In this document: one piece after another, positions 1-32,000 of the stretch | Layout: each line of letters begins with the position of its first letter | Position numbering within the stretch: the first letter of the stretch is position 1 | NCBI GenBank assembly: GCA_016220175.1 | Contig: JACRHZ010000017.1 | Location: 25,782-57,781 of the forward strand | Direction of reading: 5' to 3' | Length of the DNA: 32,000 nt | Source of the DNA: Candidatus Peregrinibacteria bacterium | GTDB taxonomy: Bacteria > Patescibacteriota > Gracilibacteria > CAIRYL01 | Position numbers and translations under genes: made by a program | The notes under the pieces: generated by a model | Told to the model about the DNA's origin: nothing | Seen by the model: the letters and a program-made list of their open reading frames with translations, nothing else | Databases searched by the model: none

Positions 1-1
1 T

Positions 2-436
2 GACGATTTCATTCGAAAACCATGGCGATCAAAAGAACTCATCGCAAGAGTATATGCGGTGGTACGACGCGGGTTTAAGTGTGATCAGAATTCTACGAAT
101 ATTCTCAAACAGGGAAAATTTTGTCTCGATCTCAAGTTGAAAAAACTCAAAGTTGGCGAGAAAGAAATAATTTTGGGAAATATTCTTGCGGTTATTCTGG
201 AAAGATTTCTCAAAAAACCAAATGTGCTCCATTCATATGAAGATCTCATTCAGCATGTTTGGGGATCCTCTGGAGATACTTCTTATTCCAGAGATCAGCT
301 CAATAAGCTTCGTGTGCATATTGCTCACTTGAAAAAAGAGCTCGGAGAAAGAGGATCGAAACATATTCGCACTATTCATCGGACGGGATATGTATGGGAG
401 ACAGGGAGGAAGCAGGGGGCAGGAAGTAGGAAGTAG
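2..436 (+). CDS. OmpR/PhoB-family response regulator, C-terminal part (5' end lies off the window)
   Basis: Frame 2 is open from the window edge. DDFIRKPWRSKELIARVYAVVRRG matches the end of a receiver domain (DDYxxKPF...L.ARv.A..RR). A winged-helix trans_reg_C-like region follows (...EKEIILGNILAVILERFLKKPNVLHSYEDLIQHVWG...IRTIHRTGYVWE). The last ~9 codons and the TAG stop lie in the GGAAGTA repeat array. Confidence 0.85.
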   Translation, partial: DDFIRKPWRSKELIARVYAVVRRGFKCDQNSTNILKQGKFCLDLKLKKLKVGEKEIILGNILAVILERFLKKPNVLHSYEDLIQHVWGSSGDTSYSRDQLNKLRVHIAHLKKELGERGSKHIRTIHRTGYVWETGRKQGAGSRK

Positions 437-484
437 GAATAAGGAAGTAGGAATAAGGAAGTAGGAATAAGGAAGTAGGAAATA
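422..484. repeat. tandem heptamer array, 9 units of GGAAGTA/GGAATAA
   Basis: Read directly: ggaagta ggaagta ggaataa ggaagta ggaataa ggaagta ggaataa ggaagta ggaaata. It overlaps the stop codon of the response regulator. Confidence 0.95.
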
Positions 485-493
485 CGAAAAACT

Positions 494-569
494 GAGAGCG
501 AAGAGTTAATAGCGAAGAGCGAAGAACGAAAAGCAAATAATTTTTAGCTCTTAGCTTTTAGCTCTTAAC
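494..569. repeat. imperfect palindrome made of heptamer words (AAGAGCG-like arm vs YTTAGCT arm)
   Basis: Left arm 505-527 (gttaatagcgaagagcgaagaac) matches the reverse complement of 547-569 (gctcttagcttttagctcttaac) at about 18 of 23 positions. Each arm is itself 7-periodic. It lies between convergent genes. Confidence 0.7.
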
Positions 570-635
570 TATTTTGTGCGGATCACGCCTCCTGGCCTGA
601 CTGAGCAATGGTCAAAATTAATTCATAACTCAAAA

Positions 636-1898
636 TTACTTTGGTTCAATTCGCTTGAACCCGGTAAACTTCCAAAGACATTCCGGAATATCGACCGATC
701 CGTTTTTCTTCTGGAAATTTTCCAGAATTGCAATGAGCGGGCGTGAAGAAACCGCAGTTCCGTTCAGTGTGTGAACGTAATCGGTAGTTCCGTCTTTTTT
801 GCGATAGCGTATATTCAGTCTTCTGCTCTGAAAATCAGTGCAAATAGAGGTTGAAGTGACTTCTCGATATTTGTTTTGTCCCGGGAGCCACGCTTCCAAA
901 TCGTATTTTTTTGCCGCAGAATTTCCGAGATCTCCCGTACAAATATTGACCACTTGGTAGGGGATTTTGAGTTCTTTCATGAGTGCTTCTTCGACTTCCC
1001 GAATGAGTTCGTGCATCTTAGCACTGTCTTCTGGTTTGCAGAGAATCACCATTTCGATTTTTTCAAACTGATGGACTCTGAGTATTCCCTTCATATCTTT
1101 CCCATAAGATCCCGCTTCTCTGCGAAAACACGGAGAATATCCGGCAAATTTTATGGGAAGCATGTCTTCTTCCAAAATTTCATCGGCATGAAAACTTGTG
1201 AGCGGAACTTCTGATGTCGCGATGAGATAGAGATCATCTTCGCCGGGATTCACGACATAATTCTCATCTTTTGAAAGATACCCGGTTCCATAAATGGCTT
1301 CTTTTCGGGTCACAAATGGCGGAATCATTGGAGAAAATCCGAGTTCTGCAATTCTCAAGAAAGCCCAGTTCATGAGCGCCATTTGGAGAATGGCGAGCTC
1401 ATTTCGCAAAAAGAAAAATCGTGATCCAGCGACTTTTGCTCCGCGATCTAAATCAAGAATTCTGAGTTTTTCTCCGAGTTCTGAGTGTTCAAGTGGCGTA
1501 AAATCAAACTTTCGTGGAGATCCTTCTTTTCTGAGAACTTGATTCTCTTCTTCACTCTTTCCATCTGGCGCACTGTCTTCCGGAGGATTTGGAAGCGCCT
1601 CAAGCGCATGTTTGAGGTCTTCTCCCACTTTTTCTTGTTCCATCTCCGCTTCTTTTTTTTCCTCAGAAAGTTTTTTCATATTTGCCAAGACTTTTTCCTT
1701 TTCTGCTCCGGAAAGCTTTGGCATTTCTTTCGAAACTTTATTCTGTTCACTTTTTGCCTGTTCTACTTTTTTAAGAAGCGATCTATATTTTTCATCAAGT
1801 TCCAAAACTGCGGCGACAGCATGAGCAGAAACGCCTTTTCGAGCGAGCTTTCTTTGGTATTCTTTTGGATTTTCACGAATGGCTTTGATGTCGAGCAT
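636..1898 (-). CDS. serS: seryl-tRNA synthetase
   Basis: Begins MLDIKAIRENPKEYQRKLARKG (typical SerRS N-terminal arm). Class II motifs present: FRREAGSYGKDMKGILRVHQFEKIE and LNGTAVSSRPLIAILENFQ. I use the ATG at 1898 rather than the 34-codon upstream extension in the ORF track. Confidence 0.95.
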   Translation of the reverse strand: MLDIKAIRENPKEYQRKLARKGVSAHAVAAVLELDEKYRSLLKKVEQAKSEQNKVSKEMPKLSGAEKEKVLANMKKLSEEKKEAEMEQEKVGEDLKHALEALPNPPEDSAPDGKSEEENQVLRKEGSPRKFDFTPLEHSELGEKLRILDLDRGAKVAGSRFFFLRNELAILQMALMNWAFLRIAELGFSPMIPPFVTRKEAIYGTGYLSKDENYVVNPGEDDLYLIATSEVPLTSFHADEILEEDMLPIKFAGYSPCFRREAGSYGKDMKGILRVHQFEKIEMVILCKPEDSAKMHELIREVEEALMKELKIPYQVVNICTGDLGNSAAKKYDLEAWLPGQNKYREVTSTSICTDFQSRRLNIRYRKKDGTTDYVHTLNGTAVSSRPLIAILENFQKKNGSVDIPECLWKFTGFKRIEPK

Positions 1899-2099
1899 GG
1901 AAAAAATGGAAAAGTTGCTGGGATTGTAAAAGAAATTTTTATGAAGGGCAATATCCTCGTTTGTAGACTGAATGCTGAGAAATATGATAAAAAAGTGCAA
2001 ATTTTGTGTTCAAAACTCTTGACAGAACACGCATACTCGAAGTACGTTTTAGCATCAACCACCACACGCATGCATGGATGAAAAAAATATTACAAATCA

Positions 2100-2128
2100 T
2101 TGACACGTCGACGAATCGTTGACATAAT
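2100..2128 (+). promoter_or_regulatory. sigma70-like promoter for the giant surface-protein gene
   Basis: TTGACA (2100-2105), 17-nt spacer, CATAAT (2123-2128), with TG at 2120-2121 two nt upstream of the -10 hexamer (offset from the canonical extended -10 spacing). Confidence 0.55.
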
Positions 2129-2161
2129 CATAGAGAATTAAAAATGGCTCACACGAAAAAA

Positions 2162-2216
2162 AATAAAAATAAAAATCTTACGCATTCATTTTTTTATTCG
2201 GATTTTTATTTTTATT
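2162..2216 (+). promoter_or_regulatory. perfect 16-bp A/T hairpin in the 5' leader, ending 3 nt before the ATG of the giant gene
   Basis: aataaaaataaaaatc (2162-2177) and gatttttatttttatt (2201-2216) are exact reverse complements. The loop is 23 nt. Confidence 0.7.
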
Positions 2217-2219
2217 CTT

Positions 2220-5200
2220 ATGAAATCTACACATCACCATTTTTTTTCTCGTAAATTCCTGGGCATCTTCGGAAGCGTGATGCTTCTTTTCGCTGGCATG
2301 CAGATGATGTTTTCGGTGTCGAGAGCTGAAGCCGTTCAAATAATCCCTCAGTGTAATGGGAAAGATGCTACCTTATATGTAAATGCGGGAGTAATTGTAC
2401 ACCCCGGAAAACCTGACAATGGAGATGCTTATGCAGGAACTTTGACGGGGGACAATAGTGATGATGTCATCGTGGGGACAGACGGCAATGATGTCATTAA
2501 TGCAGGGAATGGGAAAAATACGGTTTGTGCTCAGGGAGGAAATGACACTATAACTTCGGGGCAAAAAGATGATTGGGTCGATGCTGGAGATGGAAATGAT
2601 CGAGTAGATACTGGAAATGGAAATAACACTGTAAACGGTGGCGATGGAAACGATATTATTACCGCTAAGGAGCATGGTGACTCTGTAAATGGAGGTGCGG
2701 GATTTGATTTTTGTAAGGTAGATAATGGAAATAATGATGTCACTGGGTGTGAAGCCGATGATGATAAGGGAATTATCATCGTAAAAGATGCACAACCTGA
2801 TGACGCACAGGATTTTCATTTTACTGGTGAGCTCGGAAATTTTGATCTTGATGATGATGCAGATGGGGCATTATTAAATTACAAAGCTTTTTCTCCTCAC
2901 TCCGGAACTTTGACTGTTCAAGAAAGCGATATTCCAAGCGGATGGGCACTAGATCATATTTCCTGTAATGATCCTGATCATGGAACTTCTCAAAATGGAA
3001 ACTCAGTGGATATTGATTTGAATAATAACGAAGCAATTGTTTGTACTTTTACAAATACTCAGGTCGGGAAGCTTACCATCACAAAAGCAATAGGAGATGG
3101 AGCAAATGCCGATGGGAAAGAGTTTAAATTCATCGGAAATCCTGATGCAAATCCGAATATTGGAGAATTTTCACTCTATGTTGATAGTGATCCTGAGACC
3201 CCATATTTTAAAATGTTTAGCTCAATACCTGTTGGATCATACAAAATGAAAGAACTGGTTCCTTCAGAATGGATGCTTTCGGGAGTTTCTTGTGATGGGA
3301 CATCAAAAACGCCAGATGAGGATTCATACTATACTTTTGATGTGATGAAAGGTGCCGATATGAACTGTACATTTACCAATAAAAAGGATACAGACGGCGA
3401 CGGAATTCCTGACGATGAAGATGACACTCCCAACGGAGTCGGAGACATTACTATTCAAAAAGTTACTGATGAAGAAACTTCAAATATCTTCACTTTTTTT
3501 GGAGGTAGTCTTGATAACGATACTTTTTCACTACATGCTAATGGTCAAAAAGTATTCCCAGACATGCCCGCTGGATCGTATTCCGTGCAAGAATTTGATA
3601 CTCCGAGATGGCTTCTTTCAAGTGTTGTATGTAATGACGAACAGCAATCCCCAGATGAAAACAACATGATCATTGTAGATCTCGAGAATCATGAACAAAT
3701 TGTCTGCACCTTTTATAATAAGAAGGATACAGATGACGACGGCACACCAGATGATGAAGATGATACTCCGTTTGGAGAAGGAAATATCACCATTGTAAAA
3801 TCTGCAACTCCAGAAGATGGACGAAATTTTGACTTTCAGAGTGATTCGTTAGCCAGTTTTACTCTTAACGATGACGGTGATGGTCCACTCGTAGACACAA
3901 AATTGTTTTCAAAAGGTGTGGGAATACATTTTGTTACAGAGGAATCACTCGATGGATGGATTTTGACCGACATCGTATGTGTTACTGACGATCAGTCTGA
4001 CACAACTGAAAGACATATTGCTGAGAGATATGTTTCGATTGATCTCGATAAAGATGAAAATATTAGCTGTACATTCACGAACAAGAAGGATACAGATAAT
4101 GACGGTGTGCCAGATATTGATCCAGCGCATCCAGAACTTGGCGGAGATAATTGTCCAAATGATAAGAATTCAGGACAAGAAGATGCCGATGGTGATGGAA
4201 AAGGCGATGTTTGTGATTCAACCCCGAATGGCATTGGGAAAATTACGATTCAAAAAACTGTGAGCCCAAATGAAGAAGGTACATTTGGATTTACAGCAGA
4301 CAGCAATACTGAAGGTAACCCTGATCTCGAAGACTTTAATTTAGTTGTTAATGCTAACAACCAATACTTGGGTGAAAAAATATTCGATTTAGCACCTGTT
4401 GGCTCGTATACGATAACAGAAGCTGCTACTCAGGGATGGATGCTTTTTGGTATTTCTTGTGATGGAACAACACAAGATGTCGGACCTCTAACTATTGATC
4501 TTAAAATGGATGATGAAATTACCTGCACATTTGTAAATAAGAAAGATACAGATAATGATGGAATCCCTGATGATGTAGATCCAACTCCAAATGGAGTTGG
4601 CACAATTACGATTCAAAAAGACATAACAGAAATGACGACTGATCAGTTTAGGTTTTCAGTAGTAGATCATGATTCTATGCCTTATGGTGATCCATTTACG
4701 CTAGATGTTAACGCTGGTACTTCTGAGATTCCAGAGAAAGAAACATTACTATCTGTACCCGTTGGGTCATATACAGTGACCGAATCTGAAACCGTAGGGT
4801 GGAAAATTTTCGGCGTTTCTTGTGATAATGAACAAAAAAATCTCACTGGGAATTCTTCATTCACTGTTGATCTGGTTGCGAATCTTCAGGATATTACGTG
4901 TATAGTTACAAATGAACCTATAGATACTGATCAAGACGAAATACCGGATATCCGTGATAATTGTCCATTAGATCCAAATACAAATCAGCAAAATACGGAT
5001 GCTAATTTTGAAAATGGTGATTCTCTTGGAGATGCATGCGATCCAGATGATGATGGAGATGGGATTTTTGATCTTCCAAATGGAGAAGAGCAGCCAAATC
5101 CAGATAACTGCCAATATGTTCCAAATCAAGATCAAACCGATACCGATGGCGATGGAATTGGGGATGCATGTGAGAATGATACTGATGGTGATGGAATACT

Positions 5201-7151
5201 GAATGAGACTGATAACTGTCCACTTGTTGCAAATCCCGGTCAGGAAAATGGCTATGGAACCTCTGCGGGAGATGCTTGTGAAGACACCGATGTAGATACT
5301 ATTCTTGACGCAAGAGATAATTGTCCCTTAGATCCAAATACAAATCAACAAAATACCGATGCTAATTTTGAGAATGGTGATTCTCTTGGAGATGCATGTG
5401 ATCTGGATGACGATGGAGATGGTTTTCCTGACGTAGCAAATGATCAAAAACCAGCTGATAACTGTCAATTTGTTCCAAATCAAGATCAAACCGATACCGA
5501 TGGCGATGGGGCAGGAAACGCGTGTGATTTAACTCCGAATGGAGCAACAAAAATTACAATCCAAAAAGCGGTATCTCAGGCAACGACCGACCAGTTTACA
5601 TTTTCAATAGTTCACGATTCTGTACCTTATGTTGATCCGTTCGCCTTAGATGTTAATACTGACACGGAAACTATTCCGGAGGTAAAAACATTTGAATCAG
5701 TTCCTGCTGGGTCATATACAATAACAGAAAGTGCCACTCAGGGATGGACGGTTGATCATACTACTTGCATAAAGAATAATGACGCTGAACATCCAATAAA
5801 CGGAACGAATCCAATGACCATTAGTCTTGTTTTGGAAGACGATATTACTTGTACATTTACCAATGCTCCGGTAGTGGTTCCTCCTGAAGTTGGAACAATT
5901 ACTATCAAAAAAGAATTAACAAAAGGAGCTACGAATAGTGACTTTAAATTTTCAGGAGATCTCGGCACTTTTTCTTTGGACCTCAATGTAAACGATCAGG
6001 CGAATGAAGATCAAAAAACGTTTGAATCAAAAGCCGTTGGATCATATACAGTGAAAGAAGAAAATCAAACTCCTGGATGGAAATTCTCGAACATTTCTTG
6101 TATTGATGATCATGATGAAACTCCAGACGTAGTTGTGAACAATGAAACTCGTTCGGTTGCGATGACTCTTTCTGATGGGCATCACATGACTTGTACATTT
6201 AAAAATGAGCCTGTAGAAGTTCCACCTGAGAATGGTCCACCACCAGGAGGTTCACCACAAGTTCCACCACCAAGCAGTGGAGGAGGAATGGTTATTTGCC
6301 CAATTCCATCACTCGAACCGGTATATTTTGACATTTATCCGGTAAAAGGAGCTGAGCTCAAAAATCTTTCAGAAATTTCCTATAGCGTAACCACAGGAAG
6401 TCCTTCTACATTTTCCATTTCCGTAAACGGTGCCCTCCAAAATATCACTACTACAAAACTCCCAAATGGTGGATATCACATCAGTGCTGATGTTTCTTCA
6501 CTTGCTCTCAACGGAAATGTTCAAATAGTTCTTACTGCTGGTGGAACAGTATTAACTGGAAGTGGTACGAGTTTGCAGACAAAAGAAATTTGTCCAAAGG
6601 ATGCGTTTTACACGGTTCTTATTTCTCCGACATTACAGGAAGAAAAAAATACTCAGCCGGGAGGAGAAGAATTATTCAATACAACTGAACCGGGAAGACT
6701 CTTTTCTGAAGAGGAACTCAAGAAAACGCTCACGAGAGGATATGCTGCGTCAGTAATTCTCGATCTTCTTGGAAAAAGCGCTGCGGATGTCGTTCCAAAA
6801 AGATGTTATCCAGATGTATCATTAAACCATCCATTTGTTCGTGAAATTTGTCTTGCAAAAGAGTTAGGGCTTATGCAGGGATATGGGAATGGATTATTCC
6901 GTCCAGATCAACAAATGACAAAAGCAGAGGCAATAAAGACCATATACAAGGCTATCGGAAGGAGATATTCTCCAGAAAGTCCACACAAATGTGCGGATTT
7001 GGTACCAGGAGCCTGGTATATCCTTCCTATGAGAGAAAGTGTTAAGGATGGTGTCCTAGAAGTGGATTCTGATAATATGTGCAAACCTGGTGAAAAGATT
7101 ACCCTTGCCATATTTGAAAACATGATCAAGGTATTCTCTCAGTATTTTTAA
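2220..7151 (+). CDS. giant secreted surface protein: signal peptide, RTX-like Ca-binding repeats, 8 beta-sandwich modules, thrombospondin type-3 repeats, C-terminal SLH anchor
   Basis: N-terminal signal peptide (hydrophobic core then SRAEA/VQ). GGNDTI/GDGNDRV/GNGNNTV/GDGNDII nonapeptide-like repeats. Eight modules each end in CTF(T/V/Y/K)N and contain a GW-x-L/F...SC motif, linked by KKDTDxDGxPDD. DNCP...NxDQxDxDxDGxGDAC TSP3 repeats. Pro-rich linker. YPDVSLNHPFVREICLAKELGLMQGYGNGLFRPDQQMTKAEAIKTIYKAI fits the SLH consensus. Confidence 0.85.
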   Translation: MKSTHHHFFSRKFLGIFGSVMLLFAGMQMMFSVSRAEAVQIIPQCNGKDATLYVNAGVIVHPGKPDNGDAYAGTLTGDNSDDVIVGTDGNDVINAGNGKNTVCAQGGNDTITSGQKDDWVDAGDGNDRVDTGNGNNTVNGGDGNDIITAKEHGDSVNGGAGFDFCKVDNGNNDVTGCEADDDKGIIIVKDAQPDDAQDFHFTGELGNFDLDDDADGALLNYKAFSPHSGTLTVQESDIPSGWALDHISCNDPDHGTSQNGNSVDIDLNNNEAIVCTFTNTQVGKLTITKAIGDGANADGKEFKFIGNPDANPNIGEFSLYVDSDPETPYFKMFSSIPVGSYKMKELVPSEWMLSGVSCDGTSKTPDEDSYYTFDVMKGADMNCTFTNKKDTDGDGIPDDEDDTPNGVGDITIQKVTDEETSNIFTFFGGSLDNDTFSLHANGQKVFPDMPAGSYSVQEFDTPRWLLSSVVCNDEQQSPDENNMIIVDLENHEQIVCTFYNKKDTDDDGTPDDEDDTPFGEGNITIVKSATPEDGRNFDFQSDSLASFTLNDDGDGPLVDTKLFSKGVGIHFVTEESLDGWILTDIVCVTDDQSDTTERHIAERYVSIDLDKDENISCTFTNKKDTDNDGVPDIDPAHPELGGDNCPNDKNSGQEDADGDGKGDVCDSTPNGIGKITIQKTVSPNEEGTFGFTADSNTEGNPDLEDFNLVVNANNQYLGEKIFDLAPVGSYTITEAATQGWMLFGISCDGTTQDVGPLTIDLKMDDEITCTFVNKKDTDNDGIPDDVDPTPNGVGTITIQKDITEMTTDQFRFSVVDHDSMPYGDPFTLDVNAGTSEIPEKETLLSVPVGSYTVTESETVGWKIFGVSCDNEQKNLTGNSSFTVDLVANLQDITCIVTNEPIDTDQDEIPDIRDNCPLDPNTNQQNTDANFENGDSLGDACDPDDDGDGIFDLPNGEEQPNPDNCQYVPNQDQTDTDGDGIGDACENDTDGDGILNETDNCPLVANPGQENGYGTSAGDACEDTDVDTILDARDNCPLDPNTNQQNTDANFENGDSLGDACDLDDDGDGFPDVANDQKPADNCQFVPNQDQTDTDGDGAGNACDLTPNGATKITIQKAVSQATTDQFTFSIVHDSVPYVDPFALDVNTDTETIPEVKTFESVPAGSYTITESATQGWTVDHTTCIKNNDAEHPINGTNPMTISLVLEDDITCTFTNAPVVVPPEVGTITIKKELTKGATNSDFKFSGDLGTFSLDLNVNDQANEDQKTFESKAVGSYTVKEENQTPGWKFSNISCIDDHDETPDVVVNNETRSVAMTLSDGHHMTCTFKNEPVEVPPENGPPPGGSPQVPPPSSGGGMVICPIPSLEPVYFDIYPVKGAELKNLSEISYSVTTGSPSTFSISVNGALQNITTTKLPNGGYHISADVSSLALNGNVQIVLTAGGTVLTGSGTSLQTKEICPKDAFYTVLISPTLQEEKNTQPGGEELFNTTEPGRLFSEEELKKTLTRGYAASVILDLLGKSAADVVPKRCYPDVSLNHPFVREICLAKELGLMQGYGNGLFRPDQQMTKAEAIKTIYKAIGRRYSPESPHKCADLVPGAWYILPMRESVKDGVLEVDSDNMCKPGEKITLAIFENMIKVFSQYF
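4956..5509 (+). repeat. intragenic ~200-bp direct duplication with 360-bp period inside the TSP3 region of the giant gene
   Basis: 4956-5155 and 5316-5509 both read gataattgtcc(a/c)ttagatccaaatacaaatca(g/a)caaaatac(g/c)gatgctaattttga(a/g)aatggtgattctcttggagatgcatg... and end in ...gttccaaatcaagatcaaaccgataccgatggcgatgg. Confidence 0.9.
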
Positions 7152-7177
7152 TACGTAAACATTGAATGCACTAAAAA

Positions 7178-7211
7178 GCAGCTTCTTGAGAAATTCAGGA
7201 AGCTGCTTTTT
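7178..7211 (+). terminator. rho-independent terminator after the giant gene
   Basis: gcagcttc (7178-7185) pairs with gaagctgc (7199-7206) and is followed by ttttt. Confidence 0.8.
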
Positions 7212-7275
7212 CAAAATGAGCAGCAAGCTCTTCACTTTTTTGCAGAAATAATGTATAATTGTGGGATACAAAAAA

Positions 7276-9030
7276 ATGCTCTCTATGAAAACACATACAC
7301 ACATTCTCAAATATCTTCTCTATTCCGGCTCAGCGCTTCTGTTGGGATTTTTTTTCCTCTCCTTTTTTTCCTCGTCTTTTATTTGGGAAGAAACTGCACG
7401 TCAAATTTTCACTGAAAATGAAAAGCGCGATCTTGCCAAGCTCAATGAAGAATTTGGAATTTCTCGTGCCATTTCTCTTTCACGAAATGAACTCGTAGGA
7501 AGAACGGAAACTCTCACGATGACAGCGAATGTACTTCAGGACGAACGACTTCTTCTCGAAAAACCCCGTTCGGAATTTTTAGTGGAAACCGCTTCAGGAG
7601 AAGTTCTTCTCCTCGAGTCTCAAAGAGAACTCGATATGAAAAAAGTTGTTGATGCATATCAAGAACTTTCGAGTGTCTCTCATGTTGAAACGAATTTCCG
7701 CGGCAAAATTTTTCAAGAAGAAGGAAGTACCGAAAATATTGCATCCTTTTTGTTTTCTAGTAAAAAATCTGATGAAATTTCTCTTCGGAACATCGTCGTA
7801 GCAGTTCTCGATAGTGGGATAGACGAGTATCACGTCGCACTGAAAGGTGCTTTGTGGAACAATCCCCAAGAATACAAAGGACTTAAGGGAAGAGATGATG
7901 ATGGCAATGGCTATGAGGATGATCTCCATGGATGGAATTTTTTCAAAAATAATGGAGATTTGAGAGATTCTCTTGGGCACGGAACTCATGTATCTGGCAT
8001 CATTGCTGCACAAAAAACGGGATATACTTCTATGAAAGGAGTGTATCCAGAAGGAGCAAAAATTATGATGCTCAAAATAACAGATCCTTTTGGAAGCATG
8101 CGTCTTTCAGATGTTATTGCCGCCGTAGAATATGCGAAAGAAGAAAAAGCCGATATTATCAACATGAGTTTCGGATTTTCTGAGAGATCGGAAATCTTCG
8201 ACGATATTCTGAGGAGGGTAAAAGAAGAGGGAATTCTCCTCGTTGCGGCTGCGGGAAATAGCGGAAGCCAAAATGAAGAATATCCAGCGGGATATGAGGA
8301 AACTTTTGGAGTTGGTGCTGCGGACTTTGCTGGTGGGAAAACAGATTCATCAAATTATGGAAGCTGGGTGGATGTCTATGTTCCGGGAAAACTCTTGAGT
8401 ACTCTTCCGAATAATGAATACGGAACAAAAAGCGGAACATCCCAGTCATCTGCGCTTGTTTCCGGAATCGCCGCGTCCATTCTGGGGAAGAATTTACATG
8501 ATATTTCTCCGGACAATCTCCAAAAATCGGTAATTGATTTTGGAGAACAATTCGATCTTCCCCCTGAACTTCGTCCGCTCAAAAAGTTTGCATATACGCA
8601 GAATTGGATTCGTGAATCTGCTGATCTTCTCCAACAGGGAAAATCACTTTCTGAGCAAGATGAAGTTGCTCTCGGTCTCCAAACGAATATTACGAGGCAA
8701 GATATGGATTCATTTCTGGTGGAATTTTTTCAGGGAAGAAATGAAACACTTTTGATGCTTTCTCAAAACTCAGAGAGTACCAAAACTCCGATGGAAATTT
8801 CTCCAAATATTTTTGTGAATACCCTAACGGGGAATCTTTTATCTGAAGATACTGAGTTAAACGGAGCAGATCAAAAACTTCTCACCTATCATCAGGCACA
8901 ATTTCTTCTGCAAAAAATGAGAAGCAAACTTCCAGAATCAGAGCAAAAACCTCTTCCATTCATTTCGAATCGAAAAGGAAATATTTCACGAAAAGAATTT
9001 TTGGAACTTTTTGAGAAAATGTTTCTGTGA
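7276..9030 (+). CDS. subtilisin-like serine protease (peptidase S8) with N-terminal membrane/signal anchor
   Basis: Asp-His-Ser triad contexts VAVLDSGID, GHGTHVSGIIAA, GTSQSSALVSGIAAS. Hydrophobic N-terminus LLYSGSALLLGFFFLSFF. The start is ambiguous: GTG 7261, ATG 7276 or ATG 7285. A TATAAT at 7254-7259 argues against the GTG. Confidence 0.85.
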   Translation: MLSMKTHTHILKYLLYSGSALLLGFFFLSFFSSSFIWEETARQIFTENEKRDLAKLNEEFGISRAISLSRNELVGRTETLTMTANVLQDERLLLEKPRSEFLVETASGEVLLLESQRELDMKKVVDAYQELSSVSHVETNFRGKIFQEEGSTENIASFLFSSKKSDEISLRNIVVAVLDSGIDEYHVALKGALWNNPQEYKGLKGRDDDGNGYEDDLHGWNFFKNNGDLRDSLGHGTHVSGIIAAQKTGYTSMKGVYPEGAKIMMLKITDPFGSMRLSDVIAAVEYAKEEKADIINMSFGFSERSEIFDDILRRVKEEGILLVAAAGNSGSQNEEYPAGYEETFGVGAADFAGGKTDSSNYGSWVDVYVPGKLLSTLPNNEYGTKSGTSQSSALVSGIAASILGKNLHDISPDNLQKSVIDFGEQFDLPPELRPLKKFAYTQNWIRESADLLQQGKSLSEQDEVALGLQTNITRQDMDSFLVEFFQGRNETLLMLSQNSESTKTPMEISPNIFVNTLTGNLLSEDTELNGADQKLLTYHQAQFLLQKMRSKLPESEQKPLPFISNRKGNISRKEFLELFEKMFL

Positions 9031-9049
9031 TATTCACTCAAAAAGAAGG

Positions 9050-10594
9050 TTAGTCTTCTTCTTCTTCTTCTTCTTGTTTTTTAAAAAGCCGAAGGAGTGT
9101 TTTGTCGATGGCTCGAGAAGCGATGAGCATCGCGGTATAAACAGCAACTGAAAGTGGAATAATAATTCCCAGCGATGTTTTTCCGACAGATGATCCCCAG
9201 TATTTCCAAGAGAAATACGCGAAAAAACCCATAACAAACGAAGCGAAAATCGTTCCAAGAATCTGCCGAAAATGTACACGAAATGAAGCATGTCGAAAGA
9301 CAAAATACGTTCCCCATACGAGAATAAATACTTCAGAGATCAGCGATGTTACCGACGCGCCGATATATCCATATTTCGGAATGGCGTAAATATTCAGCAG
9401 AAAATTAAAAAGCAGCGCTCCAAAATTAATCCACAAAATCTTTTTTTGTTCTCCAAGTGCGATGAGAACAAAATTGAAAAATGTGGTAAAAAATATAAAG
9501 AGCAGCAAAGGACTCAGAATTTGAAGAGCGTTTTCACTTCCAAAGTTTTCTGGTGTCACAAGCTCTACAATTGGCTTTGCCAAAACATAAAGTCCAACGC
9601 TCGCAGGGACAGAGATGAGTAAGAGGAAGAAAAAACAAAGGGATAATCTGCCCTGAAGTTGTTTTTCATTTTTTTCATGAGCTGAATGCGAAAGTGAAGG
9701 AAGTACTGAATTCATGAAATATATTGGAACGAGAACAATCACTTCAACAATTCGCACCGCAACGGCATAAATTCCGGTTTGGATATCTCCGCAAAATTGT
9801 GCTGAACATATCCCCGCATCATCTGAATGGGGAAGAATAATTCCCATCATCGTAATGTCGAGACGGAAATAAATTGTATTCAGAAATATCGCAATCCCAA
9901 ATGGGATCGCCATATCAAAGAGTTCTCTGATGAGCTTTATGTTTTTGTTCGGCCTTAACGACACGTATTTTCTCGCGTATAATATCGTTACAATAAGCGT
10001 TACAGCGCTTCCGAGAACCCCCGTCCAAATAATTTGATAAAAACTTTCTTCTGTTGGTTCTGGAACAAAGAAGAAAATAATCGCGAGAGTAAGAGCAAAT
10101 GTTACTATTTTTCCGATGACGAGAGCAAACGATTGGTACTTCATCTTGAGGTGAATGAGGAAAATAGTCGAAATCGTTCCACTCAGAATAAATATTCCCG
10201 TGCCGATTCCAGCAATAAAAACGCCATACGGAATTTCCGTGCCCTGATATGCCGGAATCAAATAGGCAATGACAGAAGCGACCGCAAGAGCGAAAAGAAG
10301 AGAGACAATTCGAAGCGTAAGCGCGGAAGAAAAAATTTCCTGCACCTCATCTGTTTTTTTTGCCATTTCTCTCACCGCAATTGTAAAAATTCCGAGATCC
10401 GCGAGGGATGCGAATATCGCGATGTACTCAAAAATAGTGACATACGTTCCATATTTTGCTTGTCCAACTGCTACATTTCCATGAGCCCAATAATGTATTA
10501 AAAAGCCGATACTAATAAAAGCAAAAATTGCGTTAATAACGCGACCCATAATTTGCCAAAAAGTATTGCTGAGGATTTTGCGAGTAAGACTCAT
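9050..10594 (-). CDS. polytopic MOP-superfamily flippase (Wzx/polysaccharide-biosynthesis-protein-like)
   Basis: 514 aa, hydrophobic helices throughout. The N-terminus KILSNTFWQIMGRVINAIFAFI resembles the Polysacc_synt/MurJ-like family. Family assignment is by pattern only. The acidic tail KKQEEEEEED is encoded by (CTT)7. Confidence 0.6.
   Translation of the reverse strand: MSLTRKILSNTFWQIMGRVINAIFAFISIGFLIHYWAHGNVAVGQAKYGTYVTIFEYIAIFASLADLGIFTIAVREMAKKTDEVQEIFSSALTLRIVSLLFALAVASVIAYLIPAYQGTEIPYGVFIAGIGTGIFILSGTISTIFLIHLKMKYQSFALVIGKIVTFALTLAIIFFFVPEPTEESFYQIIWTGVLGSAVTLIVTILYARKYVSLRPNKNIKLIRELFDMAIPFGIAIFLNTIYFRLDITMMGIILPHSDDAGICSAQFCGDIQTGIYAVAVRIVEVIVLVPIYFMNSVLPSLSHSAHEKNEKQLQGRLSLCFFFLLLISVPASVGLYVLAKPIVELVTPENFGSENALQILSPLLLFIFFTTFFNFVLIALGEQKKILWINFGALLFNFLLNIYAIPKYGYIGASVTSLISEVFILVWGTYFVFRHASFRVHFRQILGTIFASFVMGFFAYFSWKYWGSSVGKTSLGIIIPLSVAVYTAMLIASRAIDKTLLRLFKKQEEEEEED
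9055..9075. repeat. (CTT)7 trinucleotide microsatellite encoding the poly-Glu tail of the flippase
   Basis: cttcttcttcttcttcttctt read directly. On the minus strand it gives GAA x6 before GAC TAA. Confidence 0.95.
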
Positions 10595-10597
10595 GGG

Positions 10598-10639
10598 GGA
10601 AGTAGGAAGTAGGAATTAGGAAGTAGGAAGTAGGAATAT
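10598..10639. repeat. second GGAAGTA heptamer array (6 units)
   Basis: ggaagta ggaagta ggaatta ggaagta ggaagta ggaatat, abutting the flippase start codon (10594, minus strand). Confidence 0.95.
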
Positions 10640-10806
10640 GTTAGTCTTATTTATCATGATCCAATCCTTCTTATTTCCAGGAAAGTGTGCGGGAAAAGGG
10701 GAATTTTTTCAAATACAATAAATACAAGATGGAAAAAATCTGAGGGTTTGCTAGAGTATACTCAAGCTTTTTCATTGTTCTCCACTTTTCATAATCATCA
10801 ATAATA

Positions 10807-11868
10807 ATGGGTCAGTTTTTTACTCTTCCCCCCAGACAGCTTTCGATTTTTCTCGAAAAAGTTCTTGCGAAAGGGCACAGGGTTATTGCCCCTCAAAAAA
10901 AAGGTCTCGTTCGATTTGAAGAATTGCATAATGCAAAAAATCTTTATCTGAAAGAGAACTCCTATTTTCCACTCAAAGAATATTTTTTTGGAAAACACGA
11001 AACTATTTTCGAATACAATAATGCAAAGATTCGTATTCCTAAAATCAAAACGCAACAAAAAATATTTTTTGGGATTCGTAGATGTGATTTGAATGCCATA
11101 GCCCATCAAGATCTCGTATTTCTGAGCGGGAAACATCCCGATCCCTATTACACTGCACGAAGAAAGGGGAGTGTTTTTATCGGATACCATTGCAACACGC
11201 CTCCGAGTAAATATTGTTTTTGTGGCTCGCTCGATCTGGAAGACTTTTACGATATTATGATTTGGAGAAAAAAAGAGTATTTTCTCCTTCACGTTCAAAC
11301 AAAAGCTGGAGAGAAGTTTCTGAAACCATTCCTTTCTCTGTTCAAAAAGAAAAAATATTCACTTACTCAAAAAGACCAAAAAATTCCGGGAACGAATCTC
11401 CTCAAGAAAAAAAATATTCGTAAACTGTATGGGAGTCGTGATTGGGAAAAAGGAGCGGCAATGTGTTTAAGTTGTAGCGCGTGTACTACGCTCTGTCCCA
11501 CGTGTTATTGTCACGAACTCTCGGATATTCCTGATCTTAAAAAATCGGGGACTGGAAAACGAGTTCGGTGTTGGTCTTCTTGCCAGCTGAAGTCATTCAC
11601 GCGTGTTGCGGGGAATCATATTTTTCGAGAAAAACGCGTACAGAGGTTCAAACATCGAATTTATCATCAGCTCGAGTATTTCAAAGAAAAAAATGGGAAG
11701 AATCTCTGTGTTGGATGCGGACGATGCATTTCCGGATGTCCGACGAGAATTGATTTTATTTCTCTTATTAATAGTATGGAGCCATCGAAAAAGAAAATAA
11801 GTCAAAAGATGCAGAAAAAGATTCATAAGAGGTTTCCGGTTTCTGCGTACACGAAGGAGAATTTTTAA
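10807..11868 (+). CDS. hydB: group 3b [NiFe] hydrogenase (sulfhydrogenase-type) beta subunit, 2x[4Fe-4S]
   Basis: Cys clusters CLSCSACTTLCPTCYC and CVGCGRCISGCP. AsrA/HydB-like size (353 aa). First gene of a B-G-D-A ordered cluster. Confidence 0.75.
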   Translation: MGQFFTLPPRQLSIFLEKVLAKGHRVIAPQKKGLVRFEELHNAKNLYLKENSYFPLKEYFFGKHETIFEYNNAKIRIPKIKTQQKIFFGIRRCDLNAIAHQDLVFLSGKHPDPYYTARRKGSVFIGYHCNTPPSKYCFCGSLDLEDFYDIMIWRKKEYFLLHVQTKAGEKFLKPFLSLFKKKKYSLTQKDQKIPGTNLLKKKNIRKLYGSRDWEKGAAMCLSCSACTTLCPTCYCHELSDIPDLKKSGTGKRVRCWSSCQLKSFTRVAGNHIFREKRVQRFKHRIYHQLEYFKEKNGKNLCVGCGRCISGCPTRIDFISLINSMEPSKKKISQKMQKKIHKRFPVSAYTKENF

Positions 11869-11901
11869 TCCAAATTTCTTCATCACAAAAATCTCCACCA
11901 A

Positions 11902-12708
11902 ATGTCACAAAAAAACGCCCTCATCCCTCGGCCCGTAAAAGTTCTCGATGTCTATCATGAATCGCCCGATACGATTACGATCACGCTTGATATGCAAGTG
12001 GATCATGAACCGGGACAATTTATTCAGGTGAGTCTCTTTGGAATTGGAGAGGCTCCAATTTCCATTAGTTCATACTCCAACAAATTTTTAAAAATTAGCG
12101 TTCGTGCCATCGGAAACGTCACCAATGAACTTGCGAAAGTGCAAAAAGGAGATATTCTGCACGTTCGTGGTCCATATGGAAATGGATATCCGCTGAAGGA
12201 ATATTTTGGAAAGAGTATAGTTTTAATTGGTGGGGGATGTGGAGTTGCGCCACTTAAAGGGGCAATTGACTACATTGAAGCGCATCGAGAAAAATTCCAT
12301 GATATCTATCTTTTTCTTGGGTTTCGCGGACCTGCTGATATTCTTTTTAAACGGGAACTCGTCGAATGGAGAAAAAAGTATCACATTGAAACGACAGTGG
12401 AGGAAGTTCCGCAGGGAACTTGTTATACCGGACAAAGCGGATACATCACCAAAGCACTCAGTGCATTTTCCATTTGCGGTCCAGACCGCTTTGTTGTTTT
12501 TATGTGTGGTCCTCCACCAATGATGAACGCATCTGTAAAAATTCTTCGTGAAAAAAAAGTTCCTTTTTCACGAATGTTTGTGAGTACTGAACGACTCATG
12601 TACTGTGCAATCGGGCAATGTTGCCACTGTATGGTTCGAGATAAATTTATCTGTACTGATGGACCGGTGTTTTGCTATGAAGATATCAGGAGAATTAAAT
12701 CCGACTGA
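11902..12708 (+). CDS. hydG: group 3b hydrogenase gamma subunit (PyrK/AsrB-like FAD/NAD(P)H oxidoreductase with [2Fe-2S])
   Basis: Ferredoxin-reductase-like layout: GQFIQV..., VLIGGGCGVAPL nucleotide-binding loop, MCGPPPMM. C-terminal CAIGQCCHCMV...CTDGPVF cysteine cluster. Confidence 0.8.
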   Translation: MSQKNALIPRPVKVLDVYHESPDTITITLDMQVDHEPGQFIQVSLFGIGEAPISISSYSNKFLKISVRAIGNVTNELAKVQKGDILHVRGPYGNGYPLKEYFGKSIVLIGGGCGVAPLKGAIDYIEAHREKFHDIYLFLGFRGPADILFKRELVEWRKKYHIETTVEEVPQGTCYTGQSGYITKALSAFSICGPDRFVVFMCGPPPMMNASVKILREKKVPFSRMFVSTERLMYCAIGQCCHCMVRDKFICTDGPVFCYEDIRRIKSD

Positions 12709-12723
12709 AGTAATTTTTAATTT

Positions 12724-12868
12724 TGTCCCGCATTGCGGGATTAAATTTCTAAATAATTTCTAAATTCTAATTTTTAAAATTTGTTATTGATAATACTCAG
12801 ATATTTCTCATTTAGAAATTAAACATTAAAATTTATTTAAAAATTCGAAATTCGAAATTTAAAATTTT
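12724..12868. repeat. AT-rich palindromic intergenic element, copy A (hydG-hydD spacer)
   Basis: GC hairpin tcccgc-att-gcggga (12726-12740). Left arm ttaaatttctaaataatttctaaattctaatttttaaaa. Unrelated loop. Right arm tttagaaattaaacattaaaatttatttaaaa is roughly the reverse complement. AAATTCG heptamers at 12841-12868. Confidence 0.8.
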
Positions 12869-12888
12869 TCCCCCTCTTCTCCAAACGC

Positions 12889-13647
12889 ATGGAAAAAACG
12901 AAGCTTAAAGTCGGCATCTTCTCTATCACCGGCTGTGCAGGATGTCAGCTCAGCGTGATTTTTAACGAAGATGAACTCTTGCCGCTCTTAAGTCTCATCG
13001 ATCTCCATGCGTTTCCATTTATCAAAAAAGTAAATGCGGAAGAAAATTTTGACTACGTGCTTATGGAAGGCTTAGTGGCAACGAAGGAAGATCTTCAAAA
13101 GCTCAAAAAAATTCGAAAAAATACAAAAAATCTCATTGCCCTTGGAGCATGTGCGCATACAGGATGCATTCCCGCATATCGAAATTTCACACTAAAAAAC
13201 AGATTTAACACTGTATATAACCACACATTGGAAAATATCAGAGGAAACCTCAAAAGCATTTCTCCATCGCCAATAGACGCTCATGTAAAGGTCGATTACA
13301 CCATTCCCGGATGTCCGCCGGATAAAAATGAAATTCTTTCTACGCTTTACAAAATTGCGAATGGTCTTACTCCTCGTCCGTATTCCGAACCGGTTTGCGT
13401 TGAATGTCGAAGAAATGGGAATCCGTGTTTACTCGAATTTGATAAACCATGTCTTGGACCAATAACTCGCGGTGGGTGCAATTCGGTCTGCACGAATTCC
13501 GGATTTGAATGTTGGGGGTGTCGAGGACACACTGATGACGCGAATGAAAAAGTTTTGATCGAATATTTTCGAAAAAAAGGATACTCGAGGAAGTGGATTG
13601 ATGAGAGGATGAAGACGTTTGTGGGGATGAAAATGGGAAAATTTTAA
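12889..13647 (+). CDS. hydD: group 3b [NiFe] hydrogenase small (delta) subunit
   Basis: Proximal-cluster motifs ITGCAGCQ, GACAHTGC, IPGCPP. A Cys-rich distal region follows (CVECRRNGNPC...CLGPITRGGCNSVC...CWGCRG). Confidence 0.85.
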   Translation: MEKTKLKVGIFSITGCAGCQLSVIFNEDELLPLLSLIDLHAFPFIKKVNAEENFDYVLMEGLVATKEDLQKLKKIRKNTKNLIALGACAHTGCIPAYRNFTLKNRFNTVYNHTLENIRGNLKSISPSPIDAHVKVDYTIPGCPPDKNEILSTLYKIANGLTPRPYSEPVCVECRRNGNPCLLEFDKPCLGPITRGGCNSVCTNSGFECWGCRGHTDDANEKVLIEYFRKKGYSRKWIDERMKTFVGMKMGKF

Positions 13648-13800
13648 ATTTTGAAATTCCAAATTTCTAAATAATTTCTAAATCGTAATTTTTAAACAAC
13701 GAAAAAGAAAATTCATGCTGAACAATATGAAATTTTGAAATTAAAAATTAGAAATTAAGATTTATTTAGAAATTTAAAATTTTAAAATTAAAAATTTCTC
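13640..13800. repeat. AT-rich palindromic intergenic element, copy B (hydD-hydA spacer)
   Basis: Left arm aaatttctaaataatttctaaatcgtaatttttaaac. Right arm ttaaaaattagaaattaagatttatttagaaattt is its near reverse complement. RAAATTA heptamers at 13737-13764. Confidence 0.8.
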
Positions 13801-13817
13801 AACATCGTCTAAAATTT

Positions 13818-15098
13818 ATGACACAGACAATTTCTCTCAACCACATCACCAAAATCGAAGGTCATGCTTCGCTCCGTATTGTCGTAGAGAAGGGGAAAGT
13901 AAAAAAATGTAACCTTTCTTCCGTAGAAGGTGCGCGATATTTTGAAGAACTTCTGATCGGAAGAGATTATACCGAAGCATTTGAACTCACTTCTCGAATT
14001 TGTGGAATTTGCAGTTCTGCTCATGTGATTTGTTCTATCACTGCTGTGGAAAATGCGCTTGGAATGAAAGCATCTGAACAAACCCTCAGACTTCGCGAAC
14101 TCTTAACACTCGGCGAAAGGATTCGCAGTCATGCGACGCATCTTTATTTTCTCGCACTTCCAGACTATCTCGGATATGAGTCCGCAATGGCAATGATTCC
14201 AAAATACACAAAAGAAATTGAACGGGCGCTTCGGCTCATGAAAATAGGAAATCTCATCGTCAAAATAATTGGGGGGAGAGATCTTCATCCGGTTTCAGCC
14301 CACGTTGGTGGATTTTCTTCATTCCCGAGAGAAGAAGAAATCCAAAACTGCCAAAAAGAACTTCAAAGTGTCCTCAAAGATGCGATTAAAACTGCAAAGC
14401 TTTTTATGAAACTCAAATTTCAGAAGTTTGAACGTGAAATTGAAATGTTTTCGCTCACAGATTCAAAAGGATACGCAATGCTTCATGGGGATCTTACTTC
14501 CGGAAAACATGTCTATAAACAATCAGAATTTGAAAAATATTTTTCGGAATTTCACGAGCCGCATTCCACGTCGAAATTTGCGCTGAAAGAAGGCAAAGAA
14601 TACAGGGTTGGAGCGCTTTCGCGGCTGAATCATAATTCAGAGCAGCTTTTTCCCTACGCAAAAAAAATGCTGAAAAAATCCAAACTTCGCCTTCCATCAT
14701 ATAATCCGTTTTTGAACAATCTCGCTCAAGCGATTGAACTTGTTCATGCGATCGAACATGCGATTCACATTTTTTCGAGTCTGAAAATTCGATCAGAAAA
14801 AATTCGAAAGCCAGTTCTTAAAAAATCATGTAAAGGAATTGCGGGAATTGAAGTTCCGCGCGGAATTTTGTGGCATGAATATGAGTTTAATGCCAAAGGG
14901 AAAATTACCAAAGCGAACATCATTACTCCCACAAGCCAAAATGTAAGAGCAATTCAAGAGGATATCAGAACATTTCTTCCAACGGTTCTTCATCTTTCCA
15001 GACCAGAAATCGAACTCGAAATAGAAAAACTTATTCGCTCGTATGATCCGTGCTTTTCCTGTTCAACGCATTTTTTGGATGTGAAGTGGGAAGAGTAA
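13818..15098 (+). CDS. hydA: group 3b [NiFe] hydrogenase large (alpha) catalytic subunit
   Basis: N-terminal NiFe ligand motif RICGICSSAH. C-terminal DPCFSCSTH followed by an 8-aa tail (FLDVKWEE) of the kind removed by a maturation endopeptidase. Confidence 0.9.
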   Translation: MTQTISLNHITKIEGHASLRIVVEKGKVKKCNLSSVEGARYFEELLIGRDYTEAFELTSRICGICSSAHVICSITAVENALGMKASEQTLRLRELLTLGERIRSHATHLYFLALPDYLGYESAMAMIPKYTKEIERALRLMKIGNLIVKIIGGRDLHPVSAHVGGFSSFPREEEIQNCQKELQSVLKDAIKTAKLFMKLKFQKFEREIEMFSLTDSKGYAMLHGDLTSGKHVYKQSEFEKYFSEFHEPHSTSKFALKEGKEYRVGALSRLNHNSEQLFPYAKKMLKKSKLRLPSYNPFLNNLAQAIELVHAIEHAIHIFSSLKIRSEKIRKPVLKKSCKGIAGIEVPRGILWHEYEFNAKGKITKANIITPTSQNVRAIQEDIRTFLPTVLHLSRPEIELEIEKLIRSYDPCFSCSTHFLDVKWEE

Positions 15099-15110
15099 GC
15101 TTTTTAAGAA

Positions 15111-15150
15111 GGAGAGGACGCACATACGCATCCTCTCCGAGAGTTTTTTT
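15111..15150. terminator. GC-rich hairpin terminator between convergent hydA and copA
   Basis: ggagagga (15111-15118) pairs with tcctctcc (15131-15138). A T7 run lies at 15144-15150. Confidence 0.7.
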
Positions 15151-18100
15151 ACCATGAGAATTCAGTACTAACAAAGTGCATTTCATCGAGAAGTGTTCCT
15201 GTTGAGGGAAGAATCTTGGTGATGATTACTTTATTTCCAAAGAAATCATCGAGAAGATCTCCTTCTTTTGTGAAGAGATTTTCGCTGAGCATAATCTTTG
15301 CTTCGGTCGCGCCAAGGATTACGGGAACATATTTATTTTTCCCAAGAGAAATAGAACGGAGATCCTCAAATTGTATTTCATTCACGAGTCGTGAAGGAAT
15401 TGACCCAGGACCAAAAATGACATAAAACTTTTTTATATTTTCTCCTGCAAGTTCGAGTTTTATTGGGTTTCCAGAAATCTGCGTAAATGCTTCTGGGGAA
15501 AGAAGATGTGATATGTCCAGGAATGTACCCGTTGGCGCCAAAACTCCTGAAATTTTCACTGAAGGAAGACCGAAAAAGTCAACAATTTCATCTCCTGCTT
15601 TTTGAAATAAATTCTCCTTTTTCATCACTTTTGCTTCCTCTGCTCCGACAAGTGTTTCAAAAGTTCCATCGATCGTAATTTTCCCTTCAGAAGCTGTTAT
15701 TTGAGGAATAAGACGAGAGTCAGTAAATACTTTTGGTGTTCCTTCTGGACTGAACGCCATTTTAAATTTCTTTTGAGCAATATTCCTATTTATTTGTGAT
15801 ATAACTGCGCTTTCCGCAGTTCCAAGGGTCGGTTCCTTCGACATTCTTGAGCTTGTTACTGCAAATTGCCAAAATGCGAAAGTAAAGAGAAGTACCATAA
15901 AAACAGGAGCAATCATGGAAATATAATTCCGTTTGCGTGGTTTAAAATTTCTGAGGAGCAATGAATTGAGTACTACGGAAACAGAGCTGAGCGCCATAGC
16001 AAGACCCGCAAGTTCTGGCTTCAGAATGAGGCCAAAGCTCGCAAATACGCGCGCTGCAATAGGAATCCCAATAACGTTGTAAAAAAGCGCGAAAAACATA
16101 TTCTGCTTTATTTTCCCCATGGTTTCACGGGAAAGTTTGAGCGCCGTAACGACGTCGCGGAGATCATTCTTGATAATCACAATTCCGCCAGCTTCAAGCG
16201 CAACATCTGTTCCAGATCCCATCGCAATTCCAAGATTTGCTTGAGCGAGAGCAGGCGCGTCATTAATGCCATCTCCCACCATCGCCACTTTTTTCCCGAG
16301 TTCCTGAAGTTTCTTGACTTCCCTCGCTTTATCTTCGGGAAGAACTTCCGCGAGGACATTGGTAATTCCGACTTCATCTGCAATTGATTTTGCTGTTCTC
16401 ATGTTATCTCCTGTGATCATATACACTTCGAGCCCCATGCGAATGAGCTTGGTAATGGCTTCCTTGGAGGTTTCTTTTACGGTATCTGCAACCGCAATGC
16501 ATCCCAAAATTTCACTTTTCGATGCGAGAATCATTACCGTTTTTCCCTTTTCTTCCAGTTTTACTATTTTTCTCTCGATTTTCGACATTTCCAGAAGCGC
16601 GTATTCCGCAATGAGTTTTCTGTTGCCGAGGAAATATTCAACATTTTCAATTTTTCCCGTTACTCCATGACCAGGAATTGCCTGAAAATCCTCAACCTCG
16701 CTAAATGTAACTCCTTCTTCCTCCGCGGAAGCGTAAATAGACTCAGCAAGAGAGTGTTCTGAAAGCTTTTCAAGTGATGCCGCTATTTGCAAAACATCTT
16801 CTTCATCACCTGTTCCAAAACTCACTACGTCTGTTACTTCAGGTTTTCCTTTCGTGAGAGTTCCAGTTTTATCAAATATAAGAGTGGTAATGTTTCGCGC
16901 CGCTTCAAGAGGTTCGCCTCCTTTAATCAGAATTCCATTTTCAGCGCCTTTTCCTGTTCCCACCATGAGCGCTGTTGGCGTTGCAAGTCCAAGAGCACAC
17001 GGACATGCGATGACAATGACTGCCGTGAAAGCAAGGAGAGCAAATGAGAGAGATGCGCCTAAAAGAAAGTACCAAATGATAAATGTGAGAATGGCAATAC
17101 CGATAACTGCTGGAACAAACCATGAAGATATACGATCAGCAAACGCCTGAATTGGCGCTTTTGATCCTTGTGCTTCTTCAATAAGGCGAATAATTTGAGC
17201 GAGTGTTGTTTCAGATCCTATTCTTTGTGCTTCAAACTCAAATGTTCCTGTTTTATTGATCGTTGCTCCAATGACCATATCACCGACAGTTTTTTCCACA
17301 GGAATACTTTCTCCACTAATCATCGATTCATCGAGAGAAGATGATCCTTTCATAATAACTCCATCGACCGGAACTTTCTCTCCCGGTCTGACCATAATAA
17401 TATCCCCATGGGTGACTTCATCAATGGGAATATCTTTCACTGAGCCATTGCGAACAACCCGCGCCGTTTTTGCCTGAAGTCCCATGAGCTTGGTAATGGC
17501 GTCTGATGTTCTTCCCTTTGCCTTCGATTCTAGCCACTTTCCGAGGAGCACGAATGTAATTAGAAATGCCGCTGTCTCAAAATACAAGTCTGGGACTTTT
17601 TCTCCATTGAGACCTAAAACAGAAAAATTGTTGAATGAGGAAACGAGATAATTTCCAAGACTGTAAAAAAACGCGGTACTTGTTCCGATAGCGATAAGGC
17701 TATCCATGTTAAATGTTCTCATCTTGAGGCTTGACCATGCGCCTTTATAAAACCCAGAACCTGCGTAAAATTGTACGGGAATGGTGAGGATGAGCGAAAT
17801 AATTCCAATGTATGGTGGGAAAAAATTCCCTCCAGGGAGCCACTTGAAGAAATCAAGAAGCATGAAATAGAGCATCGGAAGACTGAGGACGAGGGAAAAT
17901 ATAAATTTATGGAAGTAGTGTGAAATCGTCATTTCACGCTTTTTTCGTTCCGCTCCAGTATCAGTTTCAGAAAGAATTTCTACTCCATATCCTGCTTTTT
18001 TTACGGCATTCATGACATCTTGAATTGAATTTTTGGTTTCATCGAACACTACAGAAGCCTTTTCTGCAGCAAAATTCACATTCGCCGTTTTGACACTCTC

Positions 18101-18763
18101 GAGTTTTTTCAGAGATCTCTCAATAATCGCTGAGCAAGAAGCACAATGCATCCCAGAAATGGACAAAGAAATTCTTTTATTCGGATCTTTTTCAATAGGC
18201 CCCATCTTTTCTTTCCCATTTCCGAAGGATGATACTTGTTCAGTCGTTCCATTTTCTCCGATATCGAGAAATTTTGCGGAATTCATAATGTTCAAGAAGT
18301 CGTCAATAAACCTTTCCTTTTCCTTGATTCCTTTCGGAAGGGTAAACTCTGCTCTTTTTTTTCTCTGTATTTGACCCTCAAAAGAACTTCTTCCGTTCTC
18401 GCCGGTTTCTATTTTCCCATCCGCTTCAAGTATTGATTCGAGTTGTATATGCACTGGAGAACCGGAATTTCCTTCATGAAGAATAATTTCAGTTGGATTC
18501 GTATCGTTTTTCTTTTTCTCCTCGGAAATAGGAGATTCGTTTTTAAGAACGTGAGCGTCATACCCTTCTTTCTTGATGACATCAATTACTTTCTGCATGT
18601 TTGAAATTTTCTTCGGATCATACTCAATTTCCGAAGTACCATTCGCGTAGGACACTCGTACATCTTTTATTCCGGGAATATCGCTCAGTGCTTCTGTGAG
18701 AAGCTTTTCACAGGAAGTGCAGTGCATACCACTAATTTTGAGAGTTGTTTTTTGAGAAGACAT
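15149..18763 (-). CDS. copA: Cu(I)-translocating P1B-type ATPase with two N-terminal HMA domains and an atypical 257-aa C-terminal extension
   Basis: GMHCTSC and GMHCASC HMA motifs. [12 protein letters not shown] ([11 protein letters not shown]), [20 protein letters not shown]7 YN and TM8 MALSS, which together give the Cu+ signature. One extra TM helix ([22 protein letters not shown]) is followed by a tandem-repeat domain. I prefer the ATG at 18763; the ORF is open to a GTG at 18805. Confidence 0.92.
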
Positions 18764-18840
18764 AGGAGGGAGAAAAAAAGAGAAAAAATATAAAAGATTG
18801 TTCACGAAAGGGAGATATTTACTGAGAGGAAATTTTGAAT

Positions 18841-18898
18841 TTTGTCTGGCATTGCGGGATTAAATTTTTAATAAATTCCAATCTCTAATTTTTAAAAT
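18841..18898. repeat. AT-rich element, copy C (half element, copZ-copA spacer)
   Basis: tttgtctggcattgcgggattaaatttttaataaattccaatctctaatttttaaaatac aligns along its length with 12722-12783 of copy A at roughly 80% identity by eye. It has the same plus-strand orientation although the flanking genes are on the minus strand. Confidence 0.75.
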
Positions 18899-18905
18899 AC
18901 TGTAT

Positions 18906-19106
18906 TTAGAGCACCTTGTAATCAGTGCCTTCCAAGGCTGAGAGGAGTTCTGTTTTTTCGATTTGGCGATCTGAGGAAATTCCAAGATTTCCACTTAATT
19001 CGAGTGATACCTCAGTAACATTTTGTATTTTTTGCAATCTTTTTTTTATGAGTTTTACACATGCTTCGCACGTAATGCCGGTGATAGTAAAAGAGGATGA
19101 AAACAT
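18906..19106 (-). CDS. copZ: CopZ-like copper chaperone (single HMA domain)
   Basis: 66 aa, beta-alpha-beta-beta-alpha-beta sized. Metal-binding GITCEAC motif. Directly upstream of copA on the same strand. Confidence 0.85.
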   Translation of the reverse strand: MFSSSFTITGITCEACVKLIKKRLQKIQNVTEVSLELSGNLGISSDRQIEKTELLSALEGTDYKVL

Positions 19107-19139
19107 AAAAAATAAATAAAAGAGAAGAAAAGTGTGTTT

Positions 19140-19154
19140 ACCATTACCTATGGT
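19140..19154. promoter_or_regulatory. putative CsoR operator upstream of copZ-copA
   Basis: ACCATTACCTATGGT, identical to 21255-21269. Contains the palindrome TACC-TAT-GGT. It lies 34 bp upstream of the copZ start. Confidence 0.5.
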
Positions 19155-19215
19155 GGAGGTTGTTAAAAATGTAAAAAAATAAAGAACTGCATTTCTCTAA
19201 AATACAAGCGTTCTT

Positions 19216-20955
19216 TTACAGTACTTTTATGATTCCCCTGGGAACTCCCATGCCGCACGTGATCGGATAGTCTCCTTTTTTTTGCGGAGTAAATTCCATG
19301 GCAATCGTTTTTCCTTTTTCCAGATATTCTGGGTAATTATACAGTCCTGGGATCATGATTGTGGACATACACCCAGATCCATTTTCTCGAACGTCCACTT
19401 CGAGCCGCACTGGCTTTCCTGAAGTGACCGTAAACTCATATGGAGAAATATCTTGATTTGAAGAGATATATGTTGTCTTCAGAAGTTGAACATCCGCAGA
19501 ACTCTGGAGTGGCGCTTTAGAAGTGTTGGTATTCACATTTTGAGATGGAGCAATTTCCTTTTCTTGTAAATTTTCTCCTGAGGCCTCAGATGATGAGCTC
19601 TTCGCGTCAACAACAGTAAATTCTCCCCGGTACATTCCCATGGAACAGCTGAATTTTATTGTTCCCACTTCTTCAGGAGTGAACTCCACAATATTCTCTC
19701 CCTTCTTCAGACTCTTCGTAATTCCGAGTTTTGAAACGGAAAGGGAAGCAGCACAACTGTACATATCCTGAGCGTCTATAATCCATTTTACAGGAACTCC
19801 TTTCGTTACGGTGAATGAACGCGGAGAATACCCAGAAGCCGTTTCTTTCATCTTCGCAATCTGAACTCCATTCTCAAGAGAAATATTCGCCTCCTTTGGC
19901 GCAAAAAAAGTGCTTTTCCCAAGATCAAATGACCATCCTGTCAAATTGTATCCATTCGAAATATTAAAAAAAGCGAGAGCAATGACGATTATTCCAGCAA
20001 ATTTAAAGAATCTTCTTGCAAAAATTCCTTTAATCACAGATGTGAGACCTCCAATTCCGAGGAGTCCCGGAGCGGTTCCAATCGCAAAAACAGACATAAT
20101 GAGCGCTCCTGATAAGAAATTCCCCGTGCTCATTGCATAAAGCTGCATTGCTTGCGTAAACCCGCAGGGAAGAAAAAAAGTAAGAGCTCCGACAAAGAGT
20201 GAATTATAGTGGCTATATTCTTTCTCATGATGTTTTCGAATACCAAAAAGTCTGCTGATTCCAGAAGGAAGAGTGAGGGAAAGATGTGAAAATTTCGGAA
20301 AAATTTCAAGGAGTTTTATTCCGAGAAAGAGCATAACCATGCCGACAAAAATAGTTATTATGCCGAGCACAGGCCCTGACAACTGAAACACTTGTCCCGC
20401 CATACCAATAATTCCTCCGAGAAGAAAATACGATGAAATTCTTCCAATATTAAAATAGAGATGGGGACGAAATTTTTGAAGAGGTGTCGCTTCCGGATGT
20501 TTTTCTGCGTGCCGCGTCGAAATTCCGAGAACAAGTCCGCCGACGAGTGCCATGCATGTCGAAAGTCCCGCAGTAATTCCCACGAGAAGTACGAGAAAAA
20601 GATTTGATGGATCTCCATTTCCCACATTAATGGAAAAAAGTCCAAACCATGAAGCAACAAAATAGAAAAAAATGACAAAAACGAACCCAAGACCGATATC
20701 CTTATAATCGTCGACATTCGTACTGATCCAACTTTGTTTTTTTTCTTCTCCTATTTCATATCCGGCATTTTTGATCGCCTCTGTTACCTTTTCCATATCA
20801 AGATCAGATTCGGAAAAAATTTCAGCATTTTTATGTTTGAGGTTAACATACACCCTTTTTACACCACTGATTTCTTGAAGAGCATCTCCTATCAGCATTG
20901 TGCAGGATTTACAGTGCATTCCTTGAATAGGAACAACGGTTTTTTTCATAAGCAT
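19216..20955 (-). CDS. HMA domain / 7-TM DsbD_2(CcdA/TauE-like) membrane domain / two C-terminal cupredoxin-like domains
   Basis: N-terminal VVPIQGMHCKSC. About 7 hydrophobic helices with intramembrane Cys (LSTCMAL, FLPCGFTQ). Two C-terminal repeats end in FSCSMGMYRGEFTV and ITCGMGVPRGIIKV. I use the ATG at 20955; the track starts at a TTG at 20958. Confidence 0.8.
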   Translation of the reverse strand: MLMKKTVVPIQGMHCKSCTMLIGDALQEISGVKRVYVNLKHKNAEIFSESDLDMEKVTEAIKNAGYEIGEEKKQSWISTNVDDYKDIGLGFVFVIFFYFVASWFGLFSINVGNGDPSNLFLVLLVGITAGLSTCMALVGGLVLGISTRHAEKHPEATPLQKFRPHLYFNIGRISSYFLLGGIIGMAGQVFQLSGPVLGIITIFVGMVMLFLGIKLLEIFPKFSHLSLTLPSGISRLFGIRKHHEKEYSHYNSLFVGALTFFLPCGFTQAMQLYAMSTGNFLSGALIMSVFAIGTAPGLLGIGGLTSVIKGIFARRFFKFAGIIVIALAFFNISNGYNLTGWSFDLGKSTFFAPKEANISLENGVQIAKMKETASGYSPRSFTVTKGVPVKWIIDAQDMYSCAASLSVSKLGITKSLKKGENIVEFTPEEVGTIKFSCSMGMYRGEFTVVDAKSSSSEASGENLQEKEIAPSQNVNTNTSKAPLQSSADVQLLKTTYISSNQDISPYEFTVTSGKPVRLEVDVRENGSGCMSTIMIPGLYNYPEYLEKGKTIAMEFTPQKKGDYPITCGMGVPRGIIKVL

Positions 20956-20963
20956 CAAAAAAA

Positions 20964-21230
20964 TTATTTACTAAAAAGTTTTGTTACTTGAAGTATTTCT
21001 TCAATCATTTTCTCCTTCTTGTCGACTCTATTTGACTGCATTGCATGACTAAAACAACTCTTGAGATGACCTTCCATCAGCATTTGGTGGGCTGATTTGA
21101 GGAGACCAATCACCGCAAGGTTTTGTTGCATAATGTCTATGCAATATGCGTCATCTTCTATCATCGACATAATCTTTTCTAAGTGACTTTTCGCTTTTTT
21201 AAAATTGATAATGACTTTTTCGTTATGCAT
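20964..21230 (-). CDS. csoR: CsoR/RcnR-family metal-sensing repressor (copper-type C-H-C ligands)
   Basis: 88 aa all-helical protein. KKAKSHLEKIMSMIEDDAYCIDIMQQ...HLKSC fits the CsoR x-C-H-C pattern. Heads the copper cluster. Confidence 0.85.
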   Translation of the reverse strand: MHNEKVIINFKKAKSHLEKIMSMIEDDAYCIDIMQQNLAVIGLLKSAHQMLMEGHLKSCFSHAMQSNRVDKKEKMIEEILQVTKLFSK

Positions 21231-21254
21231 AAGGAAAAAAGAAAGGGGATTTAC

Positions 21255-21269
21255 ACCATTACCTATGGT
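21255..21269. promoter_or_regulatory. putative CsoR operator (autoregulatory) upstream of csoR
   Basis: ACCATTACCTATGGT with the full palindrome TACCTATGGTA (21260-21270). It lies just downstream of the candidate -10. Confidence 0.5.
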
Positions 21270-21277
21270 ACAGGTAT

Positions 21278-21306
21278 ATAGTACTCTTGATTTTTGTTGC
21301 AGTCAA
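21278..21306 (-). promoter_or_regulatory. candidate sigma70-like promoter of the csoR operon
   Basis: On the minus strand: TTGACT (21306-21301), 17-nt spacer, TACTAT (21283-21278). Confidence 0.4.
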
Positions 21307-21390
21307 TACATTATATAAATTCAGCAACGCAGTCTTGTCTTTTTCCCTATTTTTCGTCACAATTCTCACAGTGACTTTTAGAAAAAAATT

Positions 21391-21687
21391 ATGTCCGATG
21401 ACACTTCTTCACATGAAAATGACTCACGCGCGGGGAAGCGGAAAAAGCAGGGAAAGCTCGATAAAGTTCTCATGGGGATCGTAATTGGAGGAGCCATAGG
21501 TTCAGTCCTTGGTATGACGCTTTCTCCCAAATCAGGGAAGGAGAATCGCGATTATGTTTTCAAAAAAAGTTCGGAAACATGGGAAAAAAGCAGAGCTCTT
21601 CTCGGAGAGATTGTTACGAAAAAGCAGCAAAAGAAAGGTTTTTGGCATCGTCTCAATGAATTCATTTACCGCAAAAAACAGAAGTAA
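21391..21687 (+). CDS. YtxH-like small membrane-associated protein
   Basis: GIVIGGAIGSVLGMTLSPKSGKENRDY matches the YtxH signature (G-rich helix followed by APKSGKETR). Confidence 0.6.
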   Translation: MSDDTSSHENDSRAGKRKKQGKLDKVLMGIVIGGAIGSVLGMTLSPKSGKENRDYVFKKSSETWEKSRALLGEIVTKKQQKKGFWHRLNEFIYRKKQK

Positions 21688-21731
21688 CATGTGATATTTT
21701 CTGATGTGTTCTATTATCGAAATTTTGCAAC

Positions 21732-23030
21732 ATGAGAGAACTTTCGCCTTTCACGCATCCATTTCGAGGGAAAATTTCAGTTCCCGGCTCAAAGTCTCTT
21801 ACCAATAGAGCGCTCCTTCTCGCTGCTCTCGCTCCAGGGCAAACAATCTTGAAAGAATGGCTTTCCAGTGAAGATACAGAGGTGATGATAACCGCACTCC
21901 GAGAATTTGGTGTGGATATATATTTTGAGGGAAAAGAAAGGGAACTTACAATTGTTGGCACTTCTGGAAAATTTCAAAATAAAAGCGATCTAGAGATTTT
22001 TTGTGCAAATTCTGGAACATCACTTCGCTTTCTCACCGCAGTTTCTGCGCTTCGAAGTGGAAAAACTCTTCTCACCGGAGCACCTCGCATGAAAAAAAGA
22101 CCGCTTCGTGATCTTTCGGATGCGCTTTCACAAATGGGGGTTCTCCTGAATTATCCGGAAAAAAAAGGGTTTCCTCCCATACAAATTTTAGGAAATCAAG
22201 TCCTTCAGGGAGGAGATATTCACATCTCTGGAAAAACTTCTTCACAGTTTCTGAGTGCGCTCCTTCATATTGCTCCATTCGCTGGAAACCCAGTTCGCAT
22301 TACTTTGAAAAATGAACTGGTTTCTGAGCTATATGTTCGCATGACAATTGGACTCCTTGAAAAATTTGGAGTACATGTGCGTCAGAATGAGAGGAGTACT
22401 GAATTCTGTATTGACCCTCAGCCACTTTCTTCCCCAGGCGAGGTTCATATCGAAGGCGATGCTACCTCAGCCACATATCCACTCGGAATCGCACTCGCAA
22501 CTCAGGGGAGTATTATTGTACAAAATATTTGTTCAAACTCGCTACAGGGAGATGCATATTTTCCCGAAAAAGTTCTCAAAAAAATGGGAGCAATGGTTCA
22601 AATGTCTTCTGACGGGATTTTTCTCACTGCACCTCAGAATCTTCTCCCGCTTGACGATATTCATCTCGGAGAAATGCCAGATGCCGCTATGACGGCAGTT
22701 GTACTTTCTGCGCTTGCAAAAGGAGTTTCTCGAATTTCTGGGCTTTCCACCCTTCGTGATAAAGAGTGTGATCGAATCTCTGCACTTGTTTCGAACTTAG
22801 CGAGCATGGGAGCCAATGTTCTTTCGGGAAAAGATTTTATTGAGGTTCATGGTGATCCACTTGAGCTTCATGGGGCAGAAATTGAAACATTTCATGATCA
22901 TCGTATCGCGATGTGTTTCTCGATCTTGGGAGCTGTAATTCCTGACGTCCGAATTCTCCATCCCGAATGTGTGGAGAAGACCTATCCCACATATTGGCAG
23001 GAGTATGAGGAATGGAGGGGGCAATTTTAA
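21732..23030 (+). CDS. aroA: 3-phosphoshikimate 1-carboxyvinyltransferase (EPSP synthase, class I-like)
   Basis: VPGSKSLTNRALLLAALA N-terminal motif. 432 aa, with LRDKECDRI and HDHRIAMCFSILG near the C-terminus. Confidence 0.92.
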   Translation: MRELSPFTHPFRGKISVPGSKSLTNRALLLAALAPGQTILKEWLSSEDTEVMITALREFGVDIYFEGKERELTIVGTSGKFQNKSDLEIFCANSGTSLRFLTAVSALRSGKTLLTGAPRMKKRPLRDLSDALSQMGVLLNYPEKKGFPPIQILGNQVLQGGDIHISGKTSSQFLSALLHIAPFAGNPVRITLKNELVSELYVRMTIGLLEKFGVHVRQNERSTEFCIDPQPLSSPGEVHIEGDATSATYPLGIALATQGSIIVQNICSNSLQGDAYFPEKVLKKMGAMVQMSSDGIFLTAPQNLLPLDDIHLGEMPDAAMTAVVLSALAKGVSRISGLSTLRDKECDRISALVSNLASMGANVLSGKDFIEVHGDPLELHGAEIETFHDHRIAMCFSILGAVIPDVRILHPECVEKTYPTYWQEYEEWRGQF

Positions 23031-23060
23031 ATTTTGAAATTTAAAATTAAAAAGCAAATT
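23023..23060. repeat. AT-rich element fragment, copy D (aroA-aroK spacer)
   Basis: Shares the 19-mer aattttaaattttgaaatt with 13640-13658, then aaaattaaaaagcaaatttct. Confidence 0.5.
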
Positions 23061-23086
23061 TCTTCTCAGTTTAAACAACTACGAAT

Positions 23087-23650
23087 ATGTCTCGCAACAT
23101 TGTTTTCACCGGCATGAGAGGAAGTGGAAAGTCTCATTTTGGGAGCGAATTTGCGAAAAAAAATTGGTATAGGTTTGTTGATACCGATCAGGAAATAGAA
23201 AAGAGAGCAGGAAAAAAAATCGCGGAAATCGTTGCACAAAATGGCTGGGGCACATTTCGAAAAATGGAATACGATGTCTGCAAAGAACTTTCTTCCGTGG
23301 AAAACACGATCATTTCTGTTGGTGGAGGAACAGTGATGCAGAAAGAAAATGTTGAACTTCTCAAAAAAAATTCAATTTTTGTTTTCCTCTACGCTCCGCC
23401 TAAAGAGCTCTTTCGAAGGCTGGAAAAATCAAAACATAAGAGACCGCCCTTAAGGAAAGGACTTTCCCTTCGTGAAGAAATTCAGGTTATTTGGCAAGAG
23501 AGAAGAGCCACTTTCTTTGAAACTGCAGATTTTGTGTTTTGCTTTTTGTTTTTTTCTTCTGATCCGAGAGAGAATGTGTCCAAAAATGTAGGAGTTCTCC
23601 AAAGGCTTGTGGATAGTATTTTTCATAAAAATATGGTAAAATATAGATAG
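23087..23650 (+). CDS. aroK: shikimate kinase
   Basis: Walker A GMRGSGKS, then FVDTDQEIE and VGGGTV motifs. Directly downstream of aroA. Confidence 0.85.
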   Translation: MSRNIVFTGMRGSGKSHFGSEFAKKNWYRFVDTDQEIEKRAGKKIAEIVAQNGWGTFRKMEYDVCKELSSVENTIISVGGGTVMQKENVELLKKNSIFVFLYAPPKELFRRLEKSKHKRPPLRKGLSLREEIQVIWQERRATFFETADFVFCFLFFSSDPRENVSKNVGVLQRLVDSIFHKNMVKYR

Positions 23651-23663
23651 TACAAATACACAT

Positions 23664-25325
23664 ATGTCACCCTCATCATCCATTGCCGTCGCCTACTTTT
23701 CCATGGAATTCGCTTTCGATGCGAAATTTCGGAATTATGCAGGAGGACTTGGAGTTCTCGCGGCTGACATGATGCATTCCTGTGCGGATATGAGCATTCC
23801 AGCAGTCGGAGTTTCTCTCATCTATCACAAGGATGACAACCCAGAAAAAGCTCTCAATTTTGAGAAGTATATGAAGAGACTTTCCATTACGGTCGATGTT
23901 CAAGTTGAAGATCGACCGGTAAAAGTTGGAGTTTTTGAGTACACGGTAAAAAGCGATATAGGAAAATCTCTTCCCGTCTATTTTCTCACCACATATCTCC
24001 CTGAAAATAAGCGTTGGGATCGAGATCTTACCAAATTTCTGTATGCAGGAGACGAATATACACGCATCGGACAGGAAACAATTTTGGGAATAGGTGGAGT
24101 AAAAATGCTTCGAGCGCTCGGGTACAATCACATTGAAAAATTTCATATGAATGAAGGGCATTCAGCATTTCTTACCTTCGAGCTTCTTAAAGAATGTGCC
24201 TACCATGATGCGGATGTTCGAAAAATGTGTACGTTTACGACACACACTCCCATTCCTGCGGGACATGATTATTTTGACTATCATCTCGCGGAACGTGTCC
24301 TTACTTCGATACTTCCGTGGCATATTAAAAATATTGCGACGAGTGATCGCCTCAGCATGACACATCTCGCTCTCAATTTGTCGGAAAAAGTGAACAGCGT
24401 TTCAGAGAAGCATAATGAGGTATGTCACCAAATGTTTCCAGAATATTCCTTTGAAAACATTACGAATGGAATTCATCATCTCACATGGATTTCAGATTCC
24501 ATGGCAAAACTCTTTGACAGTTCTTTTCTTCATTGGAGAGAACGCCCATCAGAGCTTTGTGATGCTGAGAATACTCTCTCGGGAGAAAAGGTTTGGCAGG
24601 CCCATCAAAAAAATAAAAAAGAACTCGTGAAATGGATTAACGAACACCCGGAGTATTACATTTTTTCCCCTGAAAAATACAAAGAAGATTTTTTTGATGA
24701 AAACACTCTCACGATTGCATTTGCAAGAAGATTTGTTCCGTACAAAAGACCAACGCTCATCTTTCGTGATATTGATCGTCTTCGCGAACTTGGATATCGA
24801 AAAATTCAAATGGTATTTTCGGGGAAATGTTATGAGTTTGACCAGTTCTGTAATTGGCAAAAAGGGAATCTTCAAAAATTTGAGAAAATGCTTCGCGGAC
24901 AAATACGCATTGCGGTCATCTCGGATTATAATGTTGATATTGCTCAAAAACTCATTTCTGGAGCAGATATGTGGCTCAATAATCCAGTTCGTCCTCTGGA
25001 AGCCAGCGGAACAAGCGGGATGAAAGCCGCTCTGAATGGACTTCTTAATATTTCCGTTCTCGACGGATGGTGGATTGAAGGATTTGCTCTGAATCCGATG
25101 GCAGGGTGGGGATTTGGGGAAAAATCAAATGGGCTTGATGAGAATTCTCGCGACAATATGGACGCTCACGAGCTTTATGAAAATTTAACAGATGCTGTCA
25201 ATTGCTATTACCATCGTCCAGAAGAATGGAGAAAACGCATGAAAGCCGCAATCTCTCTGATTCACTATTTTAATACGAACAGGTGCGTCGAAGAATACAT
25301 GAAGAAAATGTGGAGTTTCGCGTAA
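23664..25325 (+). CDS. glgP: alpha-glucan (glycogen/maltodextrin) phosphorylase, short GT35 form
   Basis: IAVAYFSMEFAF...GGLGVLAADMMHS N-terminus. PLP-lysine motif EASGTSGMKAALNG. Confidence 0.88.
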   Translation: MSPSSSIAVAYFSMEFAFDAKFRNYAGGLGVLAADMMHSCADMSIPAVGVSLIYHKDDNPEKALNFEKYMKRLSITVDVQVEDRPVKVGVFEYTVKSDIGKSLPVYFLTTYLPENKRWDRDLTKFLYAGDEYTRIGQETILGIGGVKMLRALGYNHIEKFHMNEGHSAFLTFELLKECAYHDADVRKMCTFTTHTPIPAGHDYFDYHLAERVLTSILPWHIKNIATSDRLSMTHLALNLSEKVNSVSEKHNEVCHQMFPEYSFENITNGIHHLTWISDSMAKLFDSSFLHWRERPSELCDAENTLSGEKVWQAHQKNKKELVKWINEHPEYYIFSPEKYKEDFFDENTLTIAFARRFVPYKRPTLIFRDIDRLRELGYRKIQMVFSGKCYEFDQFCNWQKGNLQKFEKMLRGQIRIAVISDYNVDIAQKLISGADMWLNNPVRPLEASGTSGMKAALNGLLNISVLDGWWIEGFALNPMAGWGFGEKSNGLDENSRDNMDAHELYENLTDAVNCYYHRPEEWRKRMKAAISLIHYFNTNRCVEEYMKKMWSFA

Positions 25326-25331
25326 TTATCG

Positions 25332-26675
25332 TTATTTATAATTTGCATCTGCAAACCAATTTTTCAATGAGGAAGTAGCGGTATTTGGAAAAATGCGGAA
25401 TGTTTTGAGTACAAATTTATCTATAAACTTTTGAACAGCGCCATTATCAGTTGTTCTCCCGAACTCATATCCTTTTTCCTTTGCAATCCGTTTTACACGG
25501 CTATCATATTTCCCGCCGGGATAAACGATACACAAGATTTCTTTTCCGAGCTGCCCTTCCAAAATATTTTTTGATTTCTCAAATTCAGTGGCAATATTTG
25601 CTTTTGAAAGTTTTTGAAGATCCTGATGTTGATCAGTATGCGAACAAATTTCATGCCCAGATTCAGATAATTGTTGAATCTCTCCCCAATTCATATACCA
25701 CGGATCTGTTCCCGGTTTTCCTGTGATAATTGCAAAATTCCCTTTCATTTTGTATTTTTCCAGTAATGGAAATGCATTTTCAAAATTATTTCCATACCCA
25801 TCGTCAAACGTCAGCATTACCGATTTTTTGGGAAGGATTTTTTTCTTTTTGAGAATAAGATCGAGATCTGAAAAGGTGAGTGTCTCGACTCCATTGTTTT
25901 GAAAAAATTGCAGAAATTCTTCCAATTTTTTTAGGGAAATGGAAAGTTTATAGTATGTCTGATCAGGATCATTTTTGGGGACATCTAAGACATGATGAAA
26001 CATGAGAATAGGAAGATACACTTCTCTTTTTTGAATATCTTTTGTAAGGATATTTTTCTCAGAATCAAAAAAAGAAGACTCTTTTCCTTCTACATTTTCT
26101 CGAAGTCGGTACACCATTTCGATCACTTCAGCACGTGTGAGAAAGTGATCAAATTTTAATACAGAAGGGGGAATCGCATTTTTTTCTGAGAGTGCTTTCG
26201 CAAATGGGGCATACCACTCACCGCCCTGATGCTCTTCTAAATGAAAAAATTTCACCAAAGTTTTTGCCGCTTCCACAAATGAAAGAGGTCTCTCTCCATG
26301 AAATGTTCCATCCGGATATCCATCAATATATCCCTTTTGTTTTGCATTACAAACGAGTGGAGCAAACCATTGATTTGAAGCAACATCGAGAAATGTGTTC
26401 GTATGTTCAGGGCAGAGTTCTGTTCCCAGTTTTGTGGGGTCAATATTTTCGAGTATTTTTACAAATTCTGCTCGATTTATCCGAGTATTTGGACGAAAAG
26501 TCCCATGTGCATATCCTTCTACGAGATGATGCGATGCTGCGTATTCTATAGATTCGGCATAAGCACTAGAATCCAAAACATCTGAAAAAATATGTGCTCC
26601 AAAAGAAATTTCTGTATTTCCAAAAATGCTGATGAGAAAAAAACTAAATACAGAAAAATATCTCCATTTCATCAT
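25332..26675 (-). CDS. secreted SLH-domain (x3) polysaccharide deacetylase (CE4)
   Basis: Signal/anchor MMKWRYFSVFSFFLISIFG. SLH repeats FSDVLDSSAYAESIEYAASHHLVEGYAHGTFRPNTRINRAEF and FLDVASNQWFAPLVCNAKQKGYIDGYPDGTF, plus a third degenerate copy. CE4 motifs LTFDDGY and SHTDQH. Start set at ATG 26675 so it does not overlap asnS (the ORF track extends to 26750). Confidence 0.85.
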   Translation of the reverse strand: MMKWRYFSVFSFFLISIFGNTEISFGAHIFSDVLDSSAYAESIEYAASHHLVEGYAHGTFRPNTRINRAEFVKILENIDPTKLGTELCPEHTNTFLDVASNQWFAPLVCNAKQKGYIDGYPDGTFHGERPLSFVEAAKTLVKFFHLEEHQGGEWYAPFAKALSEKNAIPPSVLKFDHFLTRAEVIEMVYRLRENVEGKESSFFDSEKNILTKDIQKREVYLPILMFHHVLDVPKNDPDQTYYKLSISLKKLEEFLQFFQNNGVETLTFSDLDLILKKKKILPKKSVMLTFDDGYGNNFENAFPLLEKYKMKGNFAIITGKPGTDPWYMNWGEIQQLSESGHEICSHTDQHQDLQKLSKANIATEFEKSKNILEGQLGKEILCIVYPGGKYDSRVKRIAKEKGYEFGRTTDNGAVQKFIDKFVLKTFRIFPNTATSSLKNWFADANYK

Positions 26676-26677
26676 AG

Positions 26678-27991
26678 TTATGGAGTAAGACGATTGAGCA
26701 TTCGTGGGAAGGGGATTGTTTCGCGAATATGATGAATTCCTGAAACCCATCTTGTCATTCGTTCAATACCAATGCCAAAACCACAATGTGGTACAGATCC
26801 ATATTTTCTAAGATCAAGATACCATTCAAAAATGGACACGGGAAGATTGTGAGATTTTATTCCTTCGAGTAATTTTTTATAATCATCTTCTCTCTGGCTT
26901 CCTCCAATAATTTCACCAAACCCACGAGGAGCAAGTACGTCAGCATTAAAAACACGGTCTCCGTTACTCGGATCTGTTTTTCTTGTGGTATAGTTTTTCA
27001 TGTAGAACGGCTTAATACTTTTTGGCCAGTTTTTCACGATCACTCCTGCATCCGAATCTTTTGTAAGGAGCTCTTCCTCAGGTGCTCCTAAGTCTTCACC
27101 GTACTTAATTCCTGAGCCAAGTTCTTGGAGTTTTTTGATAGCATCAGGGTATTCGTAATGAATGAATGGAATTTCCAGGAACATTTCTAATTCTTTGATG
27201 TTTCGTTCCAACATTTCTAATTCTTTTTTCCCGTGCTCCAAGACGAATTTCACCATCGCTTTCATGCACTCCTCTTGGATTTTCAAACTTTCCTCGTGAT
27301 CAATAAAAGCAATTTCTGGGTTCAGAGTCCAGAATTCAGTGAGGTGTTTTCGCGTTTTTGATTTTTCTGCTCGAAAATTTGGACAGAGGTCATACACTTT
27401 TCCAAATGCCATACACATAGCTTCAAGGTAGAGTTGACCATTTTGTGTGAGATATGCCGTGTCATCGAAATATTTTACTTCAAAAAGATCAGTAGTACCT
27501 TCGCATGCATTCGGAGTAAATGTTGGAGTATCGAGCTCAATGTACGAATTTTCATTGAAATACTTCTGGAATCCGGTTTTTACCAAATGGCGGATACGAA
27601 GAACAGCCCACTGACTCTCTGACCTCAGCCACAAGTGTCGATTGTTCAGCAAAAAATCAGGACCGTGATCTTTTTTCCCAATCGGATATTCTCCTTCTAC
27701 CAGTTGAATAATCTTAATATTTTTCACCTGCAATTCGAAAACATCATCTTGTCTTGGATGCTTCGTTACTTCTCCCGTTACATGCACAGAAGATTCAATA
27801 GTCAGTCTTTTTGCCGTTTCAAACACTTCCTCCGAAACAGAATCTTTTCCGACAATTCCCTGAAGAAAACCGCTTCCATCACGAAGCTCCAGAAAAATAA
27901 TTTTTCCGCTTTCTCGTTTATTGCACATCCACCCTCTCAAAGTAATTTCTTCCCCGACGTGATCTTTCATATTTCGGATTTCGATGTTCAT
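26678..27991 (-). CDS. asnS: asparaginyl-tRNA synthetase (class IIb; archaeal-type AspRS not fully excluded)
   Basis: OB-fold N-terminus, FRAEKSKTRKHLTEFW motif 2, GFGIGIERM motif 3, ...IPFPRMLNRLTP C-terminus. YLTQNGQLYLE (Gly where AspRS has QSPQ) favours AsnRS. Confidence 0.75.
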   Translation of the reverse strand: MNIEIRNMKDHVGEEITLRGWMCNKRESGKIIFLELRDGSGFLQGIVGKDSVSEEVFETAKRLTIESSVHVTGEVTKHPRQDDVFELQVKNIKIIQLVEGEYPIGKKDHGPDFLLNNRHLWLRSESQWAVLRIRHLVKTGFQKYFNENSYIELDTPTFTPNACEGTTDLFEVKYFDDTAYLTQNGQLYLEAMCMAFGKVYDLCPNFRAEKSKTRKHLTEFWTLNPEIAFIDHEESLKIQEECMKAMVKFVLEHGKKELEMLERNIKELEMFLEIPFIHYEYPDAIKKLQELGSGIKYGEDLGAPEEELLTKDSDAGVIVKNWPKSIKPFYMKNYTTRKTDPSNGDRVFNADVLAPRGFGEIIGGSQREDDYKKLLEGIKSHNLPVSIFEWYLDLRKYGSVPHCGFGIGIERMTRWVSGIHHIRETIPFPRMLNRLTP

Positions 27992-28051
27992 ATGTGGAAA
28001 AAAACATTGCTGAGTCTAATTGGTGAGAGGAAAAAGTACAAGAAAAAAACA

Positions 28052-30229
28052 TTACTTTTCCGGAGCCACTTCGTAATAGTCGAGGAGAAATTCTGCAATG
28101 AGTTTAAAAGTTGGTGCCGCAGTGTTTTCTCCCCAAGTACTTGGACCGATTCTGGGACGATCAAATTTCACCAGAATAACGAATTTTGGATCGTCTGCTG
28201 GAGCATATCCTGCAAAGCTCGTAATAGTAGAACCATCGTGGGATGTATCTTCATAATTCCCGTCAGCTCCCGCAATTTGTGATGTTCCAGTTTTTCCGGC
28301 AACTTTATATCCGGGAACTCCACCCTTTCTGGCTACGCCATTTTCCACTGAAGAAACAAGCATTGATGTAAGAGTTGCAGCAGTATCAGCCTTCAGCACG
28401 CTTTTGTATTTTGGTTCAGTTTTTTGAGTACTGCCATCCGGATGTTGGATTTCCGAAACAATATGAGGTTCCGGAAGGAGTCCTCCATTTGCAAGTGTAG
28501 ACCATGCAGTAATAACCTGAAGCGGCGTTGTTGAAATTCCCTGTCCAAACGCGGTATTTAAAAGTGCGGCAGTTGACCACTTTGTGTAATGATTTAGTTT
28601 TCCAGGAATTTCTTGCGCCAATTCTACAAATGTTTCTTTTCCAAATCCAAATTCATTCAGATATTCATACATCACTCCTTTTCCGAGTTTTTTCGCTACA
28701 GCCGCCATTCCTAAATTTGCTGATCGTTCGAGGACTTGTATCATGGTCTGCACACCCAAATATTTCCCGTCTCCATTTTTAATTGGCACGAGTTCTCCTC
28801 CAACATCGACTTGAATTGGTCCGTTCTCAATGTATGTTGAAGAAGGGCGAACTTCACCGGTATCGAGTCCAATAGACATGACGACTGGTTTAAATACTGA
28901 TCCCGGTTCATATATTTCCTGAACAGTTTTATTCAAATATGAGCGAGGTCCTGCGAAATTTTCATAAATATAAAATTCAGGATTGTATTCAAGTTTCCAG
29001 GCTTCTTCATATTCATCAAATGTTGCAGGGATAAGTTCTTCACTCGGATCCTCAGGATTTTTTTTCAGAAGTGGAATAGATTTGCCAATGGAATTAAAAT
29101 CATCGGGAGTTATTCTCCGTGTGAGATAAACATTTCCAAATTCATTCGGATTAAATGTCGGATAATTTGCCATCGCCAGAATATATCCGTTTTTTGGATT
29201 CATGACGATCACTTGTCCGGAATCAGCTTTATATGCGTGAACTCGCTCTGCCAAAACATCCTCCACCTTTTTTTGAATAATGCGATCAAGAGTGAGAACA
29301 ACATCACTTCCGTCAATGGCTTTCTGAAAATCTTCAACAGAGAGACCAATAGATCTTCCTATGGTATCAGTTCTCCCGGTGTAGACCCCCTTTTGACCAG
29401 AAAGAATCCCATTAAGTTTTTCTTCTACTCCATACTGACCAGTGCCGTCATGATTTACAAATCCCAAAACCTGCGAGGCAAGTTCGTTCTCCGGATAATA
29501 ACGCAAATTTTTTGGTTCCAAAATTATTCCTTTAAAGTAATCAGGAATTGCCGTAGCCGTTGATTTTTTTTCAGCAAAAAGACGGGCTCGATCGCGTTTA
29601 TGCTCCAGTGTATATTTATCCTTGAGATCTCGTATTTTTTTTGATTCTTCAGGAGAAAGTTGCCTTTTTATAAGTACATACCTGTTTTCAGTATTAATTT
29701 TCCGAAAAATCTCAGCTTTTTTTTTCTGAAGAGCTTCCTCAAAAGTCGGGAGAAGCGGATCCTCATGAAGAAGTTCCTGACTCTTTTCATCAATTTTTGG
29801 TTCGGGATAAATCACGCTTTCCTCGGGGCATAAAGTTGGATCTTTTTGGCATGCTGCATATTCTTCTTCACGGAAAATAATAGGGGTGAGAAGTTCGACC
29901 ACTAAATGCTTATCAGGAGTTTCCTCTGCATCCACCCGGAGTTCATCAAGAGAAGTGTTAAGCGCCAATTTGAGGAGATTCCCTGTTTTAGAATCTCTTA
30001 CAAGAATATTTCCTCTGCGAGCGGAAAATTCAATCTCAGAAGAAACTTGCGATTGAATTTTCTTTTGGTAATATGATCCATTGACGACTTGAAGCTGAAA
30101 TAATCTCACAAAGATAATTCCAAAAACGAGAATTACTACAGCGGTAAGGATTCGGATTCGATTCGGAAAAAGAATCGATCCAGAAGAAGCTGATGTGCGC
30201 CATCGATTTCGCCACTTTTTTCGAACCAC
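28052..30229 (-). CDS. class B penicillin-binding protein (PBP2/FtsI-type transpeptidase)
   Basis: N-terminal TM anchor ILTAVVILVFGIIFV. SxxK (GSVFKP), SxN (ERSANLG) and KTGT (AGKTGTSQ) motifs. GTG start at 30229, with no nearby in-frame ATG. Confidence 0.9.
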   Translation of the reverse strand: MVRKKWRNRWRTSASSGSILFPNRIRILTAVVILVFGIIFVRLFQLQVVNGSYYQKKIQSQVSSEIEFSARRGNILVRDSKTGNLLKLALNTSLDELRVDAEETPDKHLVVELLTPIIFREEEYAACQKDPTLCPEESVIYPEPKIDEKSQELLHEDPLLPTFEEALQKKKAEIFRKINTENRYVLIKRQLSPEESKKIRDLKDKYTLEHKRDRARLFAEKKSTATAIPDYFKGIILEPKNLRYYPENELASQVLGFVNHDGTGQYGVEEKLNGILSGQKGVYTGRTDTIGRSIGLSVEDFQKAIDGSDVVLTLDRIIQKKVEDVLAERVHAYKADSGQVIVMNPKNGYILAMANYPTFNPNEFGNVYLTRRITPDDFNSIGKSIPLLKKNPEDPSEELIPATFDEYEEAWKLEYNPEFYIYENFAGPRSYLNKTVQEIYEPGSVFKPVVMSIGLDTGEVRPSSTYIENGPIQVDVGGELVPIKNGDGKYLGVQTMIQVLERSANLGMAAVAKKLGKGVMYEYLNEFGFGKETFVELAQEIPGKLNHYTKWSTAALLNTAFGQGISTTPLQVITAWSTLANGGLLPEPHIVSEIQHPDGSTQKTEPKYKSVLKADTAATLTSMLVSSVENGVARKGGVPGYKVAGKTGTSQIAGADGNYEDTSHDGSTITSFAGYAPADDPKFVILVKFDRPRIGPSTWGENTAAPTFKLIAEFLLDYYEVAPEK

Positions 30230-30261
30230 AGGAAGTGAGTGAGTAAGTTGTAAAGATCCAG

Positions 30262-30420
30262 TTAGAAATTTTGAATTCTTAATTTTGAATTTTGAATTAA
30301 ATTCTAATTTCTAATGTTTAAACACAAGGTGTAAACTGGTGAAAAATGGAATGCTTAAAAATTAAGATTTAAAATTTATTTAAAAAATTCAAAACTCAAA
30401 ATTTATAATTCAAAATTTTT
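30262..30420. repeat. AT-rich palindromic intergenic element, copy E (dut-PBP spacer)
   Basis: Left arm TTTTGAA/TTCTTAA heptamers (30269-30296) plus aaattctaatttctaat. Right arm cttaaaaattaagatttaaaatttatttaaaa plus AAAATTC-type heptamers (30384-30418). The outer ~35 nt of the arms are near-complementary. Confidence 0.8.
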
Positions 30421-30861
30421 TTACCCCGTGCTTCCAAATCCACCTCTCGTATTCGCCTCAATTTCATGATGTTCCATCTCTTCCCAAATTGCTTTTTCAA
30501 TTTTCACAAACATTCCCTGGGCAATTTTCTCCCCGCGCTTCACCCACACTGTTTCATCAGAAAAATTCCTGACCTGTATGAGGATTTCGTCTTGAGGACC
30601 ACAATAATCCTGATCAATAATTCCAATAGAATGCGGCATATCGAGATGTTTCTTTTTCGGGGTTGATGATCTCGGAGCAATAATAAGCGCATGATTCGCT
30701 GGTGTTGAAATAACAAGTCCGGTAGAAATTCTTGCAATTTCTCGTGGAGGAATCTCTGTATCTTTTGCAGCAACAAAATCAAATCCCACTGCCCCCGGAG
30801 TTTCAAACTGTGGCAAGGGAAGATCTTTTCCATGCGGAAGACGGGTAATCCGAATTTTCAT
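30421..30861 (-). CDS. dut: dUTP diphosphatase (trimeric dUTPase)
   Basis: 146 aa. AVGFDF, GIIDQDYCG and C-terminal RGGFGSTG motifs. Confidence 0.9.
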   Translation of the reverse strand: MKIRITRLPHGKDLPLPQFETPGAVGFDFVAAKDTEIPPREIARISTGLVISTPANHALIIAPRSSTPKKKHLDMPHSIGIIDQDYCGPQDEILIQVRNFSDETVWVKRGEKIAQGMFVKIEKAIWEEMEHHEIEANTRGGFGSTG

Positions 30862-30914
30862 TTTCTCTTAAAAATAAAAAACTGCAGGACGCAGTATAGC
30901 AGAAATCAATGACG

Positions 30915-31000
30915 AAAAAGTACAAAATTAAAAGTACAAAGTACAAAATATGAAATCCTTTTTTAAGTTTTGTACTTTGTGCTTTGTACTTTGTACTTTT
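30915..31000. repeat. long imperfect palindrome built from AGTACAA / CTTTGTA heptamers
   Basis: Left arm aaaagtacaaaattaaaagtacaaagtacaaaat. Right arm gttttgtactttgtgctttgtactttgtactttt. Loop of about 17 nt. It starts immediately after the stop codon of the SLH/sortase-like gene (minus strand) and probably acts as its terminator. Confidence 0.85.
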
Positions 31001-31003
31001 CGC

Positions 31004-32000
31004 TTAGATAGATGACGCCGATTTTCCCATAAATATCCAGCGTTCCGACGGATCTTCTGCAGAAGTAAAGAGGATGAGTCCGGTATCTTTTGGAGCATTT
31101 TTGATTTTTTCTATTTCATTTTCACGAGCTTTTTCACGGCTCTCCAAAGTGAAGAATAAGTTTTTTCCATTGAGTTTAAGTTCTATAGCATCTGCAATCT
31201 TGAGAGAATCAACAAGTGGCTTAAAGAGGCTTGCATTCGGGTTTTTATTATTTGGATTTGAAGAAGCATGAGCAAAAATAATAAGAGTTCCATTTTCATT
31301 AGGGACCTCATAAAATCCGCCGCCTTTTGCAAGATCACGTGCCCAAACGCTGGCATCGCTGAGGAGAGTTCGAGAAATAACCACATCTTTCATGTTGAGC
31401 ACAGGGATGCTCATTCTGATGGTATCGACAAATTCATCACTTCCTCCATCCTCCATGAAAAGAGTTCGATAAATGATATCAAAGATTTGACCTCGTGTGA
31501 TCGGCTTATCCCATTTTTTCGAGTTATAAAAGTCTGAGGACACGAGATTTTTTGAACGGAGAAAATCATAATAGGGCTTAGCCCAATGACCTTTTCCAGA
31601 ATTTGGGGAGATATTGGGATTGAGTTGGAATCCAGAGATAATAACTTTCATAGTTTCTGCCATAGTGATATTTTTTCCGACTCCGAAGACATTTCCGCCA
31701 TATCCTTCCATGATTTTGGCAGTGGAGACGAAATTGACGTAGGGGGTATACCATTCTTTCGCTTTGGCATCGCGAAATCCCGCAGTGAATTTTCCTGGGA
31801 TTTTACTTTGAGAAGCGCGGACAATAATTTTTGCCACTTCTTCACGGGTGATATTTGCATCGAGTTTTAGGGAACCATCTTTATATCCCTGAATAACTCC
31901 TTGGTTATACAAAGCGACAGCAGCTTTATAATAGACATGGTCTGGCTTTGTGTCCGAGAAGAGAGAAGCGATTTTTTGTTGATCACCGGGAGTTATGTAT
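31004..32000 (-). CDS. SLH-domain (x3) protein with C-terminal sortase-like domain lacking the catalytic Cys (5' end lies off the window)
   Basis: The frame stays open past the TTG at 31912 to the window edge (...FSDTKPDHVYYKAAVALYNQGVIQGYKDGSLKLDANITREEVAKII is an SLH repeat). Two further SLH repeats follow. The C-terminal ~150 aa has a sortase-like order: IPVLN..., IIFAHASS (His), LILFTSAED in place of TLxTC, ERWIF (Arg). Confidence 0.7.
   Translation of the reverse strand, partial: YITPGDQQKIASLFSDTKPDHVYYKAAVALYNQGVIQGYKDGSLKLDANITREEVAKIIVRASQSKIPGKFTAGFRDAKAKEWYTPYVNFVSTAKIMEGYGGNVFGVGKNITMAETMKVIISGFQLNPNISPNSGKGHWAKPYYDFLRSKNLVSSDFYNSKKWDKPITRGQIFDIIYRTLFMEDGGSDEFVDTIRMSIPVLNMKDVVISRTLLSDASVWARDLAKGGGFYEVPNENGTLIIFAHASSNPNNKNPNASLFKPLVDSLKIADAIELKLNGKNLFFTLESREKARENEIEKIKNAPKDTGLILFTSAEDPSERWIFMGKSASSI

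Follow-up and report, generated by a model that had tools for sequence, protein, structure and literature searches.

The spacers of one Candidatus Peregrinibacteria contig raise the question of what process fills intergenic DNA with tandem 7-nt words, many of them arranged as long imperfect palindromes. The stretch analysed, referred to here as the window, comprised 32,000 nucleotides. A first-pass annotation, made from the sequence alone, had listed short arrays of several heptamer words in these spacers.

Autocorrelation of the pooled intergenic DNA of the window gave a lag-7 identity of 0.384, compared with 0.295 in dinucleotide shuffles (z 9.9). Lags 14 and 21 also exceeded the shuffles (z 5.2 and 4.7, respectively). 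In the coding DNA of the window, period 3 alone was visible. For measurement of period coverage, a base was counted if it lay in an array with at least 15 of 18 matches at the given period. Period-7 arrays covered 11.1% of intergenic bases, as against 0.1% in shuffles and 0.17% of coding DNA, and each other period from 2 to 13 covered at most 1.3% of intergenic bases. The proposed enrichment of period 7 in spacers over coding DNA and shuffles was therefore present within the window. TRF returned 12 period-7 arrays of 2.7 to 9.3 copies each, and every array listed previously was recovered, either at the same coordinates or a few bases away. The second arms described as complementary words were found in five of the seven array-bearing spacers; these arms were 32 to 56 nt long and 78 to 91% complementary. 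Translation and upstream context showed that the arrays halt at gene borders or, at most, reach into the last codons, and elements lay within 0 to 7 nt of a stop codon in 8 cases. Heptamer arrays and mirrored pairs in these spacers are real and far beyond chance. With 7-nt units joined head to tail, over-representation and confinement to non-coding DNA, they have the properties of heptanucleotide long simple sequence repeats (SSRs).

The signal was not confined to the window. Two related Peregrinibacteria contigs, L015 and L097, gave lag-7 z values of 7-8 and 5.2, with words that differed from those of the window (GAATTAC/GTAATTC, AAAATGT/ACATTTT, AATTTTC/GAAAATT, CATTCGT and GAGAAGG). TRF called further period-7 arrays in both contigs, and three spacers of L015 contained paired inverted arrays. 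A single array was present in each of L014 and L102, and the period-7 signal was absent from the related contigs L012/L100, L098 and L101. Recurrence of the same period with other words supports the earlier proposal of a common generating process. The nearest relatives of the window shared only 58% AroA identity and only 74% SerRS identity with it. The serS-response-regulator spacer measured 199 nt in the window and 37 nt in the corresponding spacer of L103. The arrays thus appear to turn over rapidly, with a patchy distribution among relatives.

Control loci were obtained as follows. A metagenome search with a four-sequence AroA alignment, which rested on universally conserved peptides, returned 80 loci at 35-41% identity; these were too distant to serve as relatives and were used as a control distribution. 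A search with the hydrogenase delta subunit returned Woesearchaeota loci, which are not relatives of the host and were used as controls and for comparison of operon spacing. Among 60 control loci the lag-7 z had a mean of 0.33 (sd 1.36, maximum 4.5). Period 7 was the modal repeat period there too, at 0.5% of intergenic bases, which agrees with a general heptanucleotide excess and with the slippage proposal of Mrazek 2007.

Table 1. Heptamer arrays, palindromes and dispersed-element copies in the 32-kb window.
Feature	Positions	Strand	Evidence
Purine-rich unpaired array, GGAAGTA/GGAATAA, ~9 units	421-484	+	TRF (421-481, period 7, 8.7 copies)
Heptamer palindrome, response-regulator/serS spacer (convergent genes)	495-573	.	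TRF, inverted repeat, fold
Unpaired array, (TACTTCC)x6 on the - strand	10598-10639	-	TRF; family D1, second copy of the 421-484 array
Copy A of the 72-nt dispersed element (family D11)	12707-12778	+	Repeat family; inverted repeats I1 and I4
Right arm of the hydG-hydD palindrome	12811-12868	+	TRF, inverted repeat, motif searches
hydD-hydA palindrome	13625-13797	+	Inverted repeat, fold, family D11 copy B, motif search
Copy C of the 72-nt dispersed element, copZ/copA spacer	18826-18897	.	Family D11; weak profile hit
Short AT-rich array, AATTTTA x3.6	23023-23053	+	TRF (23023-23048), family D4; absent from the earlier list
pbp-dut palindrome	30266-30418	.	TRF, inverted repeats, fold, AT-rich profile
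Heptamer palindrome, AAAGTAC versus GTACTTT units	30916-31000	.	TRF, inverted repeat, fold, unit comparison

The array at 421-484 was resolved by TRF into 3.9 copies of a perfect 14-mer, AGGAAGTAGGAATA (428-481). It covers the final codons and the stop codon (434-436) of a response-regulator gene, and its predicted MFE on the + strand is about 0. The independent Logan contig L016 breaks at 452, inside this array. The array at 10598-10639 ends 3 nt before the ATG (10594) of a MurJ/Wzx-type flippase gene. Here, TRF reported GGAAGTA x5.6 with 93% matches (10598-10636), together with a 21-mer x1.9 at 100%; the MFE was -1.1 kcal/mol (z 0.5). Both GGAAGTA arrays are without a complementary partner and are predicted to be structure-free. 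The short array at 23023-23053 shares bases with the stop codon of aroA, and its end is 33 nt upstream of the aroK ATG.

In the palindrome at 495-573, a left arm of AAGAGCG-type units (501-532) and a right arm of AGCTCTT/AGCTTTT units (542-573) flank a 9-nt loop, with TRF arrays AGAGCGA x5.7 (495-534) and TTAGCTC x3.4 (544-567). The arms are 78% complementary and can pair in several registers 7 nt apart. Compared unit by unit, their mismatches repeat at unit positions 2 and 6, and an identical G/T mismatch occurs at position 6 of three consecutive units. The palindrome at 30916-31000 comprises two 40-nt arms (30916-30955 and 30961-31000) around a 5-nt loop, with 83% complementarity and an 18-nt perfect core; TRF called AAAGTAC x4.4 (30917-30947) and TTTGTAC x4.4 (30969-30999). 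It lies 4 nt past the stop codon of a - strand gene (31004-31912).

The hydrogenase operon contains two further palindromes. Within copy A of the dispersed element lie a small hairpin, CCCGCATTGCGGG (12727-12739), and AAATTTCTAAATAATTTCTAAAT, which is the left arm of the hydG-hydD palindrome. The right arm consists of a conserved core, AAAATTTATTTAAAAATT, and AAATTCG units (TRF x2.7 at 12841-12859), and ends 20 nt before the hydD ATG (12889). Complementarity between 12744-12778 and 12811-12845 is 80%. The hydD-hydA palindrome begins within the final hydD codons and ends 20 nt before the hydA ATG. Its 56-nt arms (13640-13695 and 13741-13796) are 82% complementary, and within it lie copy B of the dispersed element and, at 13753-13774, the exact core AATTAAGATTTATTTAGAAATT; TRF called AAATTAA x8.7 at 13738-13796. 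Logan contig L011 begins at 13767, inside this palindrome. In the pbp-dut palindrome, which begins 3 nt from the dut stop codon, outer arms of TTTTGAA units (30266-30298) and TTCAAAA units (30386-30418) are 91% complementary and enclose inner arms at 30283-30324 and 30352-30393. Both arms match the AT-rich profile described below, and TRF called AATTTTG x4.6 (30267-30298) and a period-7 array x9.3 (30355-30418).

RNA folding was compared with shuffles for all five paired spacers. Three folded far better (z -5.5 to -8.5): 13636-13802 (MFE -34.5 kcal/mol, z -5.5), 30260-30422 (-37.1 kcal/mol, z -6.8) and 30905-31010 (-39.8 and -32.0 kcal/mol on the two strands, z -8.5 and -7.2). The other two, 488-590 (-27.9 and -23.4 kcal/mol on the two strands, z only -2.5 and -1.8) and 12735-12870 (z +0.2), are paired yet fold little or no better than shuffles, which counts against the explanation preferred below. 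Sense and antisense hairpins were about equally stable, and the antisense was often the better of the two. Selection on a sense-strand RNA hairpin was considered and found unsupported, the sense strand not being systematically more stable. The palindromes are symmetric at the DNA level, which fits a mutational origin.

The preferred explanation, to which we assign a probability of roughly 0.6, is that heptanucleotide long SSRs proliferated in the non-coding DNA of one Peregrinibacteria group through slippage and inverted duplication. Single 7-nt units, or blocks of 14 or 21 nt, would be duplicated head to tail by strand slippage; the head-to-tail anatomy is visible in the arrays, and slippage is its probable cause. 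Because 7 is not a multiple of 3, coding sequence would be protected, so that array growth would halt at a stop codon in one direction and at the next gene's leader in the other. An array may then be copied in inverted orientation, via template switching or hairpin-primed synthesis. Each arm would go on homogenising separately, producing a long imperfect palindrome with registers 7 nt apart. Some palindromes would in addition have spread as a dispersed family, as seen for the AT-rich subset, whose conserved core, ATTTATTTAGAAATT, lies 3-45 nt upstream of start codons. By analogy with other systems, transcribed stems of 25-56 bp could act as 3'-end or processing structures between cistrons, with RNase III-type cleavage or transcript stabilisation likely and true termination likely only where a U-tract lies behind the stem. 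Unpaired, structure-free pyrimidine arrays would form leaders before start codons in a host without Shine-Dalgarno (SD) sites.

Slippage is favoured by the perfect 14-mer (x3.9) and the perfect 21-mer (x1.9), which suggest recent block duplication, and by the G/T mismatch repeated across three units of 501-573, which suggests arm-specific homogenisation. Slippage alone leaves two observations unexplained, namely the frequency of complementary arms and a 22-nt core that is identical in the window and L014 despite an AroA identity of only 49% between the genomes. Both hint at selection or mobility. According to the Haemophilus hmw study described below (PMC12721329), changes in repeat number are driven by transcription and by the RNA hairpin and not by slippage of the polymerase; the generating step here may therefore be RNA-dependent.

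The first-pass annotation knew of no described element class with this construction, a statement that did not survive comparison with Xanthomonas, Nostoc, Haemophilus and the heptanucleotide long SSRs. The repeat type has already been described in cyanobacteria, Xanthomonas and Haemophilus, and the window is an extreme example in a new lineage, not a new class. No earlier report of such heptamer arrays from the candidate phyla radiation was found in the literature. Short tandemly repeated repetitive (STRR) sequences of heterocystous cyanobacteria were reportedly described by Mazel in 1990. In Nostoc, contiguous TTTTGAA/TTCAAAA heptamers are found near start codons (bioRxiv 10.1101/2022.06.06.494920); this word pair is identical to that at 30269-30418, and both are close to start codons. 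TTGTCAG-type arrays are present in the Nostoc hup/hyp region (PMC2408588). The window shares with the STRR and Nostoc systems the use of several heptamer words per genome, in intergenic and intra-operon positions that include hydrogenase operon spacers. It differs in phylum, and in Nostoc inverted-repeat pairing is limited to a few arrays (PMC4692102). The window arrays work like STRR sequences, and on the preferred explanation like the Xanthomonas heptamer arrays too, and are not members of the STRR group. They are not STRR sensu stricto because the STRR1-3 words (CCCCAGT, TTGGTCA and CAACAGT) were never tandem in the window, L015 or L097, and because the host is Candidatus Peregrinibacteria.

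As summarised in later papers, heptanucleotides are the most abundant long-SSR class in most prokaryotic genomes surveyed, and polymerase slippage with a footprint of about 7 nt was proposed as their cause (Mrazek 2007, via PMC4679880 and PMC4692102). To the extent that those summaries describe them, these repeats (Mrazek, Guo and Shah 2007, PNAS) resemble the arrays of the window in being over-represented, mostly intergenic, phylogenetically scattered and fast in turnover; the window differs in its extreme density and in that most arrays are paired with a complementary array. Xanthomonas genomes each contain 70-75 closely spaced convergent (inverted) pairs of GGGAATC heptamer arrays, placed on opposite strands so that they could form stem-loops (Rehm et al. 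2015, PMC4692102). Whether an array is single or part of an inverted pair is conserved between Xanthomonas species, and array length is variable (PMC4692102). Inverted pairing of this kind is shared by the five paired spacers of the window and the three of L015. The Xanthomonas arrays belong to a single G-rich word family that could form G-quadruplexes, unlike the many, mostly AT-rich words found here. A sequence check found GGG or CCC in no array, and with G3 runs missing throughout, a G-quadruplex explanation was rejected.

In the 5'-UTR of Haemophilus influenzae hmw1A/hmw2A, a long hairpin whose left arm consists of ten ATCTTTC repeats is cut by RNase III (PMC12721329). Cleavage tunes expression, and both the hairpin and its transcription are needed for changes in repeat number (Rapun-Araiz et al. 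2025, PMC12721329). This is the only compared system with a demonstrated mechanism. It resembles the window in that one arm of a long imperfect hairpin beside a start codon is a heptamer array. In the window, the predicted stems, 25-56 bp long, stop 20-54 nt short of the hydD, hydA, pbp and dut starts, with transcription of the hairpins assumed from intra-operon position. It differs in being a single contingency locus of a pathogen, with a G-rich stretch and not a second regular array as right arm, whereas the window has many such spacers between housekeeping genes, where RNase III processing is proposed by analogy. The TAACTGA direct repeats of marine Beggiatoaceae, cyanobacteria and Bacteroidetes (MacGregor 2015, PMC4679880) form unpaired forward arrays that end one to a few nucleotides before starts, comparable to (TACTTCC)6 at the flippase ATG. 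That system uses one conserved word across phyla, whereas the window has varying words and contains no TAACTGA.

Among the alternatives, a mobile origin of the AT-rich elements survives best, as a possibility that we consider real and nonetheless doubtful. Repeat, motif and profile searches identified the AT-rich words as variants of an AAATT core belonging to one dispersed repeat family with the conserved core ATTTATTTAGAAATT; the words are therefore not all unrelated, contrary to their earlier description. The palindromes of this family could be copies of a small non-autonomous mobile or REP-like element that inserts between genes, with ATTTATTTAGAAATT arms, a variable centre and a period of 7 that is inherent in the element and does not arise by local slippage. 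REP/BIME elements and MITEs (Correia, RUP, ERIC) are dispersed palindromic intergenic elements, often located between co-transcribed genes, and can serve as transcript stabilisers or RNase targets. The elements described here are likewise dispersed, palindromic and intergenic, and the AT-rich subset is multi-copy. The 72-nt D11 element occurs three times in 32 kb (at 12707, 13625 and 18826), two copies share an identical 23-mer, and copy C, inverted relative to transcription, is 76% identical to copy A. Across the window, L014 and L015, about 10 arms matched a right-arm profile, and the identical 22-nt core noted above points the same way. The elements break up a hydrogenase operon whose closest relatives are mostly compact: genes overlap or are near-adjacent in most of the homologous Woesearchaeota operons, so the spacers of 180 and 170 nt in the window were read as insertions. 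Independent assemblies also break inside elements.

Against mobility, the centres of the AT-rich copies are unrelated, these elements in the window gave no definable terminal inverted repeat with a target-site duplication, and the window encodes neither a transposase nor a REP-associated tyrosine transposase. No conserved full-length consensus, which a REP/BIME or MITE family would show, was found in the window either, and an internal 7-nt periodicity is not known from those families. GGAAGTA, AAGAGCG, AAAGTAC, GAATTAC and CATTCGT stand outside the family and share its period. The core in L014 and L015 occupies the same place upstream of aroA, which looks more like conservation than insertion. 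An 18-nt core also had 22 single exact matches in AT-rich giant-virus and jumbo-phage contigs. None fits the wider profile, and these matches therefore look like chance.

It is unlikely, though worth setting out, that the arrays are cis-elements read in 7-nt steps and tune translation or transcription in a lineage without SD sites. The reader could be a single-stranded RNA binder (cold-shock proteins, one per heptamer, or ribosomal protein S1 on pyrimidine-rich leaders) or a DNA-binding regulator. The SD core was present in 0 of 20 genes and leaders were G-poor (8% G); Peribacter is listed as SD-scarce, with CCUCC missing. Unpaired pyrimidine-sense arrays, predicted to be structure-free as leaders, end 3-4 nt before the starts of the flippase gene in the window and of folE (GTP cyclohydrolase I) in L097, and in L102 a flippase-family gene has (TTGATTC)n about 20 nt upstream of it. 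Motif search found the AT-rich core upstream of starts in gene orientation in 5 cases. Such roles have been proposed in the literature for TAACTGA repeats and Nostoc heptamers, and CspB binds heptamer repeats. Words, however, are almost wholly different between sites and relatives, which is hard to reconcile with a single sequence-specific reader. Numerous arrays occupy 3' ends or the space between convergent genes, the genes beside the arrays include no candidate reader, and the orientation rule is broken by 421-484 and by L097 5775-5822. A CsrA-type reading of GGAAGTA as a GGA array was dropped, since the motifs are not presented in hairpin loops.

A bolder extension, which we regard as improbable, is that the arrays are a maintained RNA-coupled system and not mutational debris. 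Hairpins cut by RNase III or a similar enzyme would split operon mRNAs, for example that of the hydrogenase, and, as reported for hmw, would drive expansion and contraction of the arrays; unpaired pyrimidine arrays and ATTTATTTAGAAATT would be substitute ribosome-loading leaders.

That the elements are plain intrinsic terminators and low-complexity sequence, such as an AT-rich genome would have without any special process, is very improbable. They are located at gene ends, and two have terminator features: 30916-31000, which on the - strand reads as an A-tract, a stem and then UUUUU directly, and 501-573, whose stem is followed by U4 on the + strand and whose features are marginal. Only at 30916-31000 does U5 directly follow the stem in sense orientation; the U-tail is missing from most heptamer hairpins, and the AT-rich palindromes do not show this arrangement of stem and U-tract. 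Ordinary intrinsic terminators coexist in the window at 7176-7212 and 15111-15148. They look ordinary and are not periodic, so the heptamer hairpins are not simply the host's form of terminator, in line with the earlier claim that ordinary terminators would not produce them. A consensus (simple) terminator scan of the window called no heptamer hairpin, and a search of the whole window with Rfam 15 gave no match at gathering score. Several arrays are unpaired, dinucleotide-matched shuffles never yield the period-7 signal, and control loci of equal AT-richness are without it. Shuffles, controls and period coverage have thus largely refuted this explanation.

An artefact of short-read metagenome assembly is scarcely credible: unitig-level assemblies do break within arrays, but a read is longer than any one of the arrays, the Logan contigs agree with the window without a difference for 11.3 kb and 4.7 kb, parts of arrays included, and the same architecture occurs in three independent samples and assemblers. 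Look-ups with proteins of the window gave only two Logan contigs, L011 and L016, both ending inside arrays, and the dUTPase gave no contig.

The favoured 7-nt unit of prokaryotic long tandem repeats has been a puzzle since 2007, and most tests of what heptamer arrays do have so far concerned single loci of Haemophilus and Nostoc. This lineage is in effect a compact natural experiment, with small genomes in which about one-tenth of spacer DNA is heptamer arrays, and with relatives at similar distance that have one array or none. If RNA-coupled reading were true, heptad arrays would provide genome-wide tunable post-transcriptional control in a bacterium of the candidate phyla radiation. In practical terms, arrays break short-read assemblies. 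They also push gene ends, so that C-terminal codons and stop codons are sometimes built of repeat units. The host probably has a small genome; the complete genome of a relative is a contig of 1.37 Mb.

The tandem heptamer arrays reported by the first-pass annotation were all recovered by Tandem Repeats Finder (TRF), together with a further array at 23023-23048. By autocorrelation, the spacers of the window were enriched in period 7 over both shuffles and coding DNA. Self-match at lag 7 in the pooled intergenic DNA was 38.4% vs 29.5% in dinucleotide-preserving shuffles (z 9.9), and lags 14 and 21 gave harmonics (z 5.2 and 4.7, respectively). In coding DNA of the window, the codon period alone was seen. 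Six spacers carried an individual lag-7 signal (z 3.9-9.6). Arrays in which 15 or more of 18 positions matched at period 7 covered 11.1% of intergenic bases vs 0.1% of shuffles and 0.17% of coding DNA, and no other period from 2 to 13 exceeded 1.3% of intergenic bases by the same criterion. The signal is not low-complexity noise, as three independent measures attest (autocorrelation, array coverage and complementary arms).

The complementary arms claimed for these arrays are real, and the largest stems folded far better than shuffles: 30905-31010 (z -8.5 and -7.2), 30260-30422 (z -6.8) and 13636-13802 (z -5.5). Folding of 488-590 was modest (z -2.5 and -1.8), and 12735-12870 showed no gain over chance in the shuffle comparison. 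The GGAAGTA arrays at 421-484 and 10598-10639 lack a complementary partner, and both of their strands were predicted to be wholly unstructured. Where paired arms exist, several pairing registers, 7 nt apart, are possible. The sense strand did not fold systematically better than the antisense strand, which marks the palindromes as symmetric at the DNA level and not as structures shaped for a single transcript.

Perfect higher-order blocks were located inside arrays by TRF (a 14-mer x3.9 at 428-481 and a 21-mer x1.9 at 10598-10637) and are a signature of recent multi-unit duplication. In the palindrome at 501-573, the left arm consists of AAGAGTT, AATAGCG, AAGAGCG and AAGAACG, and the reverse complement of the right arm of AATAGTT, AAGAGCT, AAAAGCT and AAGAGCT. 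The outermost unit has the odd GTT ending in both arms, and these must thus be mirror copies of each other. In units 2-4 the same G/T difference recurs at unit position 6, which means that the arms were later homogenised independently. Elements started 0-7 nt from the upstream stop codon in eight cases, and some provide the final codons and the stop codon (e.g. the response-regulator tail ...GRKQGAGSRK-stop). The hydG-hydD (180 nt) and hydD-hydA (170 nt) spacers are nearly all palindrome sequence. In homologous Woesearchaeota hydrogenase operons (55-63% identity), the subunit genes overlap or are near-adjacent in most cases, and the window's hyd spacers are thus secondary insertions or expansions.

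The reading we favour, at a probability of about 0.6, is that a lineage-specific tendency to 7-nt slippage would generate the arrays, template switching would duplicate them in inverted orientation, and an AT-rich subset would afterwards have spread as a repeat family. The first two steps are proposed on the strength of this anatomy together with what is established about simple-sequence repeats and quasi-palindromes. The heptamer words had been described as at least six unrelated words; the listed arrays stand, and the AT-rich words proved mutually related, with AAATTCG, GAAATTA, AAAATTT and CAAAATT all variations on an AAATT core. Spacers 12709-12888, 13648-13817 and 30230-30420 could be aligned with one another, and a 72-nt segment with the small hairpin CCCGCATTGCGGG and AAATTTCTAAATAATTTCTAAAT is present in three copies (12707, 13625 and 18826). 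The 22-mer AATTAAGATTTATTTAGAAATT is identical at 13753 and at 9945 of the related contig L014, with variants at 12824 and 30367 and at 413 of a second relative, L015. A profile of the arm bearing this 22-mer found copies in the window, L014 and L015 only. A mobile family of the REP/MITE kind, a tentative and rather unlikely alternative, would account for the AT-rich subset only and overlaps the slippage reading.

Contigs for comparison were fetched around AroA and SerRS homologues. The arrays are not confined to the window: related contigs also carry the period-7 signal, with heptamer words of their own. Lag-7 z was 7-8 in L015 (AroA 58% identical, different sample) and 5.2 in L097 (AroA 55% in the alignment, third sample), where the arrays GAGAAGG, CATTCGT and ATAGAAG and paired 14-mers were found. 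Of a complete 1.37-Mb genome, the loci L014 and L103 hold a single array (GAATTA-type, x4, before aroA), and in L102 the one array is GAATCAA x6, ahead of a flippase-family gene; no array was found in the comparison contigs L012/L100, L098 and L101. Across sixty control loci, drawn from Woesearchaeota and assorted metagenome contigs, lag-7 z averaged 0.33 (sd 1.36, maximum 4.5), with period 7 still the commonest repeat period at 0.5% of their intergenic bases. The phenomenon extends beyond the window, yet is lineage-restricted. Corresponding spacers in relatives were completely different: the serS-response-regulator spacer is 199 nt in the window vs 37 nt in L103, and between ytxH and aroA the window has 44 nt and no array, L015 140 nt and a palindrome. 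The view that a 7-nt period shared across different words points to a common generating process was supported. A protein or RNA that reads the heptads is a doubtful explanation for them, less probable than a mobile family.

Spacers immediately upstream of MurJ/Wzx flippase-family genes carry heptamer arrays in two Peregrinibacteria (L102 12406-12472; window 10598-10639). The pyrimidine-rich strand is the mRNA sense in both and the words differ (TTGATTC in L102, TACTTCC in the window); this could be coincidence or a position-specific preference. ATTCGT-type units (AATTCGT, CATTCGT and AAATTCG) were found in three organisms at non-corresponding positions, so some words may be common across the clade. 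In L015 they are twice preceded by CTTAATCC(C)T.

Plain terminators or chance are very improbable as an explanation. The window's ordinary terminators are not periodic, a simple scan for terminators picked up no heptamer hairpin, and of these hairpins only 30916-31000 has a stem followed directly by U5 on the transcribed strand. G-quadruplex-type repeats were rejected, as no array has a G3 run. Between the heptamer palindrome and the dut start codon, the minus strand has a small GC hairpin, ACTGCGTCCTGCAGT, at 30881-30895, and then TTTTTTATTTTT. Transcription of the upstream gene could really end at this hairpin, or the hairpin could attenuate dut. An assembly artefact can practically be dismissed, since two Logan contigs (run SRR12113407) are base-for-base identical to the window, merely ending inside arrays (L016 at 452 in the GGAAGTA/GGAATAA array, L011 at 13767 in the hydD-hydA palindrome), and the architecture recurs in three independent samples. 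Heptamer arrays do fragment short-read assemblies.

The construction had been thought to belong to no described element class; it is already described, in Xanthomonas, Nostoc and Haemophilus. In most surveyed prokaryotic genomes, long simple-sequence repeats are most often built of heptanucleotide units, and the proposed cause was slippage favoured by a polymerase footprint of 7 nt (Mrazek 2007, as cited in PMC4679880 and PMC4692102). Xanthomonas genomes each contain about 185 GGGAATC-type arrays, with 70-75 cases of two nearby arrays on opposite strands with stem-loop potential; between species, pair type is conserved and length variable (PMC4692102). In Nostoc, heptamer words are numerous, some of them in arrays within spacers of the hydrogenase region (PMC2408588), and contiguous TTTTGAA/TTCAAAA repeats lie near start codons; deletion of the latter repeats alters reporter expression (bioRxiv 10.1101/2022.06.06.494920). 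The TAACTGA arrays of Beggiatoaceae stop one to a few bases short of start codons (PMC4679880). The Haemophilus influenzae hmw array (ATCTTTC)n is transcribed and is the left arm of a long hairpin cut by RNase III; change in repeat number needs the hairpin and its transcription (PMC12721329). None of the published heptamer words searched for was tandem here, and the whole window gave no Rfam match. What is new is how dense the arrays are, that they are paired almost systematically, that they coexist with a conserved AT-rich core, and that their host belongs to the candidate phyla radiation.

The hmw and REP elements suggest roles by analogy: intercistronic hairpins may serve as processing or stabilising sites, occasional hairpins as true terminators, and structure-free pyrimidine arrays as leaders before start codons. 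Leaders were taken as the 20 nt before each of 20 start codons (e.g. 12869-12888, 18764-18783, 10595-10614). They are G-poor and CU-rich (8% G, 20% C, 41% T), and 7/20 contain CTCC, CCTC, TCCT or TTCC, resembling the anti-Shine-Dalgarno (SD) sequence rather than the SD. A GGAG, GAGG or AGGA core at -20 to -1 was found in none of the 20 genes. A published listing places Peribacter among SD-scarce organisms without CCUCC, consistent with these leaders; together, these two points make the leader idea somewhat more plausible. A probably small genome, with relatives that lack arrays, makes it unusually tractable to ask here what favours a 7-nt unit and whether the arrays have any function.

Features of the window and of related contigs (window positions unless a contig is named)
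Feature	Position	Description
Seryl-tRNA synthetase (serS)	636-1898	
EPSP synthase (aroA)	21732-23030	
Gene group 1		response-regulator C-terminus, serS, 1643-aa SLH/SpaA surface protein, subtilase, MurJ/Wzx-type flippase
Gene group 2	10807-15098	four-gene [NiFe]-hydrogenase operon
Gene group 3		copA, copZ, DsbD-cupredoxin gene, csoR, ytxH, aroA, aroK, phosphorylase, SLH deacetylase, asnS, PBP, dut, further SLH protein
Ordinary terminator	7176-7212	AAAAAGCAGCTTC...GAAGCTGCTTTTT
Ordinary terminator	15111-15148	GGAGAGGA...TCCTCTCC then T7
ATTCGT-type units	L015 1852-1893, 7100-7135; L097 4100-4136; window 12841-12859	
L015 palindrome	before aroA	AAAATGT/ACATTTT
L015 palindrome	between aroA and aroK	GAATTAC/GTAATTC
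L015 palindrome	between asnS and downstream neighbour	AATTTTC/GAAAATT

The G+C content of the window is 39.5%. Its EPSP synthase and seryl-tRNA synthetase each match an NCBI protein of Candidatus Peregrinibacteria bacterium at 100% identity. The hydrogenase operon has four subunits and looks sulfhydrogenase-like (group 3b) by domain content. Within the genome collection, its delta subunit is closest to those of Woesearchaeota (DPANN archaea; 53-63% identity), which suggests inter-domain transfer. The giant SLH-anchored surface protein (2220-7151) has eight SpaA-type prealbumin-fold domains, thrombospondin type 3 repeats and RTX repeats, and its DNA has internal repeats at 339-363 nt spacing. 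A palindrome of hexamer rather than heptamer period (2159-2221; AAAAAT x3 vs TTTTTA/ATTTTT x5) ends at the ATG of this gene and is closely preceded, at 2100-2128, by a near-consensus sigma-70 promoter (TTGACA-17-CATAAT with TG). On the minus strand, the longest ORF of the SLH deacetylase (25332-26750) shares 73 nt (26678-26750) with that of asnS (26678-27991); one of the two start codons is probably mis-assigned. In the copper-resistance cluster, the 15-mer ACCATTACCTATGGT, an imperfect palindrome, has two exact copies (19140-19154 and 21255-21269; 0.01 expected), upstream of copZ and of csoR; both copies are candidate CsoR operators.

Follow-up and report, generated by a model that had tools for sequence, protein, structure and literature searches.

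In enterobacterial operons, REP/BIME and ERIC sequences form intergenic palindromes that are transcribed along with the genes and can serve as 3' stabilisers or as processing sites. Bacterial rRNA genes can contain intervening sequences (IVSs), and in the classical cases RNase III cleaves these and the fragments are not religated (PMC11270868). [quoted passage not shown] 2024, PMC11270868). Between protein-coding genes, the hairpins of the Correia elements of Neisseria are reported to be bound and cleaved by RNase III, altering the expression of neighbouring genes (PMC2649163). Our literature search found no paper that describes IVS-type elements between protein-coding genes.

The locus described here is the hydBGDA operon of a Candidatus Peregrinibacteria bacterium, which lies within a stretch of 32,000 nucleotides that was analysed as a whole and is referred to as the window (Table 1; loci elsewhere in the genome are given by contig and position, C74 being the contig that contains the window). 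Two of the three spacers of this operon are filled by AT-rich palindromic elements, A and B, which look like passengers of a genome-wide expansion of such elements and not like controls specific to the hydrogenase. An initial reading of the DNA letters without database searches (the sequence-only reading) had given the spacers as 33 nt for hydB-hydG, 180 nt for hydG-hydD and 170 nt for hydD-hydA, lengths which the coordinates of the ORF map reproduce. It had also described palindromes as filling both of the long spacers, and this too was confirmed, the two fillings being related repeats.

Table 1. Features of the hydBGDA operon and of the elements within it
Feature	Position in window	Position in genome	Strand	Basis
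hydB, beta (Fe-S) subunit of group 3b [NiFe] hydrogenase	10807..11868		+	ORF; Fer4_22 (Pfam), sulfhyd_HydB/AsrA (NCBIfam)
hydG, gamma (FAD/NAD-binding) subunit	11902..12708		+	ORF, Pfam, NCBIfam, C-terminal comparison
Element A, degenerate ORF-less family copy filling the hydG-hydD spacer	12712..12867	C74:38493-38648		nhmmer 69.5 bits
Nested GC hairpin TCCCGCATTGCGGGA in the left arm of element A	12726..12740			second small repeat
hydD, delta (small) subunit	12889..13647		+	ORF, Pfam, NCBIfam, C-terminal comparison
Element B, ORF-less family copy filling the hydD-hydA spacer	13639..13797	C74:39420-39578		nhmmer 93.9 bits
hydA, alpha (large, catalytic) subunit	13818..15098		+	ORF, Pfam, NCBIfam, ligand motifs
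GC-rich intrinsic-terminator-like hairpin GGAGAGGA...TCCTCTCC, then a T run	15111..15150		+	read from sequence

Pfam and NCBIfam models together identify HydBGDA as the beta, gamma, delta and alpha set of a group 3b (sulfhydrogenase-type) enzyme, with NCBIfam sulfhydrogenase models among the best matches for all four proteins, but under their equivalog cut-offs. The Ni-Fe ligand motifs of HydA, RICGICSSAH and DPCFSCSTH (the L1 and L2 Cys motifs), are intact. Although these ligands are intact, searches of the genome, which is 96% complete, did not detect HypD (TIGR00075) or HypE (TIGR02124), so the activity of the hydrogenase is uncertain, and any argument from the tolerated expression of the operon is correspondingly weaker. 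The hairpin downstream of hydA sits between that gene and the convergent copA and likely marks the end of the hydBGDA transcription unit; an automated terminator scan missed it because its T run begins 5 nt past the stem. Its GC-rich stem and T run show that the organism uses normal terminators.

Only one of 40 related genomes, a member of the same order (G016), carries the operon, with spacers of 50 nt at hydG-hydD and 20 nt at hydD-hydA and no element at either junction. Twelve further related operons were taken from metagenomes and two Phycisphaerales genomes; in these the hydG-hydD distance lies between -29 and +18 nt in all but one (76 nt), and that of hydD-hydA between -23 and +7 nt in all but four (69-94 nt). 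The claim of the sequence-only reading that group 3b operons are closely packed is borne out by these figures, as the genes overlap or lie at most 20 nt apart at hydG-hydD in 11 of 13 operons and at hydD-hydA in 9 of 13. Overlaps in the relatives, -1, -4 and -17 among them, indicate a translational coupling that would have been lost here. Judged by this comparison, A and B are insertions at precisely the two junctions, hydG|hydD and hydD|hydA, where related operons have short spacers or overlapping genes. One of the metagenome operons, also of group 3b (L014, contig Ga0187833_10003506; HydD 56% identity), has a 94-nt hydD-hydA spacer (L014:4257-4350) that forms two strong hairpins (-28.6 kcal/mol) and is unrelated in sequence to A and B. 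It was considered as a comparable repeat and set aside as uninformative, with no repetition within its 7.7 kb.

The ends of the flanking genes differ in how they meet the elements. The C-terminus of HydG is as long as in relatives, with element A lying directly 3' of the native TGA stop. The last codons of hydD, by contrast, lie together with its TAA stop inside the left terminus of element B, and the C-terminal tail of HydD is the shortest among the relatives compared, from which it appears that element B probably clipped a variable HydD tail. At the third junction, the end of hydB (window 11856-11885) reads GGAGAATTTTTAA and then TCCAAATTTCT, which resembles the left terminus of an element followed by a piece of arm. 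The C-terminal tail of HydB is longer than in relatives, and of the 26 occurrences of the 11-mer GAATTTTTAAT genome-wide, 16 fall in element loci. On these sequence resemblances, the hydB|hydG junction may retain the remains of a third copy, most of which has been deleted.

Element B is the better preserved of the two, with arms of 57 nt that are 82% complementary, are separated by 45 nt and can form about 47 base pairs along their length; its RNA fold has a predicted energy of -28.2 kcal/mol (z = -3.2). Element A is weaker, its best arms being 35 nt at 80% and its fold -24.8 kcal/mol (z = -2.0), and its left arm is broken up by the nested GC hairpin. The stems of 40 or more base pairs that had been proposed for both elements are thus found in B, and apply to A only loosely. 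A and B have an exact 23-mer in common at corresponding positions, whereas the expectation from shuffled sequences is 0, and a 28-nt core pattern has 35 matches in this genome versus 0 for a reversed control pattern, so the likeness of the two elements goes beyond chance. An Rfam search of window positions 10500-15300 returned no known RNA family. A look-up by exact protein for strain variants lacking the elements gave as its sole match one 988-nt contig of an independent Logan assembly (run SRR12113407), which is 100% identical to the window from A through hydD into the left arm of B and possibly comes from the same sample as the genome. The GC hairpin nested in A belongs to a separate small repeat of 15 nt (TCCCGCAWTGCGGGA) with 18 copies in the genome, that in A and 17 others, at sites that include C6:2867, C32:6865, C68:23006 and C75:12585; it is nested at the same arm position in several of the AT-rich elements and is also found alone elsewhere.

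A search of the organism's own genome (1.49 Mb in 79 contigs) with BLAST and an nhmmer profile places A and B in a family of 53 loci, of which 29 are full-length matches at 60 bits or more in nhmmer. Members are about 120-190 nt long, with a GC content of roughly 10-15%, and their arms are conserved over 35-57 nt around loops that vary from 0 to 60 nt. The consensus arm reads AATTTTTAATTTTGAAATTTTAAATTTCTAAATAAAT, with more variable heptamer-like words further inward. Element B belongs to a subfamily in which arms and loop alike are common to the copies at C42:28872 and C62:3098, with a mean column identity of 85%, which indicates that whole elements have been copied to unlinked sites. The same shared loop rules out local growth of the heptamer arrays from simple repeats. 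Of the 40 related genomes, 39 gave no match to the 28-nt core, and the one match in the remaining genome, G031, is isolated and non-palindromic, so that a spread of the exact family to these relatives is not indicated. As far as these genomes allow a comparison, the family is a lineage-specific expansion.

On a gene map built crudely from ORFs, none of the copies falls within a called ORF; co-directional genes flank 37 loci, convergent genes 8 and divergent genes 6, and most copies fill the whole gap from stop to start. When the two rRNA copies are left out, the co-directional share is 71% versus 62.5% of all gene pairs (p = 0.24), and since these frequencies match the gene-pair background, the family shows no preference for operons. 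Copies split atpD|atpC, T2SSE|T2SSF (pilB|pilC), queE|queC and gnd|zwf, and the atpD-atpC gap, 166 nt here with its element, is short in three relatives. Orientation bias is likewise absent, as among the 12 co-directional copies that could be assigned, 4 run with the direction of the genes and 8 against it. No direct repeat that would mark a target-site duplication was found at the element termini, and no target hairpin was found either, the flanks of a copy pairing with each other no better than do cross pairs from different copies. An apparent GGAG...CTCC extension of the stems was rejected as a feature of the elements, since the purine-rich ends of ORFs and the pyrimidine-rich leaders account for it and the pattern looks alike on either strand.

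Two copies of the family lie within rRNA genes. The 16S gene (C74:17927-20970, outside the window) has three insertions. The first, of 428 nt at Rfam model position about 80, carries a PF05635 ORF between GTTGTT/AACAAC heptamer arms; the second, of 213 nt at position about 190 (the tip of helix 10), holds the family copy C74:18564-18719; and the third measures about 870 nt and lies near position 1400. In the 23S gene, a hairpin insert of 164 nt at model position about 286 holds the copy C66:6232-6343. This gene (C66:5916-9893) is 3978 nt long against a model of 2925 positions and so contains about 1 kb of insertions, of which the 164-nt insert is the part examined. The 213-nt and 164-nt inserts each fold as a single rod that prolongs the rRNA helix it sits on, at -56.2 kcal/mol (z = -7.9) in 16S and -61.1 kcal/mol (z = -8.9) in 23S; these predicted structures have the classical IVS architecture. 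An RNase III is encoded at C74:1146-1799. PMC11270868 lists no insertions for the 16S genes of Peregrinibacteria, to which the present 16S gene is an exception if the assignment to this group is right.

The genome has four genes of the PF05635 family ('23S rRNA intervening-sequence protein'). One of them (C65:44115-44405) lies between family arms at 44032-44102 and 44452-44516, and this is the sole copy of the family that carries cargo, encoding an IVP and no known transposase. A phmmer search of this protein against the PDB gave a single match, the uncharacterised protein 2RLD; we take the IVP to be a four-helix-bundle protein, and presume that it shares its Pfam family with the Avd accessory protein of diversity-generating retroelements. 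At each of the four IVP loci (C63:21945-22385, C45:24860-25400, C65:44032-44516 and C74:18006-18433) the gene sits in the loop of a hairpin, and only one of the four is within an rRNA gene. The arms at these loci are arrays of different heptamers, in the same order GCAGTAA/GCAATAA, GGAATTA, those of the AT-rich family, and GTTGTTA. From its copies at the tips of 16S and 23S helices and the PF05635 gene in the loop of one copy, the family can be classed as an IVS-type mobile hairpin, of which A and B are a miniature, cargo-less form.

The reading that we favour, and to which we give moderate confidence, is that A and B are passengers of this IVS-type expansion that sit in a single hydBGDA mRNA, where they have broken the coupling of the genes and are likely sites of RNase III cutting. 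Both are partly decayed, ORF-less copies of a lineage-specific, AT-rich palindromic mobile family which spread into intergenic gaps and into the helix tips of 16S and 23S rRNA. The operon would still be expressed as one unit, starting upstream of hydB and ending at the GC-rich terminator past hydA, as is suggested by that terminator and by the lack of any family-level promoter or terminator match. On the mRNA, each element would fold into a long, imperfect A/U-rich hairpin that leaves the 20-30 nt before the start codons single-stranded, so that hydD and hydA would initiate independently and not by coupling. By analogy with the stems of classical rRNA IVSs, such hairpins would be likely substrates of RNase III, and cleavage would yield hydBG, hydD and hydA pieces of possibly unequal stabilities. 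Among the options raised by the sequence-only reading, that of a processing site appears the most plausible, given that the family occurs inside rRNA genes as IVS-like rods and that RNase III is encoded. Compared with the rRNA inserts, A and B have much less extreme fold z-scores, and on these predicted folds they may be poorer RNase III substrates than the rRNA copies.

The leaders of hydD and hydA bear on the initiation step of this reading. In minimum-energy folds the 20-30 nt before both start codons are unpaired and pyrimidine-rich, and in this they resemble the G-poor leaders of the genome generally. Genome-wide, G falls to about 10% before start codons, and a Shine-Dalgarno (SD) core (GGAG, GAGG or AGGA) is found upstream of 4.7% of called genes versus 11.9% of background windows, the starts being crude longest-ORF calls. 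The 3' end of the 16S rRNA (C74:20956-20970) keeps the canonical GGATCACCTCCTT with its anti-SD.

A simpler possibility, which we regard as realistic though a good deal less probable, is that the elements are inert passengers, transcribed but uncut and without activity, that do no more than add a spacer of 150 nt and break translational coupling. The decayed state of A and B and their modest fold z-scores are in keeping with this, as is the absence of any sign that the stems are maintained. Own arms pair at -30.5 kcal/mol versus -32.1 kcal/mol for chimeric pairs of arms from different copies, with ranks spread evenly, so mutations in the stems go uncompensated and there is no sign of selection for the intergenic stems; the lack of orientation bias and of context preference agrees with inertness as well. 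Against it, the roughly 47 base pairs of B over its 57-nt arms are long enough for RNase III-type enzymes known from E. coli, and the family copies within rRNA genes must be removed or accommodated.

That the hairpins are selected regulators, kept as stabilisers or attenuators that set the ratio of HydBG to HydDA, we consider unlikely. In favour of this, one operon has elements at two of its three junctions, and REP and Correia elements are known to alter the stability of mRNA segments (PMC2649163). However, five pairs of elements within 3.5 kb of each other are seen in the genome, where about six are expected by estimate from 53 loci in 1.49 Mb, and two copies in one operon are therefore unremarkable. 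Unrelated operons are split by the same element, the stems decay without compensation, both junctions are element-free in G016, and in the related operons from metagenomes the spacers there are short. The role in subunit stoichiometry put forward by the sequence-only reading accordingly lacks support apart from where the elements lie, as nothing about them is specific to the hydrogenase and members of the same family occupy some 50 other spacers, in other operons as well. The elements offer no evidence that the hydrogenase is under dedicated regulation.

We regard it as very unlikely that the elements carry outward-facing promoters from which hydD and hydA are transcribed separately, as had also been suggested. 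Correia elements can create promoters (PMC2649163), and weak sigma-70-like sites matching 9 of 12 positions do lie near the right ends of A (12836-12865) and B (13788-13815). But a scan of window positions 10400-15400 gave 13 weak sites, those in A and B included, against 12.0 in shuffled sequences, and neither a sigma-70-like promoter nor a terminator-like site was found in the best-preserved copy of the family. The -10 match in B ends 2 nt before the ATG of hydA, too near for transcription to start upstream of that codon, and convergent gene pairs, where antisense transcription would result, are not avoided (8 of 49 copies versus a background of 19%). Least probable of all is that the elements are partial intrinsic terminators which reduce transcription of the downstream genes, an option of the sequence-only reading that the sequence does not support: the hairpins are long, and in A the nested GC hairpin is followed by the T-rich TTAAATTTCT, but the stems consist of A/U-rich sequence and lack a following U tract, the scan marked no Rho-independent terminator (GC-rich stem and U tract) in A, in B or in the best copy, the organism has ordinary terminators of GC stem and T run, as after hydA, and copies interrupt atpD|atpC and further operons in which termination would carry a cost.

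The locus illustrates how a small genome can cope with long hairpins that have repeatedly entered its operons, including operons that appear translationally coupled in relatives. If RNase III does cut the stems, the operon mRNAs of this lineage would be systematically processed, and the hydBGDA, atp and pil transcripts would be natural tests of how processing relates to subunit ratios. A broader extension, which we put forward as speculative and rather improbable, is that IVS-type hairpins are portable RNase III modules that cut the hyd, atp, pil, que and gnd-zwf transcripts into single-gene pieces, and that the released stem-loop RNA together with the IVP is the intermediate by which the elements spread. 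Were this true, one mechanism would account for rRNA fragmentation, mRNA processing and the mobility of the elements.

Compared with described systems, A and B stand at some distance from REP sequences, though the comparison drawn by the sequence-only reading was apt in that both are intergenic palindromes inside operons. REPs are about 35 nt long, GC-rich and linked to RAYTs, whereas the elements here are about 150 nt, AT-rich and free of orientation bias; A and B do not fit the REP/BIME type, a GC-rich imperfect palindrome of about 20-40 nt with a conserved tetranucleotide head and a link to a RAYT, and the GC hairpin nested in A is a small repeat of its own. The Correia elements (CREE/NEMIS) are similar in form, being about 100-160 bp long with inverted-repeat ends and many copies, often co-transcribed between genes. 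Terminal inverted repeats and dispersed copies, as in MITE- or Correia-like elements, are present in our family, and a target-site duplication is not. Correia elements differ further in that there is no sequence relation, and here no TA target duplication and no family-level promoter were seen. Nor are Correia elements known to occur within rRNA genes or to carry an IVP.

A further likeness is to the rRNA IVSs of Salmonella, Leptospira, Coxiella and others, which occur with or without a PF05635 (S23/IVP) ORF and in which, as here, complementary ends form a long stem. The family, though not A and B themselves, is found at 16S and 23S helix tips, one copy has a PF05635 ORF, and RNase III is encoded. 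Classical IVSs are described only in rRNA genes, whereas most copies here lie between protein-coding genes, and the stems of the present family are heptamer-periodic and extremely AT-rich. The short insertions (<200 bp) of CPR rRNA genes resemble it in being ORF-less and in lying at the tips of 16S and 23S stem-loops, and the IVP domain is present there too (PMC11270868); that work covers rRNA genes only, and mentions no occurrence of these sequences in the gaps between protein-coding genes. The family described here links rRNA intervening sequences with intergenic MITE- and REP-like repeats, two kinds of element that are usually treated apart.

Follow-up and report, generated by a model that had tools for sequence, protein, structure and literature searches.

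Intervening sequences (IVSs) in rRNA genes have been known since 1990; to our knowledge, neither their origin nor their mobility has been explained, and no function is known for the S23p/four-helix-bundle protein. Among the dispersed repeats of bacteria, the Correia elements of Neisseria are MITEs of about 100-160 bp, intergenic and co-transcribed, whose hairpins in the mRNA can be cut by RNase III, and REPs are GC-rich imperfect palindromes of 20-40 nt with a conserved tetranucleotide head (GTAG-type). In cyanobacteria, intergenic tandem heptamers (STRRs) with small dispersed repeats nested inside them were reportedly described by Mazel in 1990 and by Elhai in 2008; we know of no link between STRRs and either rRNA or four-helix-bundle proteins. 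Integron attC sites are imperfect palindromes with a GTTRRRY core, placed after the stop codon of co-directional cassettes. As regards the IVSs themselves, the one in the Coxiella 23S gene has terminal inverted repeats, an S23p ORF and strain-variable tandem heptamers, and RNase III excises it (PMC4990558). The rRNA genes of Patescibacteria (CPR) have been reported to contain 23S_rRNA_IVP ORFs and short insertions that are uncharacterised (PMC11270868), and a resemblance to Avd, the accessory protein of diversity-generating retroelements, has been noted for the PF05635 proteins (PMC10053308). REPINs are extragenic doublets of inverted repeats with a short spacer, mobilised by RAYT (PMC3116915), and a TIGR-Tas system consists of a tandem array beside a Tas (Nop-domain) gene, with loops that contain two spacers flanked by box C/D (PMC12045711).

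The stretch analysed here, 32 kb at its full length and hereafter called the window, has a gene content that is ordinary for bacteria, including a penicillin-binding protein (PBP), a dUTPase, SLH-domain proteins and the seryl- and asparaginyl-tRNA synthetases, besides a copper ATPase with csoR, aroA and aroK, and a hydrogenase operon (Table 1). The named best homologues of its asparaginyl-tRNA synthetase all belong to Patescibacteria, with identities not exceeding 70%, so that the source is a member of CPR that has no close sequenced relative. Ordinary GC-stem terminators are present in the window, e.g., at 7165-7222 and 30881-30895. Five spacers, designated A to E, had been proposed to harbor dispersed copies of one AT-rich palindrome, all of them between co-directional genes and in a region devoid of transposases. 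This description of the context was accurate: the flanking genes are co-directional in five sites out of five, and neither a transposase nor a four-helix-bundle gene is found among the genes encoded in the window. A scan of the whole window against Rfam (E<=1) placed no family at the positions of the elements.

The copies were delimited with a profile HMM of the arm, trained on 119 arms from other genomes (among the matches listed), the window being left out. The nhmmer search of the window returned seven significant arms, corresponding to three complete palindromes (A, B, and E) and one half copy (C). The count of five copies holds for these four; fragment D did not reach significance and, since its match was confined to the outer heptamers of the model, it is indistinguishable from simple AT-rich heptamer sequence, and its membership in the repeat family is doubtful. 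As a side remark, aroA and aroK, which flank this fragment in the window, form one fused gene in L211. The 20-nt core originally quoted for the family is exact in copies A and B and is not exact in the others. A 28-nt module, TAAATAAWT-N9-TAATTTTTAA, proved more general: it is common to seven arms when these are put in register, with six occurrences at no more than one mismatch in five window spacers; a first-order Markov null built on the same AT-rich spacers predicts 0.0005 modules, and none of 2000 simulations reached six. The objection that the similarity might be no better than that expected by chance for low-complexity AT-rich sequence is contradicted by these figures, and the repeat family of the window is real.

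Table 1. Positions of the repeat copies, their parts and the hydrogenase operon in the window (position 1 is the first nucleotide of the window).
Feature	Position	Strand	nhmmer E	Remarks
Group-3b-type NiFe hydrogenase operon	10807-15098	+		four genes
Copy A, complete palindrome	12710-12867			between hydG and hydD
Copy A, left-arm outer heptamers GTAATTTTTAATTTT	12710-12724			first base 2 nt past hydG stop codon (12706-12708)
Copy A, GC mini-hairpin GTCCCGCATTGCGGGAT	12725-12741			within left arm
Copy A, left-arm inner module	12741-12779	+	1e-7	
Copy A, central loop	12780-12810			no kinship to B or E loops
Copy A, right arm	12811-12867	-	1.4e-7	
Copy B, complete palindrome	13635-13800			between hydD and hydA
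Copy B, left arm	13635-13698	+	2.6e-10	
Copy B, central loop	13699-13740			
Copy B, right arm	13741-13800	-	7e-9	
Copy C, solo arm (half element)	18826-18897	+	2.3e-5 (inner module, 18860-18897)	no partner arm
Copy C, outer heptamers	18826-18843			
Copy C, degenerate mini-hairpin GTCTGGCATTGCGGGAT	18844-18860			same arm position as copy A hairpin
Fragment D AATTTTAAATTTTGAAATTTAAAATTAAAAA	23023-23060		3.4 and 12	outer-heptamer-like only; between aroA and aroK
Copy E, complete element	30262-30420			between dUTPase stop codon (30421) and PBP start codon (30229)
Copy E, left arm	30267-30324	+	5e-4	
Copy E, loop	30325-30351			
Copy E, right arm	30352-30409	-	5e-9	

The copies are closely fitted between the neighboring genes. 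The terminus of copy A, AATTTTTAATTTT, is a typical one for the family, and its left arm contains an exact match to the pattern, TAAATAATT-N9-TAATTTTTAA (12750-12777); its right arm stops about 20 nt short of the hydD start codon (12889), so that the pyrimidine-rich leader is preserved. In copy B, the hydD stop codon (13645-13647) falls among the heptamers with which the left arm begins, the right arm ends 17 nt 5' of the hydA start codon (13818), and the two arms are 82% complementary across 57 nt. Copy C precedes the start of a minus-strand P-type ATPase gene by about 20 nt. The outer 33-nt inverted repeat of copy E (30266-30298 / 30386-30418) is 91% complementary, and the transcribed strand of this copy has a predicted fold of -31.9 kcal/mol, with a z of -6.4. 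Folding of all the window copies, one of the checks previously suggested, gave predicted energies of -24 to -32 kcal/mol and z values of -2.6 to -6.4; their arm pairs are 72-91% complementary across 33-59 nt, and the AT content is 78-84% in the spacers with complete copies and 66% in that with the half copy C. As already noticed in the preliminary description, the loops of the complete copies are mutually unrelated when their sequences are compared, and the GC mini-hairpin of copy A has its degenerate counterpart in copy C.

One representative genome per species was then scanned with a 34-nt degenerate arm pattern. The proposal to build a profile and to count copies beyond the window was rewarding: the pattern retrieved at least 120 loci, and the full architecture was found in at least 108 loci, distributed over at least about 53 Patescibacteria MAGs of many lineages. 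Among the matches listed, the MAG labels comprise Moran-, Falkow-, Kuenen-, Peri(grini)-, Gracili-, Sacchari-, Zambryskii-, Kaiser-, Pacei-, and Parcubacteria, Altimarinota, and 'Patescibacteria'. Some matching MAGs are labelled 'uncultured Gammaproteobacteria' or 'Bdellovibrionales'; in the largest of these (a 'Gammaproteobacteria'), the protein homologues are from Parcubacteria/Falkowbacteria, and the 23S rRNA of another one is as far from that of E. coli as bona fide CPR 23S rRNAs are. Twelve of the matches listed fall outside CPR or are unplaced (methanogens, Flavobacteriia, Clostridia, and others); they exhibit neither heptamer flanks nor a partner arm and are chance matches. The viral contigs of IMG/VR yielded three matches only, all of them due to chance in AT-rich contigs and with no palindrome, thus giving no evidence of phage carriage. 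The copy number is very patchy between genomes, with seven arms in the 32-kb window vs. one in 152 kb from nine other CPR genomes, which had been picked by protein homology and not by the repeat; a second element is present in 18 of 117 pattern-selected 8-kb loci (among the matches listed). No published description of the arm consensus, or of its dispersal between protein-coding genes, was found in the searchable literature.

The comparison of these loci allowed the anatomy of the element to be defined. On either strand, a complete element reads 5'-(AATTTTN)n-TAAATAAWT-CTTAAATCT-TAATTTTTAA-(0 to ~45 nt)-TTAAAAATTA...ATTTATTTA-(NAAAATT)n-3', i.e., two arms of about 55 nt that are inverted copies of one consensus, the N9 stretch of which is CTTAAATCT-like. 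Among the matches listed, the inverted repeat spans about 94-251 bp from one outer end to the other (median about 134), its ends are very often precisely AATTTTTAATTTT...AAAATTAAAAATT, and about half of the elements that are complete have no loop; the copies also differ in how many outer heptamers they have. The consensus does not merely reflect the pattern used for the search: the AA within N9, which the pattern did not fix, is present in 93-95% of the arms (among the matches listed), and the partner arm, unselected by the pattern, yields the same consensus. The polarity is fixed, with the T-rich arm first; among the matches listed, the partner is located downstream in 81 out of 112 cases and upstream in one, and 31 arms have no partner, including the 12 chance matches outside CPR. 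A distinct palindrome of the window, AAAGTAC (30916-31000), has the A-rich arm first, opposite to the T-rich-first family.

The elements occupy nearly the whole gap extending from a stop codon to the short leader of the next gene. Their orientation had been considered independent of transcription, and the larger sample agrees, since the pattern arm is oriented with the flanking genes in 48 cases and against them in 39 (among the matches listed); no strand bias is detectable. Other elements lie between divergent (eight) or convergent (five) genes, again among the matches listed. Mini-hairpins are not restricted to the window: hairpins of the type TCCCGC-loop-GCGGGA also break the arms in the L089 and JAHITL loci, and three paralogous JAHITL copies differ in a 21-nt hairpin, which may be in the left arm or the right one, or missing altogether.

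Empty sites in related genomes, the search for which had also been recommended, were found at both hydrogenase junctions. In the nearest hydrogenase operons available for comparison (L122 and L123), whose HydD proteins are 69% and 74% identical to that of the window, the hydG-hydD and hydD-hydA gaps are, respectively, 10 and 34 nt long in L122, and the genes overlap in L123; in the window, the same gaps measure 180 and 170 nt and are made almost entirely of the element. The short pyrimidine-rich leader of the L122 operon is preserved on the right of copy A. Since the junctions of the relatives are tight or overlapping, copies A and B are insertions into an ancestrally tight operon. A closer relative with an orthologous element site was sought through the histidine kinase of L060; the two contigs with 80% identity, L208 and L209, show no synteny at the element and contain no arms.

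The strongest evidence of insertion comes from the copies found within rRNA genes, where the ancestral short loop is unambiguous. In the 16S gene of L075, from Gracilibacteria (Rfam RF00177), family elements of 144 and 150 nt take the place of two hairpin loops of three and two model positions, and in a 23S gene (L024; RF02541), a hairpin loop of six positions is replaced by 128 nt holding a family element. This is exactly the replacement of rRNA loops that is observed in bacterial rRNA IVSs, even though only 2 of the about 108 elements sampled lie within rRNA genes (among the matches listed). Small GC hairpins are seen at the flanks of these rRNA copies, too.

The location of the copies also bears on the idea that the hairpins evolved locally, as intrinsic terminators or attenuators, and resemble each other through low-complexity convergence. 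They are indeed AT-rich, intergenic, and more stable than shuffled controls, and heptamer slippage, to which the varying number of outer heptamers might be ascribed, can generate such sequences. However, the match to the module exceeds a composition-matched null about 10,000-fold, the same consensus, inclusive of specific C positions, is shared by at least about 53 genomes, and the polarity is the reverse of that of a terminator, with the U-rich arm first and the A-rich one last, on both strands. A terminator scan predicted nothing within the elements. On the basis of the location in rRNA genes and within an operon, of the U-rich arm coming first, of the lack of predicted sites, and of the use of GC-stem terminators elsewhere, a terminator role is excluded, and local convergence as a whole appears highly improbable. 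The preference originally expressed for a dispersed, inserted repeat over local terminators is, therefore, upheld by the recurrence of one consensus across genomes and by the copies in the operon and in rRNA. A sigma-70 scan gave no support to a promoter role, the outward TTTAAA-N18-TAAAAT-type matches in the right arms not being above those of shuffled sequences (7 vs. 4.0 +/- 2.2; 3 vs. 2.8 +/- 1.5).

The two arms of each element were compared with each other and with swapped partners in the register of the HMM. Among the matches listed, an arm agrees with its own partner at 72.1% of all the model columns and with swapped partners at 73.8%; in the variable columns the values are 47.5% and 51.1%, and 500 out of 500 permutations equalled or exceeded the observed one. 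Since own arms fit no better than swapped ones, the palindromy stems from both arms tracking one consensus, and its source is neither selection for pairing nor hairpin-templated homogenisation. Alignment of 46 loop-less elements with MAFFT, followed by RNAalifold, gave a low-complexity alignment from which no structure was returned. At the free positions, arm identity amounts to 67.6% within a genome vs. 59.5% between genomes (among the matches listed). Many Patescibacteria lineages retain the arm consensus despite the divergence of copies within genomes; that the copies of one genome are only slightly more alike than others is atypical of a selfish element with recent activity, and might point to purifying selection on a function instead. 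Some genomes harbor subfamilies of their own with common whole loops (four JAHIOZ loci, two CAYFOO loci), which implies that entire units have been copied. Target-site duplications, which it had been advised to look for, are not detectable: the best direct repeat around a copy averages 1.42 nt with its own flanks vs. 1.66 +/- 0.16 nt with shuffled partners, a comparison whose resolution is limited by the AT-rich, variable termini.

These data might be explained in a different way, that is, by a selected motif that does not move, such as arrays of sites bound by a conserved CPR protein or RNA-processing punctuation between cistrons, the consensus being held by purifying selection. The near equality of the consensus between phyla and within a genome would fit such a motif, as would the fact that each arm follows it independently of its partner, the exactness with which the space between a stop codon and the next leader is taken up by the elements, and the failure to see a target-site duplication or a transposase. 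On the other hand, the orthologous hydrogenase junctions of the relatives do without the element, nine other CPR genomes have a single arm in 152 kb, and the rRNA hairpin loops that host some copies contain no cistron boundaries. Moreover, solo arms are frequent (the 31 of 112 mentioned above, inclusive of the 12 chance matches), the subfamilies with common whole loops imply the copying of units, and some copies carry a gene as cargo. On the whole, a function of this kind seems unlikely to account for the family, and insertion of a mobile unit is the preferred reading.

The cargo gene connects this inserted unit to the IVS proteins. In a complete Altimarinota chromosome of 1.37 Mb (L005) and in L081, longer versions of the element hold a small gene between family arms, and its product belongs to PF05635 (23S_rRNA_IVP) and TIGR02436 (four helix bundle protein); among solved structures, the single sequence match of the arm-flanked protein is an uncharacterised protein, 2rld. 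In an independent metagenome sample, 19 of the 73 evaluable four-helix-bundle genes abut family arms, mostly those whose proteins are closest to the query, and 96% of the sampled four-helix-bundle genes lie between long inverted repeats of heptamer-type units, of which several sequence variants exist. None of 80 sampled four-helix-bundle cassettes is located in rRNA. The other repeat families that flank four-helix-bundle genes have the A-rich arm first. Between the arms examined, the four-helix-bundle gene was the only cargo, and no transposase-bearing parent was found; in L099, distant arms enclose a transporter and a glycosidase and do not form a composite transposase unit.

Taken together, these observations indicate that the loci probably represent a non-coding, palindromic insertion element of the IVS type, similar to MITEs and tolerated as a hairpin, which acts neither as a terminator nor as a required regulatory site. 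The family is a discrete palindromic unit inserted at many unrelated sites in both orientations, namely helix tips and spacers after stop codons, at which a hairpin does no harm, sometimes as one arm and sometimes with a four-helix-bundle gene. The copies inside rRNA genes and in the operon would have to be transcribed, and the transcript would fold into a mismatched AU stem of about 50 bp. Presumably, the element persists only where a long AU-rich hairpin is harmless, that is, at the tips of rRNA helices and in the spacers between a stop codon and the next leader. By analogy with the IVSs, RNase III would probably cut the stem when it is co-transcribed; the cut would remove the insert from the pre-rRNA and would sever polycistronic mRNAs, e.g., between hydG, hydD, and hydA.

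As for the spread of the element, it would depend on a machinery specific for the sequence of the arms; the fact that each arm is conserved independently speaks for the involvement of a sequence-specific factor in this process. No mobilising enzyme was found in the window or beside the elements examined, and the one candidate for such a factor that recurs is the four-helix-bundle protein. A broader proposal, to be taken as a tentative possibility, is that the palindromes and the arm-flanked PF05635 genes are the non-autonomous and the autonomous forms of one class of mobile element, not yet described in these terms. In such a scheme, recognition of the heptamer arms would fall to the Avd-like/S23p protein, which would also promote their copying, possibly via the RNA excised by RNase III and a reverse transcriptase acting in trans. 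If this were true, the classical IVSs, the intergenic palindromes of CPR, and the genes for 'four helix bundle protein', which are abundant, would share both origin and mechanism.

Independently from the mechanism, the same type of element, with one recognisable arm consensus, is found in ordinary spacers and operons across many Patescibacteria lineages, and its arm-flanked relatives, mostly outside rRNA, carry the gene of the IVS protein. The family thus connects the IVSs, the four-helix-bundle 'IVS protein', and the intergenic repeats of CPR, and makes it possible to address the origin of IVSs, the role of the four-helix-bundle protein, and the cutting of operon transcripts in CPR with existing genomes and metatranscriptomes. 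From a practical viewpoint, the arm model is a cheap marker of CPR contigs, and it flags a cause of assembly breaks and of shifted gene boundaries, as in the case of the hydD stop codon lying within copy B.

The comparison with the known systems can be started from the REP/MITE-like nature initially attributed to the repeat. The small size, the inverted repeats, and the dispersal support this attribution; the features that define REPs are lacking, and neither a target-site duplication nor a transposase-bearing parent was found. Like REPINs, the family consists of extragenic inverted doublets with a short spacer that form hairpins, decay into frequent singlets, leave no target-site duplication, and keep their consensus across related genomes; one might accordingly think of a REP/REPIN-type element moved by a single-copy RAYT (an IS200-like Y1 transposase) encoded elsewhere in each genome. 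Nevertheless, the arms are about 55 nt long, made almost purely of AT heptamers, and lack a GTAG-type head, unlike the GC-rich REPs of 20-40 nt, members of the family are also located inside rRNA genes, and the only recurrent cargo is the four-helix-bundle gene; no RAYT was seen in the window, and no Y1 transposase was found there or next to the elements examined. Mobilisation by a RAYT is, in our opinion, quite improbable.

With the MITEs, the family shares small, non-coding, inverted-repeat units in multiple dispersed copies, as well as presence/absence at orthologous sites (the hyd junctions of L122 and L123 and the ancestrally short rRNA loops). The likeness to Correia-type MITEs extends to the size, the terminal inverted repeats, the absence of coding capacity, the dispersed intergenic location in either orientation, and hairpins in the mRNA that RNase III would be able to cut. 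Unlike them, the family has no detectable duplication of TA or of any other target site, no transposase-bearing parent, and heptamer arms of variable length, and it is distributed over many lineages rather than in a single genus. The STRRs are similar in being intergenic tandem heptamers that form hairpins and in which tiny GC hairpins are inserted (to be compared with the mini-hairpins of copy A and of the JAHITL loci); they differ in the host phylum and in their sequences and are not one defined palindrome with a conserved inner module.

Two further candidates were discarded: integron attC sites (there is no cassette array and no GTTRRRY core, and the neighbors are housekeeping genes) and DNA uptake sequences (because of too low a density, too long a unit, and an exclusively intergenic location). 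The hairpins might also recall the guide-RNA stem-loop units of a TIGR-Tas-like or CRISPR-like system, as in parasitic bacteria, since CPR do harbor TIGR stem-loop arrays, in which a loop is enclosed by palindromic stems that vary (PMC12045711). However, neither a Tas/Nop-domain gene nor a cas gene is present in the window, the copies stand alone, scattered among housekeeping genes instead of being arrayed, about half of the family is loop-less (among the matches listed), and the conserved arms with variable or absent loops are the reverse of what TIGR units exhibit; such an assignment is scarcely credible.

The relationship with the rRNA IVSs is of a different kind. It is true that most family copies, including all five window sites, are located between protein-coding genes, that the family counts several to many copies per genome, with one arm consensus across many Patescibacteria lineages, and that RNase III excision without religation is a feature of Coxiella which, for the family, is only inferred from PMC4990558. 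On the other side, the terminal inverted repeats forming a long stem are those of the IVSs of Salmonella, Leptospira, and Coxiella (PMC4990558); insertion at the tip of rRNA hairpins is shared by the L075 and L024 members, not by the five window copies; an optional central PF05635/S23p ORF is present in L005 and L081 and is missing in the window copies; the number of heptamers varies in the family as it does in the Coxiella IVS; and no transposase is known for either. Among the kinds of elements described so far, the best match is neither a REP nor a classical MITE, and the closest one is the rRNA IVS, with or without its S23p/four-helix-bundle ORF.

The 21-nt GC mini-hairpin CACCGCAAAAGCGGGACAGGT seems to have been inserted as a unit of its own, with the target TTTTT^AATTTT. 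In the JAHITL MAG, three paralogous copies of the AT element (the dispersed AT-rich palindromic insertion element) plus its flank (L029, L037, and L085) vary in this hairpin, which is located in the left arm of one copy and at the mirror-image site in the right arm of another, and is missing from the third; this distribution suggests an insertion independent from that of the element.

A palindrome with heptamer arms was disclosed near the end of the window (reported in the table below), with a predicted fold of -36.8 kcal/mol (z -5.5). Its A-rich arm leads, an order shared with the CAAAT/CAAAG-type arms located beside some four-helix-bundle genes (PF05635/TIGR02436; L172 and L152), and on this basis the palindrome is possibly a member of a family that is sister to the AT element.

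Three insertions replace loops in a 23S rRNA gene (L024), and only the third of them (128 nt) is an AT-family element; those of 111 and 129 nt are clusters of short GC hairpins. Intergenic content turns over fast in the Parcubacteria-like genomes of L060 and L208. Comparing L060 1-480 (minus strand) with L208 5494-5961, the spacer following the same response-regulator gene is wholly different, with an AATAAGA-heptamer palindrome in one genome and 467 nt containing GTCATTC-type repeats in the other, while the neighbouring histidine-kinase proteins are 80% identical.

Repeats and insertions in the window and in loci of other genomes
Feature	Location	Strand	Context
GC palindrome family GTCATTCC[C/G]G...GGAATCC(AG)	L025 7207 and 7259; L031 3004; L006 7469; L070 3261; L109 7158; L023; L083		
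AAAGTAC/CAAAGTA heptamer palindrome, 40-nt arms	window 30916-31000		between sortase-like gene and dUTPase
Three loop-replacing insertions (111, 129 and 128 nt)	L024 1100-1979	minus	5' 500 nt of 23S rRNA gene
Tandem GGAAGTA/GGAATAA heptamer arrays (two sites)	window 401-560 and 10598-10640		
Distinct AGCGAAG / TAGCTCT heptamer palindrome	window ~485-560		
ACCATTACCTATGGT, 15 nt, palindrome-like (two copies)	window ~19141-19155 and ~21253-21267		

The second of the tandem heptamer arrays adjoins the start codon of a minus-strand flippase gene, whose own strand reads (CCTACTT)n-CCCCC-ATG at this point. Of the two copies of ACCATTACCTATGGT, one precedes the copper ATPase / HMA-cupredoxin genes and the other csoR (20964-21230); the sequence is probably the CsoR operator.

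The window carries aroA and aroK as two genes (21732-23650), and the 56-nt spacer between them contains the doubtful AT-element fragment D. In the Altimarinota chromosome OZ252287 (L211 14090-15961), they form a single fused gene of 623 aa, within a region that, apart from this fusion, keeps synteny with the window (AsnRS, phosphorylase, aroA/aroK).

Among the 20 called genes of the window, none has a Shine-Dalgarno-like GGAGG in the 40 nt preceding its start codon; these leaders are rich in pyrimidine, with CTCC/TCTCC/CCTTTC motifs, and a leader of the same kind, cccttccctcATG, exists in L122, a relative harboring a related hydrogenase operon.

Small GC palindromes of the GTCATTCC type constitute a second family that is recurrent in the loci of CPR (Patescibacteria), at times nested within the centre of an AT element. 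In form, these palindromes are similar to the Neisseria dRS3 repeat, ATTCCC-N8-GGGAAT.
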